Virus record (IMG/VR): IMGVR_UViG_3300022935_000005 | Span: 186,001 to 250,000 of that record | DNA: 64,000 nt | Reading direction: 5' to 3' (one strand) | Shown: positions 1 to 64,000 of the stretch, piece after piece | Position numbering within the stretch: the stretch's first letter is position 1 | Layout of the letters: each line of letters begins with the position of its first letter | Made by a program: the position numbers and the translations under genes | Notes under the pieces: model-generated | The model's database searches: none | Told to the model about the DNA's origin: nothing | The model's input: the letters and a program-made list of their open reading frames with translations, nothing else

Positions 1-234
1 TAGAACGATTTATGGACGAATTAGAGTTAATGTTGATAGCTGCTCCTCCCAACGTGGAGAAGGCTCTTTTCTGGATTAGGGAAACTCCGTGGGATGCTTT
101 TAATGGCACGAAAATGCCACACGAGATTTACGGCATTCTTGATCGGGAGATTAGAAATCAACAGAAGGTCTTTACACAGATGACTGAACTCTCTAGAATG
201 ACTAGACTACCTCCAGACGAAGAGTGGAATTGAT

Positions 235-606
235 ATGAGAAATCTCAAGGCGTATCTAAACCGCCGCCGCATAAAAGACTTAAAGAGTTGGGCTTTACAA
301 AACAACATATTCAATGAAGAAGATCTAAACAGCTTCTGTGCAAGTAAAGAGTTGATGGTTGGAAATGCTATCTCTGAGTTCACGTTCTTTAAAGAGTTGT
401 CTAAAGAAGAGAAGCCCAGCAAAGTTAGTCCAACAAACGAAACCACAGAGAACGCTTCTGATGCTAAGAGAACGTCGGAAAGCTGGCATACCCCTGCCGC
501 TCTTCGTCCTTTAAGAAAAGCAACTCCTGAAGTTACTTCTAGCTCTGCTAGAAAGAAGACAAGAAAGCCGAGATCACGTAAGGGAACTGTTAAGGCAGAA
601 GAATGA
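235..606 (+). CDS. hypothetical protein with basic C-terminus
   Basis: 123 aa ORF in a plus-strand run; no recognisable motif. Confidence 0.5.
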   Translation: MRNLKAYLNRRRIKDLKSWALQNNIFNEEDLNSFCASKELMVGNAISEFTFFKELSKEEKPSKVSPTNETTENASDAKRTSESWHTPAALRPLRKATPEVTSSSARKKTRKPRSRKGTVKAEE

Positions 607-778
607 TACCAAAGTCAGCAAAAGGGTGGTTGTTCCTAGCATTGACTTTTGTGAATGCAACTTTAACGACACATTTTTTGCTAGAGTCTTTGGTGACTCA
701 ATCTGTCATCAGCGCGATATCGTGCTTTTTATGCGCGATTGTTTGGTCGACTGAAACAGAAACAAAGAAGGGATAAAA

Positions 779-1444
779 GTGTACAGAAAGCCTTTAACGG
801 TGTTGGAGAATAGACTGACACTAAAAAAGAAGTCGCTACCGTTTCCTCCAACCTCAGAGATGGGTGACCAAGACTGGGCCGAGATCCAAGATCTGCAAGA
901 TACCTTCAACGTCCTAGAAGGGTATGGTCTTGCACTACCACAATTGGGTATTTTAAAGCGCGCCGTTATCGTAAATTTTAACGCATTGGGTTTATCTGAT
1001 ATGCCTGCTGCAGAGGTGATGGTGAATCCTGAGATAGAAGCGTGGGGTGAAGACCAGCGCAACGAGGAAGCATGCTTCTCGGTACCCCATATCTCTGCTT
1101 TTGTTCGCCGACCCATTTCTTGTCGTGTCAAGTATACCAACTTACAGGGAGAGCTTAAAACGATAGAACTAGAGGGTTTTCCCGCTGCTTGTTTACAGCA
1201 TGAGATCGACCACCTTGATGGTACACTATATATCGATAAGTCGGGCCGAGTATACGCTGGGATGTTGTTAAAGAAGTGTCTGAAAGCAGAAAAGAAGCTC
1301 CAGAAAGAAAAAGAAGCTGCGCGTCTGGAGTTCGAGAATGAACATAGGGAGCTTATGGGCTTTACGAAGACTAAAACGACTAGTACTCGAAAGCGCGCCT
1401 CAAAGAAGAGAAAAAAACGTCCAAACCGCTCCAAGAAGAAGTGA
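779..1444 (+). CDS. def: peptide deformylase with long basic C-terminal tail
   Basis: Three PDF motifs: GYGLALPQLG, EEACFSVP, QHEIDHLDG. Confidence 0.92.
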   Translation: MYRKPLTVLENRLTLKKKSLPFPPTSEMGDQDWAEIQDLQDTFNVLEGYGLALPQLGILKRAVIVNFNALGLSDMPAAEVMVNPEIEAWGEDQRNEEACFSVPHISAFVRRPISCRVKYTNLQGELKTIELEGFPAACLQHEIDHLDGTLYIDKSGRVYAGMLLKKCLKAEKKLQKEKEAARLEFENEHRELMGFTKTKTTSTRKRASKKRKKRPNRSKKK

Positions 1445-1753
1445 GTTCTTTCTGTATAATCTTTACTCGCTCTCTACTATTACTAGACTGGAGCTACAAA
1501 TGATTAATCGAATTAAGCTAGAGGAAGGATATATCGTAAGAGTGTCAGAGTTGGGTGAGAGAGGCTTCTTTTATCCTTCCTCTCGCAAGATTAGGATAAC
1601 TTCACGCTGCGTCGGTAACCCGGTCCCGGGCTGGCTCACTCAAGAAGACCTGATACCCATCTCAATACCTTCAAGCTGCGTAGAAGATGACAACAGGTAT
1701 GATGAGAAGCCTTACATGGTCGTGTGGTGCTCTAAATAAGAAAGGATGTAGAT

Positions 1754-2083
1754 TTGGCAAAGCGAAAAAACGTAAGAGTCAGAAAAGTAAACACAACTAA
1801 CTGGGGTCAGCGTGGTGTCTCGATACCTCTAGCAGCGACGATACTAGTTCCATCAGGTCAATGTCCTTTTGTGATAGATGAATACTCAAGAGAAAATGTG
1901 ATCGATTGGATTATTGACCTGACTGAAGAGAAGCATGAAGTAATCACGTACGATAGGAATGTGTACACTTATTGGTTGCGACATTCATTTAGCCCTTTTT
2001 CACAAGACTATAACGACGCTAAAGAGATTGTGGAAGAGATTGTGCCAGACAGAGTTAAGGGAGTAAAAGACTTAATGCTATGA
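1754..2083 (+). CDS. hypothetical protein
   Basis: ORF with upstream AAGGA; coupled to the next ORF by ATGA overlap. Confidence 0.5.
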   Translation: MAKRKNVRVRKVNTTNWGQRGVSIPLAATILVPSGQCPFVIDEYSRENVIDWIIDLTEEKHEVITYDRNVYTYWLRHSFSPFSQDYNDAKEIVEEIVPDRVKGVKDLML

Positions 2084-2422
2084 TTGGGCACTTGTTCAGA
2101 TATAGGCCAAACCAGCAATTAGATCTTTTTCAACACCTCTCTTTACCAGAGCCCTTGCTAGACGAATCAGTTTTGTTTGTTAGTATGCTAGGGCAACATA
2201 CTTGTCTGGTACTTGCTGCTTGCGGTACTTGCGTAGTTCCCGCGGCATACTTAGAGACATGGCAGGTAACCACAAAAAAGGAGATGTTGTAAGACTCAGA
2301 ACGGGTGAGAGTTGTCTCATTACTGAAATCCTCATTCTAAAGGGAATCGGTACTTTTTACGAAGTGTTATTACCAGATGGAGATCAACTTCTTATCGATG
2401 AGTCTGATATTGTTGTGAAATT

Positions 2423-2770
2423 ATGAGTATTAACGCGAATCTTTTTTATTGTTTTATCTGTTTTGTATTACTACAGGTTGGAGCGTGGTTTAGCACGAAC
2501 TTGCAACTTGCGGGACACTCTCAAGTAAAGACTTTGACACTGGCAGTATTATTATCGATACCAACTACTTTGCTGGCTTATTTCGGGACCAAATTTGGAT
2601 ACCAATCTCTTGGAGCCGCGTGGAGCGTCCGGTTTTTCGTTTTTGCAGTGTCTTACCTTGTTTTTCCAGCATTAACTTGGTGGTTCCTTGGAGAGTCAAT
2701 GTTCACCGTTAAAACGATGTCGTGTATTGTTTTATCGATTATCATCATGCTAATTCAAATATATTTGTAA
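2423..2770 (+). CDS. small multi-pass membrane protein (DMT/SMR-like size)
   Basis: About four hydrophobic segments in 115 aa. Confidence 0.5.
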   Translation: MSINANLFYCFICFVLLQVGAWFSTNLQLAGHSQVKTLTLAVLLSIPTTLLAYFGTKFGYQSLGAAWSVRFFVFAVSYLVFPALTWWFLGESMFTVKTMSCIVLSIIIMLIQIYL

Positions 2771-2783
2771 TAAAGGAGGCAAT

Positions 2784-3467
2784 ATGCGCTTTAGAAGAAG
2801 TAACAGGCTAAAATCTTTACCTTTGAAGAGGTACGGGTTGAATGAGCAAGAAGCCGTCGAGCTCGAACAACAGGAGCTATCAGAACAGCAGGCACTTGCT
2901 CTTCTTATGAGCGAAGAAAAGTCTCCAACTACGGGAGTCGATGCAGATGAGAATCATGTATATTTTTACTCTCCCGTGACAGAAAAGTCTTCTCTGGAGC
3001 TGATTAGATTGATTAGACGGCTAGATATAGAGATGAGTTATCTCGCATCCCGGATCGGCTTACCAAAAAACCCGCCGATACACTTATATATTCAAAGTCC
3101 TGGAGGCGACGTCTTTTCCGGTCTTAACATATGCGATGCGATCGATAGATGCAAGACCGATGTATACACCTACATAGAGGGATCTGCCGCCTCAGCGGCC
3201 ACTCTAATTTCCTCTATGGGCAAAAAGAGATTCATGGCCAAGAGGTCATTTATGCTTGTACATCAACCACAGATCTTGTGGCATGGCAAGCATGATGAGT
3301 TTATAGACGAAATTGAGAACCAGAAGCACATCTTTCGAGCAGTCAAAGACATATATCTACAAAAGTGCACTATAGACGAAGAAGAGCTCGAAGAGTTATT
3401 GAAGCATGAACTTTGGCTGCCTGCCGAGAAGTGCTTAGAGCTTGGTTTGGTGGACAAAATCATTTAG
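2784..3467 (+). CDS. clpP: ClpP-family serine protease
   Basis: IHLYIQSPGGDV, GSAASAATLI (catalytic Ser), MLVHQP (His), WLPAEKCLELGLVDKI; AGGAGG RBS. Confidence 0.9.
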   Translation: MRFRRSNRLKSLPLKRYGLNEQEAVELEQQELSEQQALALLMSEEKSPTTGVDADENHVYFYSPVTEKSSLELIRLIRRLDIEMSYLASRIGLPKNPPIHLYIQSPGGDVFSGLNICDAIDRCKTDVYTYIEGSAASAATLISSMGKKRFMAKRSFMLVHQPQILWHGKHDEFIDEIENQKHIFRAVKDIYLQKCTIDEEELEELLKHELWLPAEKCLELGLVDKII

Positions 3468-3485
3468 AATATTCTGCGGTGAGTC

Positions 3486-4040
3486 TTGAATTTATTCGTA
3501 TTAGACACTGATCCTGATGTAGCAGCTTCGTACCATTGTGATAAACACGTGCTAAAGATGATCATCGAAACTGGTCAACTTTTGTGCACTGCTCATTGGG
3601 TTCTTTGGCTTAAGCATCTTGGGAAAAATCGAGATGACTTTCGTCTTTTGCGCGATGTGAATGATTTCCTACTACAGAGTATACCAGTTGACGAACAGCC
3701 ACCCTGGAAAATGACACATGTTAATCACCCTTGTGCGATATGGGTTAGGGAAACTGTGTCGAACTATAGTTGGGCCCTTCGACTAATGAAGGCGCTTCTT
3801 TTACAATACAAAATTCGTTATAAGAAAGCTCATAAATCTCAAGCTGTCTATAGGTGGCTACATCAAAACATTCCACCCGGCATAAAAGACGAGTCTCTTA
3901 CGGACTTCCCGATATGCATGCCTGAAGACTGCAAAGTAAATGAAGATCCAGTTTTGTCATATCAAAAATACTACTTGGAAAAAAAGTCATACATGGCGAA
4001 GTGGAAGACCGGTAAAGTTCCCCCATGGTGGCGGGATTAG
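3486..4040 (+). CDS. pyrimidine-dimer DNA glycosylase / endonuclease V-like protein
   Basis: MNLFVLD..DKHVLKMIIETGQLLCTAH and THVNHPCAIW pattern of this phage family. Confidence 0.75.
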   Translation: MNLFVLDTDPDVAASYHCDKHVLKMIIETGQLLCTAHWVLWLKHLGKNRDDFRLLRDVNDFLLQSIPVDEQPPWKMTHVNHPCAIWVRETVSNYSWALRLMKALLLQYKIRYKKAHKSQAVYRWLHQNIPPGIKDESLTDFPICMPEDCKVNEDPVLSYQKYYLEKKSYMAKWKTGKVPPWWRD

Positions 4041-4182
4041 GAATATTTCTGTGCTATTCCATATTTAATAGGGGAAAAGGTTTAATAATTTGGCTTCTAC
4101 TATACTAAGATCTTATCATGGTTTATACGACACAAGAAGCCCAAAAGAGAACAGCTTACAAAACTTAAGTGAGGAAGAACAT

Positions 4183-5265
4183 ATGTCAAGTAACAACAAA
4201 GATGATCAATACATTAACACACCTCAGGCGGATGACGATTTTGATTTCGTCATGGCATACGATGATGATCCTGCGGAGGGAGATGAAAGGCTCTTGCCTG
4301 AAAACTCTGCACGTTCCGCTATAAGCTGTGGTTTCATCGGAGTCGGGGGCGGAGGTGGAAAGCTTGCTAGCGCCTTTCTTGATGTAGGATTCAATAAGAC
4401 TCTACTAGTTAATACAACAGAGAAAGACCAGCCTGGCGGACTTGATGCAAACCACTTCCTATTAGTACCAGGCGCTGATGGTGTAGGTAAAGATGTCGAG
4501 TTGGGTAAGCAGGTTCTCGGTGAGAATTCAGCCATGGTTGAAGACGCTGTACGAACGCGTATTGGTCAGGTGGATTGGCTTTTCGTACTCGCTGGCGGCG
4601 GCGGAGGTACGGGTTCAGCTTGTCACGAGCTTCATTCTTCTCTATCACGTTATCTCGGGTCGGTAGAAGCTTCTGGCAATGTCGTCTATATAATTTCAAA
4701 GCCGACAGCTCAAGAGCTACTAAATCCAGCTATTAAGAAGAATTACTCTACCCTCATGTCGGATGTTGCCGATCACCCGCATATTGTGATCGACAATGAA
4801 AAACAGCTCCAGCTTCTGCGAGGCAAAGTTGGTATGCTTAATATGTTCCCTGCTGCTAATAAGAACTTTGCTAAGCTCTTTAGTCAAGTTCTCAAGCTTG
4901 CTGACGAGCACACCGAGATCCAGACTTTCGATAGTAAAGACCTAGAGCGTTGTCTAAAAGCTCCTGGTCGAATTGTTATTGGCTCTACGATCATCAAGGA
5001 TGTTAATAGAAATGACCTTGGGTCACTCGTCTATCAAGGATGCTTGCGTTCATCACCTTGCCCGACACCATCTGGTACTGCTACAACGGGTACACTACTT
5101 TTGATCGTCGACGGAAACATGGCTGCAGATCCTGATGTTAGTAGACGACTCGAATCAGCGTTCTCATATGTCGGTGGTAGAGCGGACGTCTTATTCTCGG
5201 GAGTTTATATGAAGGAAGGAATCCCTGGTTTAATTGGTCTAACGATGTTAGGTGGTTTGAAGTAA
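4183..5265 (+). CDS. tubulin/FtsZ-family GTPase (PhuZ-like)
   Basis: IGVGGGGGK, GADGVGKD, signature AGGGGGTGS, IVIDNEK; ATG 4183 follows GAGGAAG RBS. Confidence 0.88.
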   Translation: MSSNNKDDQYINTPQADDDFDFVMAYDDDPAEGDERLLPENSARSAISCGFIGVGGGGGKLASAFLDVGFNKTLLVNTTEKDQPGGLDANHFLLVPGADGVGKDVELGKQVLGENSAMVEDAVRTRIGQVDWLFVLAGGGGGTGSACHELHSSLSRYLGSVEASGNVVYIISKPTAQELLNPAIKKNYSTLMSDVADHPHIVIDNEKQLQLLRGKVGMLNMFPAANKNFAKLFSQVLKLADEHTEIQTFDSKDLERCLKAPGRIVIGSTIIKDVNRNDLGSLVYQGCLRSSPCPTPSGTATTGTLLLIVDGNMAADPDVSRRLESAFSYVGGRADVLFSGVYMKEGIPGLIGLTMLGGLK

Positions 5266-5838
5266 TAGAACTTCTCTAACAAGCTTTCGAAGCCCTGATA
5301 TTTCTTTACTTTCTGTAAGAGATGTCAGGGCTTCCCAATGTTTGGGGCTTATACCCTTCGGTATTCCACCGGCCACGTCCGATATTTGGTCTATCGCATT
5401 TGCGTATTTCTGCTTCTGGCGAGGTGTGGGAGTAGAGCTTAGATTGTGTACCATGTCAGCAAGCTTTACTCTTAGAGCAAGCTGGTTGTTCAATAGCCCA
5501 ACCACATACTCGCTGTAAGGCGCGCCCTTCTCGTGCGTTAACGCTTTCACTGCGTCTATCACAACCTGACCAGCTTGTGGGTCTCGGATCGAACCTCTTA
5601 TAAATTGTTCCATCTCTTCGACACTATCAACAGTCAACCCTGGTGCGTCTTCGATACTATCATGCAAGAGTGCGACCATCTGTGCAGCGTGATCTCTAGG
5701 GTAGAATTTTCTTATTATGTTACGAACTTCTGACGGGTGAGTGAAATAATCTTCGCCTGACCTACGTTTTTGTCCTGTATGTGCCATTCGTGCAGTCGCA
5801 TATACATCTCTGAAGTCATCTCTAGTAAATTGCATCAA
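5248..5838 (-). CDS. HD-domain (p)ppGpp hydrolase-like protein (RelA/SpoT hydrolase, small alarmone hydrolase type)
   Basis: AHTGQKRRSGEDYFTHP, ALLHDSIED, VKLADMVHN; no synthetase domain. Confidence 0.85.
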   Translation of the reverse strand: MMQFTRDDFRDVYATARMAHTGQKRRSGEDYFTHPSEVRNIIRKFYPRDHAAQMVALLHDSIEDAPGLTVDSVEEMEQFIRGSIRDPQAGQVVIDAVKALTHEKGAPYSEYVVGLLNNQLALRVKLADMVHNLSSTPTPRQKQKYANAIDQISDVAGGIPKGISPKHWEALTSLTESKEISGLRKLVREVLLLQTT

Positions 5839-6425
5839 GTTGTCCCTTCGTAGTACCCTTGTACTTGAAACAACTGCTTCTTTATGAAGAGAGCTCCACC
5901 GCTATTACCACTGAAGTCATCGTTCAGCACTATCTCAAGACGTTCGTTATTCGCACCAACAAGTCGTAGTGGGTACCCAGAACGAGAGAACGTCCACCTA
6001 ACCCTAAGGTAGCTATCAACGTTACCATTGCTTGACGGATAAACTTCTGCATCGAAGCACAAGCCGCCCCAGTCTGCATTAGTTTTAATTGGTATACCGT
6101 CGGTGAGTTCTAAGAGCGTTCCAGAATCGTTTTGTATTCTGACTGTTATACCGTTAGTCAGACCGCCGGCGATCCCACCATAAGAGTCTGTATAGAATTC
6201 GTTCTTCCTACCACCTACGAGAACTAACATACGTTCTAGTCTAATAATCTCGCTGGGGCCTGGTTGTATATAGAAGATTTCTGGAGTTACAGAGTAATTG
6301 CCGTTCGCGTTTGATGTCCCTGTACCATCGCCGTCCGTATCTAAATAGCGATATAAGGCAGTTGGGACAGGCCCATACCCGCCTGAGCTCGGTCCGCCAC
6401 CACCGTTAAGATCTGTAAATCCCAT
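5835..6425 (-). CDS. hypothetical, probable virion beta-rich protein
   Basis: Gly/Thr/Asn-rich 196 aa ORF in a minus-strand operon. Confidence 0.45.
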   Translation of the reverse strand: MGFTDLNGGGGPSSGGYGPVPTALYRYLDTDGDGTGTSNANGNYSVTPEIFYIQPGPSEIIRLERMLVLVGGRKNEFYTDSYGGIAGGLTNGITVRIQNDSGTLLELTDGIPIKTNADWGGLCFDAEVYPSSNGNVDSYLRVRWTFSRSGYPLRLVGANNERLEIVLNDDFSGNSGGALFIKKQLFQVQGYYEGTT

Positions 6426-6426
6426 C

Positions 6427-6837
6427 TTAGCCGACTCCTGCTGATCCTGAGTAGTTATTTATTAGCATATTCGATTCGATTCCAGTAAGTCCGGCCACAA
6501 CTGAAGCAGTAACTCCAGTCGTCGAATCGCTGAGCAAGAAAACACTGGAGACCCTAAGTTCTCCCTCAAAGCTTTCTTGATTATTCAAGATGAAGTAGTT
6601 GTTGTTCACGACACCTTTGACACCGTTAGCGGAGAACCCTACTCTTAGCGGTACATTTCCGCTCGAGCCGGCGAGGTTATTCGTTACCATTATGAATCTT
6701 GTGATGTTCGGGAATTCTACTTCTATAGGTTCTTCGCTAGAGGCAGGCACGGCCAGAGATGAAGTAACATACGGCACCGCACTAATGGCGTACGAAGACA
6801 CATCACCAAGTCCTCTTTTCGGCCACGAACTGCTCAA
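6427..6837 (-). CDS. hypothetical, probable virion structural protein
   Basis: Ser/Val/Gly-rich; GAGGAGG RBS on the minus strand at about 6844-6850. Confidence 0.5.
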   Translation of the reverse strand: MSSSWPKRGLGDVSSYAISAVPYVTSSLAVPASSEEPIEVEFPNITRFIMVTNNLAGSSGNVPLRVGFSANGVKGVVNNNYFILNNQESFEGELRVSSVFLLSDSTTGVTASVVAGLTGIESNMLINNYSGSAGVG

Positions 6838-6878
6838 CAGGTACCTCCTCTTACAACACTTTTATTAAATATTCTTTG

Positions 6879-7136
6879 CTACCCATTAATAACAATCAAT
6901 TTTGAGCATTTTGCTGGACCGAAATGACAGCACAAGCCACAAGAGACACAGTACTCACTAATCTCTTCCTCTGTGTTCAAGACTAGTTGCTCTTCCATAG
7001 TACGTAACTTCTTGTTCTCCACATCGATAAAGATACATTTTTCGAAGTGAGAATTAGCGAAGTTCCAAGGGTATTCTATACACGAGATAGGTCTATCTTT
7101 ATAGACGCTACAAACATATTTCAATTTCTTTTCCAT
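6879..7136 (-). CDS. small Cys-cluster protein resembling a permuted YkgJ-type metal-binding domain
   Basis: CSVYKDRPISCIEYP followed by CVSCGLCC; start moved to ATG 7136 because the longer ORF overlaps the tmRNA. Confidence 0.5.
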   Translation of the reverse strand: MEKKLKYVCSVYKDRPISCIEYPWNFANSHFEKCIFIDVENKKLRTMEEQLVLNTEEEISEYCVSCGLCCHFGPAKCSKLIVING

Positions 7137-7169
7137 ACTGCATTCTATATACAGCGGAAAGAAGATAAA

Positions 7170-7509
7170 TGGTGGACCCGTCCGGTACTGCCCCGGAGTC
7201 CAAAACAACATTAGATTAAAGTCATTCACAAGCTTGTCTGGTCATTTCTCCGGCCAGAAGGATATTCACCATAGCTTTTCGCCTCCGTTGTGAAGTGGGA
7301 GGACTGGCGGCTTTTTATTTCTTGGCAGAACCACCTGCTAAAGTCTAAATTGGATAGATGGTTTTAGACAACCACCCGACTAAGCTGCTAGAGCAACGTT
7401 GTCGTAGTGATAATTGTTATTGGCAATTATAATTGTTGAACTTTTAAGGATGTATCTTTCCTGCTTGCACTCAAACCCTCCGTCGCCCTGTCGAAACTAG
7501 TTCGGGCCC
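7170..7509 (-). ncRNA. ssrA: tmRNA (one-piece, about 340 nt), tag ANNNYHYDNVALAA
   Basis: Minus strand begins GGGCCCGAACTAGTTTCGAC and ends GGACTCCGGGGCAGTACCGGACGGGTCCACCA; acceptor stem with G3-U70 pair; tag ORF 7424-7380 ends ALAA-stop. Confidence 0.95.
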
Positions 7510-7594
7510 ATGTTCATTTTAAGTATATTATGTAGAATAAAGTCGTAATACATGAGATATTTAAGATAGCGTGGTATAACAATAGGAGCCGCTT

Positions 7595-8470
7595 TTGAAG
7601 AATTTGCAAGACAAGCTTTTTGAAGCAGTACTTAAACGTCTGGTGTCTTCTCGTCTTGAAGAGTGTATCATCGTCGCCGGCGAGACGCAGGGTAAAAATA
7701 TCTTAGCTAAGTCTCGAGACAGAAACTATCATGCGCGTGTCGAGATAATCAGAGACCTATTAGATGACGGGACAGAAGTCGTTTACTTTGAGGATCTTGA
7801 TACTGGGTACGCTGAAGGTATGAACTCCCACGGCTTGGGAGTGGTGAATGCTGCCCTATCCATCAGCGATGACGAGAATGCAGTGAAAGGTAAAGTGAGA
7901 TCAGACGATGGTCCCAGAATGATTCAAGCCTTAAAGCATTCCAGCATAGACGATGCTGTCAAGTCTCTTGTCGGTTATAAGGGCGGCATTAAAGGTCATA
8001 CTTTCGTAGGGACTCCAGACGCAGTTTACAGTATAGAAATGTCATCCGAACACACGCCTGTCATTAATAAGCTTGACCCAACAACAGGTTTCGACGTTCG
8101 AACCAACCACGGTAAAGATCACCATGGTGCTGGGTACACTCCTGACAGACGCCCAAAAGATTACATGTCTTCTAAGATTAGAAAGGCTCAAGCAGAAGTG
8201 GAGCTAGCTGGAGTCAATGATTTTGATGAAGTCGCTCCTGCTTTAGCGAAGCAACACTTTGATCACGACTCAAATGATAACATGCTTCGTAGAGTACCAG
8301 ACAAAGCCGGGATGGTAACGACGAGTCAAGTGGCGATGCATCTTCCAAAAAGAGAGTTCGTATTCTACTACTTCCCAAACGAATGCGATTTTGAGGGCAT
8401 CGTCGATAAAACACCTGATGATTATGAACCCAAGATCAACGTTCGTGTCGTTCGCCGCGACGAGAAGTAG
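7595..8470 (+). CDS. Ntn-hydrolase (Cys nucleophile, C45/linear amide C-N hydrolase-like) with N-terminal leader
   Basis: CIIVAG..ILAKSRDRNY, EGMNSHGLGVVNAAL, VRTNH. Confidence 0.65.
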   Translation: MKNLQDKLFEAVLKRLVSSRLEECIIVAGETQGKNILAKSRDRNYHARVEIIRDLLDDGTEVVYFEDLDTGYAEGMNSHGLGVVNAALSISDDENAVKGKVRSDDGPRMIQALKHSSIDDAVKSLVGYKGGIKGHTFVGTPDAVYSIEMSSEHTPVINKLDPTTGFDVRTNHGKDHHGAGYTPDRRPKDYMSSKIRKAQAEVELAGVNDFDEVAPALAKQHFDHDSNDNMLRRVPDKAGMVTTSQVAMHLPKREFVFYYFPNECDFEGIVDKTPDDYEPKINVRVVRRDEK

Positions 8471-8514
8471 AAGCGTAAAGTACATCTGGATGATTCTTCT
8501 TATAATACTAAAGG

Positions 8515-9258
8515 ATGGAAAAGAAGATTAAGAAAGTGGTGGCGTTTGATTTTGACGACACCTTGGCCGTTACGAACTCACACGTAGGGATAAGGTCTAA
8601 TTTACTCGAGAATGCTTTCACCATTGCATCTCGTCTCGGATTAGATATCGCCTCCCGAGACGAAGACTGGATCTGGGTTAACTCGACCAACTACGAGACT
8701 TTTCTGTCTTTTTCTAGTGTGTCGATATCTGATTTTGAATATGATTATTCAGAAACAATGGCAGTAGATTTAGATTCAGTGTCCCCAATCCCTTCAATGA
8801 TTATACAGTTGAAGGAATATCTCGCAGATCCCGATTGTTTGGTAATAATCTTGACGGCAAGGGCAGGCTACACTGACGTCTGGAGTCCTGTGAATAAGTG
8901 TGTAATTCCCTCCACAAACAGAGAGGGTATCGCTTCGTTCCTTAATTCACAAGGAATTATCATTCCTGATCACCACATCCATACCGTAGGTGATGTAGCT
9001 GCTGAAGGTGGTCTTACATCAGTGGCTAAGGCGAATGTTTTATCTCATTATGCGATCGCCTACCAACCTGAGGAAATCATATTTTATGATGACAGCGAGA
9101 GAAATATCGCTCGCGCGTCCAAGATACACTTGAGAGAAGGTGTAAATTCCAGGATCACGCTAAACTACGTAAAAGACGGTCATGTCGCACGTTCCGTCCA
9201 GAGCAATAAAGGGTTAAAACAGTGGTTGTACCGCATATTTAAGACTATGCTGGAGTAA
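8515..9258 (+). CDS. HAD-superfamily phosphatase
   Basis: VAFDFDDTL, ILTAR, K, FYDDSERN motifs I-IV. Confidence 0.75.
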   Translation: MEKKIKKVVAFDFDDTLAVTNSHVGIRSNLLENAFTIASRLGLDIASRDEDWIWVNSTNYETFLSFSSVSISDFEYDYSETMAVDLDSVSPIPSMIIQLKEYLADPDCLVIILTARAGYTDVWSPVNKCVIPSTNREGIASFLNSQGIIIPDHHIHTVGDVAAEGGLTSVAKANVLSHYAIAYQPEEIIFYDDSERNIARASKIHLREGVNSRITLNYVKDGHVARSVQSNKGLKQWLYRIFKTMLE

Positions 9259-10067
9259 TGCCTGTGAAAGACCTGAGAAAACTAGTTTCCCTGCTTTTAG
9301 AAGAAGGGTACCAAAGCCATACTTTCGAGCCCGTAGTTGGTGATATTGTTGCCAATGATAACCCAAACTGTAAGCATCGAGGATCGATTGGCAGAGTCCT
9401 AACCATCCAAGCTCTGGATAATGACCAGGGAAAGACGGCGTCTTACGAATGCTTAAACTCTGGAGATGAGTGGGAAGAAGGTGATGTTTTAACAAAGACG
9501 CTCGATCAGTTGGTACCTGCTGTCTCAAAAGACTTCGCGTATCATATGACGAATGGTCTAGGCATGACTGAATCGATATATCGCCCCGGTTCCAGAGCTT
9601 TTTTTGACCTCGTAAGAGAGTTTCGAGTTTTGTCTCACAGAGGAGCCTACTCACCCTCCTACTTCGAGTCGTACTATCTTTTTGAGACTGACTTGGGCGA
9701 ATATGGTATGTATGATGGTCACCCGGTACCGCTTGACTGGCCAATGCCAGATGAAGACCTTTTCGAAGCAGAATATAAGGGCCGGGATGTCGACCTGAAT
9801 TCTCCTATGAGATCTTCTGGGCCTAAGAAGTACAAGGTCTACACCAAGAATGATAAGGGTAACGTTATCCAAGTTAACTTTGGAGACGCCAAGGGTGGGT
9901 TATCAGCAAAGATGGACGATGATGATGCCCGAGCGAACTTTGCTTCTCGGCACAATTGTGATAGTAAAGCAAAGGAAGATAAGACCAAGCCAGGCTACTG
10001 GTCCTGTCGGCTGCCCAGGTACTGGAAAGAGCTTGGGTTTAAGAAGAATAGTTATAGATTTTGGTAG
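9258..10067 (+). CDS. multidomain phage protein with leader-like N-terminus
   Basis: KDLRKLVSLLLEE N-terminus; C-terminal KKYKVY..VNFGD..RANFASRHNC..PGYWSCR domain. Confidence 0.6.
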   Translation: MPVKDLRKLVSLLLEEGYQSHTFEPVVGDIVANDNPNCKHRGSIGRVLTIQALDNDQGKTASYECLNSGDEWEEGDVLTKTLDQLVPAVSKDFAYHMTNGLGMTESIYRPGSRAFFDLVREFRVLSHRGAYSPSYFESYYLFETDLGEYGMYDGHPVPLDWPMPDEDLFEAEYKGRDVDLNSPMRSSGPKKYKVYTKNDKGNVIQVNFGDAKGGLSAKMDDDDARANFASRHNCDSKAKEDKTKPGYWSCRLPRYWKELGFKKNSYRFW

Positions 10068-10073
10068 GGGATT

Positions 10074-10856
10074 ATGAGACCATTTAAACAAGTCACGATA
10101 TCAGAGGGCGTTTTTGTTAGGGAGTTTTCTGGCGATGTAGACTCAGAAGAGCTCGTCTGGCACCGTGATCAAGAAGACAGACTTATTACGGTGACCGAGT
10201 CTGCTGGCTGGAAGATTCAGCGTGATAATGAGATGCCCGTGGAGATGAAGTCTGGAGATCAATTCTTTATTCCTGCCCTCGAGTGGCACAGGGTCATCAA
10301 GGGCACCGGAAGTTTGTTGATTGAAGTCGACACCAAGGCCGCGCATCCAAGACAGTACGGGGCATCTCAGGGCTCGAAGCGTGATAAACAGCTTGACCAG
10401 ACCAAGAAGGATCTAGAGAAAGCAAAGCAACTTCGTAAGGACGGAAAATCAAAGCAAGCTGATGAGCTTGAGAAAAGAGCATATGCCCGCCGGGACCGCA
10501 TGGAAAAGCAACAAAGAGAAAAGAAAGGGTTCGAAAACACTCCTCGTTCCGATACCAAGAAAGAGTCAATCGATAACGACGATGCAGTTTTAAGAGCTTT
10601 TGTGGAAGAGCTTCTTCTTTCTGAGAAGAAGACGAAAATGTCTAAGAAGACAGAAAAGGCTTTGGAGAAAAAAGCGAAAGAAAAGGGATACACTCTTGGA
10701 TCTGTCAAACAGGAATACAGGAAGGGTCTCGGCGCTTATTATAGCAGCGGGTCTCGAAAAGGAATGACTGCACATCAGTGGGCCATGGCAAGAGTCAATT
10801 CAGCGACTCCCTCTAAGTCTTGGGCTGTTGTTAAGAAATCGAAGGCAAAGAAATGA
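10074..10856 (+). CDS. multidomain protein (cupin-like N-domain, basic C-domains)
   Basis: WHRDQEDR..FIPALEWHRVIKG cupin-like; internal VLRAFVEELLLSE; C-terminal QWAMARVNS domain. Confidence 0.55.
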   Translation: MRPFKQVTISEGVFVREFSGDVDSEELVWHRDQEDRLITVTESAGWKIQRDNEMPVEMKSGDQFFIPALEWHRVIKGTGSLLIEVDTKAAHPRQYGASQGSKRDKQLDQTKKDLEKAKQLRKDGKSKQADELEKRAYARRDRMEKQQREKKGFENTPRSDTKKESIDNDDAVLRAFVEELLLSEKKTKMSKKTEKALEKKAKEKGYTLGSVKQEYRKGLGAYYSSGSRKGMTAHQWAMARVNSATPSKSWAVVKKSKAKK

Positions 10857-11221
10857 AAGTTACAAAAACACATTTGAAGCAGCTGATTGAAACAGCGGTT
10901 TTAAAGGAACAAGTTAGGGGATTGCTCATAGAGCGGATGTCTGTGGCAACAGTTAGTGACATCACAAGATTTAGACCATCGATAGAAGAGTGGGCTGAAG
11001 TTCTTGTGGATGAACTACAGAAAAAAGCTGAGAGGATGAAGGGGCTTGATGATAAAAGGCGGAATAGCATTATTACTATGCTGGTTGATGCAGTCGCCAA
11101 GTCTTTGATCAGCTCGACAGGTTCGATGACGGTCTCTAGTCTTGAGCGACAGAAAAAAGACAAAGAAGAAGAACAATACAAAAAGATGAGAGACTCAAGG
11201 CGTTACGGATATAGCGGATAA
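10853..11221 (+). CDS. MKITK-type leader protein
   Basis: MKVTKTHLKQLIETAVLKE. Confidence 0.6.
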   Translation: MKVTKTHLKQLIETAVLKEQVRGLLIERMSVATVSDITRFRPSIEEWAEVLVDELQKKAERMKGLDDKRRNSIITMLVDAVAKSLISSTGSMTVSSLERQKKDKEEEQYKKMRDSRRYGYSG

Positions 11222-11227
11222 AAGACA

Positions 11228-11497
11228 ATGAGAATCACAAGACGACAACTTAGAGACATTATCCGTGAAGCTCTCGAGCTTGATGAAGACGTCCGCAAGC
11301 GCGGAGACGAGTGGTGTGCTTATGTCGATGACAAGCTGACCAAGGCAGAGAAAGAAAACAACCCCAAGAAATATAAGGGTAAGAAGGTCGGAAGTGTCCA
11401 GCGAACCAAGTCAGGCAAAATCAGGATGAAGGCTCGTGCTTGCTACAAATCAAAGAAAAAGGCCAACAATGCAATGGCCGCAGCAATGATGGGATAA
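11228..11497 (+). CDS. MKITK-type leader protein, basic
   Basis: MRITRRQLRDIIREALELDE. Confidence 0.6.
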   Translation: MRITRRQLRDIIREALELDEDVRKRGDEWCAYVDDKLTKAEKENNPKKYKGKKVGSVQRTKSGKIRMKARACYKSKKKANNAMAAAMMG

Positions 11498-11500
11498 CAA

Positions 11501-11845
11501 ATGTCTACTAGCCCGGAGCTTTACACATATCGAGCGTTCGTTAGGAAAGTGTACGATGGGGATACGGTCACAGTTGACGTCGATCTCGGGTGGTCAGTTG
11601 TGCTCAAAGCTCAAAAGATCCGCCTCGTCCGCATTAATGCTCCAGAAGTTCGTGGAGAACAGCGCACGGAAGGTCTAAAATCTAGAGACGCTTTACGAGA
11701 CAAAATCGGAAACAAGTGGGTAAAGATCAAAACTGAAAAGGATAAGAAGGGTAAATTCGGCCGATGGCTCGGAGAGATCTGGCTTGAAGACGAGTGCGTC
11801 AATGATTGGCTTCTCAAGGAAGGTCATGCTGAGGAGTATAAATGA
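11501..11845 (+). CDS. thermonuclease (SNase-like)
   Basis: VYDGDTV, IRLVRINAPE, GKFGRWLG, NDWLLKEGHA. Confidence 0.9.
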   Translation: MSTSPELYTYRAFVRKVYDGDTVTVDVDLGWSVVLKAQKIRLVRINAPEVRGEQRTEGLKSRDALRDKIGNKWVKIKTEKDKKGKFGRWLGEIWLEDECVNDWLLKEGHAEEYK

Positions 11846-13137
11846 GTCTACTGCTAGAATACAGTAAGTACAATCCTGTGATAAGGGATAGAAGCTATAT
11901 CACTGAAGTTTTAGGGATTAAAGTCCCTCTGTACGAGTCGTATGAGTACTATACTCCAGAGCTACAGTCAAGGATTATTCGAGAGCACTTGCTTCTTGAG
12001 GGCTTCTTTGACGGTTTAAAGAGACTGAAGGATGACGCTCTATTATTCGGTAAATCTCTTAAGCAGATAATCACTAAACCTGACCTCATTGGATCGTTTG
12101 TGGCGGCCCTCAATAAGATGGTACTTAACAAGATGATTAGACCGATAGGGTCTTTTCTTAAGATGGTCAAGGAGAAGCTTACTGAGTTGGGGGCGGACAA
12201 GTTTCCGACGTTCATAAAGTTTGCAGACGGCTTGCTTACAAGCCTCAATAAGATCTTAGAAAAAGTGAATGGTCTAGATGGGTGGAAGAAAGCTGTGGGA
12301 GCGATGAGCTTAGCATTATCCATGAAATACATCTGGAACGAGATCGGTGAGCTGATCGAAGAAGGTCAAAAGAAGATTGGAGAAGTGGTACCAGCTTTTG
12401 ACATAATCAAAGCAGCAGCGGAAGGAGCTGCTGAGGCCGCAGGCGATAAACTGGAGAAAGCCAAGGAGGCTGTAAAGGGTCTTTTGAGCTGGCTGAAAGA
12501 GCAGATAGTAGAGAAAGCCGGTGAATTTATAAAAGAGAAGCTTAAGGGTCTAGCTACGTCTGTTTTAGGGTCTGCGATATCAGGTGGTGTTAAAAAAGTC
12601 TGGGACACCCTTACAGCTCTTTACGGAGGAGCGAAATTTGTTATGGATACGTTAAATCCAGCGTTCAAGCGTTTTACACACAAAGTGACTGCCGAAAGTA
12701 CACTTCGTGAATACGTAAGAGAGCTTTTATCTGAGCAAGCCAGTTACGGGTCAGCAGACGGCCAGTCTCGGATTGTCAAAGTCAATAACATGAAGATTCG
12801 TATAGACTTAGAAGATCTAGACTACAGAGCCACTCAGCACTCTAGAGAGCGTCAGCACCGACATAAGGATTCTTCCGGCCGCGGATTCAAGATATCGGGT
12901 GATTCCATCCAGAGAGCTATTGACGCTGCAATTGGTAACATCATAAACGACTATGCCAATGGCGAACTCAGGAACAACGAGCGGTTCTTGATCGCCGCGA
13001 AAACAGGGAAAGGTGACCCGCTGAATATTGTTGGCGCTCTGAATATGCAGAAGGGTCCTGACGATTTTGCAGTTATTACAGTAATGAGAAAGCAGAATTT
13101 TATGTCTGATCTGCCGACGTACGAGGTGAGTCTATGA
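11842..13137 (+). CDS. multidomain protein: helical domain plus possible RelE/DUF4258-like C-domain, with internal leader motifs
   Basis: RIIREHLLLE and ESTLREYVRELLSE motifs; C-domain HSRERQHR..VITVMRK. Confidence 0.5.
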   Translation: MSLLLEYSKYNPVIRDRSYITEVLGIKVPLYESYEYYTPELQSRIIREHLLLEGFFDGLKRLKDDALLFGKSLKQIITKPDLIGSFVAALNKMVLNKMIRPIGSFLKMVKEKLTELGADKFPTFIKFADGLLTSLNKILEKVNGLDGWKKAVGAMSLALSMKYIWNEIGELIEEGQKKIGEVVPAFDIIKAAAEGAAEAAGDKLEKAKEAVKGLLSWLKEQIVEKAGEFIKEKLKGLATSVLGSAISGGVKKVWDTLTALYGGAKFVMDTLNPAFKRFTHKVTAESTLREYVRELLSEQASYGSADGQSRIVKVNNMKIRIDLEDLDYRATQHSRERQHRHKDSSGRGFKISGDSIQRAIDAAIGNIINDYANGELRNNERFLIAAKTGKGDPLNIVGALNMQKGPDDFAVITVMRKQNFMSDLPTYEVSL

Positions 13138-13442
13138 AGCTGTTATCATGGCTCAAACATCGATTAAGCCACAAACTAGAACATTTCTCCCTAGAAAATC
13201 TTAAACGTTTCCTGAAAGAAAACGGTCTCGCGTTTGTTGTTATATTTCTAGCGTGGGAGATTATCGAGGATGTACTTTTCCCGATCCTCTTTACCGTTTT
13301 AGGAACATACGTCCACCCTGTGTTTTACGCAGGTGTTCCAGCAGCTTGGCTCCTTTGTTTACACTGGCTAGCAGTACCACTGATGTGGGGTGCATGGGTA
13401 AAGATTAGAGGAAAAAGGAAAGACAATGAGCCTTCTTCGTGA
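13134..13442 (+). CDS. small membrane protein
   Basis: Two to three hydrophobic segments. Confidence 0.55.
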   Translation: MKLLSWLKHRLSHKLEHFSLENLKRFLKENGLAFVVIFLAWEIIEDVLFPILFTVLGTYVHPVFYAGVPAAWLLCLHWLAVPLMWGAWVKIRGKRKDNEPSS

Positions 13443-13950
13443 ATACATCAAAGAGATCCTAAATGAGGGTGTTGAGTTCCATGAGCTTGATTCGCCCTTA
13501 ACCTATAATAGATCACGTAACGTGAAGCGCTTGGCATATTGTGATACATCAGTCACCGAACCGCCAGAAGGTCATGACACATATTTCACGGAATATCAGA
13601 GGATGGAAAGATATGGAAAAACCGGCCGGCGTCTGAAGAAGCCACGAAAAGGTGAGCTAATCCCAGGAGTTTCGAATGTTTGTGTTATCGGCTTTCTTGA
13701 CTATCACCACTACGGTAAAACTGCAGAAGGAAAGGACATGTGGTACATTGACTACATGAAGACCCGGGGTGATTCAACAGGTCAAGGCGTTGCCAGTAAA
13801 CTCATAGATGAATTCTTTGAGAGGTACGTCGATCCAGACGGTGGGTACGTTCACTTCGGCAAGATGATGAGAAAAGAGATCGGGCATCTTAAAGACAAGA
13901 TGGCCGAGAAGTACCCTAATGCAGAAGTAATCGGGGCTGTGAATTATTGA
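13426..13950 (+). CDS. LLREYI-leader protein, GNAT-like acetyltransferase
   Basis: MSLLREYIKEILNE; YIDYMKTRGDSTGQGVASKLID resembles GNAT motif A. Confidence 0.6.
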   Translation: MSLLREYIKEILNEGVEFHELDSPLTYNRSRNVKRLAYCDTSVTEPPEGHDTYFTEYQRMERYGKTGRRLKKPRKGELIPGVSNVCVIGFLDYHHYGKTAEGKDMWYIDYMKTRGDSTGQGVASKLIDEFFERYVDPDGGYVHFGKMMRKEIGHLKDKMAEKYPNAEVIGAVNY

Positions 13951-14528
13951 TGAGACTACTTCGCGAATACATAAGAGAGCTGCTGAAAGAATCTGTTGAT
14001 CCCAAGATCATGTCAATGATCGATCGTGCAGAAAAGGCTGGCTTCAAGGTCGTTGTTAGGAGTGGTTATACGGCTGTGTACGACCCTAATATCGATGTTT
14101 CAGACTGGTATGAGGGCTATATTGGTCCAGCAAACAGGGTAGCAGGTATATCTTGGAACCCAAGTCCGGGAGCACATGGGCAACCTTGTTCTGGCGCCAA
14201 GGAAGTATCAGTTTCCGGCGCCAAAGAATTCGGGATGGGTCCATTAGCTTATGACGTTGCGATCGAAGCTTCGGGTGGTCTAATGTCTGACAGGCTGGAG
14301 GTTTCGAAAGACGCAAGAAATGTGTGGAAACATTACATGAAGAAGCGACCTGACGTGATAATCCAACAACTTGACAACCTGAAAAACGAGCTCACCCCAG
14401 AAAGAGAAGACAACTGTGATCATCCAGATGGATTTTCGGTTAGCTCACCACTTACAAAAATGTACTCTAAGATTGGAACGCCAGTCATGGATGAGCTGCG
14501 ACGACGAGGGATGTTGGAAGAACAATGA
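13950..14528 (+). CDS. LLREYI-leader protein, GNAT-like paralog 1
   Basis: MRLLREYIRELLKESVDPKIMSM; FGMGPLAYDVAIE..SDRLEVSKDARNVW. Confidence 0.6.
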   Translation: MRLLREYIRELLKESVDPKIMSMIDRAEKAGFKVVVRSGYTAVYDPNIDVSDWYEGYIGPANRVAGISWNPSPGAHGQPCSGAKEVSVSGAKEFGMGPLAYDVAIEASGGLMSDRLEVSKDARNVWKHYMKKRPDVIIQQLDNLKNELTPEREDNCDHPDGFSVSSPLTKMYSKIGTPVMDELRRRGMLEEQ

Positions 14529-15073
14529 GACTACTTCGTGAGTATATAAGGGAAATCTTGAGTGAGAACAAGCTGCGTGTCTTCGATTTTGATGACACAC
14601 TTGCTGTCACTGATTCCATGATTATACTTACTAAAGCGACGGGTGAGCAGATAAAGCAGACTCCTGGAGAGTGGGCCATATACATACCTGAACCCGGCGA
14701 TGAGTTCGATTACAGCGAGTTCGGCGGCGAGTTAATGAACCCTCGAGAAATCAAAGACTACATGAATATCCTCCGCCGCGTTTTGGGAGCAGGTACAGAC
14801 GGTCGCAAAGCTGTGATCTTAACTGCTCGTGCTGAAGTTGCTCGACAGGGCATCATTAACTTTTTACAAGACATTGGTCTCAACGTAAACGACATTGAGA
14901 TTGTAACGCTTGGTGAATCCGACCCACAATTTAAGGCGCGATGGATTGAAGACAAGATAAATAGCGGTTATGACGATGTGTATTTTGTCGATGACTCTGA
15001 TAAAAATATAGCGGCTGTGCAAGCGCTAGCTGTGAAATATCCCAATATAAAGTTGAGGACACAACTGGTATGA
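14525..15073 (+). CDS. LLREYI-leader protein, HAD-superfamily phosphatase
   Basis: MRLLREYIREILSE; VFDFDDTL, ILTAR, FVDDSDKN. Confidence 0.75.
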   Translation: MRLLREYIREILSENKLRVFDFDDTLAVTDSMIILTKATGEQIKQTPGEWAIYIPEPGDEFDYSEFGGELMNPREIKDYMNILRRVLGAGTDGRKAVILTARAEVARQGIINFLQDIGLNVNDIEIVTLGESDPQFKARWIEDKINSGYDDVYFVDDSDKNIAAVQALAVKYPNIKLRTQLV

Positions 15074-15687
15074 AACTATTGCGCGAATACATAAGAGAGC
15101 TACTGAAAGAATCTGTTGACCCCAAGATCATGTCAATGATTGACAGAGCTGAAGCTGCAGGTTACAAAGTCAGACTGTTTGTGGTCCCAAAGCAGGGAGG
15201 ATCTGTCAGGTTGGTTGAACCCGGTGACAAACCTCTACGACTGGACGGCAAAAACGCAATAGGTTCGGTTGAATGGAGAAAACCAAAGTTCAGCGATCAT
15301 GGCAATTGCTCAGGCGGACAAAGCGTAGGTTGGTCTGAAGCTGATGGTGGATTCGGGCCGCTGTTATATGATGTTGCGATCGAAGCATCAGGCGGTTTAA
15401 TGCCCGATAGATTCGAAGTATCCGGTGAGGCAGAGGCAGTGTGGGATAGATACATGAACTCTCGTTCTGATGTTATTGTTCGCCAGCTGGATATCTTACC
15501 TGACTACGAAGAACCACAGATCACCCCCGACAATCCCAACGATGATTGCAGCCAAGTTCCAGCGCACGACATGCTGAAGGACAAGTGGCATACATCTTCC
15601 CTCAGCAAGATATACAGCAAGTCAGGTACTCCCGTTATTGATGAACTGATCAAGCGCGGCATGTTGATAGATAATAGGACAGTGTGA
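15070..15687 (+). CDS. LLREYI-leader protein, GNAT-like paralog 2
   Basis: MKLLREYIRELLKESVDPKIMSM; GGFGPLLYDVAIE..PDRFEVSGEAEAVW. Confidence 0.6.
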   Translation: MKLLREYIRELLKESVDPKIMSMIDRAEAAGYKVRLFVVPKQGGSVRLVEPGDKPLRLDGKNAIGSVEWRKPKFSDHGNCSGGQSVGWSEADGGFGPLLYDVAIEASGGLMPDRFEVSGEAEAVWDRYMNSRSDVIVRQLDILPDYEEPQITPDNPNDDCSQVPAHDMLKDKWHTSSLSKIYSKSGTPVIDELIKRGMLIDNRTV

Positions 15688-16049
15688 TGAATCTACTGCG
15701 CGAGTACGTAAGGGCTTTGCTTACTGAAAAGACTATCGCCATTGGCCAATGTTATCCCCATGCGATCAAGATGGCTCAACAGTCATCTGATGAAGAGTGG
15801 GATGATCTAGACAAGTTCAAGGTGGTCCACGGAAAAGTGACGAACAAATGGAATGATGAGTCATATGAGCATGCTTGGGTTGAAAAGGGTGACATGATAT
15901 TCGACTGGCAAACACACGTAACAAAGCCAGAAGGGATTCCAAAAGCTGTGTACTACGATAACTTCCAACCTGAAGCTTATGAAGAATACACTGCTGAAGA
16001 AGCTATAATCAATTGTACTAAGTCAGGGCAAGCGGGGCCTTGGAGATGA
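15687..16049 (+). CDS. LLREYI-leader protein, possible papain/transglutaminase-like Cys-His-Asp domain
   Basis: MNLLREYVRALLTE; GQCYPHA..VVHG..HAWVE..IFDW. Confidence 0.5.
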   Translation: MNLLREYVRALLTEKTIAIGQCYPHAIKMAQQSSDEEWDDLDKFKVVHGKVTNKWNDESYEHAWVEKGDMIFDWQTHVTKPEGIPKAVYYDNFQPEAYEEYTAEEAIINCTKSGQAGPWR

Positions 16050-16552
16050 ACCTGCTTCGCGAATACATAAGAGAGTTACTGACCGAGGAATCTACTACTG
16101 TTTCTCTACACAGAGGGTCAACTGAAGATTACTTCAGAGTGAATTTCAGCGTGGACGGTAGAATGGTTGGTTATGCAGAGGTCAACTCAACTCGTAGGTA
16201 CTCGAACTGCCAAGAAAATGTTATGGAACTTGAACAATCTCCAGAGTACATTGAAGCCAAAGAACGGCACGAGGCGACAAGCAAGTGGAGCTGGTCACCA
16301 AAGATGTACGTTACGAATAACGTCTGGATCCCCAACGAAGCTGACAGAGGGAAAGGTTACGGTAAGTTGATATATCAGGCAGCCATTGACCAGGCAATTC
16401 AATACGCAAGGTCTAGCGGTGGTGTGTTTATCGGTTCGGACGCATGCGATTCTGCCGGTTCCACCTCAGCTGATGCGGGCCGTGTATGGAGTTCACTGGG
16501 ACAACAGTTCGGTGCTAGCTCAGGCCAACTGATATTCGTGAGGACAAACTAA
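16046..16552 (+). CDS. LLREYI-leader protein, GNAT-like acetyltransferase
   Basis: MNLLREYIRELLTE; DRGKGYGKLIYQAAI (motif A)..SADAGRVW. Confidence 0.65.
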   Translation: MNLLREYIRELLTEESTTVSLHRGSTEDYFRVNFSVDGRMVGYAEVNSTRRYSNCQENVMELEQSPEYIEAKERHEATSKWSWSPKMYVTNNVWIPNEADRGKGYGKLIYQAAIDQAIQYARSSGGVFIGSDACDSAGSTSADAGRVWSSLGQQFGASSGQLIFVRTN

Positions 16553-17511
16553 TGAACCTACTCCGCGAGTACATAAGAGAGCTGCTGTTAAAAGAAGTCA
16601 AGTCCTCTGAACTTCCATGGGCAGAACTGTCTGATATTTTACGTAAAAAATTTCCTGGGTTTGGCGAAGAAGTAGAGATGCCGGCAGGAGGGAAACGTAA
16701 GCCTTTCGAGATAGAGCAGAGGACGGTGGCAGATAGGGGTCCCCAGAGATTGGCTAGCTTTACCATCGGATATGGTGACTTCTCCTACGATAAGCCTGCC
16801 ACTAAATTCTCTGACGCTGATTTAGACGCTGTCGTTGATGAGATCGATAAGTGGGCTGCTAATTTTGGATTACATGTGGCAAGAGACCAACTCGCCATGA
16901 ATAGCAATATCGCAATGCTCAAAGTCGGGCTGATGGATCTGGAGACAGACGAAGTCGAGAAACCAGCGAAACTATATCATGTAACAGATCCTGTGACAGC
17001 TGAGACGATTCTCTCGCAAGGTTTAGAACCTCAGTCAGCTAGACGGCGAGGCAAGGCTGGAAAAGCAGGTGATATGATGGGTGCAGCAGGGAGAAGTTAC
17101 CCTGGCAGAATATTCATGTTCACAGATGCACAGACTGCCCTCGCTAGAGCTTCGAAGACTGCAAAGATTATGCATAGGCTTTCCTTTGTTAGGGATGTCT
17201 TAGAAGACGAAGCAGAGTACGAGAAGGGCGCCTCTCAAACAATCGGTAAGTCAGAAACCCCAGTTGTTTTAGAGATTGACGGATCTGCTGTCGGTAAAGT
17301 AATGGCAGATCCAGATTTTGAGATGGGTAAGGGTGCCGTATTCTCAACAGATGCAGTTCCACCATCTGCGATATCGAAGTATAAAGATGTAGACAGGGGC
17401 AGCTTCGAATACGATTGGCGAGATAACTATAAAGTAAGAGAGATGCTCAGAAGTGATTATGGCGGCACAATGTCAAAAATCAAAGCATGGGAGCAGAGCC
17501 AAGGATTATGA
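16552..17511 (+). CDS. LLREYI-leader protein with Tpt1/KptA / ADP-ribosyltransferase-like domain
   Basis: KLYHVTDPVTAETILSQGLEP, GRIFMFTD, VVLEID, VFSTDAVPPSAI. Confidence 0.6.
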   Translation: MNLLREYIRELLLKEVKSSELPWAELSDILRKKFPGFGEEVEMPAGGKRKPFEIEQRTVADRGPQRLASFTIGYGDFSYDKPATKFSDADLDAVVDEIDKWAANFGLHVARDQLAMNSNIAMLKVGLMDLETDEVEKPAKLYHVTDPVTAETILSQGLEPQSARRRGKAGKAGDMMGAAGRSYPGRIFMFTDAQTALARASKTAKIMHRLSFVRDVLEDEAEYEKGASQTIGKSETPVVLEIDGSAVGKVMADPDFEMGKGAVFSTDAVPPSAISKYKDVDRGSFEYDWRDNYKVREMLRSDYGGTMSKIKAWEQSQGL

Positions 17512-18059
17512 AACTACTACGCGAATACATAAGAGAGCTACTGAAAGAATCTGTTGATCCCAAGATCATGTCAATGGTTGATAGACTCGAAGCGGACGGG
17601 GGATATGTTAGAATTAGCAAGAACGCTGCAAGAGTTATTATTGATGGACACAATGTCGCGTTTGTCCAATTCGAAACACCGGGAGTTTGGTCCAAAGGTG
17701 AGTGTTCGGGCGCGAAAATAGTATCTTACTCTGAAGCGGAAAGAAGTTACGGTCCTTTAGCATATGATATCGCCATTGAAGCAACAGGCGGACTTGCACC
17801 AGATCGCGAAGAAGTTTCAGGAGATGCAAAAAACGTTTGGTCTTACTACGAAAAGAATAGACCTGATGTAACAATCGCCCAGCTAGATGATGAAAACAAT
17901 ATGTTGACCCCTGACGGTGGAGACAATTGCAATCAGAAGTCTGCCATGCTGGATGCAGAAAGTTACCACTTTGATAGATCACCGCTCAGTAAGGTATACA
18001 GGAAGTCAGGTACGCCCGTTATAGATGAGTTGCGGAAACGAGGGATGTTGAAGGAATGA
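17508..18059 (+). CDS. LLREYI-leader protein, GNAT-like paralog 3
   Basis: MKLLREYIRELLKESVDPKIMSM; SYGPLAYDIAIE..PDREEVSGDAKNVW. Confidence 0.6.
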   Translation: MKLLREYIRELLKESVDPKIMSMVDRLEADGGYVRISKNAARVIIDGHNVAFVQFETPGVWSKGECSGAKIVSYSEAERSYGPLAYDIAIEATGGLAPDREEVSGDAKNVWSYYEKNRPDVTIAQLDDENNMLTPDGGDNCNQKSAMLDAESYHFDRSPLSKVYRKSGTPVIDELRKRGMLKE

Positions 18060-18904
18060 ATCTACTTCGTGAATACATAAAAGAGGTATTAAGCGAGGTA
18101 ACAGCTCTTCCTCAGGAATACTTCACTGCAATCGATGCCGCTGTGTCTTCTTCAAATTTTTGGGAAGAGCCGAATTCTCAAGATGATATAGACTACTATG
18201 AGTCTAAGGCAGGAGGGGTCATGGCTACTCCTGCCGCAGAGGCTCTTTCTGAGGCTCTAGAAGGGGCTATGGAAGAGGTTGGTCTAGACATGGACATATT
18301 GGTTAGGTCACACGATACAGATGATCTGATGGGAATGTCTCTACATCCCGAGCATCCTGCTTGGCCTAATAGATGGCTCATCGACGCGAAGTGGTACGTC
18401 TCAAAAGAACGCCCGGGAAGAAGCACTATTGACATAGAGATGATGACATCAGAGGATGAAGACAACATTTCTCAAGCTCTGAACACCAGTGAGCTAGTCC
18501 GTCATATTACAGCAACAGTGAGACACGAGCTAGTACATTATCGACAGATGAAAAAACAGGCTGCCCATAAGGGGCTGGATGACACCGCCGCTTTTGAGGA
18601 AATGCTGAAAGATCCCCGCCAGATTCCGCCGGGCTCCGCGGATGATCCGGAGTGGCAGAAGAAGTACTTGAGTTCTCATATAGAGATCGATGCTCACGCT
18701 CACGATGCCGCCGAAGACTTGATCGCTGTATACTCCGCTAAAGAGATTGACGCAATACTCAGTAAAAAGGTTGATCTGTCTGATGATAGACTGCCCAACG
18801 CTGTTAAGCACTATATCGAGGTTCTTGGGCCCGACGATAAATCAACTCGTAAGTTCATGAGTAAGCTTTATACACAAGTCGAAAAGATGAAAAGTAGAAG
18901 ATAA
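18056..18904 (+). CDS. LLREYI-leader protein, HExxH zinc-metallopeptidase-like
   Basis: MNLLREYIKEVLSE; VRHELVHYRQ..YLSSHIEIDAHA. Confidence 0.65.
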   Translation: MNLLREYIKEVLSEVTALPQEYFTAIDAAVSSSNFWEEPNSQDDIDYYESKAGGVMATPAAEALSEALEGAMEEVGLDMDILVRSHDTDDLMGMSLHPEHPAWPNRWLIDAKWYVSKERPGRSTIDIEMMTSEDEDNISQALNTSELVRHITATVRHELVHYRQMKKQAAHKGLDDTAAFEEMLKDPRQIPPGSADDPEWQKKYLSSHIEIDAHAHDAAEDLIAVYSAKEIDAILSKKVDLSDDRLPNAVKHYIEVLGPDDKSTRKFMSKLYTQVEKMKSRR

Positions 18905-18933
18905 CAGGAATACTTAACACTAAAGGTAGTACA

Positions 18934-19572
18934 ATGGACGTTCTAAGACAGTTTATAAGACAAATAATTCTTGAGCAAATAGAGCAACCCGCTCCTGAAG
19001 CCTCTTTACCAAAGGGTGAATGGGTTTCTGTTGAGGCAGGAGACCCTATGAGATCTGTTATCGTTGACGACCTTTATGATATGCTGCAGTCGACATACGC
19101 TCCAATTGGTGGTCACTTTAAAGTCAAGAAGCCGTCCGACCTTGAAAGGTACAGGTTCTGGGTAGTTGCAGACATCGACGAAGATCCTGAACCTGACGTC
19201 GCTTTATTTGCGAAGCCTGATATCGGTGGTACGAAGATGGGCGCCGCCGCGAATGATGGTACAGCTGCAGCAGCTAACGCTTACAAAGACAAATCTTCTG
19301 AGTTGAGAGCTGGCGGCTCTATTGGCTCTGGCTCGAACTGGTGGGGTGAAGTTAGCGGCAAGCCCGCTTATGCGATGCTTAAGCGTGGTGCGCCAGCAGT
19401 CGAGGATGAAGCTGTAGTAATGCAGTTACTTGCTGGGGATGATATTATCTTTCACGGAGCTCATCCTGACCCGAATGCTCCAGCCCTTTTTAAGAGCGTG
19501 AACGGGTGGTATACCAAGAAGTTCGGAGCAAAGTCATCTACCAAGATTATTCTTGGGTCTCCGAGTTTGTAG
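18934..19572 (+). CDS. leader-bearing hypothetical protein
   Basis: MDVLRQFIRQIILEQ. Confidence 0.6.
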   Translation: MDVLRQFIRQIILEQIEQPAPEASLPKGEWVSVEAGDPMRSVIVDDLYDMLQSTYAPIGGHFKVKKPSDLERYRFWVVADIDEDPEPDVALFAKPDIGGTKMGAAANDGTAAAANAYKDKSSELRAGGSIGSGSNWWGEVSGKPAYAMLKRGAPAVEDEAVVMQLLAGDDIIFHGAHPDPNAPALFKSVNGWYTKKFGAKSSTKIILGSPSL

Positions 19573-19684
19573 AAACGCGTTCCAGGTGACTAAAAATTAA
19601 ATTTTAGATTGTAACCGAAAACCAGTACTATTTCATGATCTAATTTACGGTTCTCCCTACTATATGTTTGTAAGGAGGTTAAGC

Positions 19685-20080
19685 ATGAAAAAAGCAGTTG
19701 TAACTATAGTCTGTGGGTTGCTCTTAGGCGGGTGTGAATTCGGAGCAGCTCCCGTTGTATACTACCCGGCTCATCATCACGAGCCCCCTGTTGTTGTGGT
19801 AGAAGAATCGACCGACGTACCACAGGTAATTGAAGAGCAAGTTACCGTAGTAGAGACGTATACATACACGAGCTGTGATCCGTATTTTGAAACCCTAGAG
19901 GCACCTTTCTATCATCAGCCTGTTACATGTACTGACTATGGGTACGAAGTTGGCTATTGTTGCACTTGGGAATACCTCAATGGTGACTATGCTGGATGCT
20001 CTCATGAATCTTGCTTTTGGGAAGATATTTGCGAATGGGAGTTCGTAATTGAAGAATGTGTTTATGACGATTACTACTAG
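19685..20080 (+). CDS. predicted lipoprotein, Cys/Tyr/Glu-rich
   Basis: MKKAVVTIVCGLLLGGC signal and lipobox-like site; AGGAGG RBS. Confidence 0.6.
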   Translation: MKKAVVTIVCGLLLGGCEFGAAPVVYYPAHHHEPPVVVVEESTDVPQVIEEQVTVVETYTYTSCDPYFETLEAPFYHQPVTCTDYGYEVGYCCTWEYLNGDYAGCSHESCFWEDICEWEFVIEECVYDDYY

Positions 20081-20100
20081 AGAAAGGAGGTAAGTAAAGT

Positions 20101-20412
20101 ATGAAATACATCGCGTTTTTGTCTGTTTTATTTTTTTCGACTGTAGGCTGCGCCGCCACGTTTCACTCACCATACTATGTTTATGATGACTGTGAGTACG
20201 AGTACGTGTATGTGCCCGCAAAAAAGATTGTGACTGTGTACGGTCCTGGCTATCACCATGGTTACAGTCACCACCACAAAAGCAGCTATAGAGTTGTGAA
20301 ACATGGACCTTCCTATCACAAGCATAAGAAGCACAAGGGTTACAAGAAATATAAGACCCATCCACACAAAAAAGTATACAAGAAGAAAGTATACAGTCAC
20401 AAGCATCACTGA
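20101..20412 (+). CDS. predicted lipoprotein with His/Lys/Tyr-rich tail
   Basis: MKYIAFLSVLFFSTVGC; tail HKHKKHKGYKKYKTHPHKK; AGGAGG RBS. Confidence 0.6.
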   Translation: MKYIAFLSVLFFSTVGCAATFHSPYYVYDDCEYEYVYVPAKKIVTVYGPGYHHGYSHHHKSSYRVVKHGPSYHKHKKHKGYKKYKTHPHKKVYKKKVYSHKHH

Positions 20413-20456
20413 TACAGTTTAACCTGTAATCCTCCACCTGGTCCGCATATTTATTA

Positions 20457-21305
20457 TTGTTGTTTGATCTTAAGGATTGTCTTGTGAACGAATCTACAAT
20501 AAGAACCTACGTACGTGAGTGTCTTCTAGAGTCCAAAGAGAAAGTACGCGGTTATGTGAAACCAGACTCTAGTTTCTTTACTCTTGACGAGTGGCAGCTG
20601 GCTGTTGAGATGCTCCTAGAACTCCAGAAAGAAGGTGTCGATACCAGAGGTGGACAGTATACAGACCCAAGACTCATAGCGATCGTAGAGAGATATTTCG
20701 GATACCAACTAAACGATGAGGTCGAGAGATGGGACCTTCTAACAAAGAAGAACGTCCTTGATTTTGTGGAGGACTTTGTCAATCACCGCTTTTGGGGGTT
20801 GAGGAAAGAGTTTGGTCACTACTTTAAGGACATAAATCGCTTGCGATTTGCGTATTTCTACTCTCGAGGAGATCTAGAGCCATATGTCCTGATGGATGAT
20901 GAGTTCACTACTCAATTGTACGGTTCCACCAACAACCCAAAAGAACTTCTCCACTACACAACAATCAGAGGTGTTGAGAGGATTCAAAAAGCCATTGATT
21001 CTGGTTCTGCGTTTGATATATCAACGTTTACAGTCGCAGAGAGACCGTTTTTTCGTCCCGATTCGAATATCATCATAAAGCTTTTGGGAAATGTTCGGGC
21101 TGGCTTCAGAAGCGACATAAAATCTATGGCTGTTGATACCGGCCGCCGTGCTTGTAATCTTTATCGTCTAGAGTACCCTGGCGAAGACTTCAATAACATC
21201 TGTTACGAGTTAGAAACCTGTGACGGTGAGCTAAGGACGTCTTTGTGGAATGAATATATTGCTACTCCAATCGAGATATTGGAAGTTTTGAAGGTGAAAG
21301 TATGA
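20457..21305 (+). CDS. leader-bearing protein with possible ART-like C-domain
   Basis: NESTIRTYVRECLLE; ELLHYTTIRG..ISTFT..WNEYI (H-S-E-like pattern). Confidence 0.45.
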   Translation: MLFDLKDCLVNESTIRTYVRECLLESKEKVRGYVKPDSSFFTLDEWQLAVEMLLELQKEGVDTRGGQYTDPRLIAIVERYFGYQLNDEVERWDLLTKKNVLDFVEDFVNHRFWGLRKEFGHYFKDINRLRFAYFYSRGDLEPYVLMDDEFTTQLYGSTNNPKELLHYTTIRGVERIQKAIDSGSAFDISTFTVAERPFFRPDSNIIIKLLGNVRAGFRSDIKSMAVDTGRRACNLYRLEYPGEDFNNICYELETCDGELRTSLWNEYIATPIEILEVLKVKV

Positions 21306-22168
21306 ACGAATGTATGGTGCTATGCGGAAACACGCCCTTGGTTAAAATAGCTGATCATTTGTACGCAAAGCTAGAGACATACAACCCTTCTGGATCTGTC
21401 AAGGACAGGATGATAACCTACGTTGTGGGTTCTGCCTTGAAAAGAGGCGAGATTAATGACAAGACTGTGCTTTGCGATGCGACTAGTGGAAACACAGGCA
21501 TAGCTTTAAGCATGGTAGCTGCTTCTTTAGGCCTCCGCTGCGTGATATTTATGCCTCGTAACATGTCTGAAGAAAGAAAGCAGATGATGCGTGTTTACGG
21601 AGCTGAAATAATTGACGCTCCAGATGATGACTTCACTGGAGCGATAGAGATGCGCGATGAGTTTATAGCTCGTAATGATAATGTGTGGTCGCCGAAGCAA
21701 TTTAGTAATAAAGAGAACGTTCAATGTCATTTTACTACAACAGGACCAGAGATCTACAACGACGTATCATCTCGGGGCCTAAAGCTATCCGCCTTCATCC
21801 ACGGTTCAGGTACAGGCGGTACTATAGAGGGTGTCCGTAGGTTTCTAAAGGACTCCTCTGTAGATGCCAAGGTAATCATGGTCCAGCCTGAAGAGTCGCC
21901 TCATGGGATTCAAGGGATTGCTGATGGGAAAGAATTTCTAGCATTAGACAATGATATGGACGAGATCATAAAGGTTCGTACTGCTGATGCAATAGAGAGA
22001 GCGGAAAGATTAGCGAAAGAATCAGGACTTTTGGTCGGTATCAGTGCTGGTGCTAATATTGTTGCTAGCGAAGCCTGGATAGAAAAAAACAACCCAGAAG
22101 GTGTTGTTGTTACTATGCTCTGTGACCGAGGCGAACGCTATATGTCGATTTATGGAGAGCACGAGTGA
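21302..22168 (+). CDS. cysK: cysteine synthase family PLP enzyme
   Basis: GNTPLV, KLETYNPSGSVKDR, ATSGNTGIAL, GSGTGGT, GISAGAN, CDRGERY. Confidence 0.9.
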   Translation: MNECMVLCGNTPLVKIADHLYAKLETYNPSGSVKDRMITYVVGSALKRGEINDKTVLCDATSGNTGIALSMVAASLGLRCVIFMPRNMSEERKQMMRVYGAEIIDAPDDDFTGAIEMRDEFIARNDNVWSPKQFSNKENVQCHFTTTGPEIYNDVSSRGLKLSAFIHGSGTGGTIEGVRRFLKDSSVDAKVIMVQPEESPHGIQGIADGKEFLALDNDMDEIIKVRTADAIERAERLAKESGLLVGISAGANIVASEAWIEKNNPEGVVVTMLCDRGERYMSIYGEHE

Positions 22169-23235
22169 ACGTTTCGATAAAAGGCGTCCCGCTTGTAGTC
22201 CATGCAGCGGATGATGACGCTTCTAGAGCAAAAGGCCTTATGTACGCCGCAGATCTAGAAGAAAATTCTGGAATGCTGTTCAGGTGGCCCACATCTGAGC
22301 CTCGATCATTCTGGATGAAAGATACAGGGATCCCGCTTGATATTGCATTCATATCTGACACCGGCGAAATTATGAGCATACAAGAAATGGAACCCTTTAG
22401 TTTAAAGTCTGTCGTTTCGCCAGGTCCTGCTTCCTGTGCTCTAGAAGTTAACCGAGGATGGTTCAAAAAAAATGGGCTTCAAGCCGGCGATTTTGTAAAT
22501 GGAGTATTCAACGACATGCCTAAGCTTAGTGAAGCAGTTGACTTACAAGAGCAGTCAGAATATAGACTTTCAGACGCCGACTTCTATTATAACGATGTCA
22601 TAGATGATGTGATTAACGATGTCATGAGCCTCTTACCTGATGAAATGGGTGACGAGGAGATTGAAGTAGATGAAGTCTTCGACTATAGTTGGCCGTACCC
22701 TATAGATTCTGATGCATGGGCTGAGAATTACGATGATGATTCTACACCTTTTTTCGAAGTAAACGTAGAGATCGTGCCAGTAGACTTTGAAGAGTCGCAT
22801 CCGGGTTGGAACGTCGACGCTCATGCTGGCTGGGGTGGGGAAAGTGGTAGTGTGGAGATTACGATCAGTTTAAGACCCGGGTTCCAGGTTACAACTAAAG
22901 AGATAATGACCCTTGAGCGTGAGCTAGCCAATGTTGTCGCACATGAGGTACACCACCTGACCCAAGAAGGCGGCCCCTTTGAGAGACCGAGTTGTGCTAG
23001 GCTCCCGCCAGCCGAAGGCGATTCTTACTACGATTATTTCACTAGCGCTTGCGAGGTACCAGCGTTCCTAATCGGTTTCCGAGCTGAGGCTTCCAGAACT
23101 GGTCGCAGCGTTGATGATTTAATCAGAGGTTATTTAGAAAATCAAGTTGGCGCGAAGCTTATTGATTTATCACAAGCGGATGATATAGCCAGCAGGTGGC
23201 TAAGTCACAGTAAGTGGAATAGAGAGGAAGAGTAA
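22165..23235 (+). CDS. DUF192-like domain fused to HExxH metallopeptidase-like domain
   Basis: RAKGLM..GMLF..FWMKDTGIPLDIAFI..ALEVNRG; then AHEVHHLTQ..YFTSACEVPA. Confidence 0.7.
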   Translation: MNVSIKGVPLVVHAADDDASRAKGLMYAADLEENSGMLFRWPTSEPRSFWMKDTGIPLDIAFISDTGEIMSIQEMEPFSLKSVVSPGPASCALEVNRGWFKKNGLQAGDFVNGVFNDMPKLSEAVDLQEQSEYRLSDADFYYNDVIDDVINDVMSLLPDEMGDEEIEVDEVFDYSWPYPIDSDAWAENYDDDSTPFFEVNVEIVPVDFEESHPGWNVDAHAGWGGESGSVEITISLRPGFQVTTKEIMTLERELANVVAHEVHHLTQEGGPFERPSCARLPPAEGDSYYDYFTSACEVPAFLIGFRAEASRTGRSVDDLIRGYLENQVGAKLIDLSQADDIASRWLSHSKWNREEE

Positions 23236-23237
23236 GT

Positions 23238-23603
23238 ATGTTTCCAATTTTTATAGAGAATTCCAGACTCCCAGTGTGGTTGTCCAAGATCGCACCCATC
23301 GATGTCTATGCATTTTCTTTTGCATTCCTTGTTGTCTGTCGTGGTGTGATGAGCGAGAAGACAAAGAATCATGAGACGATACATTACCGCCAACAGCTAG
23401 AGATGCTTTTTGTGTTTCAATGGCTGATGTACGGGCTGTTTCATATCATAGGGTTGTTTAGATACAGGGACGGTAAGACCGCGTATTACGAGAACCCGTT
23501 TGAACGTGAAGCATATGACAATGATCAAAATCTCGATTACCTAAAGACGCGTAAACACTACGCCTGGGTGCCTTATATTTGGAAAAGAGCCGAACAGGAG
23601 TAG
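23238..23603 (+). CDS. small HExxH metallopeptidase-like membrane protein
   Basis: NHETIHYRQ..NPFEREAY. Confidence 0.55.
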   Translation: MFPIFIENSRLPVWLSKIAPIDVYAFSFAFLVVCRGVMSEKTKNHETIHYRQQLEMLFVFQWLMYGLFHIIGLFRYRDGKTAYYENPFEREAYDNDQNLDYLKTRKHYAWVPYIWKRAEQE

Positions 23604-24283
23604 ATATGAACAAGTTTAGAGTTGGGATGCCAGTGTACCACTTTATGCAGATGAATAGAGTAGGGACGATCGTTGCTATTGAAGATGTGCCGCTTCAACA
23701 CATGCACTATTCGACAGAGGGTACACCTTCCGTAGCTCGAAAAGCCAGAGTCAGATACCCTGACGGCACAGAAGTGCTTCATAGTTTTTCTGACTTGATG
23801 AGAGCAGACCTAGATTAAATTTGTAAACTGATATCCCCAAACATAAAATAGCATATGAGCATTAGACAAGCAGCTTACCGCAAGATGTCTAAAGTAGCCA
23901 TTAAGCTGCTGGTTTTATATTGCGGTGTCTGTGTTGTCATAGGTGACGCTTTATCAAGGGAGTCAGATGCTAATTAAAGAGTGTCAGCCCGGAGACTTTG
24001 TTGAAGCTCTTGGGTGGGATGTTGCAGTCAGTCGTAAGACAAAATCAGATATCCCTGTAGGCTGGCTGATTCCCCATGAGATGAATCACAAGAAAGCTCG
24101 AGAGCGTGGGTTCAAATCTACGTTGTTTTATGTCGGTCCAGTTTCGATCCACATTGACGACGTCAAGAGAAAGATGCATCACTTCTTAACATCGGATGGA
24201 GAGTCTGTTTGTTTAGAGGGTAATGAATTTAGACTACTTTCTCTCTGTACAAATTAGCTCGCTTTTATACTATATCATCATGA

Positions 24284-24361
24284 GGGGCTATAGCTCAATC
24301 AGGTCAGAGCAACCGGCTCATAACCGGCAGGTTGTAGGTTCAAATCCTACTAGCCCTACCA
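24284..24361 (+). tRNA. tRNA with CAT anticodon, probably Ile2 (copy 1)
   Basis: GGGGCTA/TAGCCCT acceptor, CCGG-CTCATAA-CCGG anticodon arm, GGTTCAAATCC, CCA end; adjacent to tilS. Confidence 0.92.
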
Positions 24362-24386
24362 AATGTTTAATCGGAGAAATGAATCA

Positions 24387-25040
24387 ATGATCCGACTTTC
24401 TTTTAAGCTTCCTTCTGAGATTGCAGTTGCCGTTTCTGGAGGGGCTGATTCTATGGCAGCCCTTGACTTTTTGCGACAGAATAGAAGGGTCAAGGTCCTC
24501 CACTTTAATCACGGCACCCACGGCGCCTCCGCCGCCGAGAGGGTAGTAACGAAGTATTGTGATCTACACAATCTAGAATTGGTGGTAGGCCATCTTGATG
24601 AATCCCCTGATTCGGGACAGTCACTTGAAGATTTCTGGCGTCAAGCTCGTTATTCTTTTTTTAGTGACAGTTGCGGTGGTCTTCCTGTAGTCACATGTCA
24701 TCACCTTGACGATGTGGCTGAGACATGGCTGTTCACCTCTTTGAATGGAAACCCTAAGCTTATTCCTTCTAAGAGAGACAATTACTTGAGACCCTTTCTG
24801 CAAACCCGGAAAGCCGTCTTTGAAGATTGGTGTGACAGGAAAGACGTGGTGTATCACTACGATGAGAGTAACAACGACACGAGGTTTAATAGAAACTTCA
24901 TCCGACATGAGATCATGCCTCGCGCGCTAAGGGTGAATCCGGGACTACATAAAGTTCTCCGTAAGAAGATCCAGCAAGATGTTGACGCTCATAGTTCTAT
25001 CCACCAAGAAATGCGGATGATGTGGGCAAGCCTCACATAG
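24387..25040 (+). CDS. tilS: tRNA(Ile)-lysidine synthetase, catalytic domain only
   Basis: AVSGGADSM PP-loop, HFNHG, RQARY, HHLDDVAETWL, LRPFL, DESN..RNFIRH. Confidence 0.88.
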   Translation: MIRLSFKLPSEIAVAVSGGADSMAALDFLRQNRRVKVLHFNHGTHGASAAERVVTKYCDLHNLELVVGHLDESPDSGQSLEDFWRQARYSFFSDSCGGLPVVTCHHLDDVAETWLFTSLNGNPKLIPSKRDNYLRPFLQTRKAVFEDWCDRKDVVYHYDESNNDTRFNRNFIRHEIMPRALRVNPGLHKVLRKKIQQDVDAHSSIHQEMRMMWASLT

Positions 25041-25318
25041 TAACAGAGTTTAAGAATGCTTAGTATTAAGACGGGTGATATTGTCAAGTTTAAACCAAAG
25101 TACTATGGCCCTAACCAACCTGACCAGTGGGTAGGTGTCACAGGTATAGTACTTGAGGTGATTGATGCCGACGGCTCGAACACTGGATTAGAAGTGCTAG
25201 TTCAGCATCCTGATGAGCCAGCACCGATACCTGTTTTTGCTTTTGTTTCTGACGTAGAAAAGGTCAACTGTGAAGTCTGTGATTGTTATCCTTGTGATTG
25301 CCACCCTTGGGACTAAAG

Positions 25319-25867
25319 ATGATTACGTATGATTTCCCTCCTTCTACTCGTTCAATGACACGTAGAGAGAGGTATGCTGAAAAGCAGAAGACAGCAGAGT
25401 ATCTACCAGTCATTATCGGCTGTGTTAATTTCGAGCATGATGGAAACCTTGCTTTCGTGATGCGTGCCGCTGCATGTTTTGGCGTGAAAGAGGTCCATGT
25501 TGTCGGATCTGTGCCCCACCGCGCAGAGCTAAAGAAGCTTTCTGGATCAATGTGCGATCTCGTAGAGATTGTTCAGCATAAGAGTCCTCGTTCATTTATC
25601 GAGTGGTGTACAGATAACCACGTGAAGATCGTAGCTGCTGAGCTTTGCGAAAAGTCTGAAAAGCTTCGTGATTATAATTTCATGTTTGAGGGTCTTACAT
25701 GCATCTTTACCGGACATGAAACATCTGGAGTCCCTGGAGAGATTATTCATGTTGCCGACTGCGTAGAGATCGATATGAGAGGCCCAGGCTTTTGCTTGAA
25801 CACCGCTCAGACGGCGAATATCATGTTGTATGAAGCATCAAAGCAGTACATCGGAGGTGCAGCTTGA
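25319..25867 (+). CDS. SpoU/TrmH-family RNA methyltransferase
   Basis: GNLAFVMRAAACFG, FTGHETSGVP, IDMRGPGFCLNTA. Confidence 0.85.
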   Translation: MITYDFPPSTRSMTRRERYAEKQKTAEYLPVIIGCVNFEHDGNLAFVMRAAACFGVKEVHVVGSVPHRAELKKLSGSMCDLVEIVQHKSPRSFIEWCTDNHVKIVAAELCEKSEKLRDYNFMFEGLTCIFTGHETSGVPGEIIHVADCVEIDMRGPGFCLNTAQTANIMLYEASKQYIGGAA

Positions 25868-26776
25868 AAGTAAAAGATCTTATCAAAATGTTAGAGCTCC
25901 AAGACCCTGAAGAGCGAGTCGTGATGAAGAACCTGCAGGCAGACCCTCGTGAGCGACCTCATGTATATGAACAGTTCAGAGTATATGAGCGTGACGGAGA
26001 CGTCGTGGTCGACGCTTACAGGAAGGTCTATAAGTGATTCGTAGCTGCGAATTCATAGAAGCGCACAATGTCGATGCGCTCGGAAATAAGATCAAGTCAA
26101 TATGGGTCCCTCGCCCGACAAGCTGGCTGGGAGGCTGGGCTCGACATCAGTGGCTTAAGAAACACTTCGGTCAAGAGTGCTCGATTGCGAGCCCTGAGTG
26201 GTGGAAAGTTTTGACAGACCGACACGGTCCACCAAAGGTACTTATCGAAGAAGACGGAGTTTACAGAGTGGAGAGCAAAGAATGAAGTGGGAAGTTAGAC
26301 CCCTCGAGCCCGACGGCTGGGGAATTTTTTTGATGCAGAAATTTTGCAAGACCGATGAACCTGTCTGTTATGCGAGGTCAGCCTCGAAAGAAGCAGCCGA
26401 GCGTATGGTCAAGCGGATGAACGAAGGATGAGGTGCCACAAGTGTGACGAGGGTGTCCTGCAGATAACAGCACTAACCCCGCCAGACGAAGGGTGGGCTA
26501 TTGGCTGTAATCGGTGTGATTATTCCAGTTGGATCCCAACAGCAGACCAAATGGTAACAGCACAGCCTATGATTGCGCCAACAAAGATCAAGTGGAAAAT
26601 CAAATGGATTCCTCAAAGGGAAAGCTCTTATCAAGGGCTATCTGAGCATCCACTAGATTGCCCTTGGCATAAAGATTGGCACGCTTGTAATTGTGGTTTA
26701 TATAATACAAAGGAAGACGAAGAATGAAAGTCGTCACCTAAGTCTAAACAAGAAGTCATAAATAATCTTCTAAAGC

Positions 26777-26805
26777 GTGTAAACGAACGGCCACTGTGAT
26801 ATAAT
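26777..26805 (+). promoter_or_regulatory. sigma70-like promoter of tRNA-Arg unit
   Basis: GTGTAA-17 nt-TATAAT. Confidence 0.7.
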
Positions 26806-26884
26806 CTAAATGTTGGTGGGGATGGAAACTAACCACCGCGACCTTTGAAAACTTAATAGCGAAAAGCATTTAGTTATTGTGAAT

Positions 26885-27166
26885 GCGCTCATAGCTCAGC
26901 TGGATAGAGCAACGGCCTTTAAGCAATAGGAGCCTCATATTGGAAACAGTATGTTGCGTACACTCTCAAATTCGGGGAAACCTTTAAAATGGCAATCCCG
27001 AGCCAAGCCTCGAAAGAGGAAGGTGTAGAGACTAAACGGGAGTGGCCTAAGTCCCAATGGGATATGGTTGAGAGATAGTCCAGACCACAAACACTTCGGT
27101 GGTAGCGAAAGCTATAGTGGTAAGCTAAGCCGTGGGTCCCAGGTTCGAGTCCTGGTGAGCGCGCCA
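26885..27166 (+). tRNA. tRNA-Arg(UCU) interrupted by a group I intron
   Basis: Exon 1 26885-26919 ends ACGGC-CTT; exon 2 27125-27166 begins CTAA-GCCGT and ends CCA; spliced loop CT-TCT-AA. Confidence 0.9.
26920..27124 (+). mobile_element. group I intron (205 nt, IC3-like, no ORF) in tRNA-Arg
   Basis: Core CAAATTCGGGGAAACC / GGCAATCCCGAGCCAAG / GTAGAGACTA / GATAGTCC; upstream exon U, terminal G; guide UAGGAG pairs with ligated CUU|CUA. Confidence 0.9.
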
Positions 27167-27316
27167 TTTATGTGGGGGACACAGACCAGAGAGAAACAGG
27201 TGATGCTGGCTCGTGGTTGCGTAAGCGTGGTCGAAGTACTGACCTTACAGGCTGTGTCTAGATGAGGAAGCTGGGAACCTCATCACTTTTTCTTCAAAAA
27301 ATATATCGCTGAAGTC

Positions 27317-27345
27317 TTGTAAACACAGGTCCTTGGAGATATAAT
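27317..27345 (+). promoter_or_regulatory. sigma70-like promoter of tRNA operon
   Basis: TTGTAA-17 nt-TATAAT. Confidence 0.7.
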
Positions 27346-27389
27346 CTAAAAGTAAAAGTTGGTGGAAATACCACACAACTTCAAAATAC

Positions 27390-27467
27390 GGGGCTATAGC
27401 TCAATCAGGTCAGAGCGTCCGGCTCATAACCGGCAGGTTGTAGGTTCAAATCCTACTAGCCCTACCA
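27390..27467 (+). tRNA. tRNA with CAT anticodon, probably Ile2 (copy 2)
   Basis: Identical to 24284-24361 except two bases (GAGC-GT-CCGG vs GAGC-AA-CCGG). Confidence 0.92.
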
Positions 27468-27472
27468 ATTTT

Positions 27473-27796
27473 GGCTGAATGGTGGAATCGGTATACACAG
27501 GAGACTTCGCGGGATCAAGGTAAAAACTTGATCAAATATTGAGCACCTTGGGAGAAATCCCATGAGTGAATCTGGTCAAATTCGGGGAAACCTTAACAGA
27601 TAAAGCTGATGGCAATCCCGAGCCAAGCCCGAAAGGGAAGGTGTAGAGACTTGACGGCCAGCCCTTAACAGGTAATGCTGAAGGTGAAGAGAAAGTCCAG
27701 ACCACAAACAACTTCGGTTGGCAGTGAAAACTGTAGAGGGTAAGAAAATCTCCCGGTCACATGACCTTGCGGGTTCGAGTCCCGCTTCAGCTACCA
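27473..27796 (+). tRNA. tRNA-Leu(UAA) interrupted by a group I intron
   Basis: Exon 1 27473-27507 ends GGAGA-CTT; exon 2 27745-27796 begins AAAA-TCTCC, long variable arm, CCA. Confidence 0.92.
27508..27744 (+). mobile_element. group I intron (237 nt) in tRNA-Leu(UAA)
   Basis: Same core motifs; guide TTGAG; terminal G; extra GATCAAG/CTTGATC hairpin near the 5' end. Confidence 0.9.
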
Positions 27797-27952
27797 ATCA
27801 TCGATATATTTATCAACAACAAAATCGTCATTGGGTGTTTCGGTGACGTTGCAACGCCGCTGGCGCCATAGTACATTATACCTAGTACATGTGAACCCAG
27901 GAGAAACACCCTCCTGGTAGTAACATCATTCCGACATATTCATAACACATAT

Positions 27953-28027
27953 TGGGGAGTAACTCAGTGGTAGAGTGCGCGGCTGTTAACCGCTCGGTCG
28001 TGGGTTCGAATCCCACCTTCCCAGCCA
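27953..28027 (+). tRNA. tRNA-Asn(GUU)
   Basis: GCGG-CTGTTAA-CCGC, GGTTCGAATCC, CCA. Confidence 0.93.
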
Positions 28028-28033
28028 TCTTTC

Positions 28034-28108
28034 GCTCCCATAGTTTAACGGTAAGAATTCGGCGTTTTCACCGCTGCGGTAGGGGTTCGATTCCCCTTGG
28101 GAGTACCA
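28034..28108 (+). tRNA. tRNA-Glu(UUC)
   Basis: CGGCG-TTTTCAC-CGCTG, GGTTCGATTCC, CCA. Confidence 0.9.
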
Positions 28109-28143
28109 AAACTTTTCGCTATTTCAAATATTGATATAATTTA

Positions 28144-28417
28144 GGGCCTATAGCTCAACAGGTAGAGCATCGGACTTTCAATGGGAGCTTCATCAGGTAA
28201 CTGATGTCGAATAACTGCTCAAATTCGGGGAACTCTTAACAGGTAATGCTGATGACAATCCCGAGCCAAGCTTCGAAAGAAGAAGGTGTAGAGACTAGAC
28301 GGGCAGCACCCCACGTGGGTGAAGGGATAGTCCAGACCACAAACACTTCGGTGGTAGCGAAAGCTATAGTGGTACGTAATCCGCAGGTTCAGGGTTCGAG
28401 TCCCTGTGGGCCCACCA
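28144..28417 (+). tRNA. tRNA-Lys(UUU) interrupted by a group I intron
   Basis: Exon 1 28144-28178 ends CGGA-CTTT; exon 2 28377-28417 begins TAA-TCCG and ends CCA; spliced loop CT-TTT-AA. Confidence 0.87.
28179..28376 (+). mobile_element. group I intron (198 nt) in tRNA-Lys, inserted after anticodon position 35
   Basis: Core CAAATTCGGGGAA / CAATCCCGAGCCAAG / GTAGAGACTA / GATAGTCC; 3' end nearly identical to the Arg intron; terminal G. Confidence 0.87.
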
Positions 28418-28630
28418 TTCTACTTCAAGGAACACCACTATGTTAGTTACAAGACTGTCAGCGCCTTCGCCGGGTATGCCAGATTACTTTGAACTGTACT
28501 CTAAGTGGTGGGCTGTAGCTGTTCGCACTGGAGAAAATCATGCGCTACAGGAAGCTCATCGCTTTGCGAGACTAGCTGAAGAGTTCGGTCAAGCGATTAT
28601 TCATGATGACGAAACACAAGAAGATTTTTA

Positions 28631-28716
28631 GCCTGAGTGATGGAATGGTAGACATGAAGCACTCAAAATGCTTTGCTCTTAAGAGCGTGTGAGTTCGAAT
28701 CTCACCTCAGGCACCA
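28631..28716 (+). tRNA. tRNA-Leu(CAA)
   Basis: AAGCA-CTCAAAA-TGCTT, long variable arm, CCA. Confidence 0.93.
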
Positions 28717-28734
28717 GTTTATTTTTTATTTTGT

Positions 28735-28810
28735 TGGGGTATGGCGCAATAGGTAGCGCAGCGGCCTTTGACTCCGCAGGTTCTAGGTTCGAGTCCTAGT
28801 GCCCCAGCCA
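28735..28810 (+). tRNA. tRNA-Gln(UUG)
   Basis: TGGGGTA/TGCCCCA acceptor, CT-TTG-AC loop, GGTTCGAGTCC, CCA. Confidence 0.9.
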
Positions 28811-29056
28811 GTTTCTATAAGAGAGTGTGATATGGATACAGCAACTTTCATTCTAGGTCTTGGTGTAATTATTATAGGAGTTTTGTCCCTGATCGTGGTC
28901 AAGCTGCCTAAGTTCCCAGGACCGCCCACCGACGTAGAAGATGAAGATCCAGGACGTGAAGTATGAAGTTTCGACCTGAACTTCCTGACGTTTTTGGCTT
29001 TTTTGTTATCATTCTTTACGCTGTTTTTATTGTGAAGCTTTTTTGTGGTTAGCGCG

Positions 29057-29085
29057 GTGTAAATGATCTTGGGGTTTCCTATAAT
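29057..29085 (+). promoter_or_regulatory. sigma70-like promoter
   Basis: GTGTAA-17 nt-TATAAT. Confidence 0.7.
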
Positions 29086-29147
29086 CCTATAGATAGATTA
29101 AAGGATAGAAAAAACTGATGAACAAAAGTGTTTAATACCTTCTTATC

Positions 29148-29314
29148 GGGGGTAGGCTTCAGAAGCTTAGGGTCCTGCGGTTTCTGGTGACATTCGGGAA
29201 GCTTTTTGCTGTGTATGTGAAACATGTCAAGGCCCCTTGGCATGAAGTAACTTTGGAAAAGTTGTTCTTTTGCGTTTAAATGAAGAAGGTTATGCCTTCC
29301 CGATTCTACCCCCA
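29148..29314 (+). ncRNA. candidate structured non-coding RNA of unknown family
   Basis: Closing stem GGGGGTAG/CTACCCCC with four internal helices; lies between a promoter and tRNA-Thr. Confidence 0.5.
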
Positions 29315-29320
29315 CTTTTT

Positions 29321-29396
29321 GCCGCCGTAGCTCAGTTGGTAGAGCCATCGATTTGTAATCGATCTGTCGGAGGTTCGAGTCCTCTCGGCGGCTCCA
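29321..29396 (+). tRNA. tRNA-Thr(UGU)
   Basis: ATCGA-TTTGTAA-TCGAT, GGTTCGAGTCC, CCA. Confidence 0.93.
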
Positions 29397-29428
29397 TTTT
29401 GTTAGCAAGAGCAGGAGCTATATAAGAA

Positions 29429-30097
29429 TTGATGCCCGAAGTACTAGATCAAGCGATATACCTTTTAGCAGCCGCCTCTCTCGGTTCTATGATCGGACTA
29501 GAGAGAGAAGTGCATGGCCAACCTGCTGGTCTTAGGACACACATGATCCTCTCCACTGGGGCTGCGCTAGCTGCAATACTATCCATATCATATTCTCAAT
29601 TTCTGTCAAATCCAGACTTGCCGTCTGACCCTGGTCGCATTGTAGCTCAAGTAGTCAGCGGAGTGGGTTTTCTCGGCGCCGGCGCGATTATGAAGATGGG
29701 CGTTACTGTTAAGGGGCTAACAACGGCTAGCTCACTTTGGACGACTGCTATCGTAGGTATTGCGTGCGGTAGCGGCTATTTAGAGCTTGGGGCTATAACG
29801 ACGGTCCTCGTGTTTGTGATCTTGACAATTATTAATAAGGTTGAGAAAGCCTTGTTGACGACGTACAAAACTCACACTCTTAAAATTACTCTAGATGATA
29901 GACCTGGGATCGTGAAAGACGTCAAGACTTGCCTCGAGGAAAATAACGTCAAGCTTGTGTCTTTAAGCGCTGGTATGCCTGATAGAGAGAGTCTAAATCT
30001 TTCCATGGTGATCAGGAAACCTGAAGATCTTGGCATGGACAGTCTAATAAATACTTTGAACGGGTTCGCCGAGACTCGGTCGATGGATTTAAAATGA
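29429..30097 (+). CDS. MgtC/SapB-family membrane protein with ACT-like C-domain
   Basis: IGLERE..PAGLRTH, DPGRIVAQVVSGVGFLGAG, GLTTASSLW. Confidence 0.9.
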   Translation: MMPEVLDQAIYLLAAASLGSMIGLEREVHGQPAGLRTHMILSTGAALAAILSISYSQFLSNPDLPSDPGRIVAQVVSGVGFLGAGAIMKMGVTVKGLTTASSLWTTAIVGIACGSGYLELGAITTVLVFVILTIINKVEKALLTTYKTHTLKITLDDRPGIVKDVKTCLEENNVKLVSLSAGMPDRESLNLSMVIRKPEDLGMDSLINTLNGFAETRSMDLK

Positions 30098-30160
30098 ACC
30101 ATGTAAATCTTCACCGACATTTCTATTATCTAATATAAAACCAGGAGGTAACTGTGCCAA

Positions 30161-30526
30161 GTGTACTATCAAGCTAAGCAGCTAGCAATGAACAATGGTC
30201 GTCCTTACCATCTAGCAGCTATTCTGAGAAGGAATGGTCGAGTCGTTAAGGTCGGCGAAAATACTAATAAGACACACCCACGGTTCAAGCGCCAATATAA
30301 AGACGGTACGTGGGGATCCCATATGCATGCTGAAATGAACGTTCTACGTTTCGCTCAGCCTGGCGATGAGATTGAGGTGATGCGCTTTACCAAGTGTAGT
30401 GATCATCCGACGATGGCAAAGCCTTGTTCCATTTGTGAGTCAGAGATTCGTAAGTCTGGAATCAAGCGTGTCAAGTACACAAACTGGGATGGTGACTGGG
30501 AAGTGCTTGAAGTATCGAATACTTAA
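30161..30526 (+). CDS. zinc-dependent nucleoside/nucleotide deaminase
   Basis: HAE..KPCSIC zinc motif. Confidence 0.75.
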   Translation: MYYQAKQLAMNNGRPYHLAAILRRNGRVVKVGENTNKTHPRFKRQYKDGTWGSHMHAEMNVLRFAQPGDEIEVMRFTKCSDHPTMAKPCSICESEIRKSGIKRVKYTNWDGDWEVLEVSNT

Positions 30527-30550
30527 TCTCGAAAAAGAGGTAACATCTTA

Positions 30551-32023
30551 ATGATGCATTATAACACAGACTCAAAAATTCTCGCTGAGATATCAGTGAA
30601 TAAGGGGGAGAGCGTAAAGCTAAAGACAGGTGCTATCTGTACTGAGACTGGCACCTACAAGGGTCGAGCTCCTTCTGCTAAATCTTACGCTATAGATGAG
30701 ATTACGAGGGACAAAATTGACTGGTCTGCCAATAGAGGGATATCAGAAGATGAATTCGCGGAAGAGCTTTCTGCGTTCCAAGATTATAAGGGTACAATAG
30801 TTCCCTTATTTTGTCAAGAGCTGCAAGCGGTTAGAGATACAGGTCATAGAACTGACATTGTCGTTTTTACGGAAATGGCTCACCACGCATTGTTCGCCAG
30901 GAACATGTTCATTACGGATGTCGTGGGATTCGGGAAAACACAGCAGCCATGGCGGATTTATCACTTCCCAAAAAAAGAGGAAGAAGCTAAAGTACTAATA
31001 TCTTTCAAGAAGAAAGCGATTCTGATCACTGGGACATTTTATTCGGGAGAGATCAAGAAGAGTATTTTTTCGGTACTAAATTTCGAGTTTCCTCAATCTG
31101 GCCACTTGCCGATGCATTGCTCAGTGAATGTAGACAAAGAGCGAAGGAACCCTGCTGTTTTCTTCGGTCTGTCAGGAACAGGAAAGACAACTCTTTCTTC
31201 TGACGAAAATCGCATTTTGATCGGTGACGACGAGCATGGGTGGACCGATAGCGGCTTGACTAATTTCGAAGGCGGTTGCTATGCGAAGACGATTCGACTA
31301 TCTAAAGAAGCTGAACCCCAGATCTGGGATGCGTGCAATAAGCCTGGAACAATATTGGAGAATGTTGCCTTTAATGAAGACCTGATGCCGGATTTTGATG
31401 ACGGCACTCTTACCGAGAACAGCAGAGCTTCATACGCATGTTCTAGTGTTCCCGGCGCTGATCATAAAGGGTATGTCAATGAACACCCTGAGAACGTTAT
31501 CATGCTTACCTGTGACGCATTTGGTGTGCTACCTCCAGTGATGAAACTGTCACCTGACGAGGCTGTTACACAATTTTTGCTTGGTTATACCGCGAAAGTA
31601 GCCGGTACTGAAGCTGGTGTCGTAGAACCGCAAGCAACATTCTCTGCATGCTTTGGCGCTCCCTTCATGCCTCTGCACCCTCGAGAGTATGCTGCTATCT
31701 TAAGGGAAAAGTTGGTAAAACACGGCACCTCGTGTTGGCTGGTGAATACTGGCTGGACGGGAGGCTCTTACGGAGTGGGAAGAAGAATGCCGATATCTAC
31801 TACGAGAGAGATTATCCAGAAGATTCATACCGGTGAGTTACGAGACTGCGCTACATTCGTTCATGAACCAACAGGCTTTACAGTACCGGACTGCGATAGT
31901 ATTGAAGAAACAATTCTTTACCCAGAAAAGGGCTGGAGCTCTAGAGAAGATTATGATTCCAAGTCTGCTGAGCTAATGTCTTTGTTCCGGGAACAGATGA
32001 AAAACATTGGGATCTCTAGTTAA
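30551..32023 (+). CDS. pckA: phosphoenolpyruvate carboxykinase (ATP)
   Basis: YSGEIKKSIF, MHCS, FFGLSGTGKTTLS, IGDDEHGW, NFEGGCYAK, TENSRASY, FSACFGAPF. Confidence 0.93.
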   Translation: MMHYNTDSKILAEISVNKGESVKLKTGAICTETGTYKGRAPSAKSYAIDEITRDKIDWSANRGISEDEFAEELSAFQDYKGTIVPLFCQELQAVRDTGHRTDIVVFTEMAHHALFARNMFITDVVGFGKTQQPWRIYHFPKKEEEAKVLISFKKKAILITGTFYSGEIKKSIFSVLNFEFPQSGHLPMHCSVNVDKERRNPAVFFGLSGTGKTTLSSDENRILIGDDEHGWTDSGLTNFEGGCYAKTIRLSKEAEPQIWDACNKPGTILENVAFNEDLMPDFDDGTLTENSRASYACSSVPGADHKGYVNEHPENVIMLTCDAFGVLPPVMKLSPDEAVTQFLLGYTAKVAGTEAGVVEPQATFSACFGAPFMPLHPREYAAILREKLVKHGTSCWLVNTGWTGGSYGVGRRMPISTTREIIQKIHTGELRDCATFVHEPTGFTVPDCDSIEETILYPEKGWSSREDYDSKSAELMSLFREQMKNIGISS

Positions 32024-32121
32024 CTGGCTGTTTTTCACTATTATATTTTCACATAATGAGACAAGTTCAGAGGTGAAAAGAGTTCGCTTCTAGTAACCGT
32101 TAATTAGTCTGAAAAGACATG

Positions 32122-32143
32122 AGAGGGAACCACGGTTCCCTCT
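32122..32143 (+). terminator. perfect inverted repeat between pckA and the ZorB-like gene
   Basis: AGAGGGAACC-AC-GGTTCCCTCT; weak U-tract. Confidence 0.35.
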
Positions 32144-32168
32144 TACCATCTACAAAAAGGGTCTAGAC

Positions 32169-32873
32169 TTGAGTAACAGAAATTTGCAAATTCCTTGGGC
32201 AAATATCTCTGATATGATGTCTGCCTTGATGATGGTGTTTTTGCTGATCAGCGTTACATACAGCTCTCAAGTGAAAAACAAGTCTGAGCAGCTAGAAGAG
32301 AAAAATAAGAAGATCCACAAGATTACGGCGGATTTCTCAGACAGCAGGTATGAGATATACGCTAGTTTGAATGAAGCTTTTTCTCATAAGTTTGAAGAGT
32401 GGCACGCTACGCTAGACAGAGAAACTCTGACTTTACGCTTTAACAATCCTGCTATCTTATTCGAGCCGGGTAGCGACAGGTTGACGCCAGCTTTTGAAAA
32501 GATACTTGCTGACTTGTGGACAAATTACATAGAAGTGCTTCGTAGATACCCAGAAGATGTGGCTGAGGTCAAAATACAAGGTCATACTTCTTCTGAATGG
32601 TCTGATTCCACCATCGAAGAGTCTTATTTCAACAACATGAAACTGTCTCAAGAAAGGACTCGCTCTACGCTTATCTTCTGCTATAACTTGACCCCTATGG
32701 ACAAAAGGGATTGGGTGATAGAGAATGTTACTGCTAACGGTATGTCTTTTGCTAGAACAATTAAGGCACCTGACGGCTCTGAAGACGTGGTGAGGTCAAG
32801 AAGAGTAGAGTTTACAGTCGTTGTCAATTCACATATCGCTCTAGAAAAGATAGGAGAAGCTTTAGATGATTGA
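32169..32873 (+). CDS. ZorB/MotB-like membrane protein with OmpA-type peptidoglycan-binding domain
   Basis: PWANISDMMSALMMVFLLI TM with conserved Asp; ILFEPGS, IQGHTSSEW, NMKLSQER, SRRVEF. Confidence 0.8.
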   Translation: MSNRNLQIPWANISDMMSALMMVFLLISVTYSSQVKNKSEQLEEKNKKIHKITADFSDSRYEIYASLNEAFSHKFEEWHATLDRETLTLRFNNPAILFEPGSDRLTPAFEKILADLWTNYIEVLRRYPEDVAEVKIQGHTSSEWSDSTIEESYFNNMKLSQERTRSTLIFCYNLTPMDKRDWVIENVTANGMSFARTIKAPDGSEDVVRSRRVEFTVVVNSHIALEKIGEALDD

Positions 32874-33597
32874 GCACATCACATGGACCACTTTTCTTCC
32901 ATTGATATTCTTGGTTCCGCTCATACCACCCTTAAATCGCGTATTTTCTTTCATTGACCCCTCGAAGATGTCATATGGAGCCGCGACTTCTGGGGTTCTT
33001 CTGACTTTTTTTGGCGTTTGGCAGGGTCTAATAGGCTTTGACATTACTAACACTTCTGAGAGTCTTCCTTTTTTGATCGAGGGCTTGAAGATTGCGTTTG
33101 GTTCGTCGGTGGTTGGCCTCGGCACGAGCATGGTCATTAATCTCATTTTCGTTACTAATGATTTATCTGAGGCTGACAGCACCGCTAAAATTGTGGAGCA
33201 TCTGGAAGAGGTAAGGGTGAGCTTAGAGAAGTTCTCTGAAACTTCCACACAGTTGCAGACCACAGCGCTTGTATCTGCTATCGAAACTCTTATAACAGAT
33301 CTAGAGATGGGAATTAATACGGAGACAAGGGAAGTGATGTCACGTTTTCGAACATCTGTTGAGTTTTTGAGAGAATGGCAAGAAAAATACGTCGATGAAA
33401 TCAAAAATGTTACTGAAGCTATGGATAAAAACGCGATTGTTACGCAGGCGACATCAGCACAGCTAGATAGGACTAATGAAGTGCTAGCAGAGCTAGCGCC
33501 CGTTACAGAAACCATAGCGGATAGCATTGGTTGGGTCCGGACAGCGCTTCCAGCGATGAGAAAGAGAAACAACACTGGAGATAAAAGTGAAGAATGA
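32866..33597 (+). CDS. ZorA/MotA-like proton-channel subunit with short helical tail
   Basis: TSGVLLTFFGVWQGLIGFD..LIEGLKIAFGSSVVGL TM pair followed by a coiled-coil-like tail. Confidence 0.72.
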   Translation: MIEHITWTTFLPLIFLVPLIPPLNRVFSFIDPSKMSYGAATSGVLLTFFGVWQGLIGFDITNTSESLPFLIEGLKIAFGSSVVGLGTSMVINLIFVTNDLSEADSTAKIVEHLEEVRVSLEKFSETSTQLQTTALVSAIETLITDLEMGINTETREVMSRFRTSVEFLREWQEKYVDEIKNVTEAMDKNAIVTQATSAQLDRTNEVLAELAPVTETIADSIGWVRTALPAMRKRNNTGDKSEE

Positions 33598-34147
33598 GTT
33601 CGTGATTTTTGTTGGTCCGATGTTCGGTGGCAAAACAACAAAGCTGTTAAGCGCGATTGACCGATACAAATACCAGGGCAGAGATATCCATGTCTTTAAG
33701 CCTATTGTTGACGAAAGATATTCTGCTTCTGAAGTGGTTACCCATTGGGGTGCAAAAATACCTGCGACCCGGATTAACTCCGAGTCGATGTACGATACAT
33801 TACAACCCTTTTTCTATCAGGCGTCTGACAAAGACAGGGCTGTTATCGCTGTTGATGAAGCTTTTATGATAGGTGGCATCGGTGATGCTTTGGTTCAGCT
33901 ATTTAAGAATGGTCACACAATATTGGCGTCGTCTTTACAGCTGTCCTCTGACTTCACACCATATAAGGAGCTTGCAGCCATGCTGCCTTACGCCACGAAG
34001 GTAGAAGTCTGTCCAGCTGTCTGTTCTATATGCGGGGCGGATGCATACTACACGGAAAAGATCGGAGGCAGATCTGACCACGGTATCGAGGTCGGCGGTG
34101 CAGATATGTATCAGCCGAGATGTTTTAATCATTTTTTGAAGGAGTAA
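33587..34147 (+). CDS. tdk: thymidine kinase
   Basis: GPMFGGKTTKL, VDEAF, AVCSICG, IEVGGADMYQPRC. Confidence 0.92.
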   Translation: MKNEFVIFVGPMFGGKTTKLLSAIDRYKYQGRDIHVFKPIVDERYSASEVVTHWGAKIPATRINSESMYDTLQPFFYQASDKDRAVIAVDEAFMIGGIGDALVQLFKNGHTILASSLQLSSDFTPYKELAAMLPYATKVEVCPAVCSICGADAYYTEKIGGRSDHGIEVGGADMYQPRCFNHFLKE

Positions 34148-34151
34148 ATAC

Positions 34152-34577
34152 ATGAGGAAAGGGATAATTGCCGGTAATTTTGACGTGATCCATCCGGGGT
34201 ACGTTCGCTTTTTCAAAGATGCGAAAGAGAACGCATGCGATTGGCTCATAGTCGCTCTTCACGTTGATCCGACAATCGAACGTCCACTTAAGGCAAAGCC
34301 GATACTTTCGGCGGATGAGCGAACAGAGATCTTACTTTCCCTAAAGTACGTAGATGAAGTCTTATATTACAACACTGAGAAAGAGCTTACACAGGTCTTG
34401 TCGAGCGTACCAGACCATGTAAGAGTGATAGGATCAGATTACCTCGGGAAAGAATTCACTGGTAAGTCTCTCGCAGGTGATATTTATTACCATAAGCGCG
34501 ACCACAATTGGTCAACCACGAGGTTCAAGACTGAAATAGCACAGCAATGTATGAGACAGGGTTACATAGACAGATAG
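34152..34577 (+). CDS. HIGH-family cytidylyltransferase (TagD/RfaE-like)
   Basis: GNFDVIHPGY, LKYVDEV, IGSDY, WSTT. Confidence 0.8.
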   Translation: MRKGIIAGNFDVIHPGYVRFFKDAKENACDWLIVALHVDPTIERPLKAKPILSADERTEILLSLKYVDEVLYYNTEKELTQVLSSVPDHVRVIGSDYLGKEFTGKSLAGDIYYHKRDHNWSTTRFKTEIAQQCMRQGYIDR

Positions 34578-34864
34578 GCCACCAAGTCTTTTTTGTTATT
34601 TTAAATCTTCTCGATTATCTAACAACTCATACCTTGATCTCGACTGACGGGCAAGAGTTGATGCCTGTCGGTAACGCTGTTATAGAAAATTATGGTCTTA
34701 TCGGGCTCTTGGTATTTAAGCTGTCATTGACATTTTTAGTCATTCTACTGGGTAAGGTATTCAGGTTCAAAGATTCACTGTGGGAACTATTGAACGGCTT
34801 CCTGACAGCGGTCGTTGTTTGGAACAGCACAGGGATATTTCTGTCAATGTTCTTCCCCGTCTAG
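34547..34864 (+). CDS. small membrane protein
   Basis: NLLDYLTT..ELMP and three hydrophobic segments. Confidence 0.5.
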   Translation: MYETGLHRQIGHQVFFVILNLLDYLTTHTLISTDGQELMPVGNAVIENYGLIGLLVFKLSLTFLVILLGKVFRFKDSLWELLNGFLTAVVVWNSTGIFLSMFFPV

Positions 34865-36759
34865 GCGGTGGGATCTTCGTACCATTCTTCCATGAATGAT
34901 TCACCGGTGATTTCTTCTAGTCTTCTGATCATTTTTTCCATATTGATTTTTACAACTTTACCAGTTTTGACATTTCTAGAAAAATACTGCCACTCACCTT
35001 CTTCGTTGTGAGGGGATATTTGCGTAACATTGCCTGCTTCGTCTCTTACAAAAACTTCAGCAGAAGAAGCAACGTCTTTGGAGTAAATGTGAGCGTAATT
35101 GGTTACAGTGCTAGGATCACTTGTTGCTTGCATCGCAATTCTGCCATCAATCTCTAAATCTCCTAAAAACCTAGAATTACCTTTTACATCTAGTTCAGCA
35201 CTTGGGTTGCTAGTTCCAATTCCCACACTTCCGGAAGTGTTAAAATGAATAGTACTCGACACATCACTTCCTAGTGTTGCTTCAGACACAATCGATGCAT
35301 CACCACCTAAAGTGCCATGATATCCTCCGACATAATCTTTTATTCCATCTTGACCTGTGGTGTCAATGTGGTCTCCCATTTTCCACCAGTGGACTAAATC
35401 ACTGTATGCAGAGTACTCTTCCATGTTCTTTACATTTCCGTCGTTGTAAAGTTCTTGAACTTCTGTGGGAGTAAGTACGCGATTAAACCTACACACATCT
35501 GCTAATTTACCAGCGAGCGCATTACTTGTTGAGTCGTTAACATCGATGCCGCCTAAAGTTGTTGGTATTGAGGTTTGAGGCATCCCGGAATAGTTCGTTG
35601 AGGTTTGTGTTGTGAAATATATTAGGTTGGGTACGTTCAAATCATTATTGATTGATGATCCACCGCCTCCCTCATAAATACTTCCATTCCCAACTGGATG
35701 TGAGTTCTTATAAACTCTTATTCCGGACGTCGCTTTGCTTCCATCGTAAGTAACACAAAGATGAAACCAAGTATTTTCTGCGTGGAAAAATTTACTATTT
35801 GCAGAGGTTTGGGCTACCGCTATCCTGTTTGATGTACTAAAGGTTCCAACACCGTTTTGATCTGGGTCTGCATATAAAATAATTTGTAGCAGACCGCTTC
35901 CAACCCCAATATAAATTTCGCCATCATTAGGTGAAGTAGACCTTTTTGTATATAACCCACCTGCATGCTTCCCGTTTGTTCCATCGTAGTCTATCTCTTC
36001 TAGATTGACCCACATAGAAATAGTGAATGCTTTGTCAGTGCCCTGGCCAGAACTAAATGAAGTGTCTGTTGTAGCATCAGAAATAGTTACTTCATCAAAC
36101 GGAGAGAGTCCGTCGAGCTGAATTGCCTTCTGGTTTACTAATGAGTCTGATTTTATTTGCACAGACCCAGTGACGCTAAAACTTCCTGTCACAAATGTAT
36201 TACCTTGAAGTTTTGAAGTACCTTCTACATGAAGCACGTCAGTTGGCGTTGACGTTCCAATTCCGACTTTATCGTTCGCACCATCAACATAAAGCATATG
36301 TGTGTTGTTGTCTGACTCAACTCGAAAGTTAACTAGCGAGTCTGATGTTTGGTTAACGACAACCTCTGGAACAGCACCATCCAATCGCAATCCTTCACGG
36401 GAAGTTCCTGCGTCACTTGCTTTAAAAACGATATGTTTGTTTGAGTATAGGTTTTCAATTAGGATATTATTTGATGAATTGATCCCAATCAGAGCTCGAT
36501 CACTATCATCTTCGGTAAATCTAATGAACGTTTCGTCACTCTGTCCTTCAACTCCGTTTATAGTGAGTTTCTCTGACGGAGTCTCGGTACCGATGCCTAC
36601 ATTCCCATGATCGTCGATGATAGCTCTTTCCGAACCGTTCGTTGAGAATCTAATTTTATTTTCATTAGGGTTCTGTTCAACTTCTACCTTCGTGTCTCCA
36701 TCTTTATCTTCTAGGGTGTCCTCAGTGATGGCACCGGCTCTAATTTTGGTAATTGGCAT
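34861..36759 (-). CDS. tail fibre / receptor-binding-like protein with LamG (concanavalin-like) domain
   Basis: Repeated GNVGIGT-x-P motifs; FTISMWV..WFHLCVTYDG..GKLADVCRFNRVLTPTEVQELYN. Confidence 0.75.
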   Translation of the reverse strand: MPITKIRAGAITEDTLEDKDGDTKVEVEQNPNENKIRFSTNGSERAIIDDHGNVGIGTETPSEKLTINGVEGQSDETFIRFTEDDSDRALIGINSSNNILIENLYSNKHIVFKASDAGTSREGLRLDGAVPEVVVNQTSDSLVNFRVESDNNTHMLYVDGANDKVGIGTSTPTDVLHVEGTSKLQGNTFVTGSFSVTGSVQIKSDSLVNQKAIQLDGLSPFDEVTISDATTDTSFSSGQGTDKAFTISMWVNLEEIDYDGTNGKHAGGLYTKRSTSPNDGEIYIGVGSGLLQIILYADPDQNGVGTFSTSNRIAVAQTSANSKFFHAENTWFHLCVTYDGSKATSGIRVYKNSHPVGNGSIYEGGGGSSINNDLNVPNLIYFTTQTSTNYSGMPQTSIPTTLGGIDVNDSTSNALAGKLADVCRFNRVLTPTEVQELYNDGNVKNMEEYSAYSDLVHWWKMGDHIDTTGQDGIKDYVGGYHGTLGGDASIVSEATLGSDVSSTIHFNTSGSVGIGTSNPSAELDVKGNSRFLGDLEIDGRIAMQATSDPSTVTNYAHIYSKDVASSAEVFVRDEAGNVTQISPHNEEGEWQYFSRNVKTGKVVKINMEKMIRRLEEITGESFMEEWYEDPTA

Positions 36760-36803
36760 CTTAAAATCCTCCTGGCTTTAGTGTTTAAATATCTTCAACA
36801 ATC

Positions 36804-36832
36804 GTGCAAAACTAAACCACGCTTGATATAAT
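36804..36832 (+). promoter_or_regulatory. sigma70-like promoter, AATCGTGCAA class
   Basis: GTGCAA-17 nt-TATAAT. Confidence 0.65.
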
Positions 36833-36865
36833 ACTTACATCATAGGATTAGAAACAGGAGAAAAA

Positions 36866-38803
36866 ATGGGAGCACTTGGCGGCCACATGGCTCATCTTCA
36901 TGAGTCATTAGAACTTACGTTTGATGAACTTTCGACTATTCTTGATAGTGTAGCAAACGCTGACATATCGGCGACTGAAAAGGTTGATGGTCAAAACCTG
37001 TTTTTGACAGTGAAGAGTGACGGGTCTATCAACACTGCCCGTAATGGCGGGGACCTAAAGAAGGGTGGAATGACTCCTAATGAGTTTGCTGCTAAGTGGA
37101 AGGGTCACCCCGCGGAGAGCGCTTTCACTAAGGGGTTCGAGGCAATCTCTCAAGCTATTAAATCCCTTGACCAGTCGACTTTAAATGACTTGTTTGCCAA
37201 TGGGACGAGATACGTTAATATGGAAGTCATGTACCCAGGCAATCCGAACATGATCGTGTATGATGCCGGCAACGTGGTACTTCATAACTTCCAAACGTTC
37301 GATTCTTCTGGCGCTCCCGTCGATGATCCAGACGCCCGCACCGCATTTCAACAGCTTGTTTCTGCTGTCGATGAAGCTGAGTCTGATGTCGATGGTGAAG
37401 CTTGGCTAGTGAAGGGTCCTGTAATCGCCCAGCTGCAGAGGCTAGCAGATGGGACAGCGCTCAAGGAAGTTCAAGCAGCGATCCAGAGGATTGCTTCGCC
37501 AGTGGGGATGTCTGCGACACTTGGGGATCTCGCAGAGTTGCGCTTGAGAGCCACGGCAATTCAGGCCGGTATACCAGAAAATAAGGTCGACCAGATGATG
37601 GACGCTGCGTTCGAGCGTGAGGGCGCTGCGTCTGTTAGGGACATCAAGAAAGGTTTGACGAAAGAACAGCAGGGCGTTGTTTCGAAGTTGGCAACTAAAG
37701 CCAACGCCAGGAAAGCGGTTGGTGCAGCCATGAAGCCGCTTGAATTAGCGATTACTGACTTTGCGATTGAAGTCCTCAGAGGGATGGAGAGCTACTTTGT
37801 TTCTGATACTGATAAGGAATTGGCCCGACAACGGAATGAGCTTTCTAGGGCCATTGACTACCTCGAGGGACTAGCTACATCAGGTGACGAGGAGGTCGGT
37901 AAGATGGTCGACCGCCAGCTTGAGAAGTTGACTGACATCGAGAATCAGATTAATAGTACGATGGAGGGTATCGTCTTTGAATATCCACCTGGATCGGGAG
38001 AACTTAAGAAGCTTACCGGATCATTTGCGATGATGAATCAATTGGTTGGGAGAGCAAAGCGAGCAGGTATGCCTTCTGGTAGTGCGGTCGAGGAATCGTA
38101 TGGTCGAGCTGCGTTCTCTTCTAGTGAATCAGCTTCGATTTACGACTTGATCTTGAATGAGCAAGCCTTCGTCGATAAGGGAAAGAGGGTCGGGTTGATT
38201 CCTGTCTCTGGAAAGCCGTATCACGCAGGACATCATTATCTTGTAGAGCAGGCAGCTGCCGATAATGACGAAGTTGTGCTTTTCGTTTCTACCTCTGATA
38301 GGAAAAGGAAAGGTGAAATGTCTATCTTGGGTGTAGACATGCTTCAAGTCTGGAAGCAAGAGCTAGAGAAGATTATGCCTACAAATGTCCGGGTAGAGTA
38401 CGGAGGATCTCCTGTTCGTAAAGTCTATGACACCATTGGGAAAGCGTGTGAAGCGGGTGACGCTGAGGAAACCTACGTCATCTATTCAGATCCCACAGAC
38501 ACGATGCAGAACTACCCGCAAGTGAATAGAGACAAATACATGCAGCCTATGTGTCGAATGGGACAAGTGGTTTTTGCGGCAGAAGAAGACCCGACAAGGT
38601 TTGAGAGAGGGGAGGGTTCACCAGATGTAAGCGGTACGAAAATGCGCGCCGCCATGGCAGCTGGAGATTTTGAAACCTTTGCAGCTGGTATGCCCGCAGG
38701 GGTTAACTCAAGAAATGTCTGGAGCATCTTGACTCACGATGAACCTTCTCCCACGTCGGAATCCAAGAAGTACTCTCTGGTATCAGCCCTTTACGGAAGT
38801 TAG
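36866..38803 (+). CDS. fusion of ligase-like nucleotidyltransferase domain and HIGH-family nucleotidyltransferase
   Basis: TEKVDGQNL (KxDG), MEGIVF, KLTG; then GKPYHAGH..VSGTKMR. Confidence 0.65.
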   Translation: MGALGGHMAHLHESLELTFDELSTILDSVANADISATEKVDGQNLFLTVKSDGSINTARNGGDLKKGGMTPNEFAAKWKGHPAESAFTKGFEAISQAIKSLDQSTLNDLFANGTRYVNMEVMYPGNPNMIVYDAGNVVLHNFQTFDSSGAPVDDPDARTAFQQLVSAVDEAESDVDGEAWLVKGPVIAQLQRLADGTALKEVQAAIQRIASPVGMSATLGDLAELRLRATAIQAGIPENKVDQMMDAAFEREGAASVRDIKKGLTKEQQGVVSKLATKANARKAVGAAMKPLELAITDFAIEVLRGMESYFVSDTDKELARQRNELSRAIDYLEGLATSGDEEVGKMVDRQLEKLTDIENQINSTMEGIVFEYPPGSGELKKLTGSFAMMNQLVGRAKRAGMPSGSAVEESYGRAAFSSSESASIYDLILNEQAFVDKGKRVGLIPVSGKPYHAGHHYLVEQAAADNDEVVLFVSTSDRKRKGEMSILGVDMLQVWKQELEKIMPTNVRVEYGGSPVRKVYDTIGKACEAGDAEETYVIYSDPTDTMQNYPQVNRDKYMQPMCRMGQVVFAAEEDPTRFERGEGSPDVSGTKMRAAMAAGDFETFAAGMPAGVNSRNVWSILTHDEPSPTSESKKYSLVSALYGS

Positions 38804-38867
38804 TGAACAAGCACGGTTATTTTCTTATACTTGTTATGGCTTAAGCCGCAAGCAAAAGGAGAAAAAC

Positions 38868-39875
38868 TTGTTCCGTAAAGCCCTATCTTTTGACGACGTC
38901 TTACTCGTACCGAAGTATTCTGGCGTTCACTCACGTTCTGATATCGATCTCACTCTTGAGATTATGACAGACGAATCCATGAAGCTGCCGGTATTTGCAG
39001 CTCCAATGGATACCATCATGAATGCAGAGATGGCTAGAGTTTTATTCGAAGCTGGAGCTCGCGGTGTTATGCATAGATACTGCAGTATCGAAGAGCAGGT
39101 CGCAGTTGTCAAGGAGGTAACTGATCAGGCTGAAATATTCGCTGCAGTAGGTATAACAGGAGATTATTATGATAGAGCAGGAGCCCTTATCGATGCAGGA
39201 GCTGTTGGGATTTGTGTGGACGTGGCTCATGGACATCACCGATCTGCAATTGATGCTATTCGAAACCTTAGTCGCACTTACAGAAATACTCATATAATGG
39301 CAGGCAACGTTGCCACCCTACGGGCTTTTGATGATTTAGCGGAAGCTGGAGCCAACTCTATCCGTGTTGGTGTCGGAGGTGGTTCCATCTGTAGTACCAG
39401 GATTATGACCGGTCACGGTGTACCGACATTACAGAGTGTTCTGGACTGCGCGTTGTCAGAGTCGGATGCTTTGCTTATCGCTGATGGTGGTATTAAGAAC
39501 ACTGGAGATATGGTGAAAGCGTTGGCTGCAGGTGCTGATGCAGTAATGGTTGGTAGAATGCTGGCTGGAACCACCGAGACCCCTGGACAGGTTATTGTTA
39601 ACCCTGGAGAGAGGCCCACGAAAGTGTACAGGGGTATGGCAAGCCCGGAGGCTCAAGTTGCTTGGAGAGGTCGATATTCATCAAATGAAGGTGTAAGTAG
39701 GACTGTACCACTAAGAGGTTCTGCAAGAGCTGTGCTGTTTGAGATTGATAAGGGAATTCGTAGTGGTATATCTTATTCTGGAGCATTTTCTGTGAGAGAG
39801 CTACAGGCAAGGGCTGAGTTTATTGAGCAGTCTGCTGCTGGAGCTCGCGAGAGTTCGACGCATATTGACAACTAG
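38868..39875 (+). CDS. guaB: IMP dehydrogenase / GMP reductase family (no CBS domains)
   Basis: LSFDDVLLVP, APMDT, DVAHGH, GVGGGSICSTR, IADGGI, YRGMAS; TTG start after AGGAG. Confidence 0.88.
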   Translation: MFRKALSFDDVLLVPKYSGVHSRSDIDLTLEIMTDESMKLPVFAAPMDTIMNAEMARVLFEAGARGVMHRYCSIEEQVAVVKEVTDQAEIFAAVGITGDYYDRAGALIDAGAVGICVDVAHGHHRSAIDAIRNLSRTYRNTHIMAGNVATLRAFDDLAEAGANSIRVGVGGGSICSTRIMTGHGVPTLQSVLDCALSESDALLIADGGIKNTGDMVKALAAGADAVMVGRMLAGTTETPGQVIVNPGERPTKVYRGMASPEAQVAWRGRYSSNEGVSRTVPLRGSARAVLFEIDKGIRSGISYSGAFSVRELQARAEFIEQSAAGARESSTHIDN

Positions 39876-39938
39876 GGGATAATAAACCTCGTTAACTCAA
39901 TATTTAGATTTGAACACCAACGTGGAGAAGATTGAGAT

Positions 39939-40391
39939 ATGGCGAGCACAATCAGTACAGCTACTCTACAAGTCCAGATACTTGAAGACATTGAGCTTAA
40001 TGGAGTCAAGAGGGGGTCTAGGGCGTACCACACATTTGCTAATATTAAGCAAATCGATGAGAGAATTCTAACGGTACCTACATATGAGGTAGATATTCTG
40101 CTTCTTAGCTCTTCAGCTGCTGCTGGTACTTATGCTACCAATAGCTTTAAGTACGCGAGGCTTACCAATCTAGATGATACTAATTATGTTTCGATCACCC
40201 TGCTGTCTGGTTCGCAGGGCTCGAAGTCAGTCCAGAAATTGCTTCCTAAGACGAGTATGATGATAACAGACCTTGCTCTATCAGGGTCATCAGCGGGTGT
40301 TTCTTTCGGGTCATTCAACGATATCACAGCTGTAAAGGCTAGCGCTAATTCTGCTAATGTTGATTTGTCGCTTTTTGTGGCTACAACTTAG
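39939..40391 (+). CDS. hypothetical, probable virion protein
   Basis: Ser/Thr/Ala-rich beta-type; YARLTNLDDTNYV; preceded by ATATTTA. Confidence 0.5.
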   Translation: MASTISTATLQVQILEDIELNGVKRGSRAYHTFANIKQIDERILTVPTYEVDILLLSSSAAAGTYATNSFKYARLTNLDDTNYVSITLLSGSQGSKSVQKLLPKTSMMITDLALSGSSAGVSFGSFNDITAVKASANSANVDLSLFVATT

Positions 40392-40753
40392 TGTCTAACG
40401 AATATAATCCAAGGTGAGATTCATATGAACAGTAACCAAAGAACTGACAGAGGCAAGAATGGTTGATCTTGAATTGAGCTTAAAGGCACTACAAGCGGGT
40501 ATTTTACCTGCCTTCTCCGGTGATGAGGTTGCCAAGCTGCTTGAGACATGTGATCCAGAAGAGGCTCATCGTCTTAAGCGGAGGTTTCGTAAGCTGTGGC
40601 GGAAAGAAATGAAAGCTCAACTTCGTGATTGTTCTTCTGATATTGAGATTAAGCGCACTGCCGCTACATTTTCGACGCCTGCTTCGAAAAGAGCAACTGT
40701 TAAGTTCAAGCTATTAAGCGAGATTTTAGGAAAAAAAGAAGAGTAAGAAAGCT

Positions 40754-42301
40754 ATGCCTTATAATAAAAGAAAGCAAAAGTGCACACAGTCAGACGGTGA
40801 CAAAGGAAACTATGTCCTTTCTTATACTGACAAGAAAGGGAAAAAGCACCGTGCCTGTCATACCAGTAAGAAGAACATGCAAGGTCAGATCGCTGCGATA
40901 GAAGCTGAAGCTGACACGTCTGAATCTGACATGCTCGAAGAAATTAGAGCTTTAGTAAGAGAAGAGGTGATGAGGCTTGGGGGATCTTCAGCAGAGGTTG
41001 GTCCAATCAAGCAAGATATGGATCTTATGTCTGTAGCTAAGGATATGTTGGAAGCAGGCGACTCTGAAGGACTTGAGGATCTAGTTGACCTTAACAACGC
41101 TATCTATACTTCTATCGATAAGCGGGACGCTTGGGAGTCTATTGGCGAACAGCTATTAACCGCTTGGGGCTTTGACGCTCCAGCTCAAGGTAAGAAGGCT
41201 GCTGCTGCTTCCGAGGGTGGTAGCGACGGCTCTGTCGCGACTTTTTGGGACGTGAGAAAAGAAGGTGTGCTATATTCTGTGAAGACGAGTTTTAAGACTC
41301 CAACGAAGCCGACTAACTACAAGCAAGCAACTCAAAGCTCCAATATAAAGTTGTCAGCACTTTTTTCTGCAATAAAAGAAAATCCGCCAGGAACAAAGCT
41401 GGGAAATATTGGCTGTATTTACTCTGAGGAAGAAAACTCTCGTGTTATTGGGTGGGGAAACGTGACAGCACCAATATCGTCTGACGATCTTAGTCAAAAA
41501 ATAAGGAGCATCATCCAGAAAAATGTTGCCCCTGAAAATGTTGAAATCATTTTAAGCTCGTACGATTCTTTAGTGGGAACTGCTACTGGCAAAAAAATGT
41601 CTAAAGACGAGACAGTTACAACAAAGCTTATCATTCGTGCACTCTCTTCAGCCGGACTATCGACCTCAGATGGAAGGCTTACAGGTAAGGCTGAACAATT
41701 TTTAGGCAGCTACTCTGAAGGAACACCGATAGCATCTCTCGCTGTTTATGAACCGTCATATTTCTTTAAGGAGACGATGGGTAAATTAGGTGACGTTGAT
41801 GATAACCAATTGTCTCTCTTTGATTTGCCAAAGGCAGATAAAGAATTTGCTTCTGACGGAGAAAGAAATGACGTTGTTAAGAGGCTTGGGACGCTAGCAA
41901 GAGGAATGTCTACGACACAGCTTGACAAGCTATTGTCAGCAGCCAGAGAAATTATGAATGAGTCATTAATACGTGAGTACATTAGTGAGGCCACACTAAT
42001 CAATGAAGAGTTAACGGGCTCTGATAAGTCTGAAATCAAGCGGATGATAAAGAAAGAGATCGAAGGTGCCACCAACCGTAAAGAGATCGATAAGGCTTTT
42101 AAGAAAGCTTTCGATTCAGAGCTCAAGAAATCCCTTAGCTCAAAGTCTGTTGTAGACGAGATCCAGAAAGAAGTTGAGAAGAGCATGGGCTCATCTGCGA
42201 ACCGAGAAGTGGTGGTCCGGATTTGCAAAGACGTTTTAGTCAAGCTGTACAGAGAGCTTAGTTTCTCGTATAAGCCAGTTATTGACAGAATGAAAGTGTA
42301 A
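40754..42301 (+). CDS. multidomain protein with internal leader motifs and possible PD-(D/E)xK-like domain
   Basis: LEEIRALVREE and ESLIREYISE motifs; ESIGEQ..WDV..YSVKTS. Confidence 0.5.
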   Translation: MPYNKRKQKCTQSDGDKGNYVLSYTDKKGKKHRACHTSKKNMQGQIAAIEAEADTSESDMLEEIRALVREEVMRLGGSSAEVGPIKQDMDLMSVAKDMLEAGDSEGLEDLVDLNNAIYTSIDKRDAWESIGEQLLTAWGFDAPAQGKKAAAASEGGSDGSVATFWDVRKEGVLYSVKTSFKTPTKPTNYKQATQSSNIKLSALFSAIKENPPGTKLGNIGCIYSEEENSRVIGWGNVTAPISSDDLSQKIRSIIQKNVAPENVEIILSSYDSLVGTATGKKMSKDETVTTKLIIRALSSAGLSTSDGRLTGKAEQFLGSYSEGTPIASLAVYEPSYFFKETMGKLGDVDDNQLSLFDLPKADKEFASDGERNDVVKRLGTLARGMSTTQLDKLLSAAREIMNESLIREYISEATLINEELTGSDKSEIKRMIKKEIEGATNRKEIDKAFKKAFDSELKKSLSSKSVVDEIQKEVEKSMGSSANREVVVRICKDVLVKLYRELSFSYKPVIDRMKV

Positions 42302-43276
42302 ACTATTTCTTCGTCTGCTATAATCTCTGTATGTATGGCAGAATCCCAAATGAAGAGAAGATGTTTGAGCCAGGTGATACTTTCTTGTATCAGGGTTCTC
42401 AAGTGACAGTAGATCGTCTTATACCCCACACGGTATACTACGAACATCGCCCCATCGCTAGCTACCAAGCTTATTATTACGTCGTGACGTTACCTGATGG
42501 TTCTTCAAGGTCGCTGAGCTTGCAAGACATCAAGCCGGAGGAGCAGTGAGTGAATCCTACAAAATTGGCGAAGTTGTGTATGTGACTCAATACTACGACG
42601 ACATGATAGTCAAGGAAAGGTCTATCGGCTTGATAACTGACATAGATAGATATTCTTGGCTGAATGTCCACGGGGGTAAGACGGAGTTTGAGATTTACAA
42701 AATACTAGACTCTAGAACTAACACAACCGTGACAGCTGAGAAATTTGCAATTAGCAAGCTCGAGGAGTATGTGTAATGAGAGATTTCCTAATAAGCGCAG
42801 TTTCTTTTGCAATTATCGCAACAATTCTCTGGGGCTCTTTTTTACTGCTTTGTGTGGTGATCGACTTTTTATCTGGAATGGGCATATCTGCTGGCTTTTT
42901 GTGGTTTACGTCTGGTCTAGCTGTGGCTTACTGTAAGCCTGCCGCGGCCCTGCTAAAGTTGTGTGAGTCAGTTTATATTAAGGTTCACGATATATTCTGG
43001 AGACTTGATTGAAGGTCACACCATCACCAAGCCTGATGAGACACCATCAGAGAGAGTACTATGACCCATCTCGTCTGATTCAGATCATCGACGAGCTGAT
43101 AATAACATCACCTGATATTCCAAATTCTTACAGATTTATGACCTCGACAGGACTAATCATACATGAGAAGTGTAGGTCTTTAGAGGAGTTTCTTAAAAAT
43201 AAGACTGATGCGAGGAGCTTGCGAGTCAAGAATCTTCTGTCCAGACTTCTAAGGCTTAATCAGGAGGTCTGATAAG

Positions 43277-44032
43277 ATGGACCCGTACGCTGTCTTAGGA
43301 GTGCAAAAGTCTGCATCACAAGATGAGATAAAGAAGTCATATCGAAAGTTAGCCCTTAAGTACCATCCTGACAGAAATACAGCCCCCGAAGCATCAGAAC
43401 AATTTAAGAAAGTCTCTGAAGCTTATTCCATGATAGGTGATCCGCAAGCTAGGAAAGACTACGAGTTGAAGTCTGGAAACCCGCGAAGCCGAGACTTTGA
43501 AGAGTTCTTCCGCGGAAGCCAGTGGGGATCATGGGATGAGATGTTCGGGACAAGATATCAAAAGACGCGACCTTACATTATAAAGGTGAAAATAGACTTC
43601 TCTCTGGAAGAGCTGAACAGCAGGCCCATGAAAAGCTTCCACTTGGATGGTCAGAGGATCGACTTTCGAGTCCCTCGTGGCGTTCGTCCAGGAGAAATCT
43701 TCAACGTCGAGTTAGGTGGTGGTCAGGAATTACATATAACTGCGGGAGTACTAAAGAATAAGCTGTTTGAGCTTAAGGGTGATGACCTGCATACACAAGT
43801 GAGTGTCCCTATTGACATTGCGCTGAAGGGTGGCGAGTTAAAGGTCCCGACGTTGTCAGGAACAATTAGTCTAAAGATTCCCGCGAGAACAAGTTCACAC
43901 ACAAAGCTAAGAGTGAAGTCATCTGGCCTACCTTTGAAAATTGCAGGTTTCGGATCTATAATCTATGAAGTGAGGTTGGATCTGAAGAAAATAAGTCCTG
44001 AATTATTATCATGGTCTTCTTCTTTCAATTAA
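43277..44032 (+). CDS. DnaJ/CbpA-like co-chaperone (J domain plus C-domain, no zinc finger)
   Basis: [25 protein letters not shown]; [17 protein letters not shown]. Confidence 0.9.
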
Positions 44033-44555
44033 TTTGTACTTTACATTTTTGTTCGTATAATATCAATAGTGGAGTTAAAGGAGTTTTAGCCATGGGAGAA
44101 GTTGTGGACCTTCTTGAGTACAAACGGCTCAAGAAGACAGAGGAGGAAGAAGAGATAGAAAAGCTGAAGGCTGAACTACGTTCTCTCATTGGCGAGATAG
44201 GCGGGATTCATGTTGTACCTCTGGCGATGTCACGAGATATGACTGATCTTACGCACTTAGGTTTCGGATATTCTTTCGACCCGGGTGTGTACATGAGCTC
44301 TTCCTGTCCGTTCTACACGGTGAGTACATCAGGGGACAAAAGAGAAGATGAATAGCGAACATTCTCTAAATACTGGAGATATTCTAGAAGATAGATATGG
44401 CAACAAAATGGTGATCGTAGATGTTTTGGCGCCTGAGAATACAGGTGCTGATTGTTTAGAATGCTTTGTTTTAGTTAACGGAAGAATCAAGAGGGTGAAC
44501 GCCAATAGTCCCTCTATTATCAAGTCTTATAAAAAAGAGAAAAGGAGCTTAAAAA

Positions 44556-44789
44556 ATGGCTAATCAGGAAATTGTTACAGAGTTCGTAGAGAAAGTACTT
44601 GCTTTCGAGTCTGAAAAGCGTGAGCTAGCAGAGGCAGAGAAGGAGCTGTACGCAGATTACAAGGACAAGCTTGACGTAAAGGCTTTCAAGATTGCCCTCC
44701 GGATTGCAAAGATGCGTGCAAAACTAGACTCCTCAGAAGATGCCGAAGTAGATCAAATTCTTGGTGTCGTTTCCACCCGCGTGCCATAA
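44556..44789 (+). CDS. GapR/DUF2312-like small DNA-binding protein
   Basis: FVEKVLAFESEKRELAEAEKELYADYKDKLDVKAFKIALRIAK pattern. Confidence 0.5.
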   Translation: MANQEIVTEFVEKVLAFESEKRELAEAEKELYADYKDKLDVKAFKIALRIAKMRAKLDSSEDAEVDQILGVVSTRVP

Positions 44790-45170
44790 TTAACTGCGAC
44801 TTATTTATCACACTTTTTGGAGTTAATGTCCCATGTTAGATATTAGAAATGATATGTATAAGGTCGGGCTGATTGGTGGAATAGTACTTTTATACGCCGC
44901 CTCAGCCTATAGTTATCTAAGCTCAACCGGTGATCGACAAACGTCTGGTGAATACTTGGCTACGCCTTCGACAGACAAAACGATGATCAGGGTTTTGGAA
45001 ACAGCGCGAGCTCATGGCGATCACAAGATACCTCACAAAAGCCTCCAGTCTGCGAATGTCATTGTACCGGGATCTACTTGCGTTATAACTAGTGAAAATC
45101 TAGACTTCAGTGGCGACTTTGTCGAGGTATCTGCCGACTGTTTTGCCGTGGGAAGCTCACAGGAAGCAGA

Positions 45171-46067
45171 GTGAAATTTGCTGCCGGCCTGCTTACGCTA
45201 TTTCTACTATCCAGTAGCACCGCTGCTGATGAAAAGGCGTCTGAGTATATACTCTACAAGCATGAGCTACCAGACTGGGATGAAAGGTTTCAGTTAGCAG
45301 CTGGTACAGCGAAGGATAGATGCCAGCTCCATGAATGCTTGTGCTCTGTTTCTCGCCCGGTATCCTCTTCGCAATCGACCTTTGGCACAGGCACAGACCG
45401 CAGACATTCTCTCTATTTTTCAGAGGCAGGTTATGTCCCGAAAGAGAGTCAGAAAAGAAGTCTGGAGAACTGGATCAAGAAGCATTCTTTTAGTACGTCT
45501 ATCACACTCATCGGATACACAGATAGTTGCGGTACCCACGATTATAATGAGAAGCTGGTAAGAAACAGAGTCTCTGAAGTACGGCAAACGCTAACGGGCA
45601 TGGGATACCCGAAGGCTAGTTCTATCATTTTTAGGGCGGAAGCTAGTTACGGTCATGATCCTTCTTCCCGAAGGGTCGATGTGATAGTTCACCGAACAAG
45701 CCGGTTAACAACCATGATTGAAAAGGTACAAGCAGATGTCTACTTAATAGATGCCTCTGGTTCGATGTGGGGTAGCTGGAGAAAATGGTCTGATATAGTC
45801 GCTGTTTCTTTTAAACCCGGTTCGAGGATATACCTTTCGAAGTCTGAAGACTGCTATTCTGGACAATCACTTGACAAGGTGTCTCCGTCAGGCGCAACAG
45901 AAATATGGTACTCTTACTGGAAGGTATTGGATAAGATGAAGGCAGGAGAGACTCTAGTGGTGATATCAGACTTTCGATCAACTGTTCCACTTACTCGTAG
46001 AGAGGCGGAAATGATTGAAGAGAAAGTCAGGTCGAAGGGCATAAAGGTTATAGCTCTGAAGCCTTAA
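45171..46067 (+). CDS. secreted OmpA-like peptidoglycan-binding domain plus vWA-like domain
   Basis: Signal peptide; IGYTDSCGTHDYNEKLVRNR..SRRVDV; YLIDASGSM..VISD. Confidence 0.7.
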   Translation: MKFAAGLLTLFLLSSSTAADEKASEYILYKHELPDWDERFQLAAGTAKDRCQLHECLCSVSRPVSSSQSTFGTGTDRRHSLYFSEAGYVPKESQKRSLENWIKKHSFSTSITLIGYTDSCGTHDYNEKLVRNRVSEVRQTLTGMGYPKASSIIFRAEASYGHDPSSRRVDVIVHRTSRLTTMIEKVQADVYLIDASGSMWGSWRKWSDIVAVSFKPGSRIYLSKSEDCYSGQSLDKVSPSGATEIWYSYWKVLDKMKAGETLVVISDFRSTVPLTRREAEMIEEKVRSKGIKVIALKP

Positions 46068-46832
46068 CGTTACGCTTTTCCTTAATATGATATGAGGGTA
46101 AGGGATACAACATCAGGAGGGATCCTCAAATGGCAAGAATGCAATCAGAAGACGTACAAGCTCTTCTAAACTTAAGGGCAAATTTAATCAACGATCACAT
46201 CCGGATGCTCGACGGCGCGACTAGCCCTCACACCGCGATGGTGAAGCAGGCCGATGTAGCTCGTTGCTTGTCAACAGCCATTCGAAATTTAGAGGAAATT
46301 CTAGCCACCGCCGGCGGCGTAGAATTTAATAAGTAGCTTTGTAAACTCCTCTTTCTAGAGTTATTATAGAAATAGTTCTAGCAATCAAATAGGAGAACTT
46401 ATGAAGCAGTATCGTAACAACTATAAGAATATGCACCCACAGTCAGCAAGGCACATCGGCCGAGAGATTGTGCTAGCCACTCTTTCTGACTCTAATGCTG
46501 AGAATGTTAATCGACGTCTAAAGTCTGCCGGAGTTACCAATCCTGACGGTACAGACGTTGTGTTTTCAGAGCCACACTTGGATCAGATGAAGACAGGACT
46601 AGCTTCTATTATTGAGATGGTTCAGGATAGGGCTCCACATCGATTCGAGGAAGCTCTTGACCTTGTAATCAATATGCACACAGGTGGATCTTACGGCCCA
46701 TGGTATCGTAAGTGGTACATCCCATACGCTTTAGAGACCGGAGCTCCTCTTTGGGTATCTTCATCTGAAGCTCATGAAGTTGTAGACCGACTACGCAGCG
46801 CAGCGTAACAACATTTCTTATATGAGTATATG

Positions 46833-46854
46833 GGGGGGCTTTGCTCCCCTTTTT
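46833..46854 (+). terminator. rho-independent terminator
   Basis: GGGGGGC-TTT-GCTCCCC followed by TTTTT. Confidence 0.7.
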
Positions 46855-48150
46855 ACTTTTTCGCTCTATTTATCTATAGATAACTTTGTTGTAAAGGGTA
46901 CAACGCCGTGAGCGGAAAAAACAATAAGGAAGAAGAGACTTTATTTGTAAAGGGTAACTATGTTGCCGTAATGAATGGTAAGGTCGACGCTAGCGGTCTT
47001 GTATCAACCTCTGTGACAGTATGTACCATTTTGCACGTAGGCTGTGATGACGTGTTTGTGCAGTCTACATCCAGCCAGTTTTCTAATCCAGTAAGGTATA
47101 TCGTTTCTAAACAAGCGTGCGTTCCTCTCTCCATAGATCCCGGGAATGTCGTTGGTTGTGTGCCTGCCCAGCCCTCAATCGGAGATATGGTTTTGTTTCA
47201 TGATAAGCTGACGTGGTCGAGTAAAGAGCTTGAACTTATAGTTGGTACTGTATATGAAATATCTTTTATGAAGGGACGTCCGTCAACCGCGACTGTAATG
47301 AGAGGCACTGACATGATCGAGCTACCGTACGCCAGTTTGCTGGTTTTACAGAAGGCACATTCGGTAGTGTAATTGTTCGACCAAACGCTTATAGTATAGC
47401 CATGAGCAAAGAAAGCAGCAAACCAACAAGTAAGAAAGCATCGGCACGGGGCGCACGTAAGTCTCTCGTCGCGGAATATAAGGCGAAAGCAAGGGGCAAA
47501 AAAACTTCTAGCGTTTCCTCAAAGAAAAGTGCCGATAAGAGTAAGCCAGTTCGACGAACGCCCACGAAGATTACATACAACCCTATCACGGAAATGGAAG
47601 TGGCCGGAGAAGTTTATCGCACCGGTGACATCGCACACTTCGTTTTAGAGGGCCGGATGGAGTCCAAGAAGCCTCACACCGGTGAGATCAAGGAATGTTA
47701 TCCCAACGATCGGATGGAGCCGAGCGTGGCAGTTTGGGACCAGACCGACGGCAAATACAGAACAATCAGAGCCAGATTGGTTGGATGGACAGCCACAGAA
47801 GCAAAGAAGAAATGGCAGGAGTTCCTCGGTGACAACCCGGAAAAAGATTACTACTAATAAAGAGAGTGATGTGATTCAATCGTCACGCCGTAAGCGTGCC
47901 TCTAGAATCGACCCCCTCTCAGAGCACTGGTTCCACCCCAGAACCCCTTTCGCTCCCGGAGACATAGTTGCCATCAAGTGGGCAGATGATGCGCTTTCTC
48001 ACCTCATGAATGAGGGTCCTCGGAGAACAGGAGTTGTCCTGACCGTGCTTGACGATACCACACCTGAGGGTGTTGAAGTCATGTGGGACTCGGGGGATAT
48101 TGATTGGGATTACGCCGATGACCTCCGACACGTTGAGGAGAGTCCACGAC

Positions 48151-48981
48151 ATGAGTAAAGAGAGAAAACACATACTTCACATTCACGTTCCCAAGACAGG
48201 CGGGACTTGGTTCAACAGAGTCATGCACGAGCACCTGGGTACCGCATTTACTAGTGCCGATCACAACGCTGTCGAGTGGGCCGTCGAGGGCACGATGAAG
48301 GTCCCGTTCTGGATCACAAGCGGAGCTGAGCACGTCGCTATAACGCTGCAAGGCATCGATGCCGAGGGTAACCGCGTCCCAAACCTCCTCCGCCCGGAGA
48401 TTTACACGCGAGTCGGCATCTGCCGGAATCCGTTCGAGCTGCTTGTGAGTCACTGGAGCCACGACCACCCCGCTGACCGCGAGCGTGCCGCTCGCTGGGG
48501 CGCGCTGCCAGCCGGCCCGGTCGGTTGGGACTGCACCAACGCGGTTCACGGCATCTCAAGTTTTGACGGCTTCATCAAACGCCTGACAGATCCTGAGTTT
48601 CCCTGGGCTCACGCAACGTTGCAGCAGTCGCTGCACTACCAGTTACTGACGACAAAACGCCCACCCCGGGTCACTGTTGACTATGTGCTGAGGAACGAGC
48701 GGTTGACGGAGGCAACGCGAGAGCTCTTGGGCTTTCTGGGCATTGAACCCAATGAGACCACGCTCGCGAGCGATCGCGCCAGCAACAGCAGCCGCCACCG
48801 AGACTACCGGAGCTACTATACCGACGAGTTGCGCGAGCTTGTGGAGACCCACTATGCCCGAGACCTGGACACGCTTGGGTACGATTTTGACGGGTCAACG
48901 ATCGACGCGGCGTGGTTTGCCATGGACCCTGCTGAAGAGCTGCCCGAGACCGCCATTGACACATATGTGTTAAAGGTGTAA
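48151..48981 (+). CDS. sulfotransferase family 2-like protein
   Basis: LHIHVPKTGGT, CRNPFELLVS, LRNERL, YRSYYTDELRELV..YARDL..GYDF; visibly GC-rich. Confidence 0.8.
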   Translation: MSKERKHILHIHVPKTGGTWFNRVMHEHLGTAFTSADHNAVEWAVEGTMKVPFWITSGAEHVAITLQGIDAEGNRVPNLLRPEIYTRVGICRNPFELLVSHWSHDHPADRERAARWGALPAGPVGWDCTNAVHGISSFDGFIKRLTDPEFPWAHATLQQSLHYQLLTTKRPPRVTVDYVLRNERLTEATRELLGFLGIEPNETTLASDRASNSSRHRDYRSYYTDELRELVETHYARDLDTLGYDFDGSTIDAAWFAMDPAEELPETAIDTYVLKV

Positions 48982-48994
48982 TTGCTCGACAATC

Positions 48995-49024
48995 GTGCAA
49001 AGGTGCACCCACTTAGTGTATAAT
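48995..49024 (+). promoter_or_regulatory. sigma70-like promoter, AATCGTGCAA class
   Basis: GTGCAA-18 nt-TATAAT then ATGTTGGTGGGG hairpin. Confidence 0.65.
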
Positions 49025-49466
49025 ATAGATGTTGGTGGGGCTGATCCCCCAACACTGGAGAGTGCTCATGGACATCATCGTTACCGACAAGATCACCGCC
49101 GTCTGGGGCCGCGATGTTACCGGCGTCAAGTACGTCCTCAACATCATTGAGACCGAAAACCTGACTCTGCCCCGCACCGCCGCCACCGGTCTCACCGGTG
49201 CCGACCTGGGCTGGACTGCCTACCCCACGGCGCGGGTGACCCTCGACCGTCGGGCGCGATGACGCGCTATGATGATACCACCGGGCCTGCGCCGGGCACG
49301 CTTGTCGCTAACTGCAACGAGTTCAGCGCTTGTTACGGGAGTGTTGGCCTTGTCATTGAGGAAAACCGGTCGACGCTCGCCGCTCTCGTTTACTTTTTTG
49401 TTGACCAGAAAATGCGACCTGAACGCTGGGTGTACTGGCGACACTTGTGCGATGTGGAGGATGTAG

Positions 49467-49928
49467 ATGACGCGCAACTCACTTGACTTTTTCTCTGGTC
49501 GATCACAGGATGGGTTTGACCGCTTTGATCCGGATCCCTATGTGACCCAAACCCGGGACCACTTCCTGGCGCTGGTCGGCGGCGAGTTTGATTACTACGG
49601 TGCTGACGGTGCCGAGCATGAGTTCAAGATTGACGGCATTGTCTTCAGGGTCCTTGAGGATCCCCAAGACGGGTACCGAAGCTGCCTGGGCGTGATCGAG
49701 TACAGCCCCGACCAGAGCCGCGGGATCTTCTTCACTCAACCTCTGGCGCGAGTCCGGCTGGAACAGTACGACTTGTACAAGGGCGATGACGTCTACAACG
49801 AGGCGTGTCAAGGGTACCGGTTGGTCGACGTTGATGACGCTCACGTCTGGCTTGAGTTCGGGACTGACAACTACAATGACTACTACCCGATATTCATCTT
49901 CCGGCACTGGGCAAAACCGCCGGCATAG
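49467..49928 (+). CDS. conserved-looking phage hypothetical protein
   Basis: VLEDPQDGYRS..LEFGTDNYNDYYPIF. Confidence 0.55.
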   Translation: MTRNSLDFFSGRSQDGFDRFDPDPYVTQTRDHFLALVGGEFDYYGADGAEHEFKIDGIVFRVLEDPQDGYRSCLGVIEYSPDQSRGIFFTQPLARVRLEQYDLYKGDDVYNEACQGYRLVDVDDAHVWLEFGTDNYNDYYPIFIFRHWAKPPA

Positions 49929-50953
49929 TTTTGAAAATCGTGCAAAACGCACTCGCTCTATGGTATTATAATGATGTTGGTGGGGATTGGACCCCACTCA
50001 CGAAACAAGAGGTGACAATGCGTTGCAACTACAATTGGGTTCAGGTTCGCCGGCGTGGCGAGTGGGTTGACAACGATGAGGGGTATAACTACCGTTACTG
50101 CCCGTGCTGCGCTCGGACCACCGAGCATGATCTCGACAAGTGCGTTCCCTGTGACGACCGGCGCGCCCGCGCCCGGCGGCGCTAGGGGGTGGTGATGAAG
50201 ACTGCTGAGGTTCACGTTTCTTTTGACGGCTCTGACTGGCGCAACCGGTTCACGATGCGGAGCCCGACAGGTCGTGTTGTCACTCTGCATTGCAACGGCA
50301 AGTGGAGCAAGATGAGCCGGGAGCTGCGGCGCCTCGTCAATAAGTACCAGTTCGCAGACGCGGCAGACATTCCCTGGGGTAGTACACGGAAAGAAACTGT
50401 TACTTACGACGTGATGGCTGAGATCCTGAGCCTCAGCAAGGTGTACTAATGGAGCTCAACGTCGGAGACATCGTCACCTGCAACTGCGAGGCGAAGACGT
50501 GGTACCAGGGAATCCCTGGCATCATTGTCGAGATTGACGCGCTCAAGGACGTTCATGTCCTCTATGACAACGGTCGGGTCATTCGCCTTGCCCGTTCTGG
50601 GTTGGTGCTGGCATGAAGGTCGGTGATGTTGTTCTCATGATCGGTGTTCGGGGCATGGGGGTCGAAGTCACAGCTGTTGTGGGAGTCATCATGGCACCCT
50701 GGAAGATTGATGACTGGTGGGAGGTCATGACACCGCATCACGGTATCATTCACTGGCCTGAGAGTCAGATGCAGAGAGTGGAGATGGGCGATGATGAAAC
50801 CCGGTGATCTTGTGTACGATCATGACCTGGATATGATGGGCCTTGTGATCAATGAGTGGGCAAAGGGGGAGAAGTCAACACTGTTCCAGGTCATGTTCAG
50901 CACCAGCTTCCTCACCATCTGCTCAAGTTCGGACCCAAGCACGGAGGTGATTA

Positions 50954-51292
50954 GTGAAAATCAGAACTAGCGCGCTTGACGGCGAGACGCTCGTCATTGA
51001 GATCGAAGAGGGAGACGACAACGAGCTTGTTCGGCTGCTTGACGGACCTCGTCCCAACGGCTTTGCTGTGTTCGGTCCTGAGGTCCCGGCACCTATTGCC
51101 GTCATTGACGGTCGGATCCTCAACACGGGTCTGACACCCGATCATTTGCTTGCCGTCGAGGCTCACGAGCTCGGGCACATCCACGAAAATACGATTGTTG
51201 AGCGCGTTGCAGAACAGTTCGCTGTCGACTTGCTTGAAGAGCTGGGTTTGGTGGAGGCTCGGCAGATCTTGCTCGCGAGGGGTATTGTCTAG
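50954..51292 (+). CDS. small HExxH metallopeptidase-like protein
   Basis: AVEAHELGHI..ERVAEQFA. Confidence 0.55.
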   Translation: MKIRTSALDGETLVIEIEEGDDNELVRLLDGPRPNGFAVFGPEVPAPIAVIDGRILNTGLTPDHLLAVEAHELGHIHENTIVERVAEQFAVDLLEELGLVEARQILLARGIV

Positions 51293-51636
51293 AATGCTCT
51301 CTGTACACACTTACACGATCCGTTAATATTATCCAAGGAGAACAGCAATGCGTATCACAGTACCTTACACAGCCATCTTCCGCAACCCTGATGGGACCTA
51401 TGAGTTCGAATACATCGAGCTCCCACAAGGGATTCGAGCAGCTCGACAGTGGTTGGACACTGACTTGCACTTGAACCTGCAGGGCGATGTTGAAGTCGCG
51501 GCCCTGATCCCTGGAGTTCACACGACAGATCTTCCAAAGAGAATGGAGAAAAACTGCGCGTAACCTGTATAAGAGACTGCTGAGAGTGCTATATTAGATA
51601 TAAGGGCGCGCCCTACTCTTCTTAGGACACTCATCA

Positions 51637-52128
51637 ATGATACTCACACTACAGTTACTTCTCTTTGTGGGAGGGCACGCTATTAGCGCCCTCCTTTTTT
51701 ATTTTTTCCACAGGGTGATCTTTCACGGACCCTTGGCACGCTATCCAGTTTTCAAACAGTGGGCTGCCATTCACACTCGGCATCACGCTCGTCCCGGCGA
51801 ACCCGGAGCATTTTTCTTCACATGGTGGGCGAATGCTGCGATCTGGGCACTCACAGCATCAGCACTTTACGCTGCCCCCGCTTTCGGAGCCGGGATGATC
51901 AGCTTCTTCTGTGTGTATGCCTACAATCACATCTCGGCGCATGCTGGCTCTCCATCACGCCAGTCCCATCACCACCTGAGCCACCACTATGTTGCTCCAA
52001 AGGCGAACTTTTCAGTATCATATCCAGCGCTCGATAAGCTCTTTGGATCATACCACCGCGTAAGCCCGGATGCGTTAGCAGCGAAAATAATAAGAGTTCA
52101 GAGAAGTGAAAAGAAAAAATGTGATTGA
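51637..52128 (+). CDS. fatty acid hydroxylase / sterol desaturase-like membrane protein
   Basis: His boxes HRVIFH, HTRHH, HISAH, HHLSHH; NFSV..DKLFGS. Confidence 0.75.
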   Translation: MILTLQLLLFVGGHAISALLFYFFHRVIFHGPLARYPVFKQWAAIHTRHHARPGEPGAFFFTWWANAAIWALTASALYAAPAFGAGMISFFCVYAYNHISAHAGSPSRQSHHHLSHHYVAPKANFSVSYPALDKLFGSYHRVSPDALAAKIIRVQRSEKKKCD

Positions 52129-52298
52129 AGCCGTGGACTTCCGTTAACTTTGCGCGGAGTCCATTATATTTAAAAGCATGGTGGGATTGCATGGTCTGAG
52201 CCCACCGTAAAATAAAATGAGACTGGACATAAGCACTTGCCTACGCATCCTGTTGAGCCCAGTCAGATTTTCGATGATTTAGACTTAGGAGTTCCAGA

Positions 52299-52526
52299 AT
52301 GAAAATCACAAAGAACCAACTTAGAAGAATTATCCGGGAAGAGCGCGCTAAGCTTGCACGTGGCAGAGCTGTTAACGAACAGTACTCACCGGGTCCCGAG
52401 GAGCGCCGCGCACGGTCCGCGATCGACCAGATTGTCACAGACTTTCTAGAGAGCGATGAGGGTGATCCGGCGTTAATTGCAGAGATTCTGAGAGAGATTG
52501 CCAACGACGTCGACGAAGAAATGTAG
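52299..52526 (+). CDS. MKITK-leader small acidic protein
   Basis: MKITKNQLRRIIREERAKL. Confidence 0.7.
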   Translation: MKITKNQLRRIIREERAKLARGRAVNEQYSPGPEERRARSAIDQIVTDFLESDEGDPALIAEILREIANDVDEEM

Positions 52527-52541
52527 TGGTCTGGGGGCGGC

Positions 52542-53078
52542 ATGAGAATCACAAAGAGACAACTTAGAAGAATTATCCGAGAAGCGATTGATGTTGTTGA
52601 TAGAGACACTGGCGAAGTTATGCGCTTTTCTGATGATAGTAGCGACAGCATGGCAGATCTTCCTGAAAAAGCCTGGCCTGACCTGGTAAAGCGGCTTGGG
52701 TTGAGCCCTAAAGACGTGGGTCTTGATGCTGCCGGTAATCAAGGATTTGAGCTAGACCAGAATGAGTTTATACGCCTTGACAACGAGACTCGTGAAAAAG
52801 CCTACAACCGTAAGATGAAAAAACAGGCAGCTGCCTACAAGGCTGATCGGGAAAGATTGGATATCGACAATCTCCTCGAGAGACTCCGCTATTGGGCACA
52901 AGACGCAGCGTCTGATTACATGGCTGACAATCCAGACACCGACCTGCAGGATATCGCCTATGACCTTGCGGACGCTTGGCAATTCGCGTTCGAAGAAGAT
53001 GAACGAGAAGAACTGTTGTGGCACTTTGACGGTGACCTTAACGACCTTAAGATTTTCGCAGCGGAGAGTATGGGATGA
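52542..53078 (+). CDS. MKITK-leader acidic protein
   Basis: MRITKRQLRRIIREA. Confidence 0.7.
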   Translation: MRITKRQLRRIIREAIDVVDRDTGEVMRFSDDSSDSMADLPEKAWPDLVKRLGLSPKDVGLDAAGNQGFELDQNEFIRLDNETREKAYNRKMKKQAAAYKADRERLDIDNLLERLRYWAQDAASDYMADNPDTDLQDIAYDLADAWQFAFEEDEREELLWHFDGDLNDLKIFAAESMG

Positions 53079-53371
53079 AAATCACAAAACGTCAACTACG
53101 AAGAATCATTAAGGAAGAGAAAGCTCGCATTTTGGCTGAGCAACAACTTGATCCTCAAGTTGCCGCCCAAGCTCTTGCGGAGCTAAAGAACGATGGGTGG
53201 TTTAGTATGATACAAACAGCGGCTACTGACGCAGCTGGTGACCTTGAGCAGCTCAGTGATCAGGTTGATGTCAAGTTAATGGACGCCGGCCTGAACGAGC
53301 TTGCCGTAGATATCAGAAGTGTTGTTGAGCTATTGGACAAGATTAGACAAGCAGCGTACGGTCAGAGGTAA
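53075..53371 (+). CDS. MKITK-leader small acidic protein
   Basis: MKITKRQLRRIIKEEKARILAE. Confidence 0.7.
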   Translation: MKITKRQLRRIIKEEKARILAEQQLDPQVAAQALAELKNDGWFSMIQTAATDAAGDLEQLSDQVDVKLMDAGLNELAVDIRSVVELLDKIRQAAYGQR

Positions 53372-53476
53372 CATGATGAAAAAAAAGCTAATGGAGCTGC
53401 AAAAGCTCGCTAGAGATATTCGCGTGAATGTCCAACCGACAGCTGAGCAATCAGCAAGCAAACGAGGGAGTTTCGA

Positions 53477-53932
53477 ATGAAAATTACAAAGACGCAACTA
53501 AGACAGATTGTTAGAGAAAGCGCAGCGATGGACGATGCTGTTTATGAGGCTGGCTACAAAGACGCGATGCAAGATCGCCCACATGGTGCTAATGCAGATA
53601 TGCGTGATATGGATCCAAGATCATATGACTACGGTTTCGATAAGGGTACCGCTGACCGCATGGACATGCAGCGACCGCTTGGAACCAGAGGGTTTTACGA
53701 AGGTAAGGTGAGAATCAAAAAGAGCGACCTTCAAAGAATCGTCAAGGAAGAGCTTATGTCTGAAGTCCGGACCGACGCGGACCTTGAAATGGACGCTATG
53801 TGGGACGAACTGTTTCAGGCACTAAAGAACAAAAGCTTCGGACTTGACCACGGTCTAGAAAGAGATGAAATTTACATCATGACAGGTGCTGCTGAGGGCA
53901 TCACGGTCAAGATAATGCGAAGAGGTCGATAA
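53477..53932 (+). CDS. protein with two MKITK-type leaders
   Basis: MKITKTQLRQIVRE and internal VRIKKSDLQRIVKEELMSE. Confidence 0.7.
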   Translation: MKITKTQLRQIVRESAAMDDAVYEAGYKDAMQDRPHGANADMRDMDPRSYDYGFDKGTADRMDMQRPLGTRGFYEGKVRIKKSDLQRIVKEELMSEVRTDADLEMDAMWDELFQALKNKSFGLDHGLERDEIYIMTGAAEGITVKIMRRGR

Positions 53933-54159
53933 TGCGTATTGCAAAGTCAGAGCTTAGAAGAATTATTGCAGAAGAGAGAGCAAAGCTTCAAGAACAGCGC
54001 CGCGGCCCAAGCGAAGCGCAAATAGAAGACGCCGTCTCTGGGATCGAGTTTGAGTTAAACAGACTGTATGACCAAGGGATGGATAACGCTGGCTTGCACA
54101 AAGTGCTCGACCAGATTAAGATTGACATTGACCGTGGATTTGTAGGAGAGCCAAGATGA
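53932..54159 (+). CDS. MKITK-leader small protein
   Basis: MRIAKSELRRIIAEERAKLQE. Confidence 0.7.
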   Translation: MRIAKSELRRIIAEERAKLQEQRRGPSEAQIEDAVSGIEFELNRLYDQGMDNAGLHKVLDQIKIDIDRGFVGEPR

Positions 54160-54416
54160 AAATCACAAAGAACCAATTACGAAGAATCATCAAAGAAGAG
54201 CGTGCTAAGCTGCTCAAAGAAGGTGGATATCGTCACCCGAAAACCGGTGAGGATCTGCTTCTTATGTTAAATGACGTCGTCGACAAACTCATGGACGCTG
54301 GTATGGATTTCTACGAGCTTGCTGATGAACTTCGAGGTTTGGCTGATGATGTGGAAAACAGCCAGCCTGAAGAGTCTCCGAAATTTATCGACATGACAGA
54401 TCCAAGGGAGTTGTAA
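54156..54416 (+). CDS. MKITK-leader small acidic protein
   Basis: MKITKNQLRRIIKEERAKLLKE. Confidence 0.7.
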   Translation: MKITKNQLRRIIKEERAKLLKEGGYRHPKTGEDLLLMLNDVVDKLMDAGMDFYELADELRGLADDVENSQPEESPKFIDMTDPREL

Positions 54417-54805
54417 TGAAAATCACGAAGAGCCAACTAAGAAGAATCATTAAGGAAGAGAAGGCGAAGCTGCTCAAAGAGTATGGCGCTATGAACATGG
54501 AAGCCCTGAGCCCGCTGGTTCAGTTTGGACAGGCGTATGTTGGTCTCGGCGATGCAGTTCAGTCACAGCTGATTGATCTTGTCAATGCACACATCGAAGG
54601 ACGCATCGAAGACGCAGTATATGAGATGAATCCAAATGCACTTGACATGGCGTTCCAGAGATTACAGCAACCCTTATCTGCTCTAGCAAGAGCAGGTAGC
54701 GAAGACGCCGAGGAAGTGATGGATGCCATGGAGGCAGCTGCTGAAATATTCGCAGAGGGCGACGCAGAAGTGGACGCCGATGCACGAGCTGCAGGAGATA
54801 TATAA
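54416..54805 (+). CDS. MKITK-leader acidic protein
   Basis: MKITKSQLRRIIKEEKAKLLKE. Confidence 0.7.
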   Translation: MKITKSQLRRIIKEEKAKLLKEYGAMNMEALSPLVQFGQAYVGLGDAVQSQLIDLVNAHIEGRIEDAVYEMNPNALDMAFQRLQQPLSALARAGSEDAEEVMDAMEAAAEIFAEGDAEVDADARAAGDI

Positions 54806-54806
54806 A

Positions 54807-55124
54807 ATGAAAATCACAAAGAACCAACTTAGAAGAATTATCAAAGAAGAGAAGACAAAACTTCTCGTTGAGATGAACGCTGTGGCAGACGCCGAGCGCT
54901 CCCTGGGTTTGTACGCTAACGCATCCACAGTCGACAAGCTGTCTAGCGCCCTACAAAGTCTTTTGATGGAAGTCGAAACAGGTGCGATTGAAGACGGTCT
55001 TGAAGAAGATGAAGCTGAAGACATGGCAGCGAACGCTGGACTCATGGCAGTCGCTAACGCATTCCAGTCAGTGGGTATGATTGCTGAATACGACGCACTA
55101 TACAGATTACTACAGCGGGGTTAA
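54807..55124 (+). CDS. MKITK-leader acidic protein
   Basis: MKITKNQLRRIIKEEKTKLLVE; start moved to ATG 54807 after AGGAG. Confidence 0.7.
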   Translation: MKITKNQLRRIIKEEKTKLLVEMNAVADAERSLGLYANASTVDKLSSALQSLLMEVETGAIEDGLEEDEAEDMAANAGLMAVANAFQSVGMIAEYDALYRLLQRG

Positions 55125-55130
55125 GACAAG

Positions 55131-55424
55131 ATGAAAATCACAAAGAACCAACTGCGAAGAATTATCAAGGAAGAGAAAGCGAAGCTTATGAACGAGCAGT
55201 TCAATTTTGCTGCTGCCGATCAAGAGATGATTAAGTGCGCTACACAGATGGGAGCTCTATTGGCAGGCCGGCCTGACGTTGCCACGGCAGTCCGTGATGC
55301 TCTAGCTGCAGGTCCTTTTAAGAAGGGAGCCGAGGCTCTTTTTAAAGCGTATGAGTCTGCACAAGCTGCTGCCGACACAGAGTACATGAGCTTTGGTGCC
55401 GGATACGATGACGACGATTTTTAG
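55131..55424 (+). CDS. MKITK-leader small protein
   Basis: MKITKNQLRRIIKEEKAKLMNE. Confidence 0.7.
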   Translation: MKITKNQLRRIIKEEKAKLMNEQFNFAAADQEMIKCATQMGALLAGRPDVATAVRDALAAGPFKKGAEALFKAYESAQAAADTEYMSFGAGYDDDDF

Positions 55425-55439
55425 GACTAGGAGAACAAA

Positions 55440-55901
55440 ATGAAAATCACAAAAAGACAATTACTTAGAATAATCAGAGAAGAAAAGGCCCGCATCGCTG
55501 AGCAGACTGTAGGTGTTGAAGACGTTTCTCAGTCAGAGGATGCGTTCGGTGGTGGAGACGTCGAGGAGGAGATCTTTGTCGATGCAGATGCCGATTCTTT
55601 ACTGAACCAGAACGATGATCCCGGTGAGGTTACCGACATCGAGGTCATACCTGAGCGTGTACGTTTGAAGAGACACCTCCGCAAGATTGTGTCAGAAGTT
55701 GCTGGCGGTGGTGGAGCGCTTCCTCCCGTTGATGACCTCGCTACTAAGCTTGCTAGTGTTGGATCTGAAGAAGCTCTTGACTTTATCCAGCGTGTTCTTG
55801 CCGCTATGTCGCGTAAAGCTGGCGCCTCGGCGGCTCCCGCTGAAGATGCAGTGGTAGAACCACCGGCTCCAATGCCCCCGGTTCCTGACGAAGAAGTTTA
55901 A
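55440..55901 (+). CDS. MKITK-leader very acidic protein with second internal motif
   Basis: MKITKRQLLRIIREEKARIAE; internal LKRHLRKIVSE. Confidence 0.7.
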   Translation: MKITKRQLLRIIREEKARIAEQTVGVEDVSQSEDAFGGGDVEEEIFVDADADSLLNQNDDPGEVTDIEVIPERVRLKRHLRKIVSEVAGGGGALPPVDDLATKLASVGSEEALDFIQRVLAAMSRKAGASAAPAEDAVVEPPAPMPPVPDEEV

Positions 55902-55925
55902 TTAGCTAGAAGAGGAGGATGCCTC

Positions 55926-56690
55926 ATGGAAAGCAAAAGCTTACGTCTTATAAGACAACTTATACGCGAATCTCTCCTCGCTGAAGGTGTCTATGATCCG
56001 GGGGTCCTGAAAGCTGTTTTTATGGCTGGCGGACCAGGAAGTGGAAAAAGCTTCACTGCTAAGAAGATCTTTGGTGTACCGAGAGAAGTTGCAGCATACG
56101 CGACAGGTACTGCTAGCGGCTTGAAGCTTGTCAATTCAGATCCAGCATTTGAACATTTCCTCAAGAAAGCGGGTATCGATCCTGCTAGCCTTGGAAAGAT
56201 GTCAAAAGAGGAGTTCGAAGCTGTAACAGTCGGACCCGATAGTCCACGTGGTAAGGCAAAGACTCTCAGGGGCCAAGCTCAAGAACTATATCAGGGCGGC
56301 CGACTAGGGCTAGTCATCGACGGCACTGGAGACGACTTTGAAAAGATTAGTCGGAAGAAAGGTGAGCTTGAAAAGCTTGGGTACGATACCTACATGATTT
56401 TCGTCAACACCTCAGAAGAAGTGGCACTACAAAGAAACAGAGATCGTGAACGCAAGCTTCCTGACGAACTCGTATCTCAGATCTGGGGTGATGTCCAAAA
56501 GAACCTCGGCGCGTTTCAACAACTCTTCGGTTCTGACCGCATCGCGATTATTGACAATACAGAGTACGGTCCAGTTCCAGAAAAAGTCCAGAAAGCCGTT
56601 GACAAGTTCATCTCTCAACCAGTTAAGAATATCATCGGTAAGAAGTGGATTGAGAACGAGCTTCGTATGAAAGACCGCTCTGACAAATAA
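55926..56690 (+). CDS. leader-bearing P-loop kinase (zeta-toxin/AAA_33-like)
   Basis: LRLIRQLIRESLLAE; AVFMAGGPGSGKS, VNSD, LVIDGTG, ALQRNRDRER. Confidence 0.75.
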   Translation: MESKSLRLIRQLIRESLLAEGVYDPGVLKAVFMAGGPGSGKSFTAKKIFGVPREVAAYATGTASGLKLVNSDPAFEHFLKKAGIDPASLGKMSKEEFEAVTVGPDSPRGKAKTLRGQAQELYQGGRLGLVIDGTGDDFEKISRKKGELEKLGYDTYMIFVNTSEEVALQRNRDRERKLPDELVSQIWGDVQKNLGAFQQLFGSDRIAIIDNTEYGPVPEKVQKAVDKFISQPVKNIIGKKWIENELRMKDRSDK

Positions 56691-56712
56691 ATAACCAATA
56701 ATTTTGAAAATC

Positions 56713-56741
56713 GTGCAATTGACTGCTCCCTGTGGTATAAT
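56713..56741 (+). promoter_or_regulatory. sigma70-like promoter, AATCGTGCAA class
   Basis: GTGCAA-17 nt-TATAAT. Confidence 0.65.
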
Positions 56742-56794
56742 AAGAATGTAAGAGGGTAGGGGAAATGGTTCCCCACCTAACCATAGGAGTCAAC

Positions 56795-57610
56795 ATGCCC
56801 CGTAAGTCCCGCACTCTTCGTCTTCAGCAGGCTCAAGCCCTCGAGGCTGCGTGGGCAAAGTCTCCCTTCATCAACGACTACCGCCACCGGTTCATCCGTG
56901 ATATGATCGCTCGGCTCGAGCGTGATCGCGGTACATCCACCAAGCAGCGAAACTGGCTGGACACTCTCATCGAGGAGGGCGTCCCGGTTGTCGAGAACAA
57001 GAACCCCGAGCTCACGGCGCAGATTGATGCTGCCATTGCGGCTTTCGCCGCAGCTGGCACTTCCTACGACTGGGAGCACAACGTCCTCGTCGACATGCGA
57101 CCTCGAGTTCTTCTCGGTAAGTCGATGTCGGAAAAGCAGATGGGCCTTCTTACTCGGCTCTGCTTTGACGGCGAGCAGCTCGCGAAGGGTAACGTCTGGA
57201 CACCAGACGAAGAAACAATCGAACAACTCAAGAACGCCGTACGCCTCTACAAGGGTTACGCCGTGCAGTGGCGGGCAGAGCGCCCAGCGGTTTTCCGAGC
57301 TGTCACCGATGTCGAAAACTTCCTAAACCTGGGTGATCAGCTCAAAGCAGCCGCGGCCGATAAGCTCCTCAATGCTGTTTCTGGCAAGCTCAAGAAGGTC
57401 AATAAGCCTCGCTTCAAGACTGGAGACGTTGGCAAGAAAACCGTGACCAAATGGAACCCGTCCACCCACCGCCACGAAGCTGTTGAAACCCAGCGCCTTG
57501 TCTGCGTGAGTGATGTGTATGTCACTAAAGACGGGTTGATCGTCAATGACTGGCTACTCCCCACTGGTGAGTTCAAGACTATTGCTGCTGAGCAGGTGGC
57601 AAAGCGATGA
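56795..57610 (+). CDS. hypothetical protein, GC-rich
   Basis: ATG 56795 after AGGAG; repeated S-x-KQ motifs. Confidence 0.55.
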   Translation: MPRKSRTLRLQQAQALEAAWAKSPFINDYRHRFIRDMIARLERDRGTSTKQRNWLDTLIEEGVPVVENKNPELTAQIDAAIAAFAAAGTSYDWEHNVLVDMRPRVLLGKSMSEKQMGLLTRLCFDGEQLAKGNVWTPDEETIEQLKNAVRLYKGYAVQWRAERPAVFRAVTDVENFLNLGDQLKAAAADKLLNAVSGKLKKVNKPRFKTGDVGKKTVTKWNPSTHRHEAVETQRLVCVSDVYVTKDGLIVNDWLLPTGEFKTIAAEQVAKR

Positions 57611-57986
57611 ATAAAAGCCAGCTCAATTGGTATGTCGGCAAAGTTGTCTATGATCACGCGTACTTCAAGACTGGTCTTGTGATTCGTACTCCCGCTAGCT
57701 GGACAGATACTGATGGTCAAGACCATGCTTGGGATTTCGATATCTTGTACGAAGATGGTGAACTCGGGCAAGCTGATCTAGATGAGCTAGAGGTGGTAAA
57801 TGCCGAAACTCAAGAAGGGTGATCTGGTCCGGCTTAAAGGCGATTGGACACCTGAAGATGAATACTACAAACCAATGCTCGTTGTTGGTACATTCACTCG
57901 AAACAAGAGAGAAGGACAATGGGTTGTGTGCTTACGAGGCGAAGAAACCATATCGTATACTGCGCTGATGCTGGATAAAGTAGGAG

Positions 57987-58202
57987 ATGACAATGACTGA
58001 CAAGTGGCCACAATGCTGGGACTGCGGCGACGAGTTCAATCCGAAGAGAAAAGCTCTTGGATACGAGCACTGCCTTAGCTGTGGAGACGATTACGCTCAG
58101 AAAGAGGCGATCAGAAAAAGTAAGTGCACGGCCCCAGCTTATAATAAAGGTAACTATGTGTACATCAGTTCTAAAGCTGACGCTAGAGATATTGGGAGGT
58201 AG
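57987..58202 (+). CDS. TraR/DksA-type C4 zinc-finger protein
   Basis: CWDCGDEFNPKRKALGYEHCLSC. Confidence 0.55.
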   Translation: MTMTDKWPQCWDCGDEFNPKRKALGYEHCLSCGDDYAQKEAIRKSKCTAPAYNKGNYVYISSKADARDIGR

Positions 58203-58445
58203 AAATGGGATTTGAAGTCGGTGATACAGTCATGTGGACAGACACAGAGTCACCCTACTCTAAGTGGTTCTATAGCCAGATAGGTGTAATTAAGAACATC
58301 ACCAACGGTCACTGTAGGGTAAACTGGCTCTTTCCAGTGAAGTATTACAACACATACGTAAAGTCTAGCGATTTTGGGTTAGTGCACTTTTCAAAGCCGC
58401 AGATGAAAAGCTAGTACTTCGAAACTATTATTTTAAGGGGGCGTC

Positions 58446-58595
58446 ATGAAAACAAAGAACCAGAAAAAGTTGTTTAAGACACGGAACTGGCTTGCTGTCA
58501 CCGCGCACTTTAAGACCGGTGCTGGTCATCATGGCGACAAGAACAAGTACAGCCGTAAGAAGAAGCATAAGAAATCACTAGCAGGAGATGAATAA
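58446..58595 (+). CDS. 49 aa basic protein, weakly ArfA-like
   Basis: Translated by hand: MKTKNQKKLFKTRNWLAVTAHFKTGAGHHGDKNKYSRKKKHKKSLAGDE. Confidence 0.45.
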   Translation: MKTKNQKKLFKTRNWLAVTAHFKTGAGHHGDKNKYSRKKKHKKSLAGDE

Positions 58596-59960
58596 ATGTA
58601 CGTTACTGAAATCATACGTATTGAGTCTTGTCGGTCCATTGGACCTATTTTTTTCTCTGGAGAACTTGCGTCATCGCAGTTTAGGGAAGTAAGTGATGCT
58701 CGAAAAGCCGCTAGAGACTGGTGCGAAAAGAATAGTGTTGATATGGATACGATCAAGATCGTCAGTAGCATCGTGGGGTGCTTATGATCGAACTGATACC
58801 TGTCGTAGCAATCACCGCTCTCGTTTACATCATAGCTCGTACTGTTAGTTACGCTGAAGCAAGTCACAAAGCTGCGCAAAAAGAAAAGCTGGAACAAGAG
58901 CGAAAAAAGCGAATCGCTGAGCTTTACGGAAGATAATCGTGCAAGCACAGGTCAAACTGTTGTATAATATAAATGTTGGTAAGGAGGTCAATTGGAAAAC
59001 TTGACGAACATTGAGAACTGGATTATCGTTGGAAAAGCAATGATTCAGATCACTTACAACTTTTGGCCCTGTGTTGCTCTGTTCATGGGGTATTGTGTGT
59101 ACGAAACTTTTTTTATGAAGGAAGAGCGATAATGAAGTACGAGACTTTGGTAAAGAAACTTAAGAAACGACTTGGTGAAGACATCGATATTCAAGTTGGT
59201 GAATACAAGGATTTCCTTGTCTACGGGGGTAGAGTCCTCTCTTGGCGGAAGGACATCGATGGTCAAGTCCGAGGGTTTCACACAAAAGGCGTCGGCCAGG
59301 AGTCTTGTCCACACACTGATTATTATCCGGGAACGTGGTGGGATAACGCAACACAGATGATCGACAGCGTCTGCCCACCACCTCCGAAGTTTGTTCCAGG
59401 ACAGTACGTCCGATTCAAAGACAACAAGCGAAATCAACGCGCAGGTCTAGTCGGTAAGTCAGACTTGGTGGTTGAAGCTAAAAGTAAGTATTCAGTCACT
59501 TTGATGAATATGTCTACTAGCACCCATCCAGTCTGGGGTCAGCAAACAATCGTTTTCAATGAAAGAGATCTAGAGCTAGTAAGCTAGAAGGGAAAATAAT
59601 GGCCTTCGCGGTTAAGAACAACAAGGGTGATATCGACAAACGGAAGACAAACACTCTTGCGAAACAACTAGAAAAGTCTTGCAAGAATATTAATAAGACA
59701 GTCTTGAAAGAGGTTACTACATTCAAGAAGATGGCCGAAGAGTTCGAGGTTGATGATTCTTTCTGGCGTGCGGCAGCTCACCGAGCGATGCTTACGCTAC
59801 ACAAAGACAATATGGATGTCTGGCTGTCTGCCGAGTTTGGTGATCTCTTTGGTAATGCAGATTTGCATAATCCAACCAACATTAACAGCTGGGTCGACAT
59901 CGAGAGGCTAGAAAGCGCTCGACAGAAATGGGAAGAAAAACAAAAGAAGAAGGAGAACAA

Positions 59961-60323
59961 ATGAAGAAGTATCACACGTATTTTTTTGATATCGATGGAA
60001 CGATTTTCGTATATCGAAAGTTTGAGACATACGGAGATTCGCCTGCGGTGCTGACCCCAGGAGCCCTTGAGAAGCTTCGAGAGATCAAGGATGCTGGTCA
60101 CACCATCATTCTTACTACAGCCCGGCCAGAAGAGCTCCGCGACCTTACAGTGGTAGAGTTGAGAGGTGCCGGAGTTCCTTACGACCAGCTGGTAATGGGA
60201 CTAGCTCGAGGGCCCCGCCATCTTGTGAATGATATGTCGCCGAATGAACCGGGTGAGAGGGCCACTGGCTGGAACCTAACCAGAGATGAAGGTCTTGAAA
60301 AAATTGAAGTTGTTAGAGTCTAA
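59961..60323 (+). CDS. small HAD-superfamily phosphatase
   Basis: FFDIDGTI, ILTTARP, YDQLVMGL..LVND. Confidence 0.75.
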   Translation: MKKYHTYFFDIDGTIFVYRKFETYGDSPAVLTPGALEKLREIKDAGHTIILTTARPEELRDLTVVELRGAGVPYDQLVMGLARGPRHLVNDMSPNEPGERATGWNLTRDEGLEKIEVVRV

Positions 60324-61282
60324 CTGCTGACCACGTAGCCGACTTCAACTAGAGCACCGCCACTGGGTATGACTGTGAAAAGCACAGTGTTAGTTGCGAC
60401 GTCGAACGTCCAATCAAGATATTCTGACCCGTCGACAAATACTCTTATTGTCTGTTCTATCGGAGTGTATGACAACGTGATGGATTCATAGGGTTCTATT
60501 TGATCGGTCGCCGCACTGACTCCGGGGGTCCAGTCTTCAGAACATATATCAACGATCGTACCGAACATCAGGTTAGTTGCATCCATGTATCGTACACCAA
60601 CGTCTGAGCTCCCTACGGGAACCTCACACACTGACTGGTCTTCTTCTTGCATAACAATGCTTGCAAGAAAAACGTTCCCGAACCGTCTAGAGGTATACCA
60701 CATCACAAACTCATTAGCTGTAGCGAATGTAGTGCTTTGATCATCTTCATCGCTAACGAAAACAACGAGAAGCGCAGCATCATGTCTCATCCAAGACGCA
60801 GCGTATGGATTATATTGCATATAGTGATATAACGCGTCAAAACCCTCTTCGTCAGCTCCCGTGCCCATCGCCGCGTACATGTCCTCTGCGTCAGTTATTG
60901 TATCACCCGGTACCAGAGGGAACTGCTGTTCCACCTCTGCTTCTTCCGGGTCTGTTGGTATCATTATCAACCGCCAACCAGTTGGGGGTAAAGATAGCAT
61001 CATTTGCTCAATGCCTACCAACAATCGATCTTGGAATTGCTGCATTGATCCGCTAGTATCAATAACCCATATGATATCGACACCATCGACAGCAGAAACC
61101 TGTACAAATGAATCAATCCAAATGTCTGCTTCCTCGATCGGTGTCTCGACTTCGACTGGCACTTCGACGACGACTTCGACTTCGACTGGTACTTCAACAA
61201 CTTTTTCGTATACTAGAGTCTGATCAGAGCCACAGCCGGCGAGCAGTGATATTGATAGGATGATGTGTGGGAAGAGCTTCAT
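60320..61282 (-). CDS. lipoprotein with vWA domain
   Basis: LLAGC lipobox; VDIIWVIDTSGSM (MIDAS), LVVFVSDEDD. Confidence 0.75.
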   Translation of the reverse strand: MKLFPHIILSISLLAGCGSDQTLVYEKVVEVPVEVEVVVEVPVEVETPIEEADIWIDSFVQVSAVDGVDIIWVIDTSGSMQQFQDRLLVGIEQMMLSLPPTGWRLIMIPTDPEEAEVEQQFPLVPGDTITDAEDMYAAMGTGADEEGFDALYHYMQYNPYAASWMRHDAALLVVFVSDEDDQSTTFATANEFVMWYTSRRFGNVFLASIVMQEEDQSVCEVPVGSSDVGVRYMDATNLMFGTIVDICSEDWTPGVSAATDQIEPYESITLSYTPIEQTIRVFVDGSEYLDWTFDVATNTVLFTVIPSGGALVEVGYVVSS

Positions 61283-61374
61283 TGTGGTCCCTTATTTGTA
61301 ACTATACAGAAGAGAGCTATTTGTGTTTACCTAACACTCAAAGGCGTATATTTATATCTGCAAGGAGTTTGACT

Positions 61375-61764
61375 ATGAAAATAACAGAAAGCAACATCAG
61401 AAAGATAATCAGAGAAGAGCTCTCCTCACTTATGGAGCAGGACGAGGCGAAGCCAAAGAAGCTCGATGATCTTGACTTTAAGTCTGATGACCGAATGGAG
61501 TATGAGAGATGGGCTCGTTCTGCTGGTCACGTTTCTCCTGAAGTCCAATCAACTCTAGTTTCGTATTTCTTAAACCAAAATCTACAGAATGCTCATGACT
61601 TGCACCAGAGGCTCTGTGACGAACTCGGTTTAGACCATGATGCAGTGATGGCGGCTATGGAAAACCGACTAGAAAAAGAAGAAGATCCAGCTGCAGAGGA
61701 ATCTGCTCGAGAGCTCGATCTAGCACGCGTCGCAGAAGCAGTATCTGCAATCTCTAAGCTGTAA
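61375..61764 (+). CDS. MKITK-leader acidic protein (isolated copy)
   Basis: MKITESNIRKIIREELSSLMEQ; ATG 61375 after AAGGAG and ATATTTA. Confidence 0.7.
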   Translation: MKITESNIRKIIREELSSLMEQDEAKPKKLDDLDFKSDDRMEYERWARSAGHVSPEVQSTLVSYFLNQNLQNAHDLHQRLCDELGLDHDAVMAAMENRLEKEEDPAAEESARELDLARVAEAVSAISKL

Positions 61765-62661
61765 CATCTCATCAGGTTCCTGAAGAAAGAATACTTATAG
61801 AGTAAGGAACTGGAGATAGCGATGAAAATTGAAGAGCTTGCGCCCGGAATGCTACTCAAGCCGATCCCGGGTTATGTCTGGGTAGAAATACCGTGGAAGG
61901 GCAGCTCTGGTAAAGTGGTCGGGTCGTACATCAAGGTTTGTACCGATAGGTATAACCCTGCTCCAGAAGAGATGGTTCGTTGCGAAAGAGTCTTGTACCT
62001 CGGAGATTCAAGCTTAACAGGTGTTATGCCCACTCCCGGTAAGCAGGTAGTCCTTGCATGGGGATCAAAAATGACGATCGATCCGACGAGCTGGCGTTTC
62101 ATCTGTCAAGTTACCTAAAATTGTACATTGATTGTACAGAAGCATATTTCCCTATAGAATAAATGGTGTACAGTATTACTCGGTGGGAAATATTACTCAG
62201 ATGAAGAATATAGACATTAAACTTAGCTCTGGTGAAGGCGCGATAGTGTTTCGCGGTGAAGGAGTGGAGTTCTATTATCCAGATGGCGGGCCCATCGATC
62301 TTCGAGAAACGTTTGAGTTTTTAACTTTCGCGCTTATGAAGCACGAGTGGTTAGCTGAGTGGTACGAGTATCTCGCATCTGCCGAAGCGCTTAGAGACCT
62401 TGCTGGTGAAAATGATAAGCCGCATCTTAGGTTGATAGTTGGAGGAAAATCAGACGATGAAATTGAGTCATAGCACACAGAGAGCTATCGTTCTTGCTAC
62501 TTTTGTAGCTGGACTTTTAGTTATACTATACCCATTCTTAGAAGGTGTCGTCCTCGCTCCTTCTTCACAAGAGTTTCTTGCAAAACCAACGCAAGCTCCT
62601 GAAGAAAACCCAGCCTTCACCCCATTATATCCTGAGGGCTCTGGAGAGAGGGTTCCAGCAA

Positions 62662-63174
62662 TTGGAAAACAGTAACATCAAGATTGCTTTTTATAAAGGG
62701 AGCCACGACAGTCGTCTTCATCAGTTCATAAAGTGGTACACGAAAAGCAAATACAGCCACGCTGAGTTGGTACTACCTGATGGGAAAACGTGGGTCAGTA
62801 TTAGTCCTTTCCTTTCATCTACGGTAGAGACCAGGATCGTCGATCATCCAAACCCAGAAAATTGGGACTACCTGACTCTTAAGTTACACTGGCGCGAGCC
62901 TGTGAGGAAATACCAGCTTGAACAATTAGGGAAGTTCATAGGAATGACCGAAGGTTCTGGGTATGACTGGGTTGGAATGATTCTTTCTCAGCTTTGTCCG
63001 TTTGTAATAAAGCACAAAAAGAAGTGGTATTGCTCAGAGTGGATTGCATATGCATTGGTACATTCTAGGATCGTGATGTGGGACGATATAAAGCTATATA
63101 GGACACCTGATCTTCACCCTGGAAAGCTGTATAACATCCTGAGTAGTATTGACGAAAATGCGATGTACAAATAG
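62662..63174 (+). CDS. permuted papain-like (NlpC/P60) amidase
   Basis: YSHAELV before YDW and WYCSEWIAYAL (His before Cys). Confidence 0.7.
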   Translation: MENSNIKIAFYKGSHDSRLHQFIKWYTKSKYSHAELVLPDGKTWVSISPFLSSTVETRIVDHPNPENWDYLTLKLHWREPVRKYQLEQLGKFIGMTEGSGYDWVGMILSQLCPFVIKHKKKWYCSEWIAYALVHSRIVMWDDIKLYRTPDLHPGKLYNILSSIDENAMYK

Positions 63175-63250
63175 ACAGCTTTTCTTATATTGACACATCA
63201 AATAATTTAGCGACTCAGGAACACGCTAACGAAGTCAAGGAGATGAAATA

Positions 63251-63688
63251 ATGAGTCAAGTTGTAGAGAATGGTAACACGATTGCCGTAAATTATGTTGG
63301 TACCCTCGAGGACGGTTCAGAGTTTGATAACTCATATGAGCGTGGAGAGCCGATCGGCTTTGAAGTCGGGGGAGCGCAGGTGATCAAAGGTTTCAGCAAT
63401 GCCGTCTTGGGTATGCAGGTCGGTGAGAAGAAATCTGTTACCATTGCACCTGAAGACGCCTACGGTGAACGTCAACTTGAGGCAGTACAAGTATTTCCTC
63501 GTGAAGCTTTTCCTGAAGATATGGAGCTAGCTCCAGGGATGCAAGTTACCGGGGCTGGACCCGAGGGGCAAGAGTTCCCTGCAATTGTTACAGCTATCGC
63601 ATTCAATGGTGTTATTCTTGATATGAACCACCCTCTTGCTGGTAGAACCTTAAACTTCGATATCGAAGTTGTAAGTATTGAGCAGTAA
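63251..63688 (+). CDS. FKBP-type peptidyl-prolyl isomerase (SlyD/SlpA-like)
   Basis: YVGTLEDGSEFDNS, VIKGF, APEDAYG, DMNHPLAGRTLNFDIEV. Confidence 0.92.
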   Translation: MSQVVENGNTIAVNYVGTLEDGSEFDNSYERGEPIGFEVGGAQVIKGFSNAVLGMQVGEKKSVTIAPEDAYGERQLEAVQVFPREAFPEDMELAPGMQVTGAGPEGQEFPAIVTAIAFNGVILDMNHPLAGRTLNFDIEVVSIEQ

Positions 63689-63777
63689 ACTTGTACAATC
63701 AGAAGTGCTCTGATAATATCTGATGGATTCACAGGTTGTGAACATCTTTATTGTTTAAAAAGAAAGGAGGAAAATCA

Positions 63778-64000
63778 ATGAAGAACATTATTTTGACGCT
63801 GCTCGCCGGAGTTGCTATCTATGGTTTTGGTGGATTCATGGTCGGTTGCGGTGATGGTGAAGATGAGACTGTAGAGACTGGAACTGAAGCAGAGACTGAT
63901 GCTGGAACTGAAGCAGAAGCAGAAGCAGAAGCTGGAACTGAAGCAGAAGCTGGAACTGAAGCAGAAGCTGGAACTGAAGCAGAAGCTGGAACTGAAGCAG
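63778..64000 (+). CDS. predicted lipoprotein with AGTEAE repeats (runs off window)
   Basis: MKNIILTLLAGVAIYGFGGFMVGC; AGGAGG RBS. Confidence 0.65.
   Translation, partial: MKNIILTLLAGVAIYGFGGFMVGCGDGEDETVETGTEAETDAGTEAEAEAEAGTEAEAGTEAEAGTEAEAGTEA
63877..64000 (+). repeat. 18-nt coding tandem repeat GCTGGAACTGAAGCAGAA
   Basis: At least five units visible, truncated by the window end. Confidence 0.9.

What the first reader, a model, noticed from the sequence alone, without database searches (positions are those of the whole stretch)
26885..28417. Three phage tRNAs each split by a related, ORF-less group I intron, two in unusual tRNA species
Seen: introns of 205, 237 and 198 nt interrupt the anticodons of tRNA-Arg(UCU) and tRNA-Leu(UAA) after U34 and of tRNA-Lys(UUU) after U35. 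All share the P/Q/R/S core, follow an exon U and end in G. Each has a guide adapted to its own exons (UAGGAG pairs fully with CUU|CUA). The 3' hairpins covary (CAC-TTCG-GTG vs CAAC-TTCG-GTTG; TAGC-GAAA-GCTA vs CAGT-GAAA-ACTG). Known: classic bacterial tRNA group I introns are in Leu(UAA), fMet, Ile(CAU) and Arg(CCU). Inference: local spread of one minimal ribozyme by reverse splicing. Possible uses include hiding anticodon loops from host anticodon nucleases (PrrC cuts tRNA-Lys(UUU)) or timing tRNA supply. Standard tRNA scans may miss these genes.
Basis: partly seen in the sequence, partly recalled or inferred. Interest (0 to 1): 0.85.

Follow-up and report, generated by a model that had tools for sequence, protein, structure and literature searches.

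The report
Self-splicing introns inside three phage tRNA genes
Three tRNA genes (Arg, Leu, Lys) in a probable large phage are each split in the anticodon loop by a small self-splicing group I intron of the classic bacterial tRNA-intron family; such introns turn out to be common but unannotated in phage sequence data, so phage tRNA sets are being under-counted.

Summary
Introns of 205, 237 and 198 nt (window 26920-27124, 27508-27744, 28179-28376) interrupt tRNA-Arg(UCU) and tRNA-Leu(UAA) after U34 and tRNA-Lys(UUU) after U35. Removing them in silico gives three canonical tRNAs with a 7-nt anticodon loop and an encoded CCA. All three match the Rfam group I model, follow an exon U and end in G. 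Their helices P2-P9 are supported by strong covariation across 104 relatives.

They belong to the compact bacterial tRNA anticodon-loop intron family (IC3 type by recall; Azoarcus/cyanobacterial kind). A model built from phage copies scores bacterial tRNA introns about as well as the window's own.

The claim of unusual tRNA hosts holds against the literature I could search, but not against the databases. In capped samples of IMG/VR contigs the same family splits Leu(UAA), Arg(UCU), Lys(UUU), CAU, Asn, Gln, Glu, Thr and Ser tRNAs, often several per tRNA island. Bacteria hold Arg(UCU) and Lys(CUU) cases too.

"Local spread by reverse splicing" is neither shown nor excluded. The anticodon-nuclease shield idea has no support.

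Verdict: real, probably functional ribozymes. They are a new member of a known kind and expose a widespread annotation blind spot.

The parts
26885..26919 (+). tRNA-Arg(UCU) 5' exon, ending in C32-U33-U34
26920..27124 (+). Group I intron 1, 205 nt. Guide UAGGAG 26927-26932. P2 about 26936-26953 (7 bp, GAAA loop). P3 26962-26967/27038-27043. P4 26972-26977/26996-27001. P6 and P6a 27002-27024. P7 27028-27033/27077-27081. P8 27044-27069 with a CCUAAG...UAUGG receptor motif. P9/P9a/P9b three-way junction 27085-27120. Terminal G at 27124.
   Evidence: Rfam RF00028 62.6 bits; model R1 199 bits; helix mapping; the MFE fold recovers P2, P3, P4, P6a, P8 and P9, z = -2.6.
27125..27166 (+). tRNA-Arg(UCU) 3' exon, starting C35-U36-A37 and ending in CCA
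27473..27507 (+). tRNA-Leu(UAA) 5' exon, ending in C32-U33-U34
27508..27744 (+). Group I intron 2, 237 nt. An extra 7-bp hairpin lies in the P1 loop (27513-27533). Guide UAUUGAG 27537-27543. P3 27572-27577/27656-27661. P4 27582-27587/27616-27621. Extended P5. P7 27646-27651/27694-27698. P9 domain 27702-27740. Terminal G at 27744.
   Evidence: Rfam RF00028 70.2 bits; R1 179 bits.
27745..27796 (+). tRNA-Leu(UAA) 3' exon, with a long variable arm and CCA
28144..28178 (+). tRNA-Lys(UUU) 5' exon, ending in C32-U33-U34-U35
   Evidence: With introns allowed, ARAGORN miscalls this gene as SeC. The U(-1) and terminal-G rules and the family alignment fix the junction.
28179..28376 (+). Group I intron 3, 198 nt. 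Guide UGGGAG 28182-28187. P2 has a GUAA loop. P3 28215-28220/28301-28306. P4 28225-28230/28259-28264. P7 28291-28296/28329-28333. P8 is short (28307-28321) and has no 11-nt receptor. P9 domain 28337-28372. Terminal G at 28376.
   Evidence: Rfam RF00028 49.2 bits, E 1.1e-10, just under the gathering score of 50; R1 177 bits.
28377..28417 (+). tRNA-Lys(UUU) 3' exon, starting U36-A37-A38, with discriminator A and CCA
27317..27345 (+). Promoter-like site (TTGTAA, 17 nt, TATAAT) upstream of tRNA(CAU) 27390 and the split tRNA-Leu. Similar GATATAAT boxes lie at about 26797-26805 before tRNA-Arg and 28132-28140 before tRNA-Lys.
   Evidence: (10 of 12 match; consensus match only) and direct reading. 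Inferred, not shown.

Best explanation
The three insertions are active, ORF-less, self-splicing group I introns of the compact bacterial tRNA anticodon-loop family. They sit in tRNA genes of a large, uncultivated phage.

Inferred mechanism, by homology with the Azoarcus and Anabaena pre-tRNA introns:
1. The pre-tRNA is transcribed from the tRNA island.
2. The guide near the intron's 5' end pairs with the last loop bases of the 5' exon to form P1. This is C32-U33-U34 for Arg and Leu, and C32 to U35 for Lys. The final U forms a U.G wobble.
3. An exogenous guanosine bound in P7 attacks that site.
4. The 5' part of the guide pairs with the first bases of the 3' exon (P10), the terminal G enters the G site, and the exons are ligated.
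5. The products are ordinary tRNA-Arg(UCU), tRNA-Leu(UAA) and tRNA-Lys(UUU). They read AGA, UUA and AAA, codons this 46% GC genome uses heavily.

The introns are best seen as near-neutral selfish passengers of a lineage that is widespread in phage tRNA islands. That lineage has moved repeatedly between anticodon loops. It needs only a U at position -1 and a guide of 3-4 nt, and most hosts share the loop start CUU.

Shown: sequence anatomy, family membership, covariation and distribution. Inferred: splicing activity, order of events and mode of spread.
For: In-silico splicing restores three canonical tRNAs with CCA.

Rfam RF00028 hits all three introns. The family model R1 scores them at 177-199 bits over its full length.

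RNAalifold on 43 phage-contig copies recovers P2, P3, P4, P5, P6, P6a, P8, P9, P9a and P9b, and 26 of 39 pairs show compensatory changes. On 104 phage and bacterial copies, 97.2% of cells are paired, 32 of 39 pairs change on both sides, and the covariation score is 0.606 against 0.19 when shuffled and at most 0.10 when slid.

The same model scores bacterial tRNA introns over its full length. Alphaproteobacterial Leu(UAA) copies score 170-181 bits, cyanobacterial Leu(UAA) 108-125, and Polynucleobacter/Comamonadaceae CAU about 95.

The guides fit their own exons, and guide and target co-vary across the family:
- UUUGAGU or AUUGAGC for Leu CUU|AAA
- UAGGAG for both Arg CUU|CUA and Lys CUU|UUA
- GGGU for CAU loops cut after U33
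- GCAG for Asn CUGU|U

No intronless copies of these three tRNAs exist in the window. AGA makes up 34% of Arg codons.

Relatives in other viral contigs occur in tRNA islands. L101 has 4 family-model intron matches (ARAGORN places three in split tRNAs) beside 17 intact tRNAs. L020 has split Leu and Arg tRNAs.
Against: No transcript or splicing data exist. P1 is only 3-4 bp, and P10 only 2 bp for Leu and Lys. The Lys intron falls 0.8 bits below the Rfam gathering score, lacks the P8 tetraloop receptor, and its MFE z-score is weak at -1.3. The phage nature of the window rests on indirect evidence, because the 64 kb hold no capsid or terminase gene.
Confidence: 0.82

Rival explanations
1. One minimal ribozyme spread recently within this genome by reverse splicing, from one tRNA to the other two.
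For: Arg and Lys introns are each other's closest relatives (77-81% identity, weak sister grouping 83/64). Their 3' P9 domain is 49 of 51 identical, including a UUCG P9a hairpin shared by no other copy in the 43-sequence A2 alignment. The guide UAGGAG fits both CUU|CUA and CUU|UUA through G.U. An AU test does not reject a clade of all three (p 0.298). No homing endonuclease gene lies in or next to the introns.
Against: The three are only about 75% identical overall, no closer than to introns in other contigs. The Arg intron is 79% identical to L052 Arg, and the Leu intron 79% to L022 Leu with 97/92 support. Arg(UCU) and Leu(UAA) introns at the same sites occur in many other viral contigs, which suggests inheritance together with the tRNA. 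The near-identical 3' segment is explained equally well by DNA-level gene conversion between copies 1.2 kb apart.
Confidence: 0.2
2. The introns are kept because they help the phage. They could keep the anticodon loop of the precursor out of reach of host anticodon nucleases or modification enzymes, time the tRNA supply through GTP- or Mg-dependent splicing, or make the tRNA gene DNA immune to a nuclease that targets the intronless allele.
For: Introns recur in phage tRNA islands and mostly in U34 tRNAs (Leu UAA, Arg UCU, Lys UUU, Gln UUG, Glu UUC, Thr UGU, Ser UGA). From established knowledge, this class includes known anticodon-nuclease targets: PrrC cuts tRNA-Lys(UUU). Viral copies form a largely separate clade from bacterial ones (viral label needs 8 changes against 35 when shuffled). 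HNH genes directly follow the split tRNA(CAU) in Klebsiella phage Muenster and E. coli phage Turkey5.
Against: After splicing the tRNA is ordinary, so the mature pool is not shielded. The U34 bias follows from the chemistry (U needed at -1, shared CUU loop start) and from which tRNAs AT-leaning phages carry. Intronless tRNA-Gln(UUG), Glu(UUC) and Thr(UGU) sit in the same island. Nothing in the window links to a defence or counter-defence system.
Confidence: 0.12
3. The introns are decayed relics and the three genes are tRNA pseudogenes.
For: The Lys copy is just below the Rfam gathering score and has a reduced P8. P1 and P10 are short.
Against: All core helices are intact with compensatory changes. 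P4, P7 and the junctions are nearly invariant. U(-1) and the terminal G are kept in all three. The exons encode flawless cloverleaves with CCA. The phage has no other genes for these three tRNAs.
Confidence: 0.04
4. The window is cellular DNA (a small-genome bacterium or a misbinned fragment), so these are ordinary bacterial tRNA introns rather than phage ones.
For: The window holds a tmRNA gene, PEPCK, MgtC, an OmpA-like protein, and TilS-like and SpoU genes. It has no capsid, portal or terminase gene. The same family is frequent in bacterial genomes.
Against: 14 kb of the window differ by a single base from an IMG/VR viral contig of 83 kb. Most long ORFs have no Pfam family. There are tail-fibre-like PHROG hits and other PHROG families. 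The 64 kb contain no ribosomal or other housekeeping genes. A dense tRNA island with TATAAT boxes is typical of large phages. The nearest intron relatives lie in viral contigs.
Confidence: 0.08

Closest known systems
[quoted passage not shown] Homologues in Alphaproteobacteria and Acidobacteria were found here.
   Same: The insertion point is the same as in the window's Leu intron, between U34 and A35. The guide is the same kind (AUUGAGC). The core is the same, as is the 3' domain: P9 enclosing two hairpins, one of them capped by GAAA. Bradyrhizobium copies even carry the same 16-mer, AGTCCAGACCACAAAC.
   Different: The host replicon here is a phage. The window's copy has an extra hairpin in the P1 loop. 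The cyanobacterial copies form their own clade (100/100) and score lower with the phage-derived model, 108-125 bits.
Azoarcus tRNA-Ile(CAU) and Agrobacterium-type tRNA-Arg(CCU) introns
   Same: Compact ORF-less ribozymes of about 205 nt in the anticodon loop (PMC13168695). The AAGGUGUAGAGACUAGACGG core is shared. Relatives were recovered here in Polynucleobacter, Comamonadaceae, Bartonella, Mesorhizobium and Rhodobacter.
   Different: Those introns lie after nucleotide 36, 3' of the anticodon. The window's lie inside the anticodon, after U34 or U35, and in different tRNA species.
Phage group I introns in protein-coding genes (T4 td, nrdB and nrdD; Twort and Staphylococcus K-like phages; Pelagibacter phage capsid gene)
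   Same: Same ribozyme class in the same kind of genome. The capsid-gene intron of Pelagibacter phage HTVC120P scores 159 bits over the full length of the model built from the tRNA introns.
   Different: Those interrupt mRNAs and often carry or neighbour homing endonuclease genes. The window's interrupt tRNAs and have no such gene in or beside them.
'Enigmatic' tRNA introns of Lak megaphages (PMC6784885)
   Same: Introns in phage-encoded tRNA genes, which that paper reports as the first of their kind.
   Different: The Lak introns were found with eukaryote-mode tRNAscan, are not reported there as group I ribozymes, and one is predicted to encode a tRNA. I did not compare their sequences.
Group I introns in the T-loop of tmRNA genes (PMC11915505)
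   Same: Small, mostly ORF-less group I introns in a tRNA-like structural RNA. The same boundary rules apply, and several neighbouring subsites are in use.
   Different: The loop differs (T-loop rather than anticodon loop), and they are bacterial.

Membership tests
Group I intron (Rfam RF00028) | Conserved catalytic core: P3-P8 and P4-P6 domains with P7 (elements P, Q, R, S) | tested here: met
   RF00028 scores 62.6, 70.2 and 49.2 bits. P2-P9 are recovered with 26 of 39 and 32 of 39 covarying pairs. The P7 strands G(A)GACU and AGUCC are present in all three copies. P7 itself is invariant, and part of it was in the search pattern, so it shows no covariation.
Group I intron (Rfam RF00028) | 5' splice site after a U that forms a U.G wobble with the internal guide in P1 | tested here: met
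   The exons end in CUU, CUU and CUUU. The guides are GAG (within UAGGAG), GAG (within UAUUGAG) and GGAG (within UGGGAG). P1 is short, at 3-4 bp.
Group I intron (Rfam RF00028) | 3'-terminal guanosine (omega G) and P10 pairing with the 3' exon | tested here: met
   All three end in G, within the family-conserved ending GUGGUAAG or GUGGUACG. P10 is 3 bp for Arg but only 2 bp for Leu and Lys.
Group I intron (Rfam RF00028) | Guanosine-dependent self-splicing | not testable with these tools
   Needs in vitro transcription and splicing, or RNA sequencing.
Compact bacterial tRNA anticodon-loop introns (IC3 type) | Located in the anticodon loop of a tRNA, with excision restoring a 7-nt loop and a canonical tRNA | tested here: met
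   Arg(tct), Leu(taa) and Lys(ttt), each with CCA.
Compact bacterial tRNA anticodon-loop introns (IC3 type) | Homology to accepted members (cyanobacterial Leu(UAA), Azoarcus-type CAU, Agrobacterium-type Arg(CCU)) | tested here: met
   Model R1, built from phage copies, matches bacterial tRNA introns over positions 1-216 of 216 at 95-181 bits. They align in A3 with 97% of cells paired. The window copies fall in the mixed bacterial/viral half of the tree. The subgroup label IC3 itself is from memory; no subgroup-specific model was run.
Compact bacterial tRNA anticodon-loop introns (IC3 type) | About 200-250 nt, no P5abc, no ORF | tested here: met
   The lengths are 205, 237 and 198 nt. P5 is 2 bp plus a short extension. 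An intron of at most 237 nt cannot hold an endonuclease gene. The listed ORFs that overlap the introns run into exons or spacers.
Compact bacterial tRNA anticodon-loop introns (IC3 type) | Two GAAA tetraloop-receptor clamps (L2-P8 and L9-P5); feature recalled from the Azoarcus structures | tested here: inconclusive
   The Arg intron has GAAA in L2 and L9b and an exact CCUAAG...UAUGG motif in P8. The Leu intron has GAAA loops and a variant receptor. The Lys intron has GUAA in L2 and a plain CC:GG helix as P8. These are sequence motifs only; no 3D test was done.
Homing-endonuclease-mobilised phage group I introns (T4 td type) | Endonuclease gene inside the intron or immediately adjacent | tested here: not met
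   No ORF fits inside the introns. Ten neighbouring ORFs gave no HNH, GIY-YIG or LAGLIDADG hit. By contrast, HNH genes follow the split tRNA(CAU) of phages Muenster and Turkey5.
Tailed phage genome | Virion or packaging hallmark genes, or identity to a recognised viral genome | tested here: inconclusive
   There is one mismatch in 13,999 nt against IMG/VR contig UViG_3300018421_000017. Tail-fibre-like PHROG hits were found. There is no capsid or terminase gene in the window and no megablast match among 50,697 phage records.

The most novel reading that the evidence does not exclude
Phage tRNA islands harbour a radiating, endonuclease-free lineage of IC3 ribozymes. It retargets itself among anticodon loops by changing 1-3 guide nucleotides, which would be natural transposition by reverse splicing. 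One example is the step from Arg CUU|CUA to Lys CUU|UUA, which share the guide UAGGAG. Another is the one-base slip to CUUU|UAA with the guide UGGGAG seen here. Phages would retain these introns because the precursor state benefits them, through protection of the loop or gene from tRNA-directed nucleases or through timed tRNA release.
Probability: 0.12. Interest if true: 0.8.

Novelty: new member of a known kind. Interest (0 to 1): 0.55.

Why it matters
1. Annotation. Default tRNA finders and deposited annotations miss these genes, so phage tRNA repertoires and codon-supply analyses are systematically incomplete. Examples are the window itself, Klebsiella phage Muenster, E. coli phage Turkey5 and a 735-kb uncultured phage.

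2. Biology of mobile ribozymes. A 2014 review stated that no phage group I intron sits in a tRNA gene, yet the family is frequent in viral contigs. It occupies at least ten tRNA species and four loop positions (after nucleotides 33, 34, 35 and 36), with guides that co-vary with their targets. This is a natural data set on how endonuclease-free group I introns change targets.

3. Tools. These are 200-nt ribozymes, apparently with simple three- to four-nucleotide guides. They add natural diversity to the Azoarcus/Anabaena scaffolds used for trans-splicing and RNA circularisation.

It is not a new mechanism.

Tried and rejected
- Megablast of the locus and of 20 kb of the window against 50,697 phage records found no relative of the phage, only tRNA and intron fragments.
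- Brute-force enumeration of splice-site pairs followed by ARAGORN was far too permissive. It needed the conserved 3' end, U(-1), the terminal G, a 7-nt loop and stem pairing as filters. A second automatic pipeline, based on ARAGORN's own intron calls, mis-set some junctions, including the window's Lys (191 instead of 198 nt), and lost the Arg-after-33 group. The counts are therefore approximate.
- ARAGORN with introns allowed miscalls the Lys gene as SeC(tca). I rejected this because it violates the terminal-G rule and the family alignment.
- Trees of about 170-190 columns do not resolve where the three window introns sit. The AU test is undecided.
- MFE folds of the Leu and Lys introns alone do not reproduce the full core. 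The comparative structure was used instead.
- PHROG and Pfam scans of 30 ORFs did not find virion hallmark genes.
- Nine literature searches found no report of group I introns in phage tRNA genes. The library lacks most subscription journals, so absence is not proven.
- I did not write a dot-bracket structure by hand. The RNAalifold/Infernal structure omits P1, P7 and P10, which were read directly from the sequence.
Full report
**1.

Reading window 26500-28900 and locating the exon ends gives three split genes.
- tRNA-Arg: exons 26885-26919 and 27125-27166, intron 26920-27124, 205 nt.
- tRNA-Leu: exons 27473-27507 and 27745-27796, intron 27508-27744, 237 nt.
- tRNA-Lys: exons 28144-28178 and 28377-28417, intron 28179-28376, 198 nt.

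Joining the exons in a script and running ARAGORN gives tRNA-Arg(tct), tRNA-Leu(taa) and tRNA-Lys(ttt). Each has a standard cloverleaf, a 7-nt anticodon loop (CUUCUAA, CUUAAAA, CUUUUAA) and an encoded CCA. The junctions lie after U34, U34 and U35. They are unambiguous, given that the base before each intron is U and the last intron base is G.

Default ARAGORN and the Rfam tRNA model find the seven uninterrupted tRNAs of the island but none of these three. ARAGORN with introns allowed finds them, but miscalls the third.

**2. They are group I introns, and not by chance**

Rfam RF00028 matches all three. The scores are 70.2 bits (Leu), 62.6 (Arg) and 49.2 (Lys, 0.8 below the gathering score), with E-values from 1e-10 to 6e-17. 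A search of the whole window at a permissive threshold finds no fourth copy. The three copies align with 75% mean column identity and share long invariant blocks.

**3. Relatives and structure**

A 16-mer from the conserved P7-P9 junction was scanned against IMG/VR.

I fixed splice sites using four filters: the conserved 3' end (..UAGUGGUAAG), U at -1, a 7-nt loop, and ARAGORN on the spliced product. About 65 of these matches are split tRNA genes.

Forty-three distinct copies were aligned. RNAalifold recovered P2, P3, P4, P5, P6, P6a, P8 and a P9 three-way junction (P9, P9a, P9b). In 26 of 39 pairs, compensatory double changes were seen.

A covariance model from this alignment (R1) scores the window's copies at 199, 179 and 177 bits and finds nothing else in the window.

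An alignment of 104 phage and bacterial copies fitted to the model was then counted.
- 97.2% of cells are paired, against 75% when shuffled and at most 43% when slid.
- 32 of 39 pairs change on both sides.
- The covariation score is 0.606, against 0.19 when shuffled and at most 0.10 when slid.

The alignment is fitted to the structure, which favours it, but the margin is large.

P1, P7 and P10 are not in that structure, because of the pseudoknot and the exon pairing, so I read them directly.
- P7 is G(A)GACU with AGUCC in all three copies.
- The guides are UAGGAG, UAUUGAG and UGGGAG.

The MFE fold of the Arg intron alone reproduces most of the comparative structure.

**4. Which family**

The pattern AAGGTGNAGAGACTNNACGG was scanned over one genome per bacterial species.

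Typing the interrupted genes gave mostly the classic cases: about 57 Leu(UAA) after nucleotide 34, 11 CAU, and at least 6 Arg(CCU) after nucleotide 36. The hosts are Cyanobacteria, Alpha- and Betaproteobacteria, Acidobacteria, Bacteroidota, Chloroflexota and others.

R1, built only from phage-contig copies, matches these bacterial introns over its full length at 95-181 bits. Bradyrhizobium and Mesorhizobium copies carry the very same 16-mer.

The window's introns are therefore members of the compact bacterial tRNA anticodon-loop family, the one that includes the 205-nt Azoarcus intron (PMC13168695). The subgroup name IC3 and the L2-P8 and L9-P5 tetraloop-receptor clamps are recalled, not tested.

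At the sequence level:
- The Arg intron has GAAA in L2 and L9b and an exact CCUAAG...UAUGG motif in P8.
- The Lys intron has GUAA in L2 and a plain CC:GG helix instead. This looks like a coordinated swap of tertiary partners (inference).

**5. Distribution, which decides the novelty question**

These are capped, non-exhaustive viral samples, with approximate counts.

| tRNA and site | Contigs |
|---|---|
| Leu(UAA) after 34 | about 50 distinct introns |
| Arg(UCU) after 34 | 7 others (L020, L052, L056, L060, L090, L108, L112) |
| Arg(UCU) after 33 | 6 (L001, L042, L082, L099, L117, L119) |
| CAU after 33 | 6-7 |
| Lys(UUU) after 34 | 4 (L007, L047, L277, L306) |
| Lys(CUU) after 35 | L263 |
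| Asn(GUU) after 35 | 3 |
| Gln(UUG), Glu(UUC), Thr(UGU), Ser(UGA), Ile(UAU), Arg(CCU) | single cases |

Islands with several split tRNAs recur.
- L101 has four family-model intron matches, three of which ARAGORN places in split tRNAs, beside 17 intact tRNAs.
- L298 has two family-model intron matches.
- L020 has split Leu and Arg tRNAs.

Bacteria also hold non-classic hosts.
- Arg(UCU) after 36 occurs in Vibrio agarilyticus SM6 and a Rhodothermaceae MAG.
- Lys(CUU) after 35 occurs in a Pyrinomonadaceae MAG. It has the guide AAUGGGAGC, the same design as the window's Lys intron.
- Thr(GGU) after 36 occurs in Magnetovibrio and an Acetobacteraceae MAG.

Deposited phage genomes carry unannotated examples.
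- Klebsiella phage Muenster and E. coli phage Turkey5 each have a tRNA(CAU) split after nucleotide 36, followed by an HNH gene.
- The 735-kb uncultured phage LR756501 has a split tRNA-Leu(UAA) that scores 211 bits.
- The capsid-gene intron of Pelagibacter phage HTVC120P belongs to the same family at 159 bits.

The exact site of the window's Lys intron, UUU cut after U35, was seen only here. Some high-GC "viral" contigs (L113, L263, L306) cluster with bacterial copies and may be host fragments.

**6. Literature**

The 2014 review of bacterial group I introns states that all phage introns observed to that date are in protein-coding genes, despite the many phage tRNA genes (PMC3984707). The 2019 Lak megaphage paper reports unclassified tRNA introns and says introns in phage tRNAs had not been reported before (PMC6784885). 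A 2025 group I intron database paper and recent jumbo-phage papers mention no tRNA cases in phages.

Nine full-text searches found no description of group I introns in phage tRNA genes. The library is incomplete, so this means "not found", not "absent".

**7. How it most likely works**

This is by homology and is inferred. The guide pairs with C32-U33-U34, or C32 to U35 for Lys, and the last U pairs with G. Guanosine bound at P7 cleaves there. The upstream part of the guide then pairs with the first 2-3 bases of the 3' exon, and the terminal G is exchanged for the exon. The product is an ordinary tRNA.

The window has 45.9% GC. AGA is its commonest Arg codon (34%), and AAA and UUA are well used. 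There are no intronless genes for these tRNAs, so the phage presumably depends on splicing.

**8. Origin of the three copies**

They are about as far from each other as from copies in other contigs.
- The Leu intron pairs with a Leu intron of another contig (97/92).
- Arg and Lys pair weakly (83/64).
- A clade of all three is not rejected (AU p 0.298).
- In the joint tree the three are unresolved, in the half that mixes bacterial and viral copies.

The Arg and Lys introns are mosaic. They match in 49 of 51 columns in the P9 domain, including a UUCG hairpin shared by no other copy in the 43-sequence alignment, but in only 64% of the core. That suggests local gene conversion or a recent partial copy.

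Across the family, tRNA identity changes at least 17 times on the tree of 43 copies, where 12 is the minimum possible. Guides track their targets, and UAGGAG serves both Arg and Lys loops. Jumps between loops clearly happened. Whether they went through reverse splicing or through DNA recombination cannot be told here.

**9. Function beyond selfishness**

The anticodon-nuclease idea is weak. Only the precursor is shielded, and the bias towards U34 tRNAs follows from the need for U at -1 and from the shared CUU loop start. Intronless Gln(UUG), Glu(UUC) and Thr(UGU) genes sit in the same island.

**10. Is it a phage?**

Probably. 13,999 nt of the window differ by one base from the end of an 83-kb IMG/VR contig. 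That puts the genome at roughly 119 kb or more, assuming the two assemblies represent one genome. Most ORFs are orphans, some hit PHROGs including tail-fibre families, and there are no housekeeping genes. No capsid or terminase gene lies in the window, so I leave about 8% for a cellular origin.

**Verdict**

It is a new member of a known ribozyme family in a new setting, namely phage tRNA genes and new tRNA hosts. It is not an isolated oddity but a widespread, unannotated feature of viral sequence data.

Noticed in passing
window 7170-7637 (-): A tmRNA gene lies in a probable phage. Rfam tmRNA scores 77.8 bits at 7170-7509, with a poorly aligned middle. An overlapping hit to the permuted-tmRNA model (56.3 bits) lies at 7380-7637. 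ARAGORN did not call it.
   Followed up: no
window 24284-25040 and 27390-27467 (+): Two near-identical tRNA(CAU) genes. The first is followed directly by a 225-aa PP-loop protein (Pfam ATP_bind_3, 6.8e-34), the fold of tRNA-Ile lysidine synthetase. This looks like a phage-encoded tRNA-Ile2 with its own modifying enzyme. ATA makes up 29% of Ile codons.
   Followed up: partly
window 25298-25867, 29429-30097, 30161-30526, 30551-32023, 32169-32873 (+): The tRNA island is interleaved with a SpoU-family RNA methylase, an MgtC-family protein, a small cytidine-deaminase-fold protein, a full-length ATP-dependent PEP carboxykinase (541 bits) and an OmpA-domain protein. These are unusual cargo for a phage.
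   Followed up: partly
window 4090-5265 (+): A 391-aa ORF with a weak tubulin/FtsZ GTPase-domain hit (E 7e-5, below the Pfam cut-off). It could be a PhuZ-like phage tubulin.
   Followed up: no
window about 26797-26812, 27337-27352, 28132-28143 (+): A GATATAAT box precedes each of the three transcription units that hold a split tRNA, and the first two continue with CTAAA. Short hairpins lie between box and tRNA (about 26813-26840 and 27358-27381).
   Followed up: no
L121 about 1413-1724 (Klebsiella phage Muenster MT708547) and L245 about 617-915 (E. coli phage Turkey5 PQ471516): Cultured jumbo phages carry an unannotated tRNA(CAU) split after nucleotide 36 by a group I intron of about 230-245 nt. 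An annotated HNH endonuclease gene follows shortly downstream. In Muenster a tRNA gene annotated as Asn lies between the two.
   Followed up: partly
L246 620-910 (uncultured 735-kb phage LR756501): A split tRNA-Leu(UAA) with a 205-nt intron of the same family (211 bits with model R1).
   Followed up: partly
L123 1443-1659 (Pelagibacter phage HTVC120P) and L247 649-823: Capsid genes annotated as two fragments are separated by an intron of the same family as the tRNA introns (159 and 128 bits). The lineage therefore also lives in phage protein genes.
   Followed up: partly
L101 (IMGVR_UViG_3300031998_003058, 10.3 kb): Four matches to the intron family model within about 4.6 kb of a tRNA island that also has 17 intact tRNAs. 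ARAGORN places three of the four in split tRNAs. Two of the copies are sisters on the tree (100/99), a clearer candidate for local duplication than the window.
   Followed up: partly
L149 (Pyrinomonadaceae MAG), L209 (Vibrio agarilyticus SM6), L162 (Rhodothermaceae MAG), L145 and L155: Bacterial tRNA genes outside the four classic hosts are split by the same family: Lys(CUU) after nucleotide 35, Arg(UCU) after 36 and Thr(GGU) after 36.
   Followed up: partly
window 27170-27300 and 27800-27950 (+): Non-coding spacers of 120-150 nt follow the split Arg and Leu tRNAs. They contain inverted repeats, and a hairpin followed by a T run lies at about 27262-27294. No Rfam match was found.
   Followed up: no

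Follow-up and report, generated by a model that had tools for sequence, protein, structure and literature searches.

The window analysed here is a stretch of 64,000 nucleotides (about positions 186,001–250,000) of the 280,913-bp contig IMGVR_UViG_3300022935_000005. Its plus strand carries a ZorB2-like gene (32169–32873), which starts with TTG and encodes 234 aa, followed by a short ZorA2-like gene (32866–33597), which starts with ATG and encodes 243 aa. As read directly from the sequence, the two reading frames share 8 nt on the plus strand (32866–32873, ATGATTGA), and inspection of the junction revealed a GGAG Shine-Dalgarno sequence 9 nt 5′ of the ATG of the ZorA-like gene. The overlap together with the GGAG probably reflects translational coupling, and a tight B-then-A junction was also seen in the related phage loci L001–L010. 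A preliminary description of this DNA had reported an overlapping pair of a MotB-like and a MotA-like gene. Both open reading frames are present as described, with the 8-nt overlap, and the motifs quoted for them (PWANISDMMSALMMVFL; TSGVLLTFFGVWQGLIGFD...LIEGLKIAFGSSVVG) were recovered.

The gene upstream of the pair encodes an ATP-dependent PEPCK (PEPCK_ATP profile, E = 2.6e-162) and the gene downstream a thymidine kinase (TK; profile search, E = 2e-31), so that the neighbours previously named pckA and tdk were correctly assigned. The start of the TK gene overlaps the stop of the ZorA-like gene by 11 nt. On the other side, the intergenic stretch that separates the PEPCK gene from the ZorB-like gene (32024–32168, plus strand) shows a GC-rich hairpin and a sigma-70-like match. 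The hairpin (32122–32143) is located about 25 nt ahead of the TTG start; its RNA fold z-score is −3.2, and 0 of 200 shuffled sequences folded equally well. The sigma-70-like match (32020–32047) is weak, and promoter-like matches in the region ahead of the ZorB-like gene were not more frequent than in shuffled sequence.

Four metatranscriptome libraries from salt marsh contain the locus at 100% identity, and one assembled metatranscriptome piece (32356–33558) crosses the ZorB/ZorA junction. Since carry-over of DNA into RNA libraries is possible, this signal is only consistent with transcription. The pair is probably co-expressed with the adjacent nucleotide-metabolism genes.

Viral origin and genome context

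The contig is viral. The identical locus is present on three IMG/VR contigs, the largest of which is the 280,913-bp contig that includes the window, and a non-viral contig, named in the preliminary description as an objection to its own reading, is not what was found. Genes in the window are compact, overlapping and located on the same strand. Besides 7 tRNAs and a tail-fibre-like gene (PHROG match, E = 4e-13), the window contains auxiliary genes for MgtC, a dCMP-deaminase-like protein, PEPCK, TK, a cytidylyltransferase and IMPDH/GMP reductase. Classical structural hallmark genes are few within the window.

No close relative was found among 50,697 deposited phage records in DNA and tblastn searches. 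In the comparison to deposited phages, the DNA of the window showed similarity only to a PEPCK fragment, and when two conserved proteins were used in tblastn to place the phage lineage, no close cultured relative was retrieved.

The two proteins in comparison to Zorya and other 5:2 motors

The ZorB-like protein has an N-terminal transmembrane (TM) helix with Asp15, fused to an OmpA-type peptidoglycan-binding domain. It matches the PADLOC profile of ZorB2 with an E value of 7e-71 (profile positions 16–235 of 238). Among the NCBIfam profiles, ZorB2 reached 175.8 bits versus 26.6 bits for the MotB family; the ZorB2 score is below the equivalog cut-off of 400, which points to a divergent subfamily. 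The closest solved structure is chain A of PDB 8vvi (E = 1.5e-32), the type II ZorA5B2 complex of Sulfuricurvum kujiense (PMC11890865), while the match to the type I structure 8vvn_B was far weaker (E = 4e-4).

Asp15 aligns with the critical, ion-coupling Asp21 of S. kujiense ZorB (8vvi_A). For the analysis of conservation, alignments of about 109 ZorB and 35 ZorA sequences of the phage clade were used. Asp15 is kept in all 95 phage-clade ZorB sequences that cover this position, and Y153, N156, L159, S160, R163, R211 and R212 are conserved to 100%. The peptidoglycan-binding residues among them (Y153/N156/L159/S160/R163) are the same as in cellular ZorB2, and residues equivalent to this set are required in E. 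coli ZorB for Zorya function. A second OmpA-domain protein is encoded in the window at 45171–46067; it was considered as a further ZorB-like protein and rejected by PADLOC.

The ZorA-like protein matches the PADLOC profile of ZorA2 (E = 7.5e-24), with E values of 1e-9 or worse for the ZorA1 profiles. Residues 16–106 align to residues 15–103 of chain F of PDB 8vvi (E = 8e-7), which indicates that the N-terminus and the three TM helices (about 7–19, 32–57 and 60–96) are complete. The channel helices and the conserved Thr/Ser positions match the three-TM core of cellular ZorA2. When the phage ZorA family was compared to cellular ZorA2 by hhalign, residues 34–192 aligned to profile positions 62–263 of 465 (probability 99.8%, E = 8e-28). 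Beyond the TM core and the proximal part of the tail, there is no match to cellular ZorA2. The NCBIfam ZorA2 profile gave 41.1 bits (cut-off 700) and was covered only at positions 55–108 of 550.

The cytoplasmic tail of the ZorA-like protein is all-helical and comprises about 140 residues versus 278 in S. kujiense ZorA2, which bears out the short helical tail noticed earlier. By itself the tail is collinear with the proximal tail of ZorA2 (profile comparison, E = 8e-8), and the last approximately 50 residues had no match to anything in the profile comparison. An internal deletion was considered as the origin of the short tail and was rejected, as the C-terminal 50 residues showed no match to the distal ZorA2 tail (probability 3%). 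The tail tip (about residues 193–232) is lineage-specific and contains invariant residues up to P229 and R232; within the phage ZorA family, conservation of the tail equals that of the TM helices. An AF2 monomer model predicted the TM helices with pLDDT values of 70–80 and the helical tail with low confidence (mean pLDDT 56); due to this low-confidence tail, the model was left out of fold searches.

Among known systems, type II Zorya (S. kujiense, 8vvi) thus shares with the phage pair a full-length ZorB2 match with the TM Asp and the OmpA-type peptidoglycan-binding residues, as well as the three-TM ZorA core and the collinear proximal tail. It differs in that the gene order is inverted in the phage, ZorE is absent, and ZorA is only 243 aa long with its last approximately 50 residues being lineage-specific. 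Type II Zorya also resides in cellular defence islands, whereas the pair is found in lytic-type jumbo phages. Type I Zorya (E. coli, Shewanella; 8vvn; PMC11946911) belongs to the same 5:2 motor superfamily and likewise has a peptidoglycan-binding ZorB and a ZorA tail, but its ZorA comprises about 700 aa, of which about 500 form the tail, its partners are ZorC and ZorD, and the similarity to the phage proteins is far weaker. MotAB and ExbBD/TolQR share the 5:2 ion-driven architecture and the TM Asp on the B subunit, but a flagellar, TonB or TolA context is absent around the phage pair. A flagellar MotAB stator was rejected, since the ZorB-like protein scored only 9.9 bits for Pfam MotB_plug (cut-off 24), the ZorA-like protein had no match to Pfam MotA_ExbB, and no flagellar genes are located nearby. 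The profile comparison and 8vvi therefore favour ZorB2/ZorA2 over MotAB and ExbBD/TolQR, and the earlier classification of the pair as Zorya-like and not as a generic MotAB/ExbBD pair could be upheld.

Distribution of the pair and search for an effector

The pair is carried by a group of uncultured marine jumbo phages. The ZorA-like protein is represented by 114 clusters at 50–100% identity, mostly of marine origin (Tara, JGI, ENA), with full-length members of 234–262 aa and contigs up to 274–281 kb. For the ZorB-like protein, a matching clade of more than 100 clusters was found on contigs of 238–302 kb. Between the window and the loci L001 and L003, identity is 56–66% for the pair, 60% for TK and 52–61% for DUF5658; the similar divergence does not indicate unusually fast evolution of the pair.

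We compared six phage genotypes (the window, L001, L003, L008, L009 and L010) to 80 named cellular loci from GTDB. All six phage genotypes have the order B then A, so that the inverted order, which had been noticed for the window, is real and conserved in every related phage locus examined. In the cellular set, A precedes B in 75 of the 80 loci, that is in 75 of 75 informative ones, and B then A does not occur; in the other five loci no ZorA was detected, and in three of these ZorB is located at the edge of the contig. The order A-E-B was seen in a single cellular locus (L053). ZorA is 242–258 aa long in the phage genotypes versus 284–963 aa in the cellular loci, where lengths are based on ORFs and represent upper bounds. 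ZorE, an HNH nickase with DUF8245, is present in 66 of the 80 cellular loci and in none of the six phage genotypes. The nearest cellular relatives of the ZorB-like protein (43–44% identity) belong to zorA2-zorB2-zorE2 loci, with a DUF8245 protein as third gene that is identified as ZorE by PADLOC. Cellular ZorA2 proteins of 284 and 312 aa sit in canonical zorA-zorB-zorE loci, so shortness alone is compatible with a genuine Zorya II. The view that Zorya normally has a long ZorA tail is to be corrected in this respect: a short ZorA is not confined to the phage form, given the ZorA2 proteins of 284–312 aa in canonical loci.

The pair had been described as lacking effector genes, with no ZorC/D/E as neighbours, and this holds for all regions searched. 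In the 64-kb window, the ZorE profile had no match at E ≤ 10 in any six-frame segment, and PADLOC detected no effector among the 22 large ORFs. ZorE was also not detected in the 6–10 kb flanks of the related phage loci L001–L010, and none of these loci showed a recurrent third gene beside the pair. A scan of IMG/VR with a ZorE alignment retrieved nothing; it used a single degenerate pattern and is of low sensitivity. A 645-aa protein encoded in the neighbourhood was considered as a ZorE relative, based on a tblastn hit to one ZorE N-terminus (E = 0.05). PADLOC did not support this assignment, and the hit was regarded as due to chance.

For an IQ-TREE phylogeny, 15 ZorB sequences from phages and 40 named cellular ones were used. 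The phage sequences fall together on a single side of a branch supported at 100/98. A FastTree phylogeny of 172 rows is in agreement with this grouping of the phage ZorB proteins. The maximum identity of a phage ZorB to any cellular ZorB is 44%, and the motifs of the phage ZorA tail were absent from the cellular genomes in a GTDB scan of 185,579 species. The single phage branch, the low identity to cellular ZorB and the absence of the tail motifs from cellular genomes fit a single capture, followed by diversification in phages. The pair is retained in two related loci (L009, L010) in which PIN-PhoH, UvdE, Hsp20 or Hsp70 are the neighbours, and not PEPCK and TK. It is missing from the more distant relatives L100–L104, and is therefore accessory at a wider scale.

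One of these relatives, L100 (IMGVR_UViG_3300007770_001284, 254,743 bp), is a jumbo phage that shares 67% identity with the window in p645 and 62% in TK and has neither ZorB nor ZorA. Its slot between a TilS-like gene and TK is occupied by a gene for a 166-aa protein of the MotA_ExbB family (34.9 bits, cut-off 22.9) and a second gene, overlapping the first by 4 nt, for a protein of 203 aa whose TM helix is of the ExbD/TolR type and contains an Asp. Thus L100 also has a small 5:2-motor-like pair in the same variable slot, but the two pairs are not homologous: in L100 A precedes B, the A subunit lacks a tail and the B subunit lacks an OmpA domain. Neither the window nor the other phage loci contained homologues of the L100 pair, and a search of IMG/VR for further copies gave only the same phage. 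In this one case there is a hint that a 5:2 motor as such occupies the slot, rather than a Zorya mimic in particular.

Possible functions of the pair

As judged from the sequences, the pair is a phage-owned, self-contained derivative of the type II Zorya ZorAB motor. The conservation of the Asp, of the peptidoglycan site, of the channel helices and of the tail tip speaks for a motor that works and assembles by itself, and not for a remnant or a passive mimic. The preliminary description had offered three possible roles, namely a decoy, superinfection exclusion and modulation of the membrane potential. We favour the view, with a probability of about 0.45, that the pair forms an autonomous motor whose output is passed on by the new tail tip to a partner that does not belong to Zorya, with envelope sensing or superinfection exclusion as the most plausible purpose, where we infer assembly, rotation and role. 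By homology to 8vvi, five ZorA-like subunits would surround a ZorB-like dimer in the host inner membrane. The dimer would anchor the complex to the peptidoglycan, and ion flow via Asp15 would lead to rotation of ZorA, as in cellular ZorAB. The motor may derive from a single capture of a cellular zorA-zorB-zorE locus, after which the nuclease and the distal tail would have been lost and the genes re-ordered. Signals would then no longer reach the Zorya nuclease but, through the new tail tip, a partner outside Zorya. The most likely use of such a motor would be that of a sensor or transducer of the envelope state in infection, which could exclude superinfecting phages or time the infection programme.

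No part of Zorya is less well understood than ZorAB, in particular as to the envelope signal to which it responds. An effector-free minimal ZorAB that has the shortest known tail and is under viral selection sets motor and sensor apart from the nuclease output. If the phage indeed owns a sensor or energiser of this kind, this would represent viral co-option of rotary ion motors and provide a compact model for structural and biophysical work.

The short tail could also have a different meaning. In the E. coli Zorya I system, ZorA with truncated tail still assembles into the motor, but every tail truncation abolishes defence (PMC11946911), and the short phage tail could therefore mean that signalling is lost. 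Short-tailed phage subunits might then co-assemble or compete with type II ZorA and ZorB of the host and poison the pentameric tail bundle, so that ZorE is not signalled. The pair would act as an anti-Zorya decoy with a dominant-negative effect, and would be the first inhibitor aimed at the ZorAB sensor. The missing distal tail and the behaviour of the truncated E. coli ZorA are in agreement with such a role. Phage and cellular proteins have the same TM-core motifs, which on sequence might allow mixed assembly, and our search of cellular genomes revealed Zorya II in marine Gammaproteobacteria such as Pseudoalteromonas, Colwellia and Psychromonas. We nevertheless consider a decoy unlikely. For this purpose one subunit without a working Asp or peptidoglycan site would suffice, yet both subunits keep all functional residues. 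The tail tip is strongly conserved and not merely lost, and ZorA2 proteins as short as 284–312 aa work in canonical ZorE loci. An old, monophyletic phage clade with at most 44% identity to cellular ZorB is a poor fit for a mimic of host subunits, and whereas Zorya II is a minority system, a broad subclade of phages carries the pair as a fixed trait. Furthermore, known anti-Zorya factors are unrelated small proteins, and in L100 the same slot is taken by the unrelated ExbB/ExbD-like pair.

This replacement in L100, a MotA_ExbB-family protein and an ExbD/TolR-like protein between the same anchors, hints at a more general function without any link to immunity. The pair would then be an ion-motive-force module in the envelope of the infected cell, acting either as a stator-like energiser or as a controlled path for ions. 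Tol/Ton-like envelope maintenance, uptake, or tuning of membrane energetics beside MgtC and PEPCK are conceivable examples, and the location of the pair among auxiliary metabolic genes including MgtC is consistent with them. Such a generic role appears doubtful to us: L100 is a single case of replacement in a slot that is variable, and no TonB- or TolA-like partner is present beside the pair. In addition, the architecture of ZorAB, with a peptidoglycan-anchored ZorB and a cytoplasmic tail, is that of a signal transducer and not of a Ton/Tol energiser. By analogy to Zorya I and II, which do not depolarise cells (PMC11890865), depolarisation by the phage pair would also not be expected.

The autonomous motor favoured above could be one instance of a broader principle. 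We put forward, as a speculative extension with a low likelihood, that jumbo phages may own ion-driven 5:2 rotary motors as interchangeable modules of the infection cycle, Zorya-derived in the window and ExbB/ExbD-like in L100. These modules would use the ion-motive force of the host for sensing the envelope or acting on it, and the output at the tail tip would have no cellular counterpart. If this is true, it would be a use of this motor class by viruses that was previously undescribed.

It is considerably less probable that the pair is part of a defence system that is complete but dispersed, in which it would be the sensor for superinfection exclusion and the nuclease gene would lie in another part of the 281-kb genome. 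Defence systems do occur in phages, a survey from 2026 lists Zorya matches in marine viral contigs, and our effector searches covered 64 kb of about 281 kb. Against dispersal, Zorya genes are normally contiguous, with ZorE adjacent in 66 of 80 cellular loci, and neither the window segments (E ≤ 10), nor PADLOC on the 22 large ORFs, nor the low-sensitivity IMG/VR scan gave evidence for an effector.

The few classical structural hallmark genes in the window might suggest that the pair is a remnant in decay or that cellular DNA was mis-binned as viral, but this is extremely improbable in view of the occurrence of the identical locus on three IMG/VR contigs, the longest with 280,913 bp, the tail-fibre-like gene, 7 tRNAs and compact overlapping genes, two intact ORFs with more than 100 clusters each and invariant functional residues, and a form of the pair that was found in no cellular genome searched.

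We found no description of a phage-borne, effector-less and re-ordered ZorBA pair in the literature searched. Homology-based annotation of defence systems in viral metagenomes may call such incomplete pairs "Zorya". When the pair was compared by tblastn to the 50,697 phage records, two faecal fragments were retrieved, which are unverified and show the canonical arrangement of a long ZorA followed by ZorB.

A possible second ion-motor pair in the slot of ZorB and ZorA

The related jumbo phage L100 (IMGVR_UViG_3300007770_001284, 254,743 bp) is without ZorB and ZorA. The slot that this pair takes up, from the TilS-like gene to the thymidine kinase gene, is filled in L100 (L100:3905-5531) by genes for a 166 aa protein of the MotA_ExbB family, an overlapping 203 aa protein with an ExbD/TolR-like transmembrane helix carrying an Asp, and a 172 aa transmembrane protein. 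One ion-motor pair may have been swapped for another here, as a non-orthologous replacement.

A GC-rich hairpin with an 11-bp stem (window 32122-32143) is located about 25 nt upstream of the start of the ZorB-like gene, and the fold of the 145-nt intergenic region that holds it was better than those of 200 out of 200 shuffled sequences (z −3.2). No T-run follows the hairpin on its 3′ side on the plus strand.

Among the cellular ZorA-ZorB loci, no downstream match to the profile of ZorE, the HNH nuclease effector of type II Zorya, was found for loci of Thioalkalivibrio (L066, L067, L070, L072, L073) and Poribacteria (L047, L051, L062). These loci may use other effectors or represent variant Zorya types.

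Genes flanking the pair

Upstream of the pair, window 29429-32023 encodes an MgtC-family protein (Pfam MgtC, E 7.7e-39) with an ACT-like region at its C-terminus and a full-length, ATP-dependent PEPCK (E 2.6e-162). Both genes are kept in relatives of the phage; as auxiliary metabolic genes with a bearing on the energy metabolism of the host, they are unusual. This block is directly preceded by an array of 7 tRNAs on the plus strand (window 24284-29396; Met x2, Asn, Glu, Leu, Gln, Thr).

The tail-fibre-like gene at window 34861-36759, which codes for a lectin-like Laminin_G_3 domain, runs antisense within a block that is otherwise on the plus strand. Its orthologue in the related phage locus L001 (L001:10141-13086) encodes 981 aa and has an additional lectin-like domain (PF07953). 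Since the orthologue is absent from L003, a further related phage locus, the gene is a variable host-recognition module.

Window 36866-38803 encodes a 645 aa protein that is strongly conserved in relatives (73–88% identity); its top phage match is Microcystis phage Mel-JY01 (26% identity). The N-terminal region contains a KVDG motif, which we take to be of the type known from ligase and nucleotidyltransferase active sites, and the C-terminal part is cytidylyltransferase-like. A relation to ZorE, considered for a weak tblastn match to one ZorE N-terminus (E 0.05), was rejected, as PADLOC gives no support.

Other window genes, base composition and habitat

A second OmpA-domain protein of 298 aa (window 45171-46067; Pfam OmpA E 9e-5, a hit short of the gathering score) was ruled out as ZorB-like by PADLOC, and the 113-aa ORF upstream of its gene had no family match. 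A 391 aa protein (window 4090-5265) weakly matches the Tubulin/FtsZ GTPase domain (E 7.4e-5, 23.5 bits, under the cut-off of 33) and had no match among deposited phages; it could be a phage tubulin that has diverged.

At window 48000-52000 GC reaches 0.54–0.57, compared to about 0.45 elsewhere, and several ORFs run on the minus strand; the segment may have been acquired recently. Four metatranscriptome libraries from salt marsh contain sequence 100% identical to window 30551-34577, suggesting that the phage lives in a salt-marsh or coastal environment.
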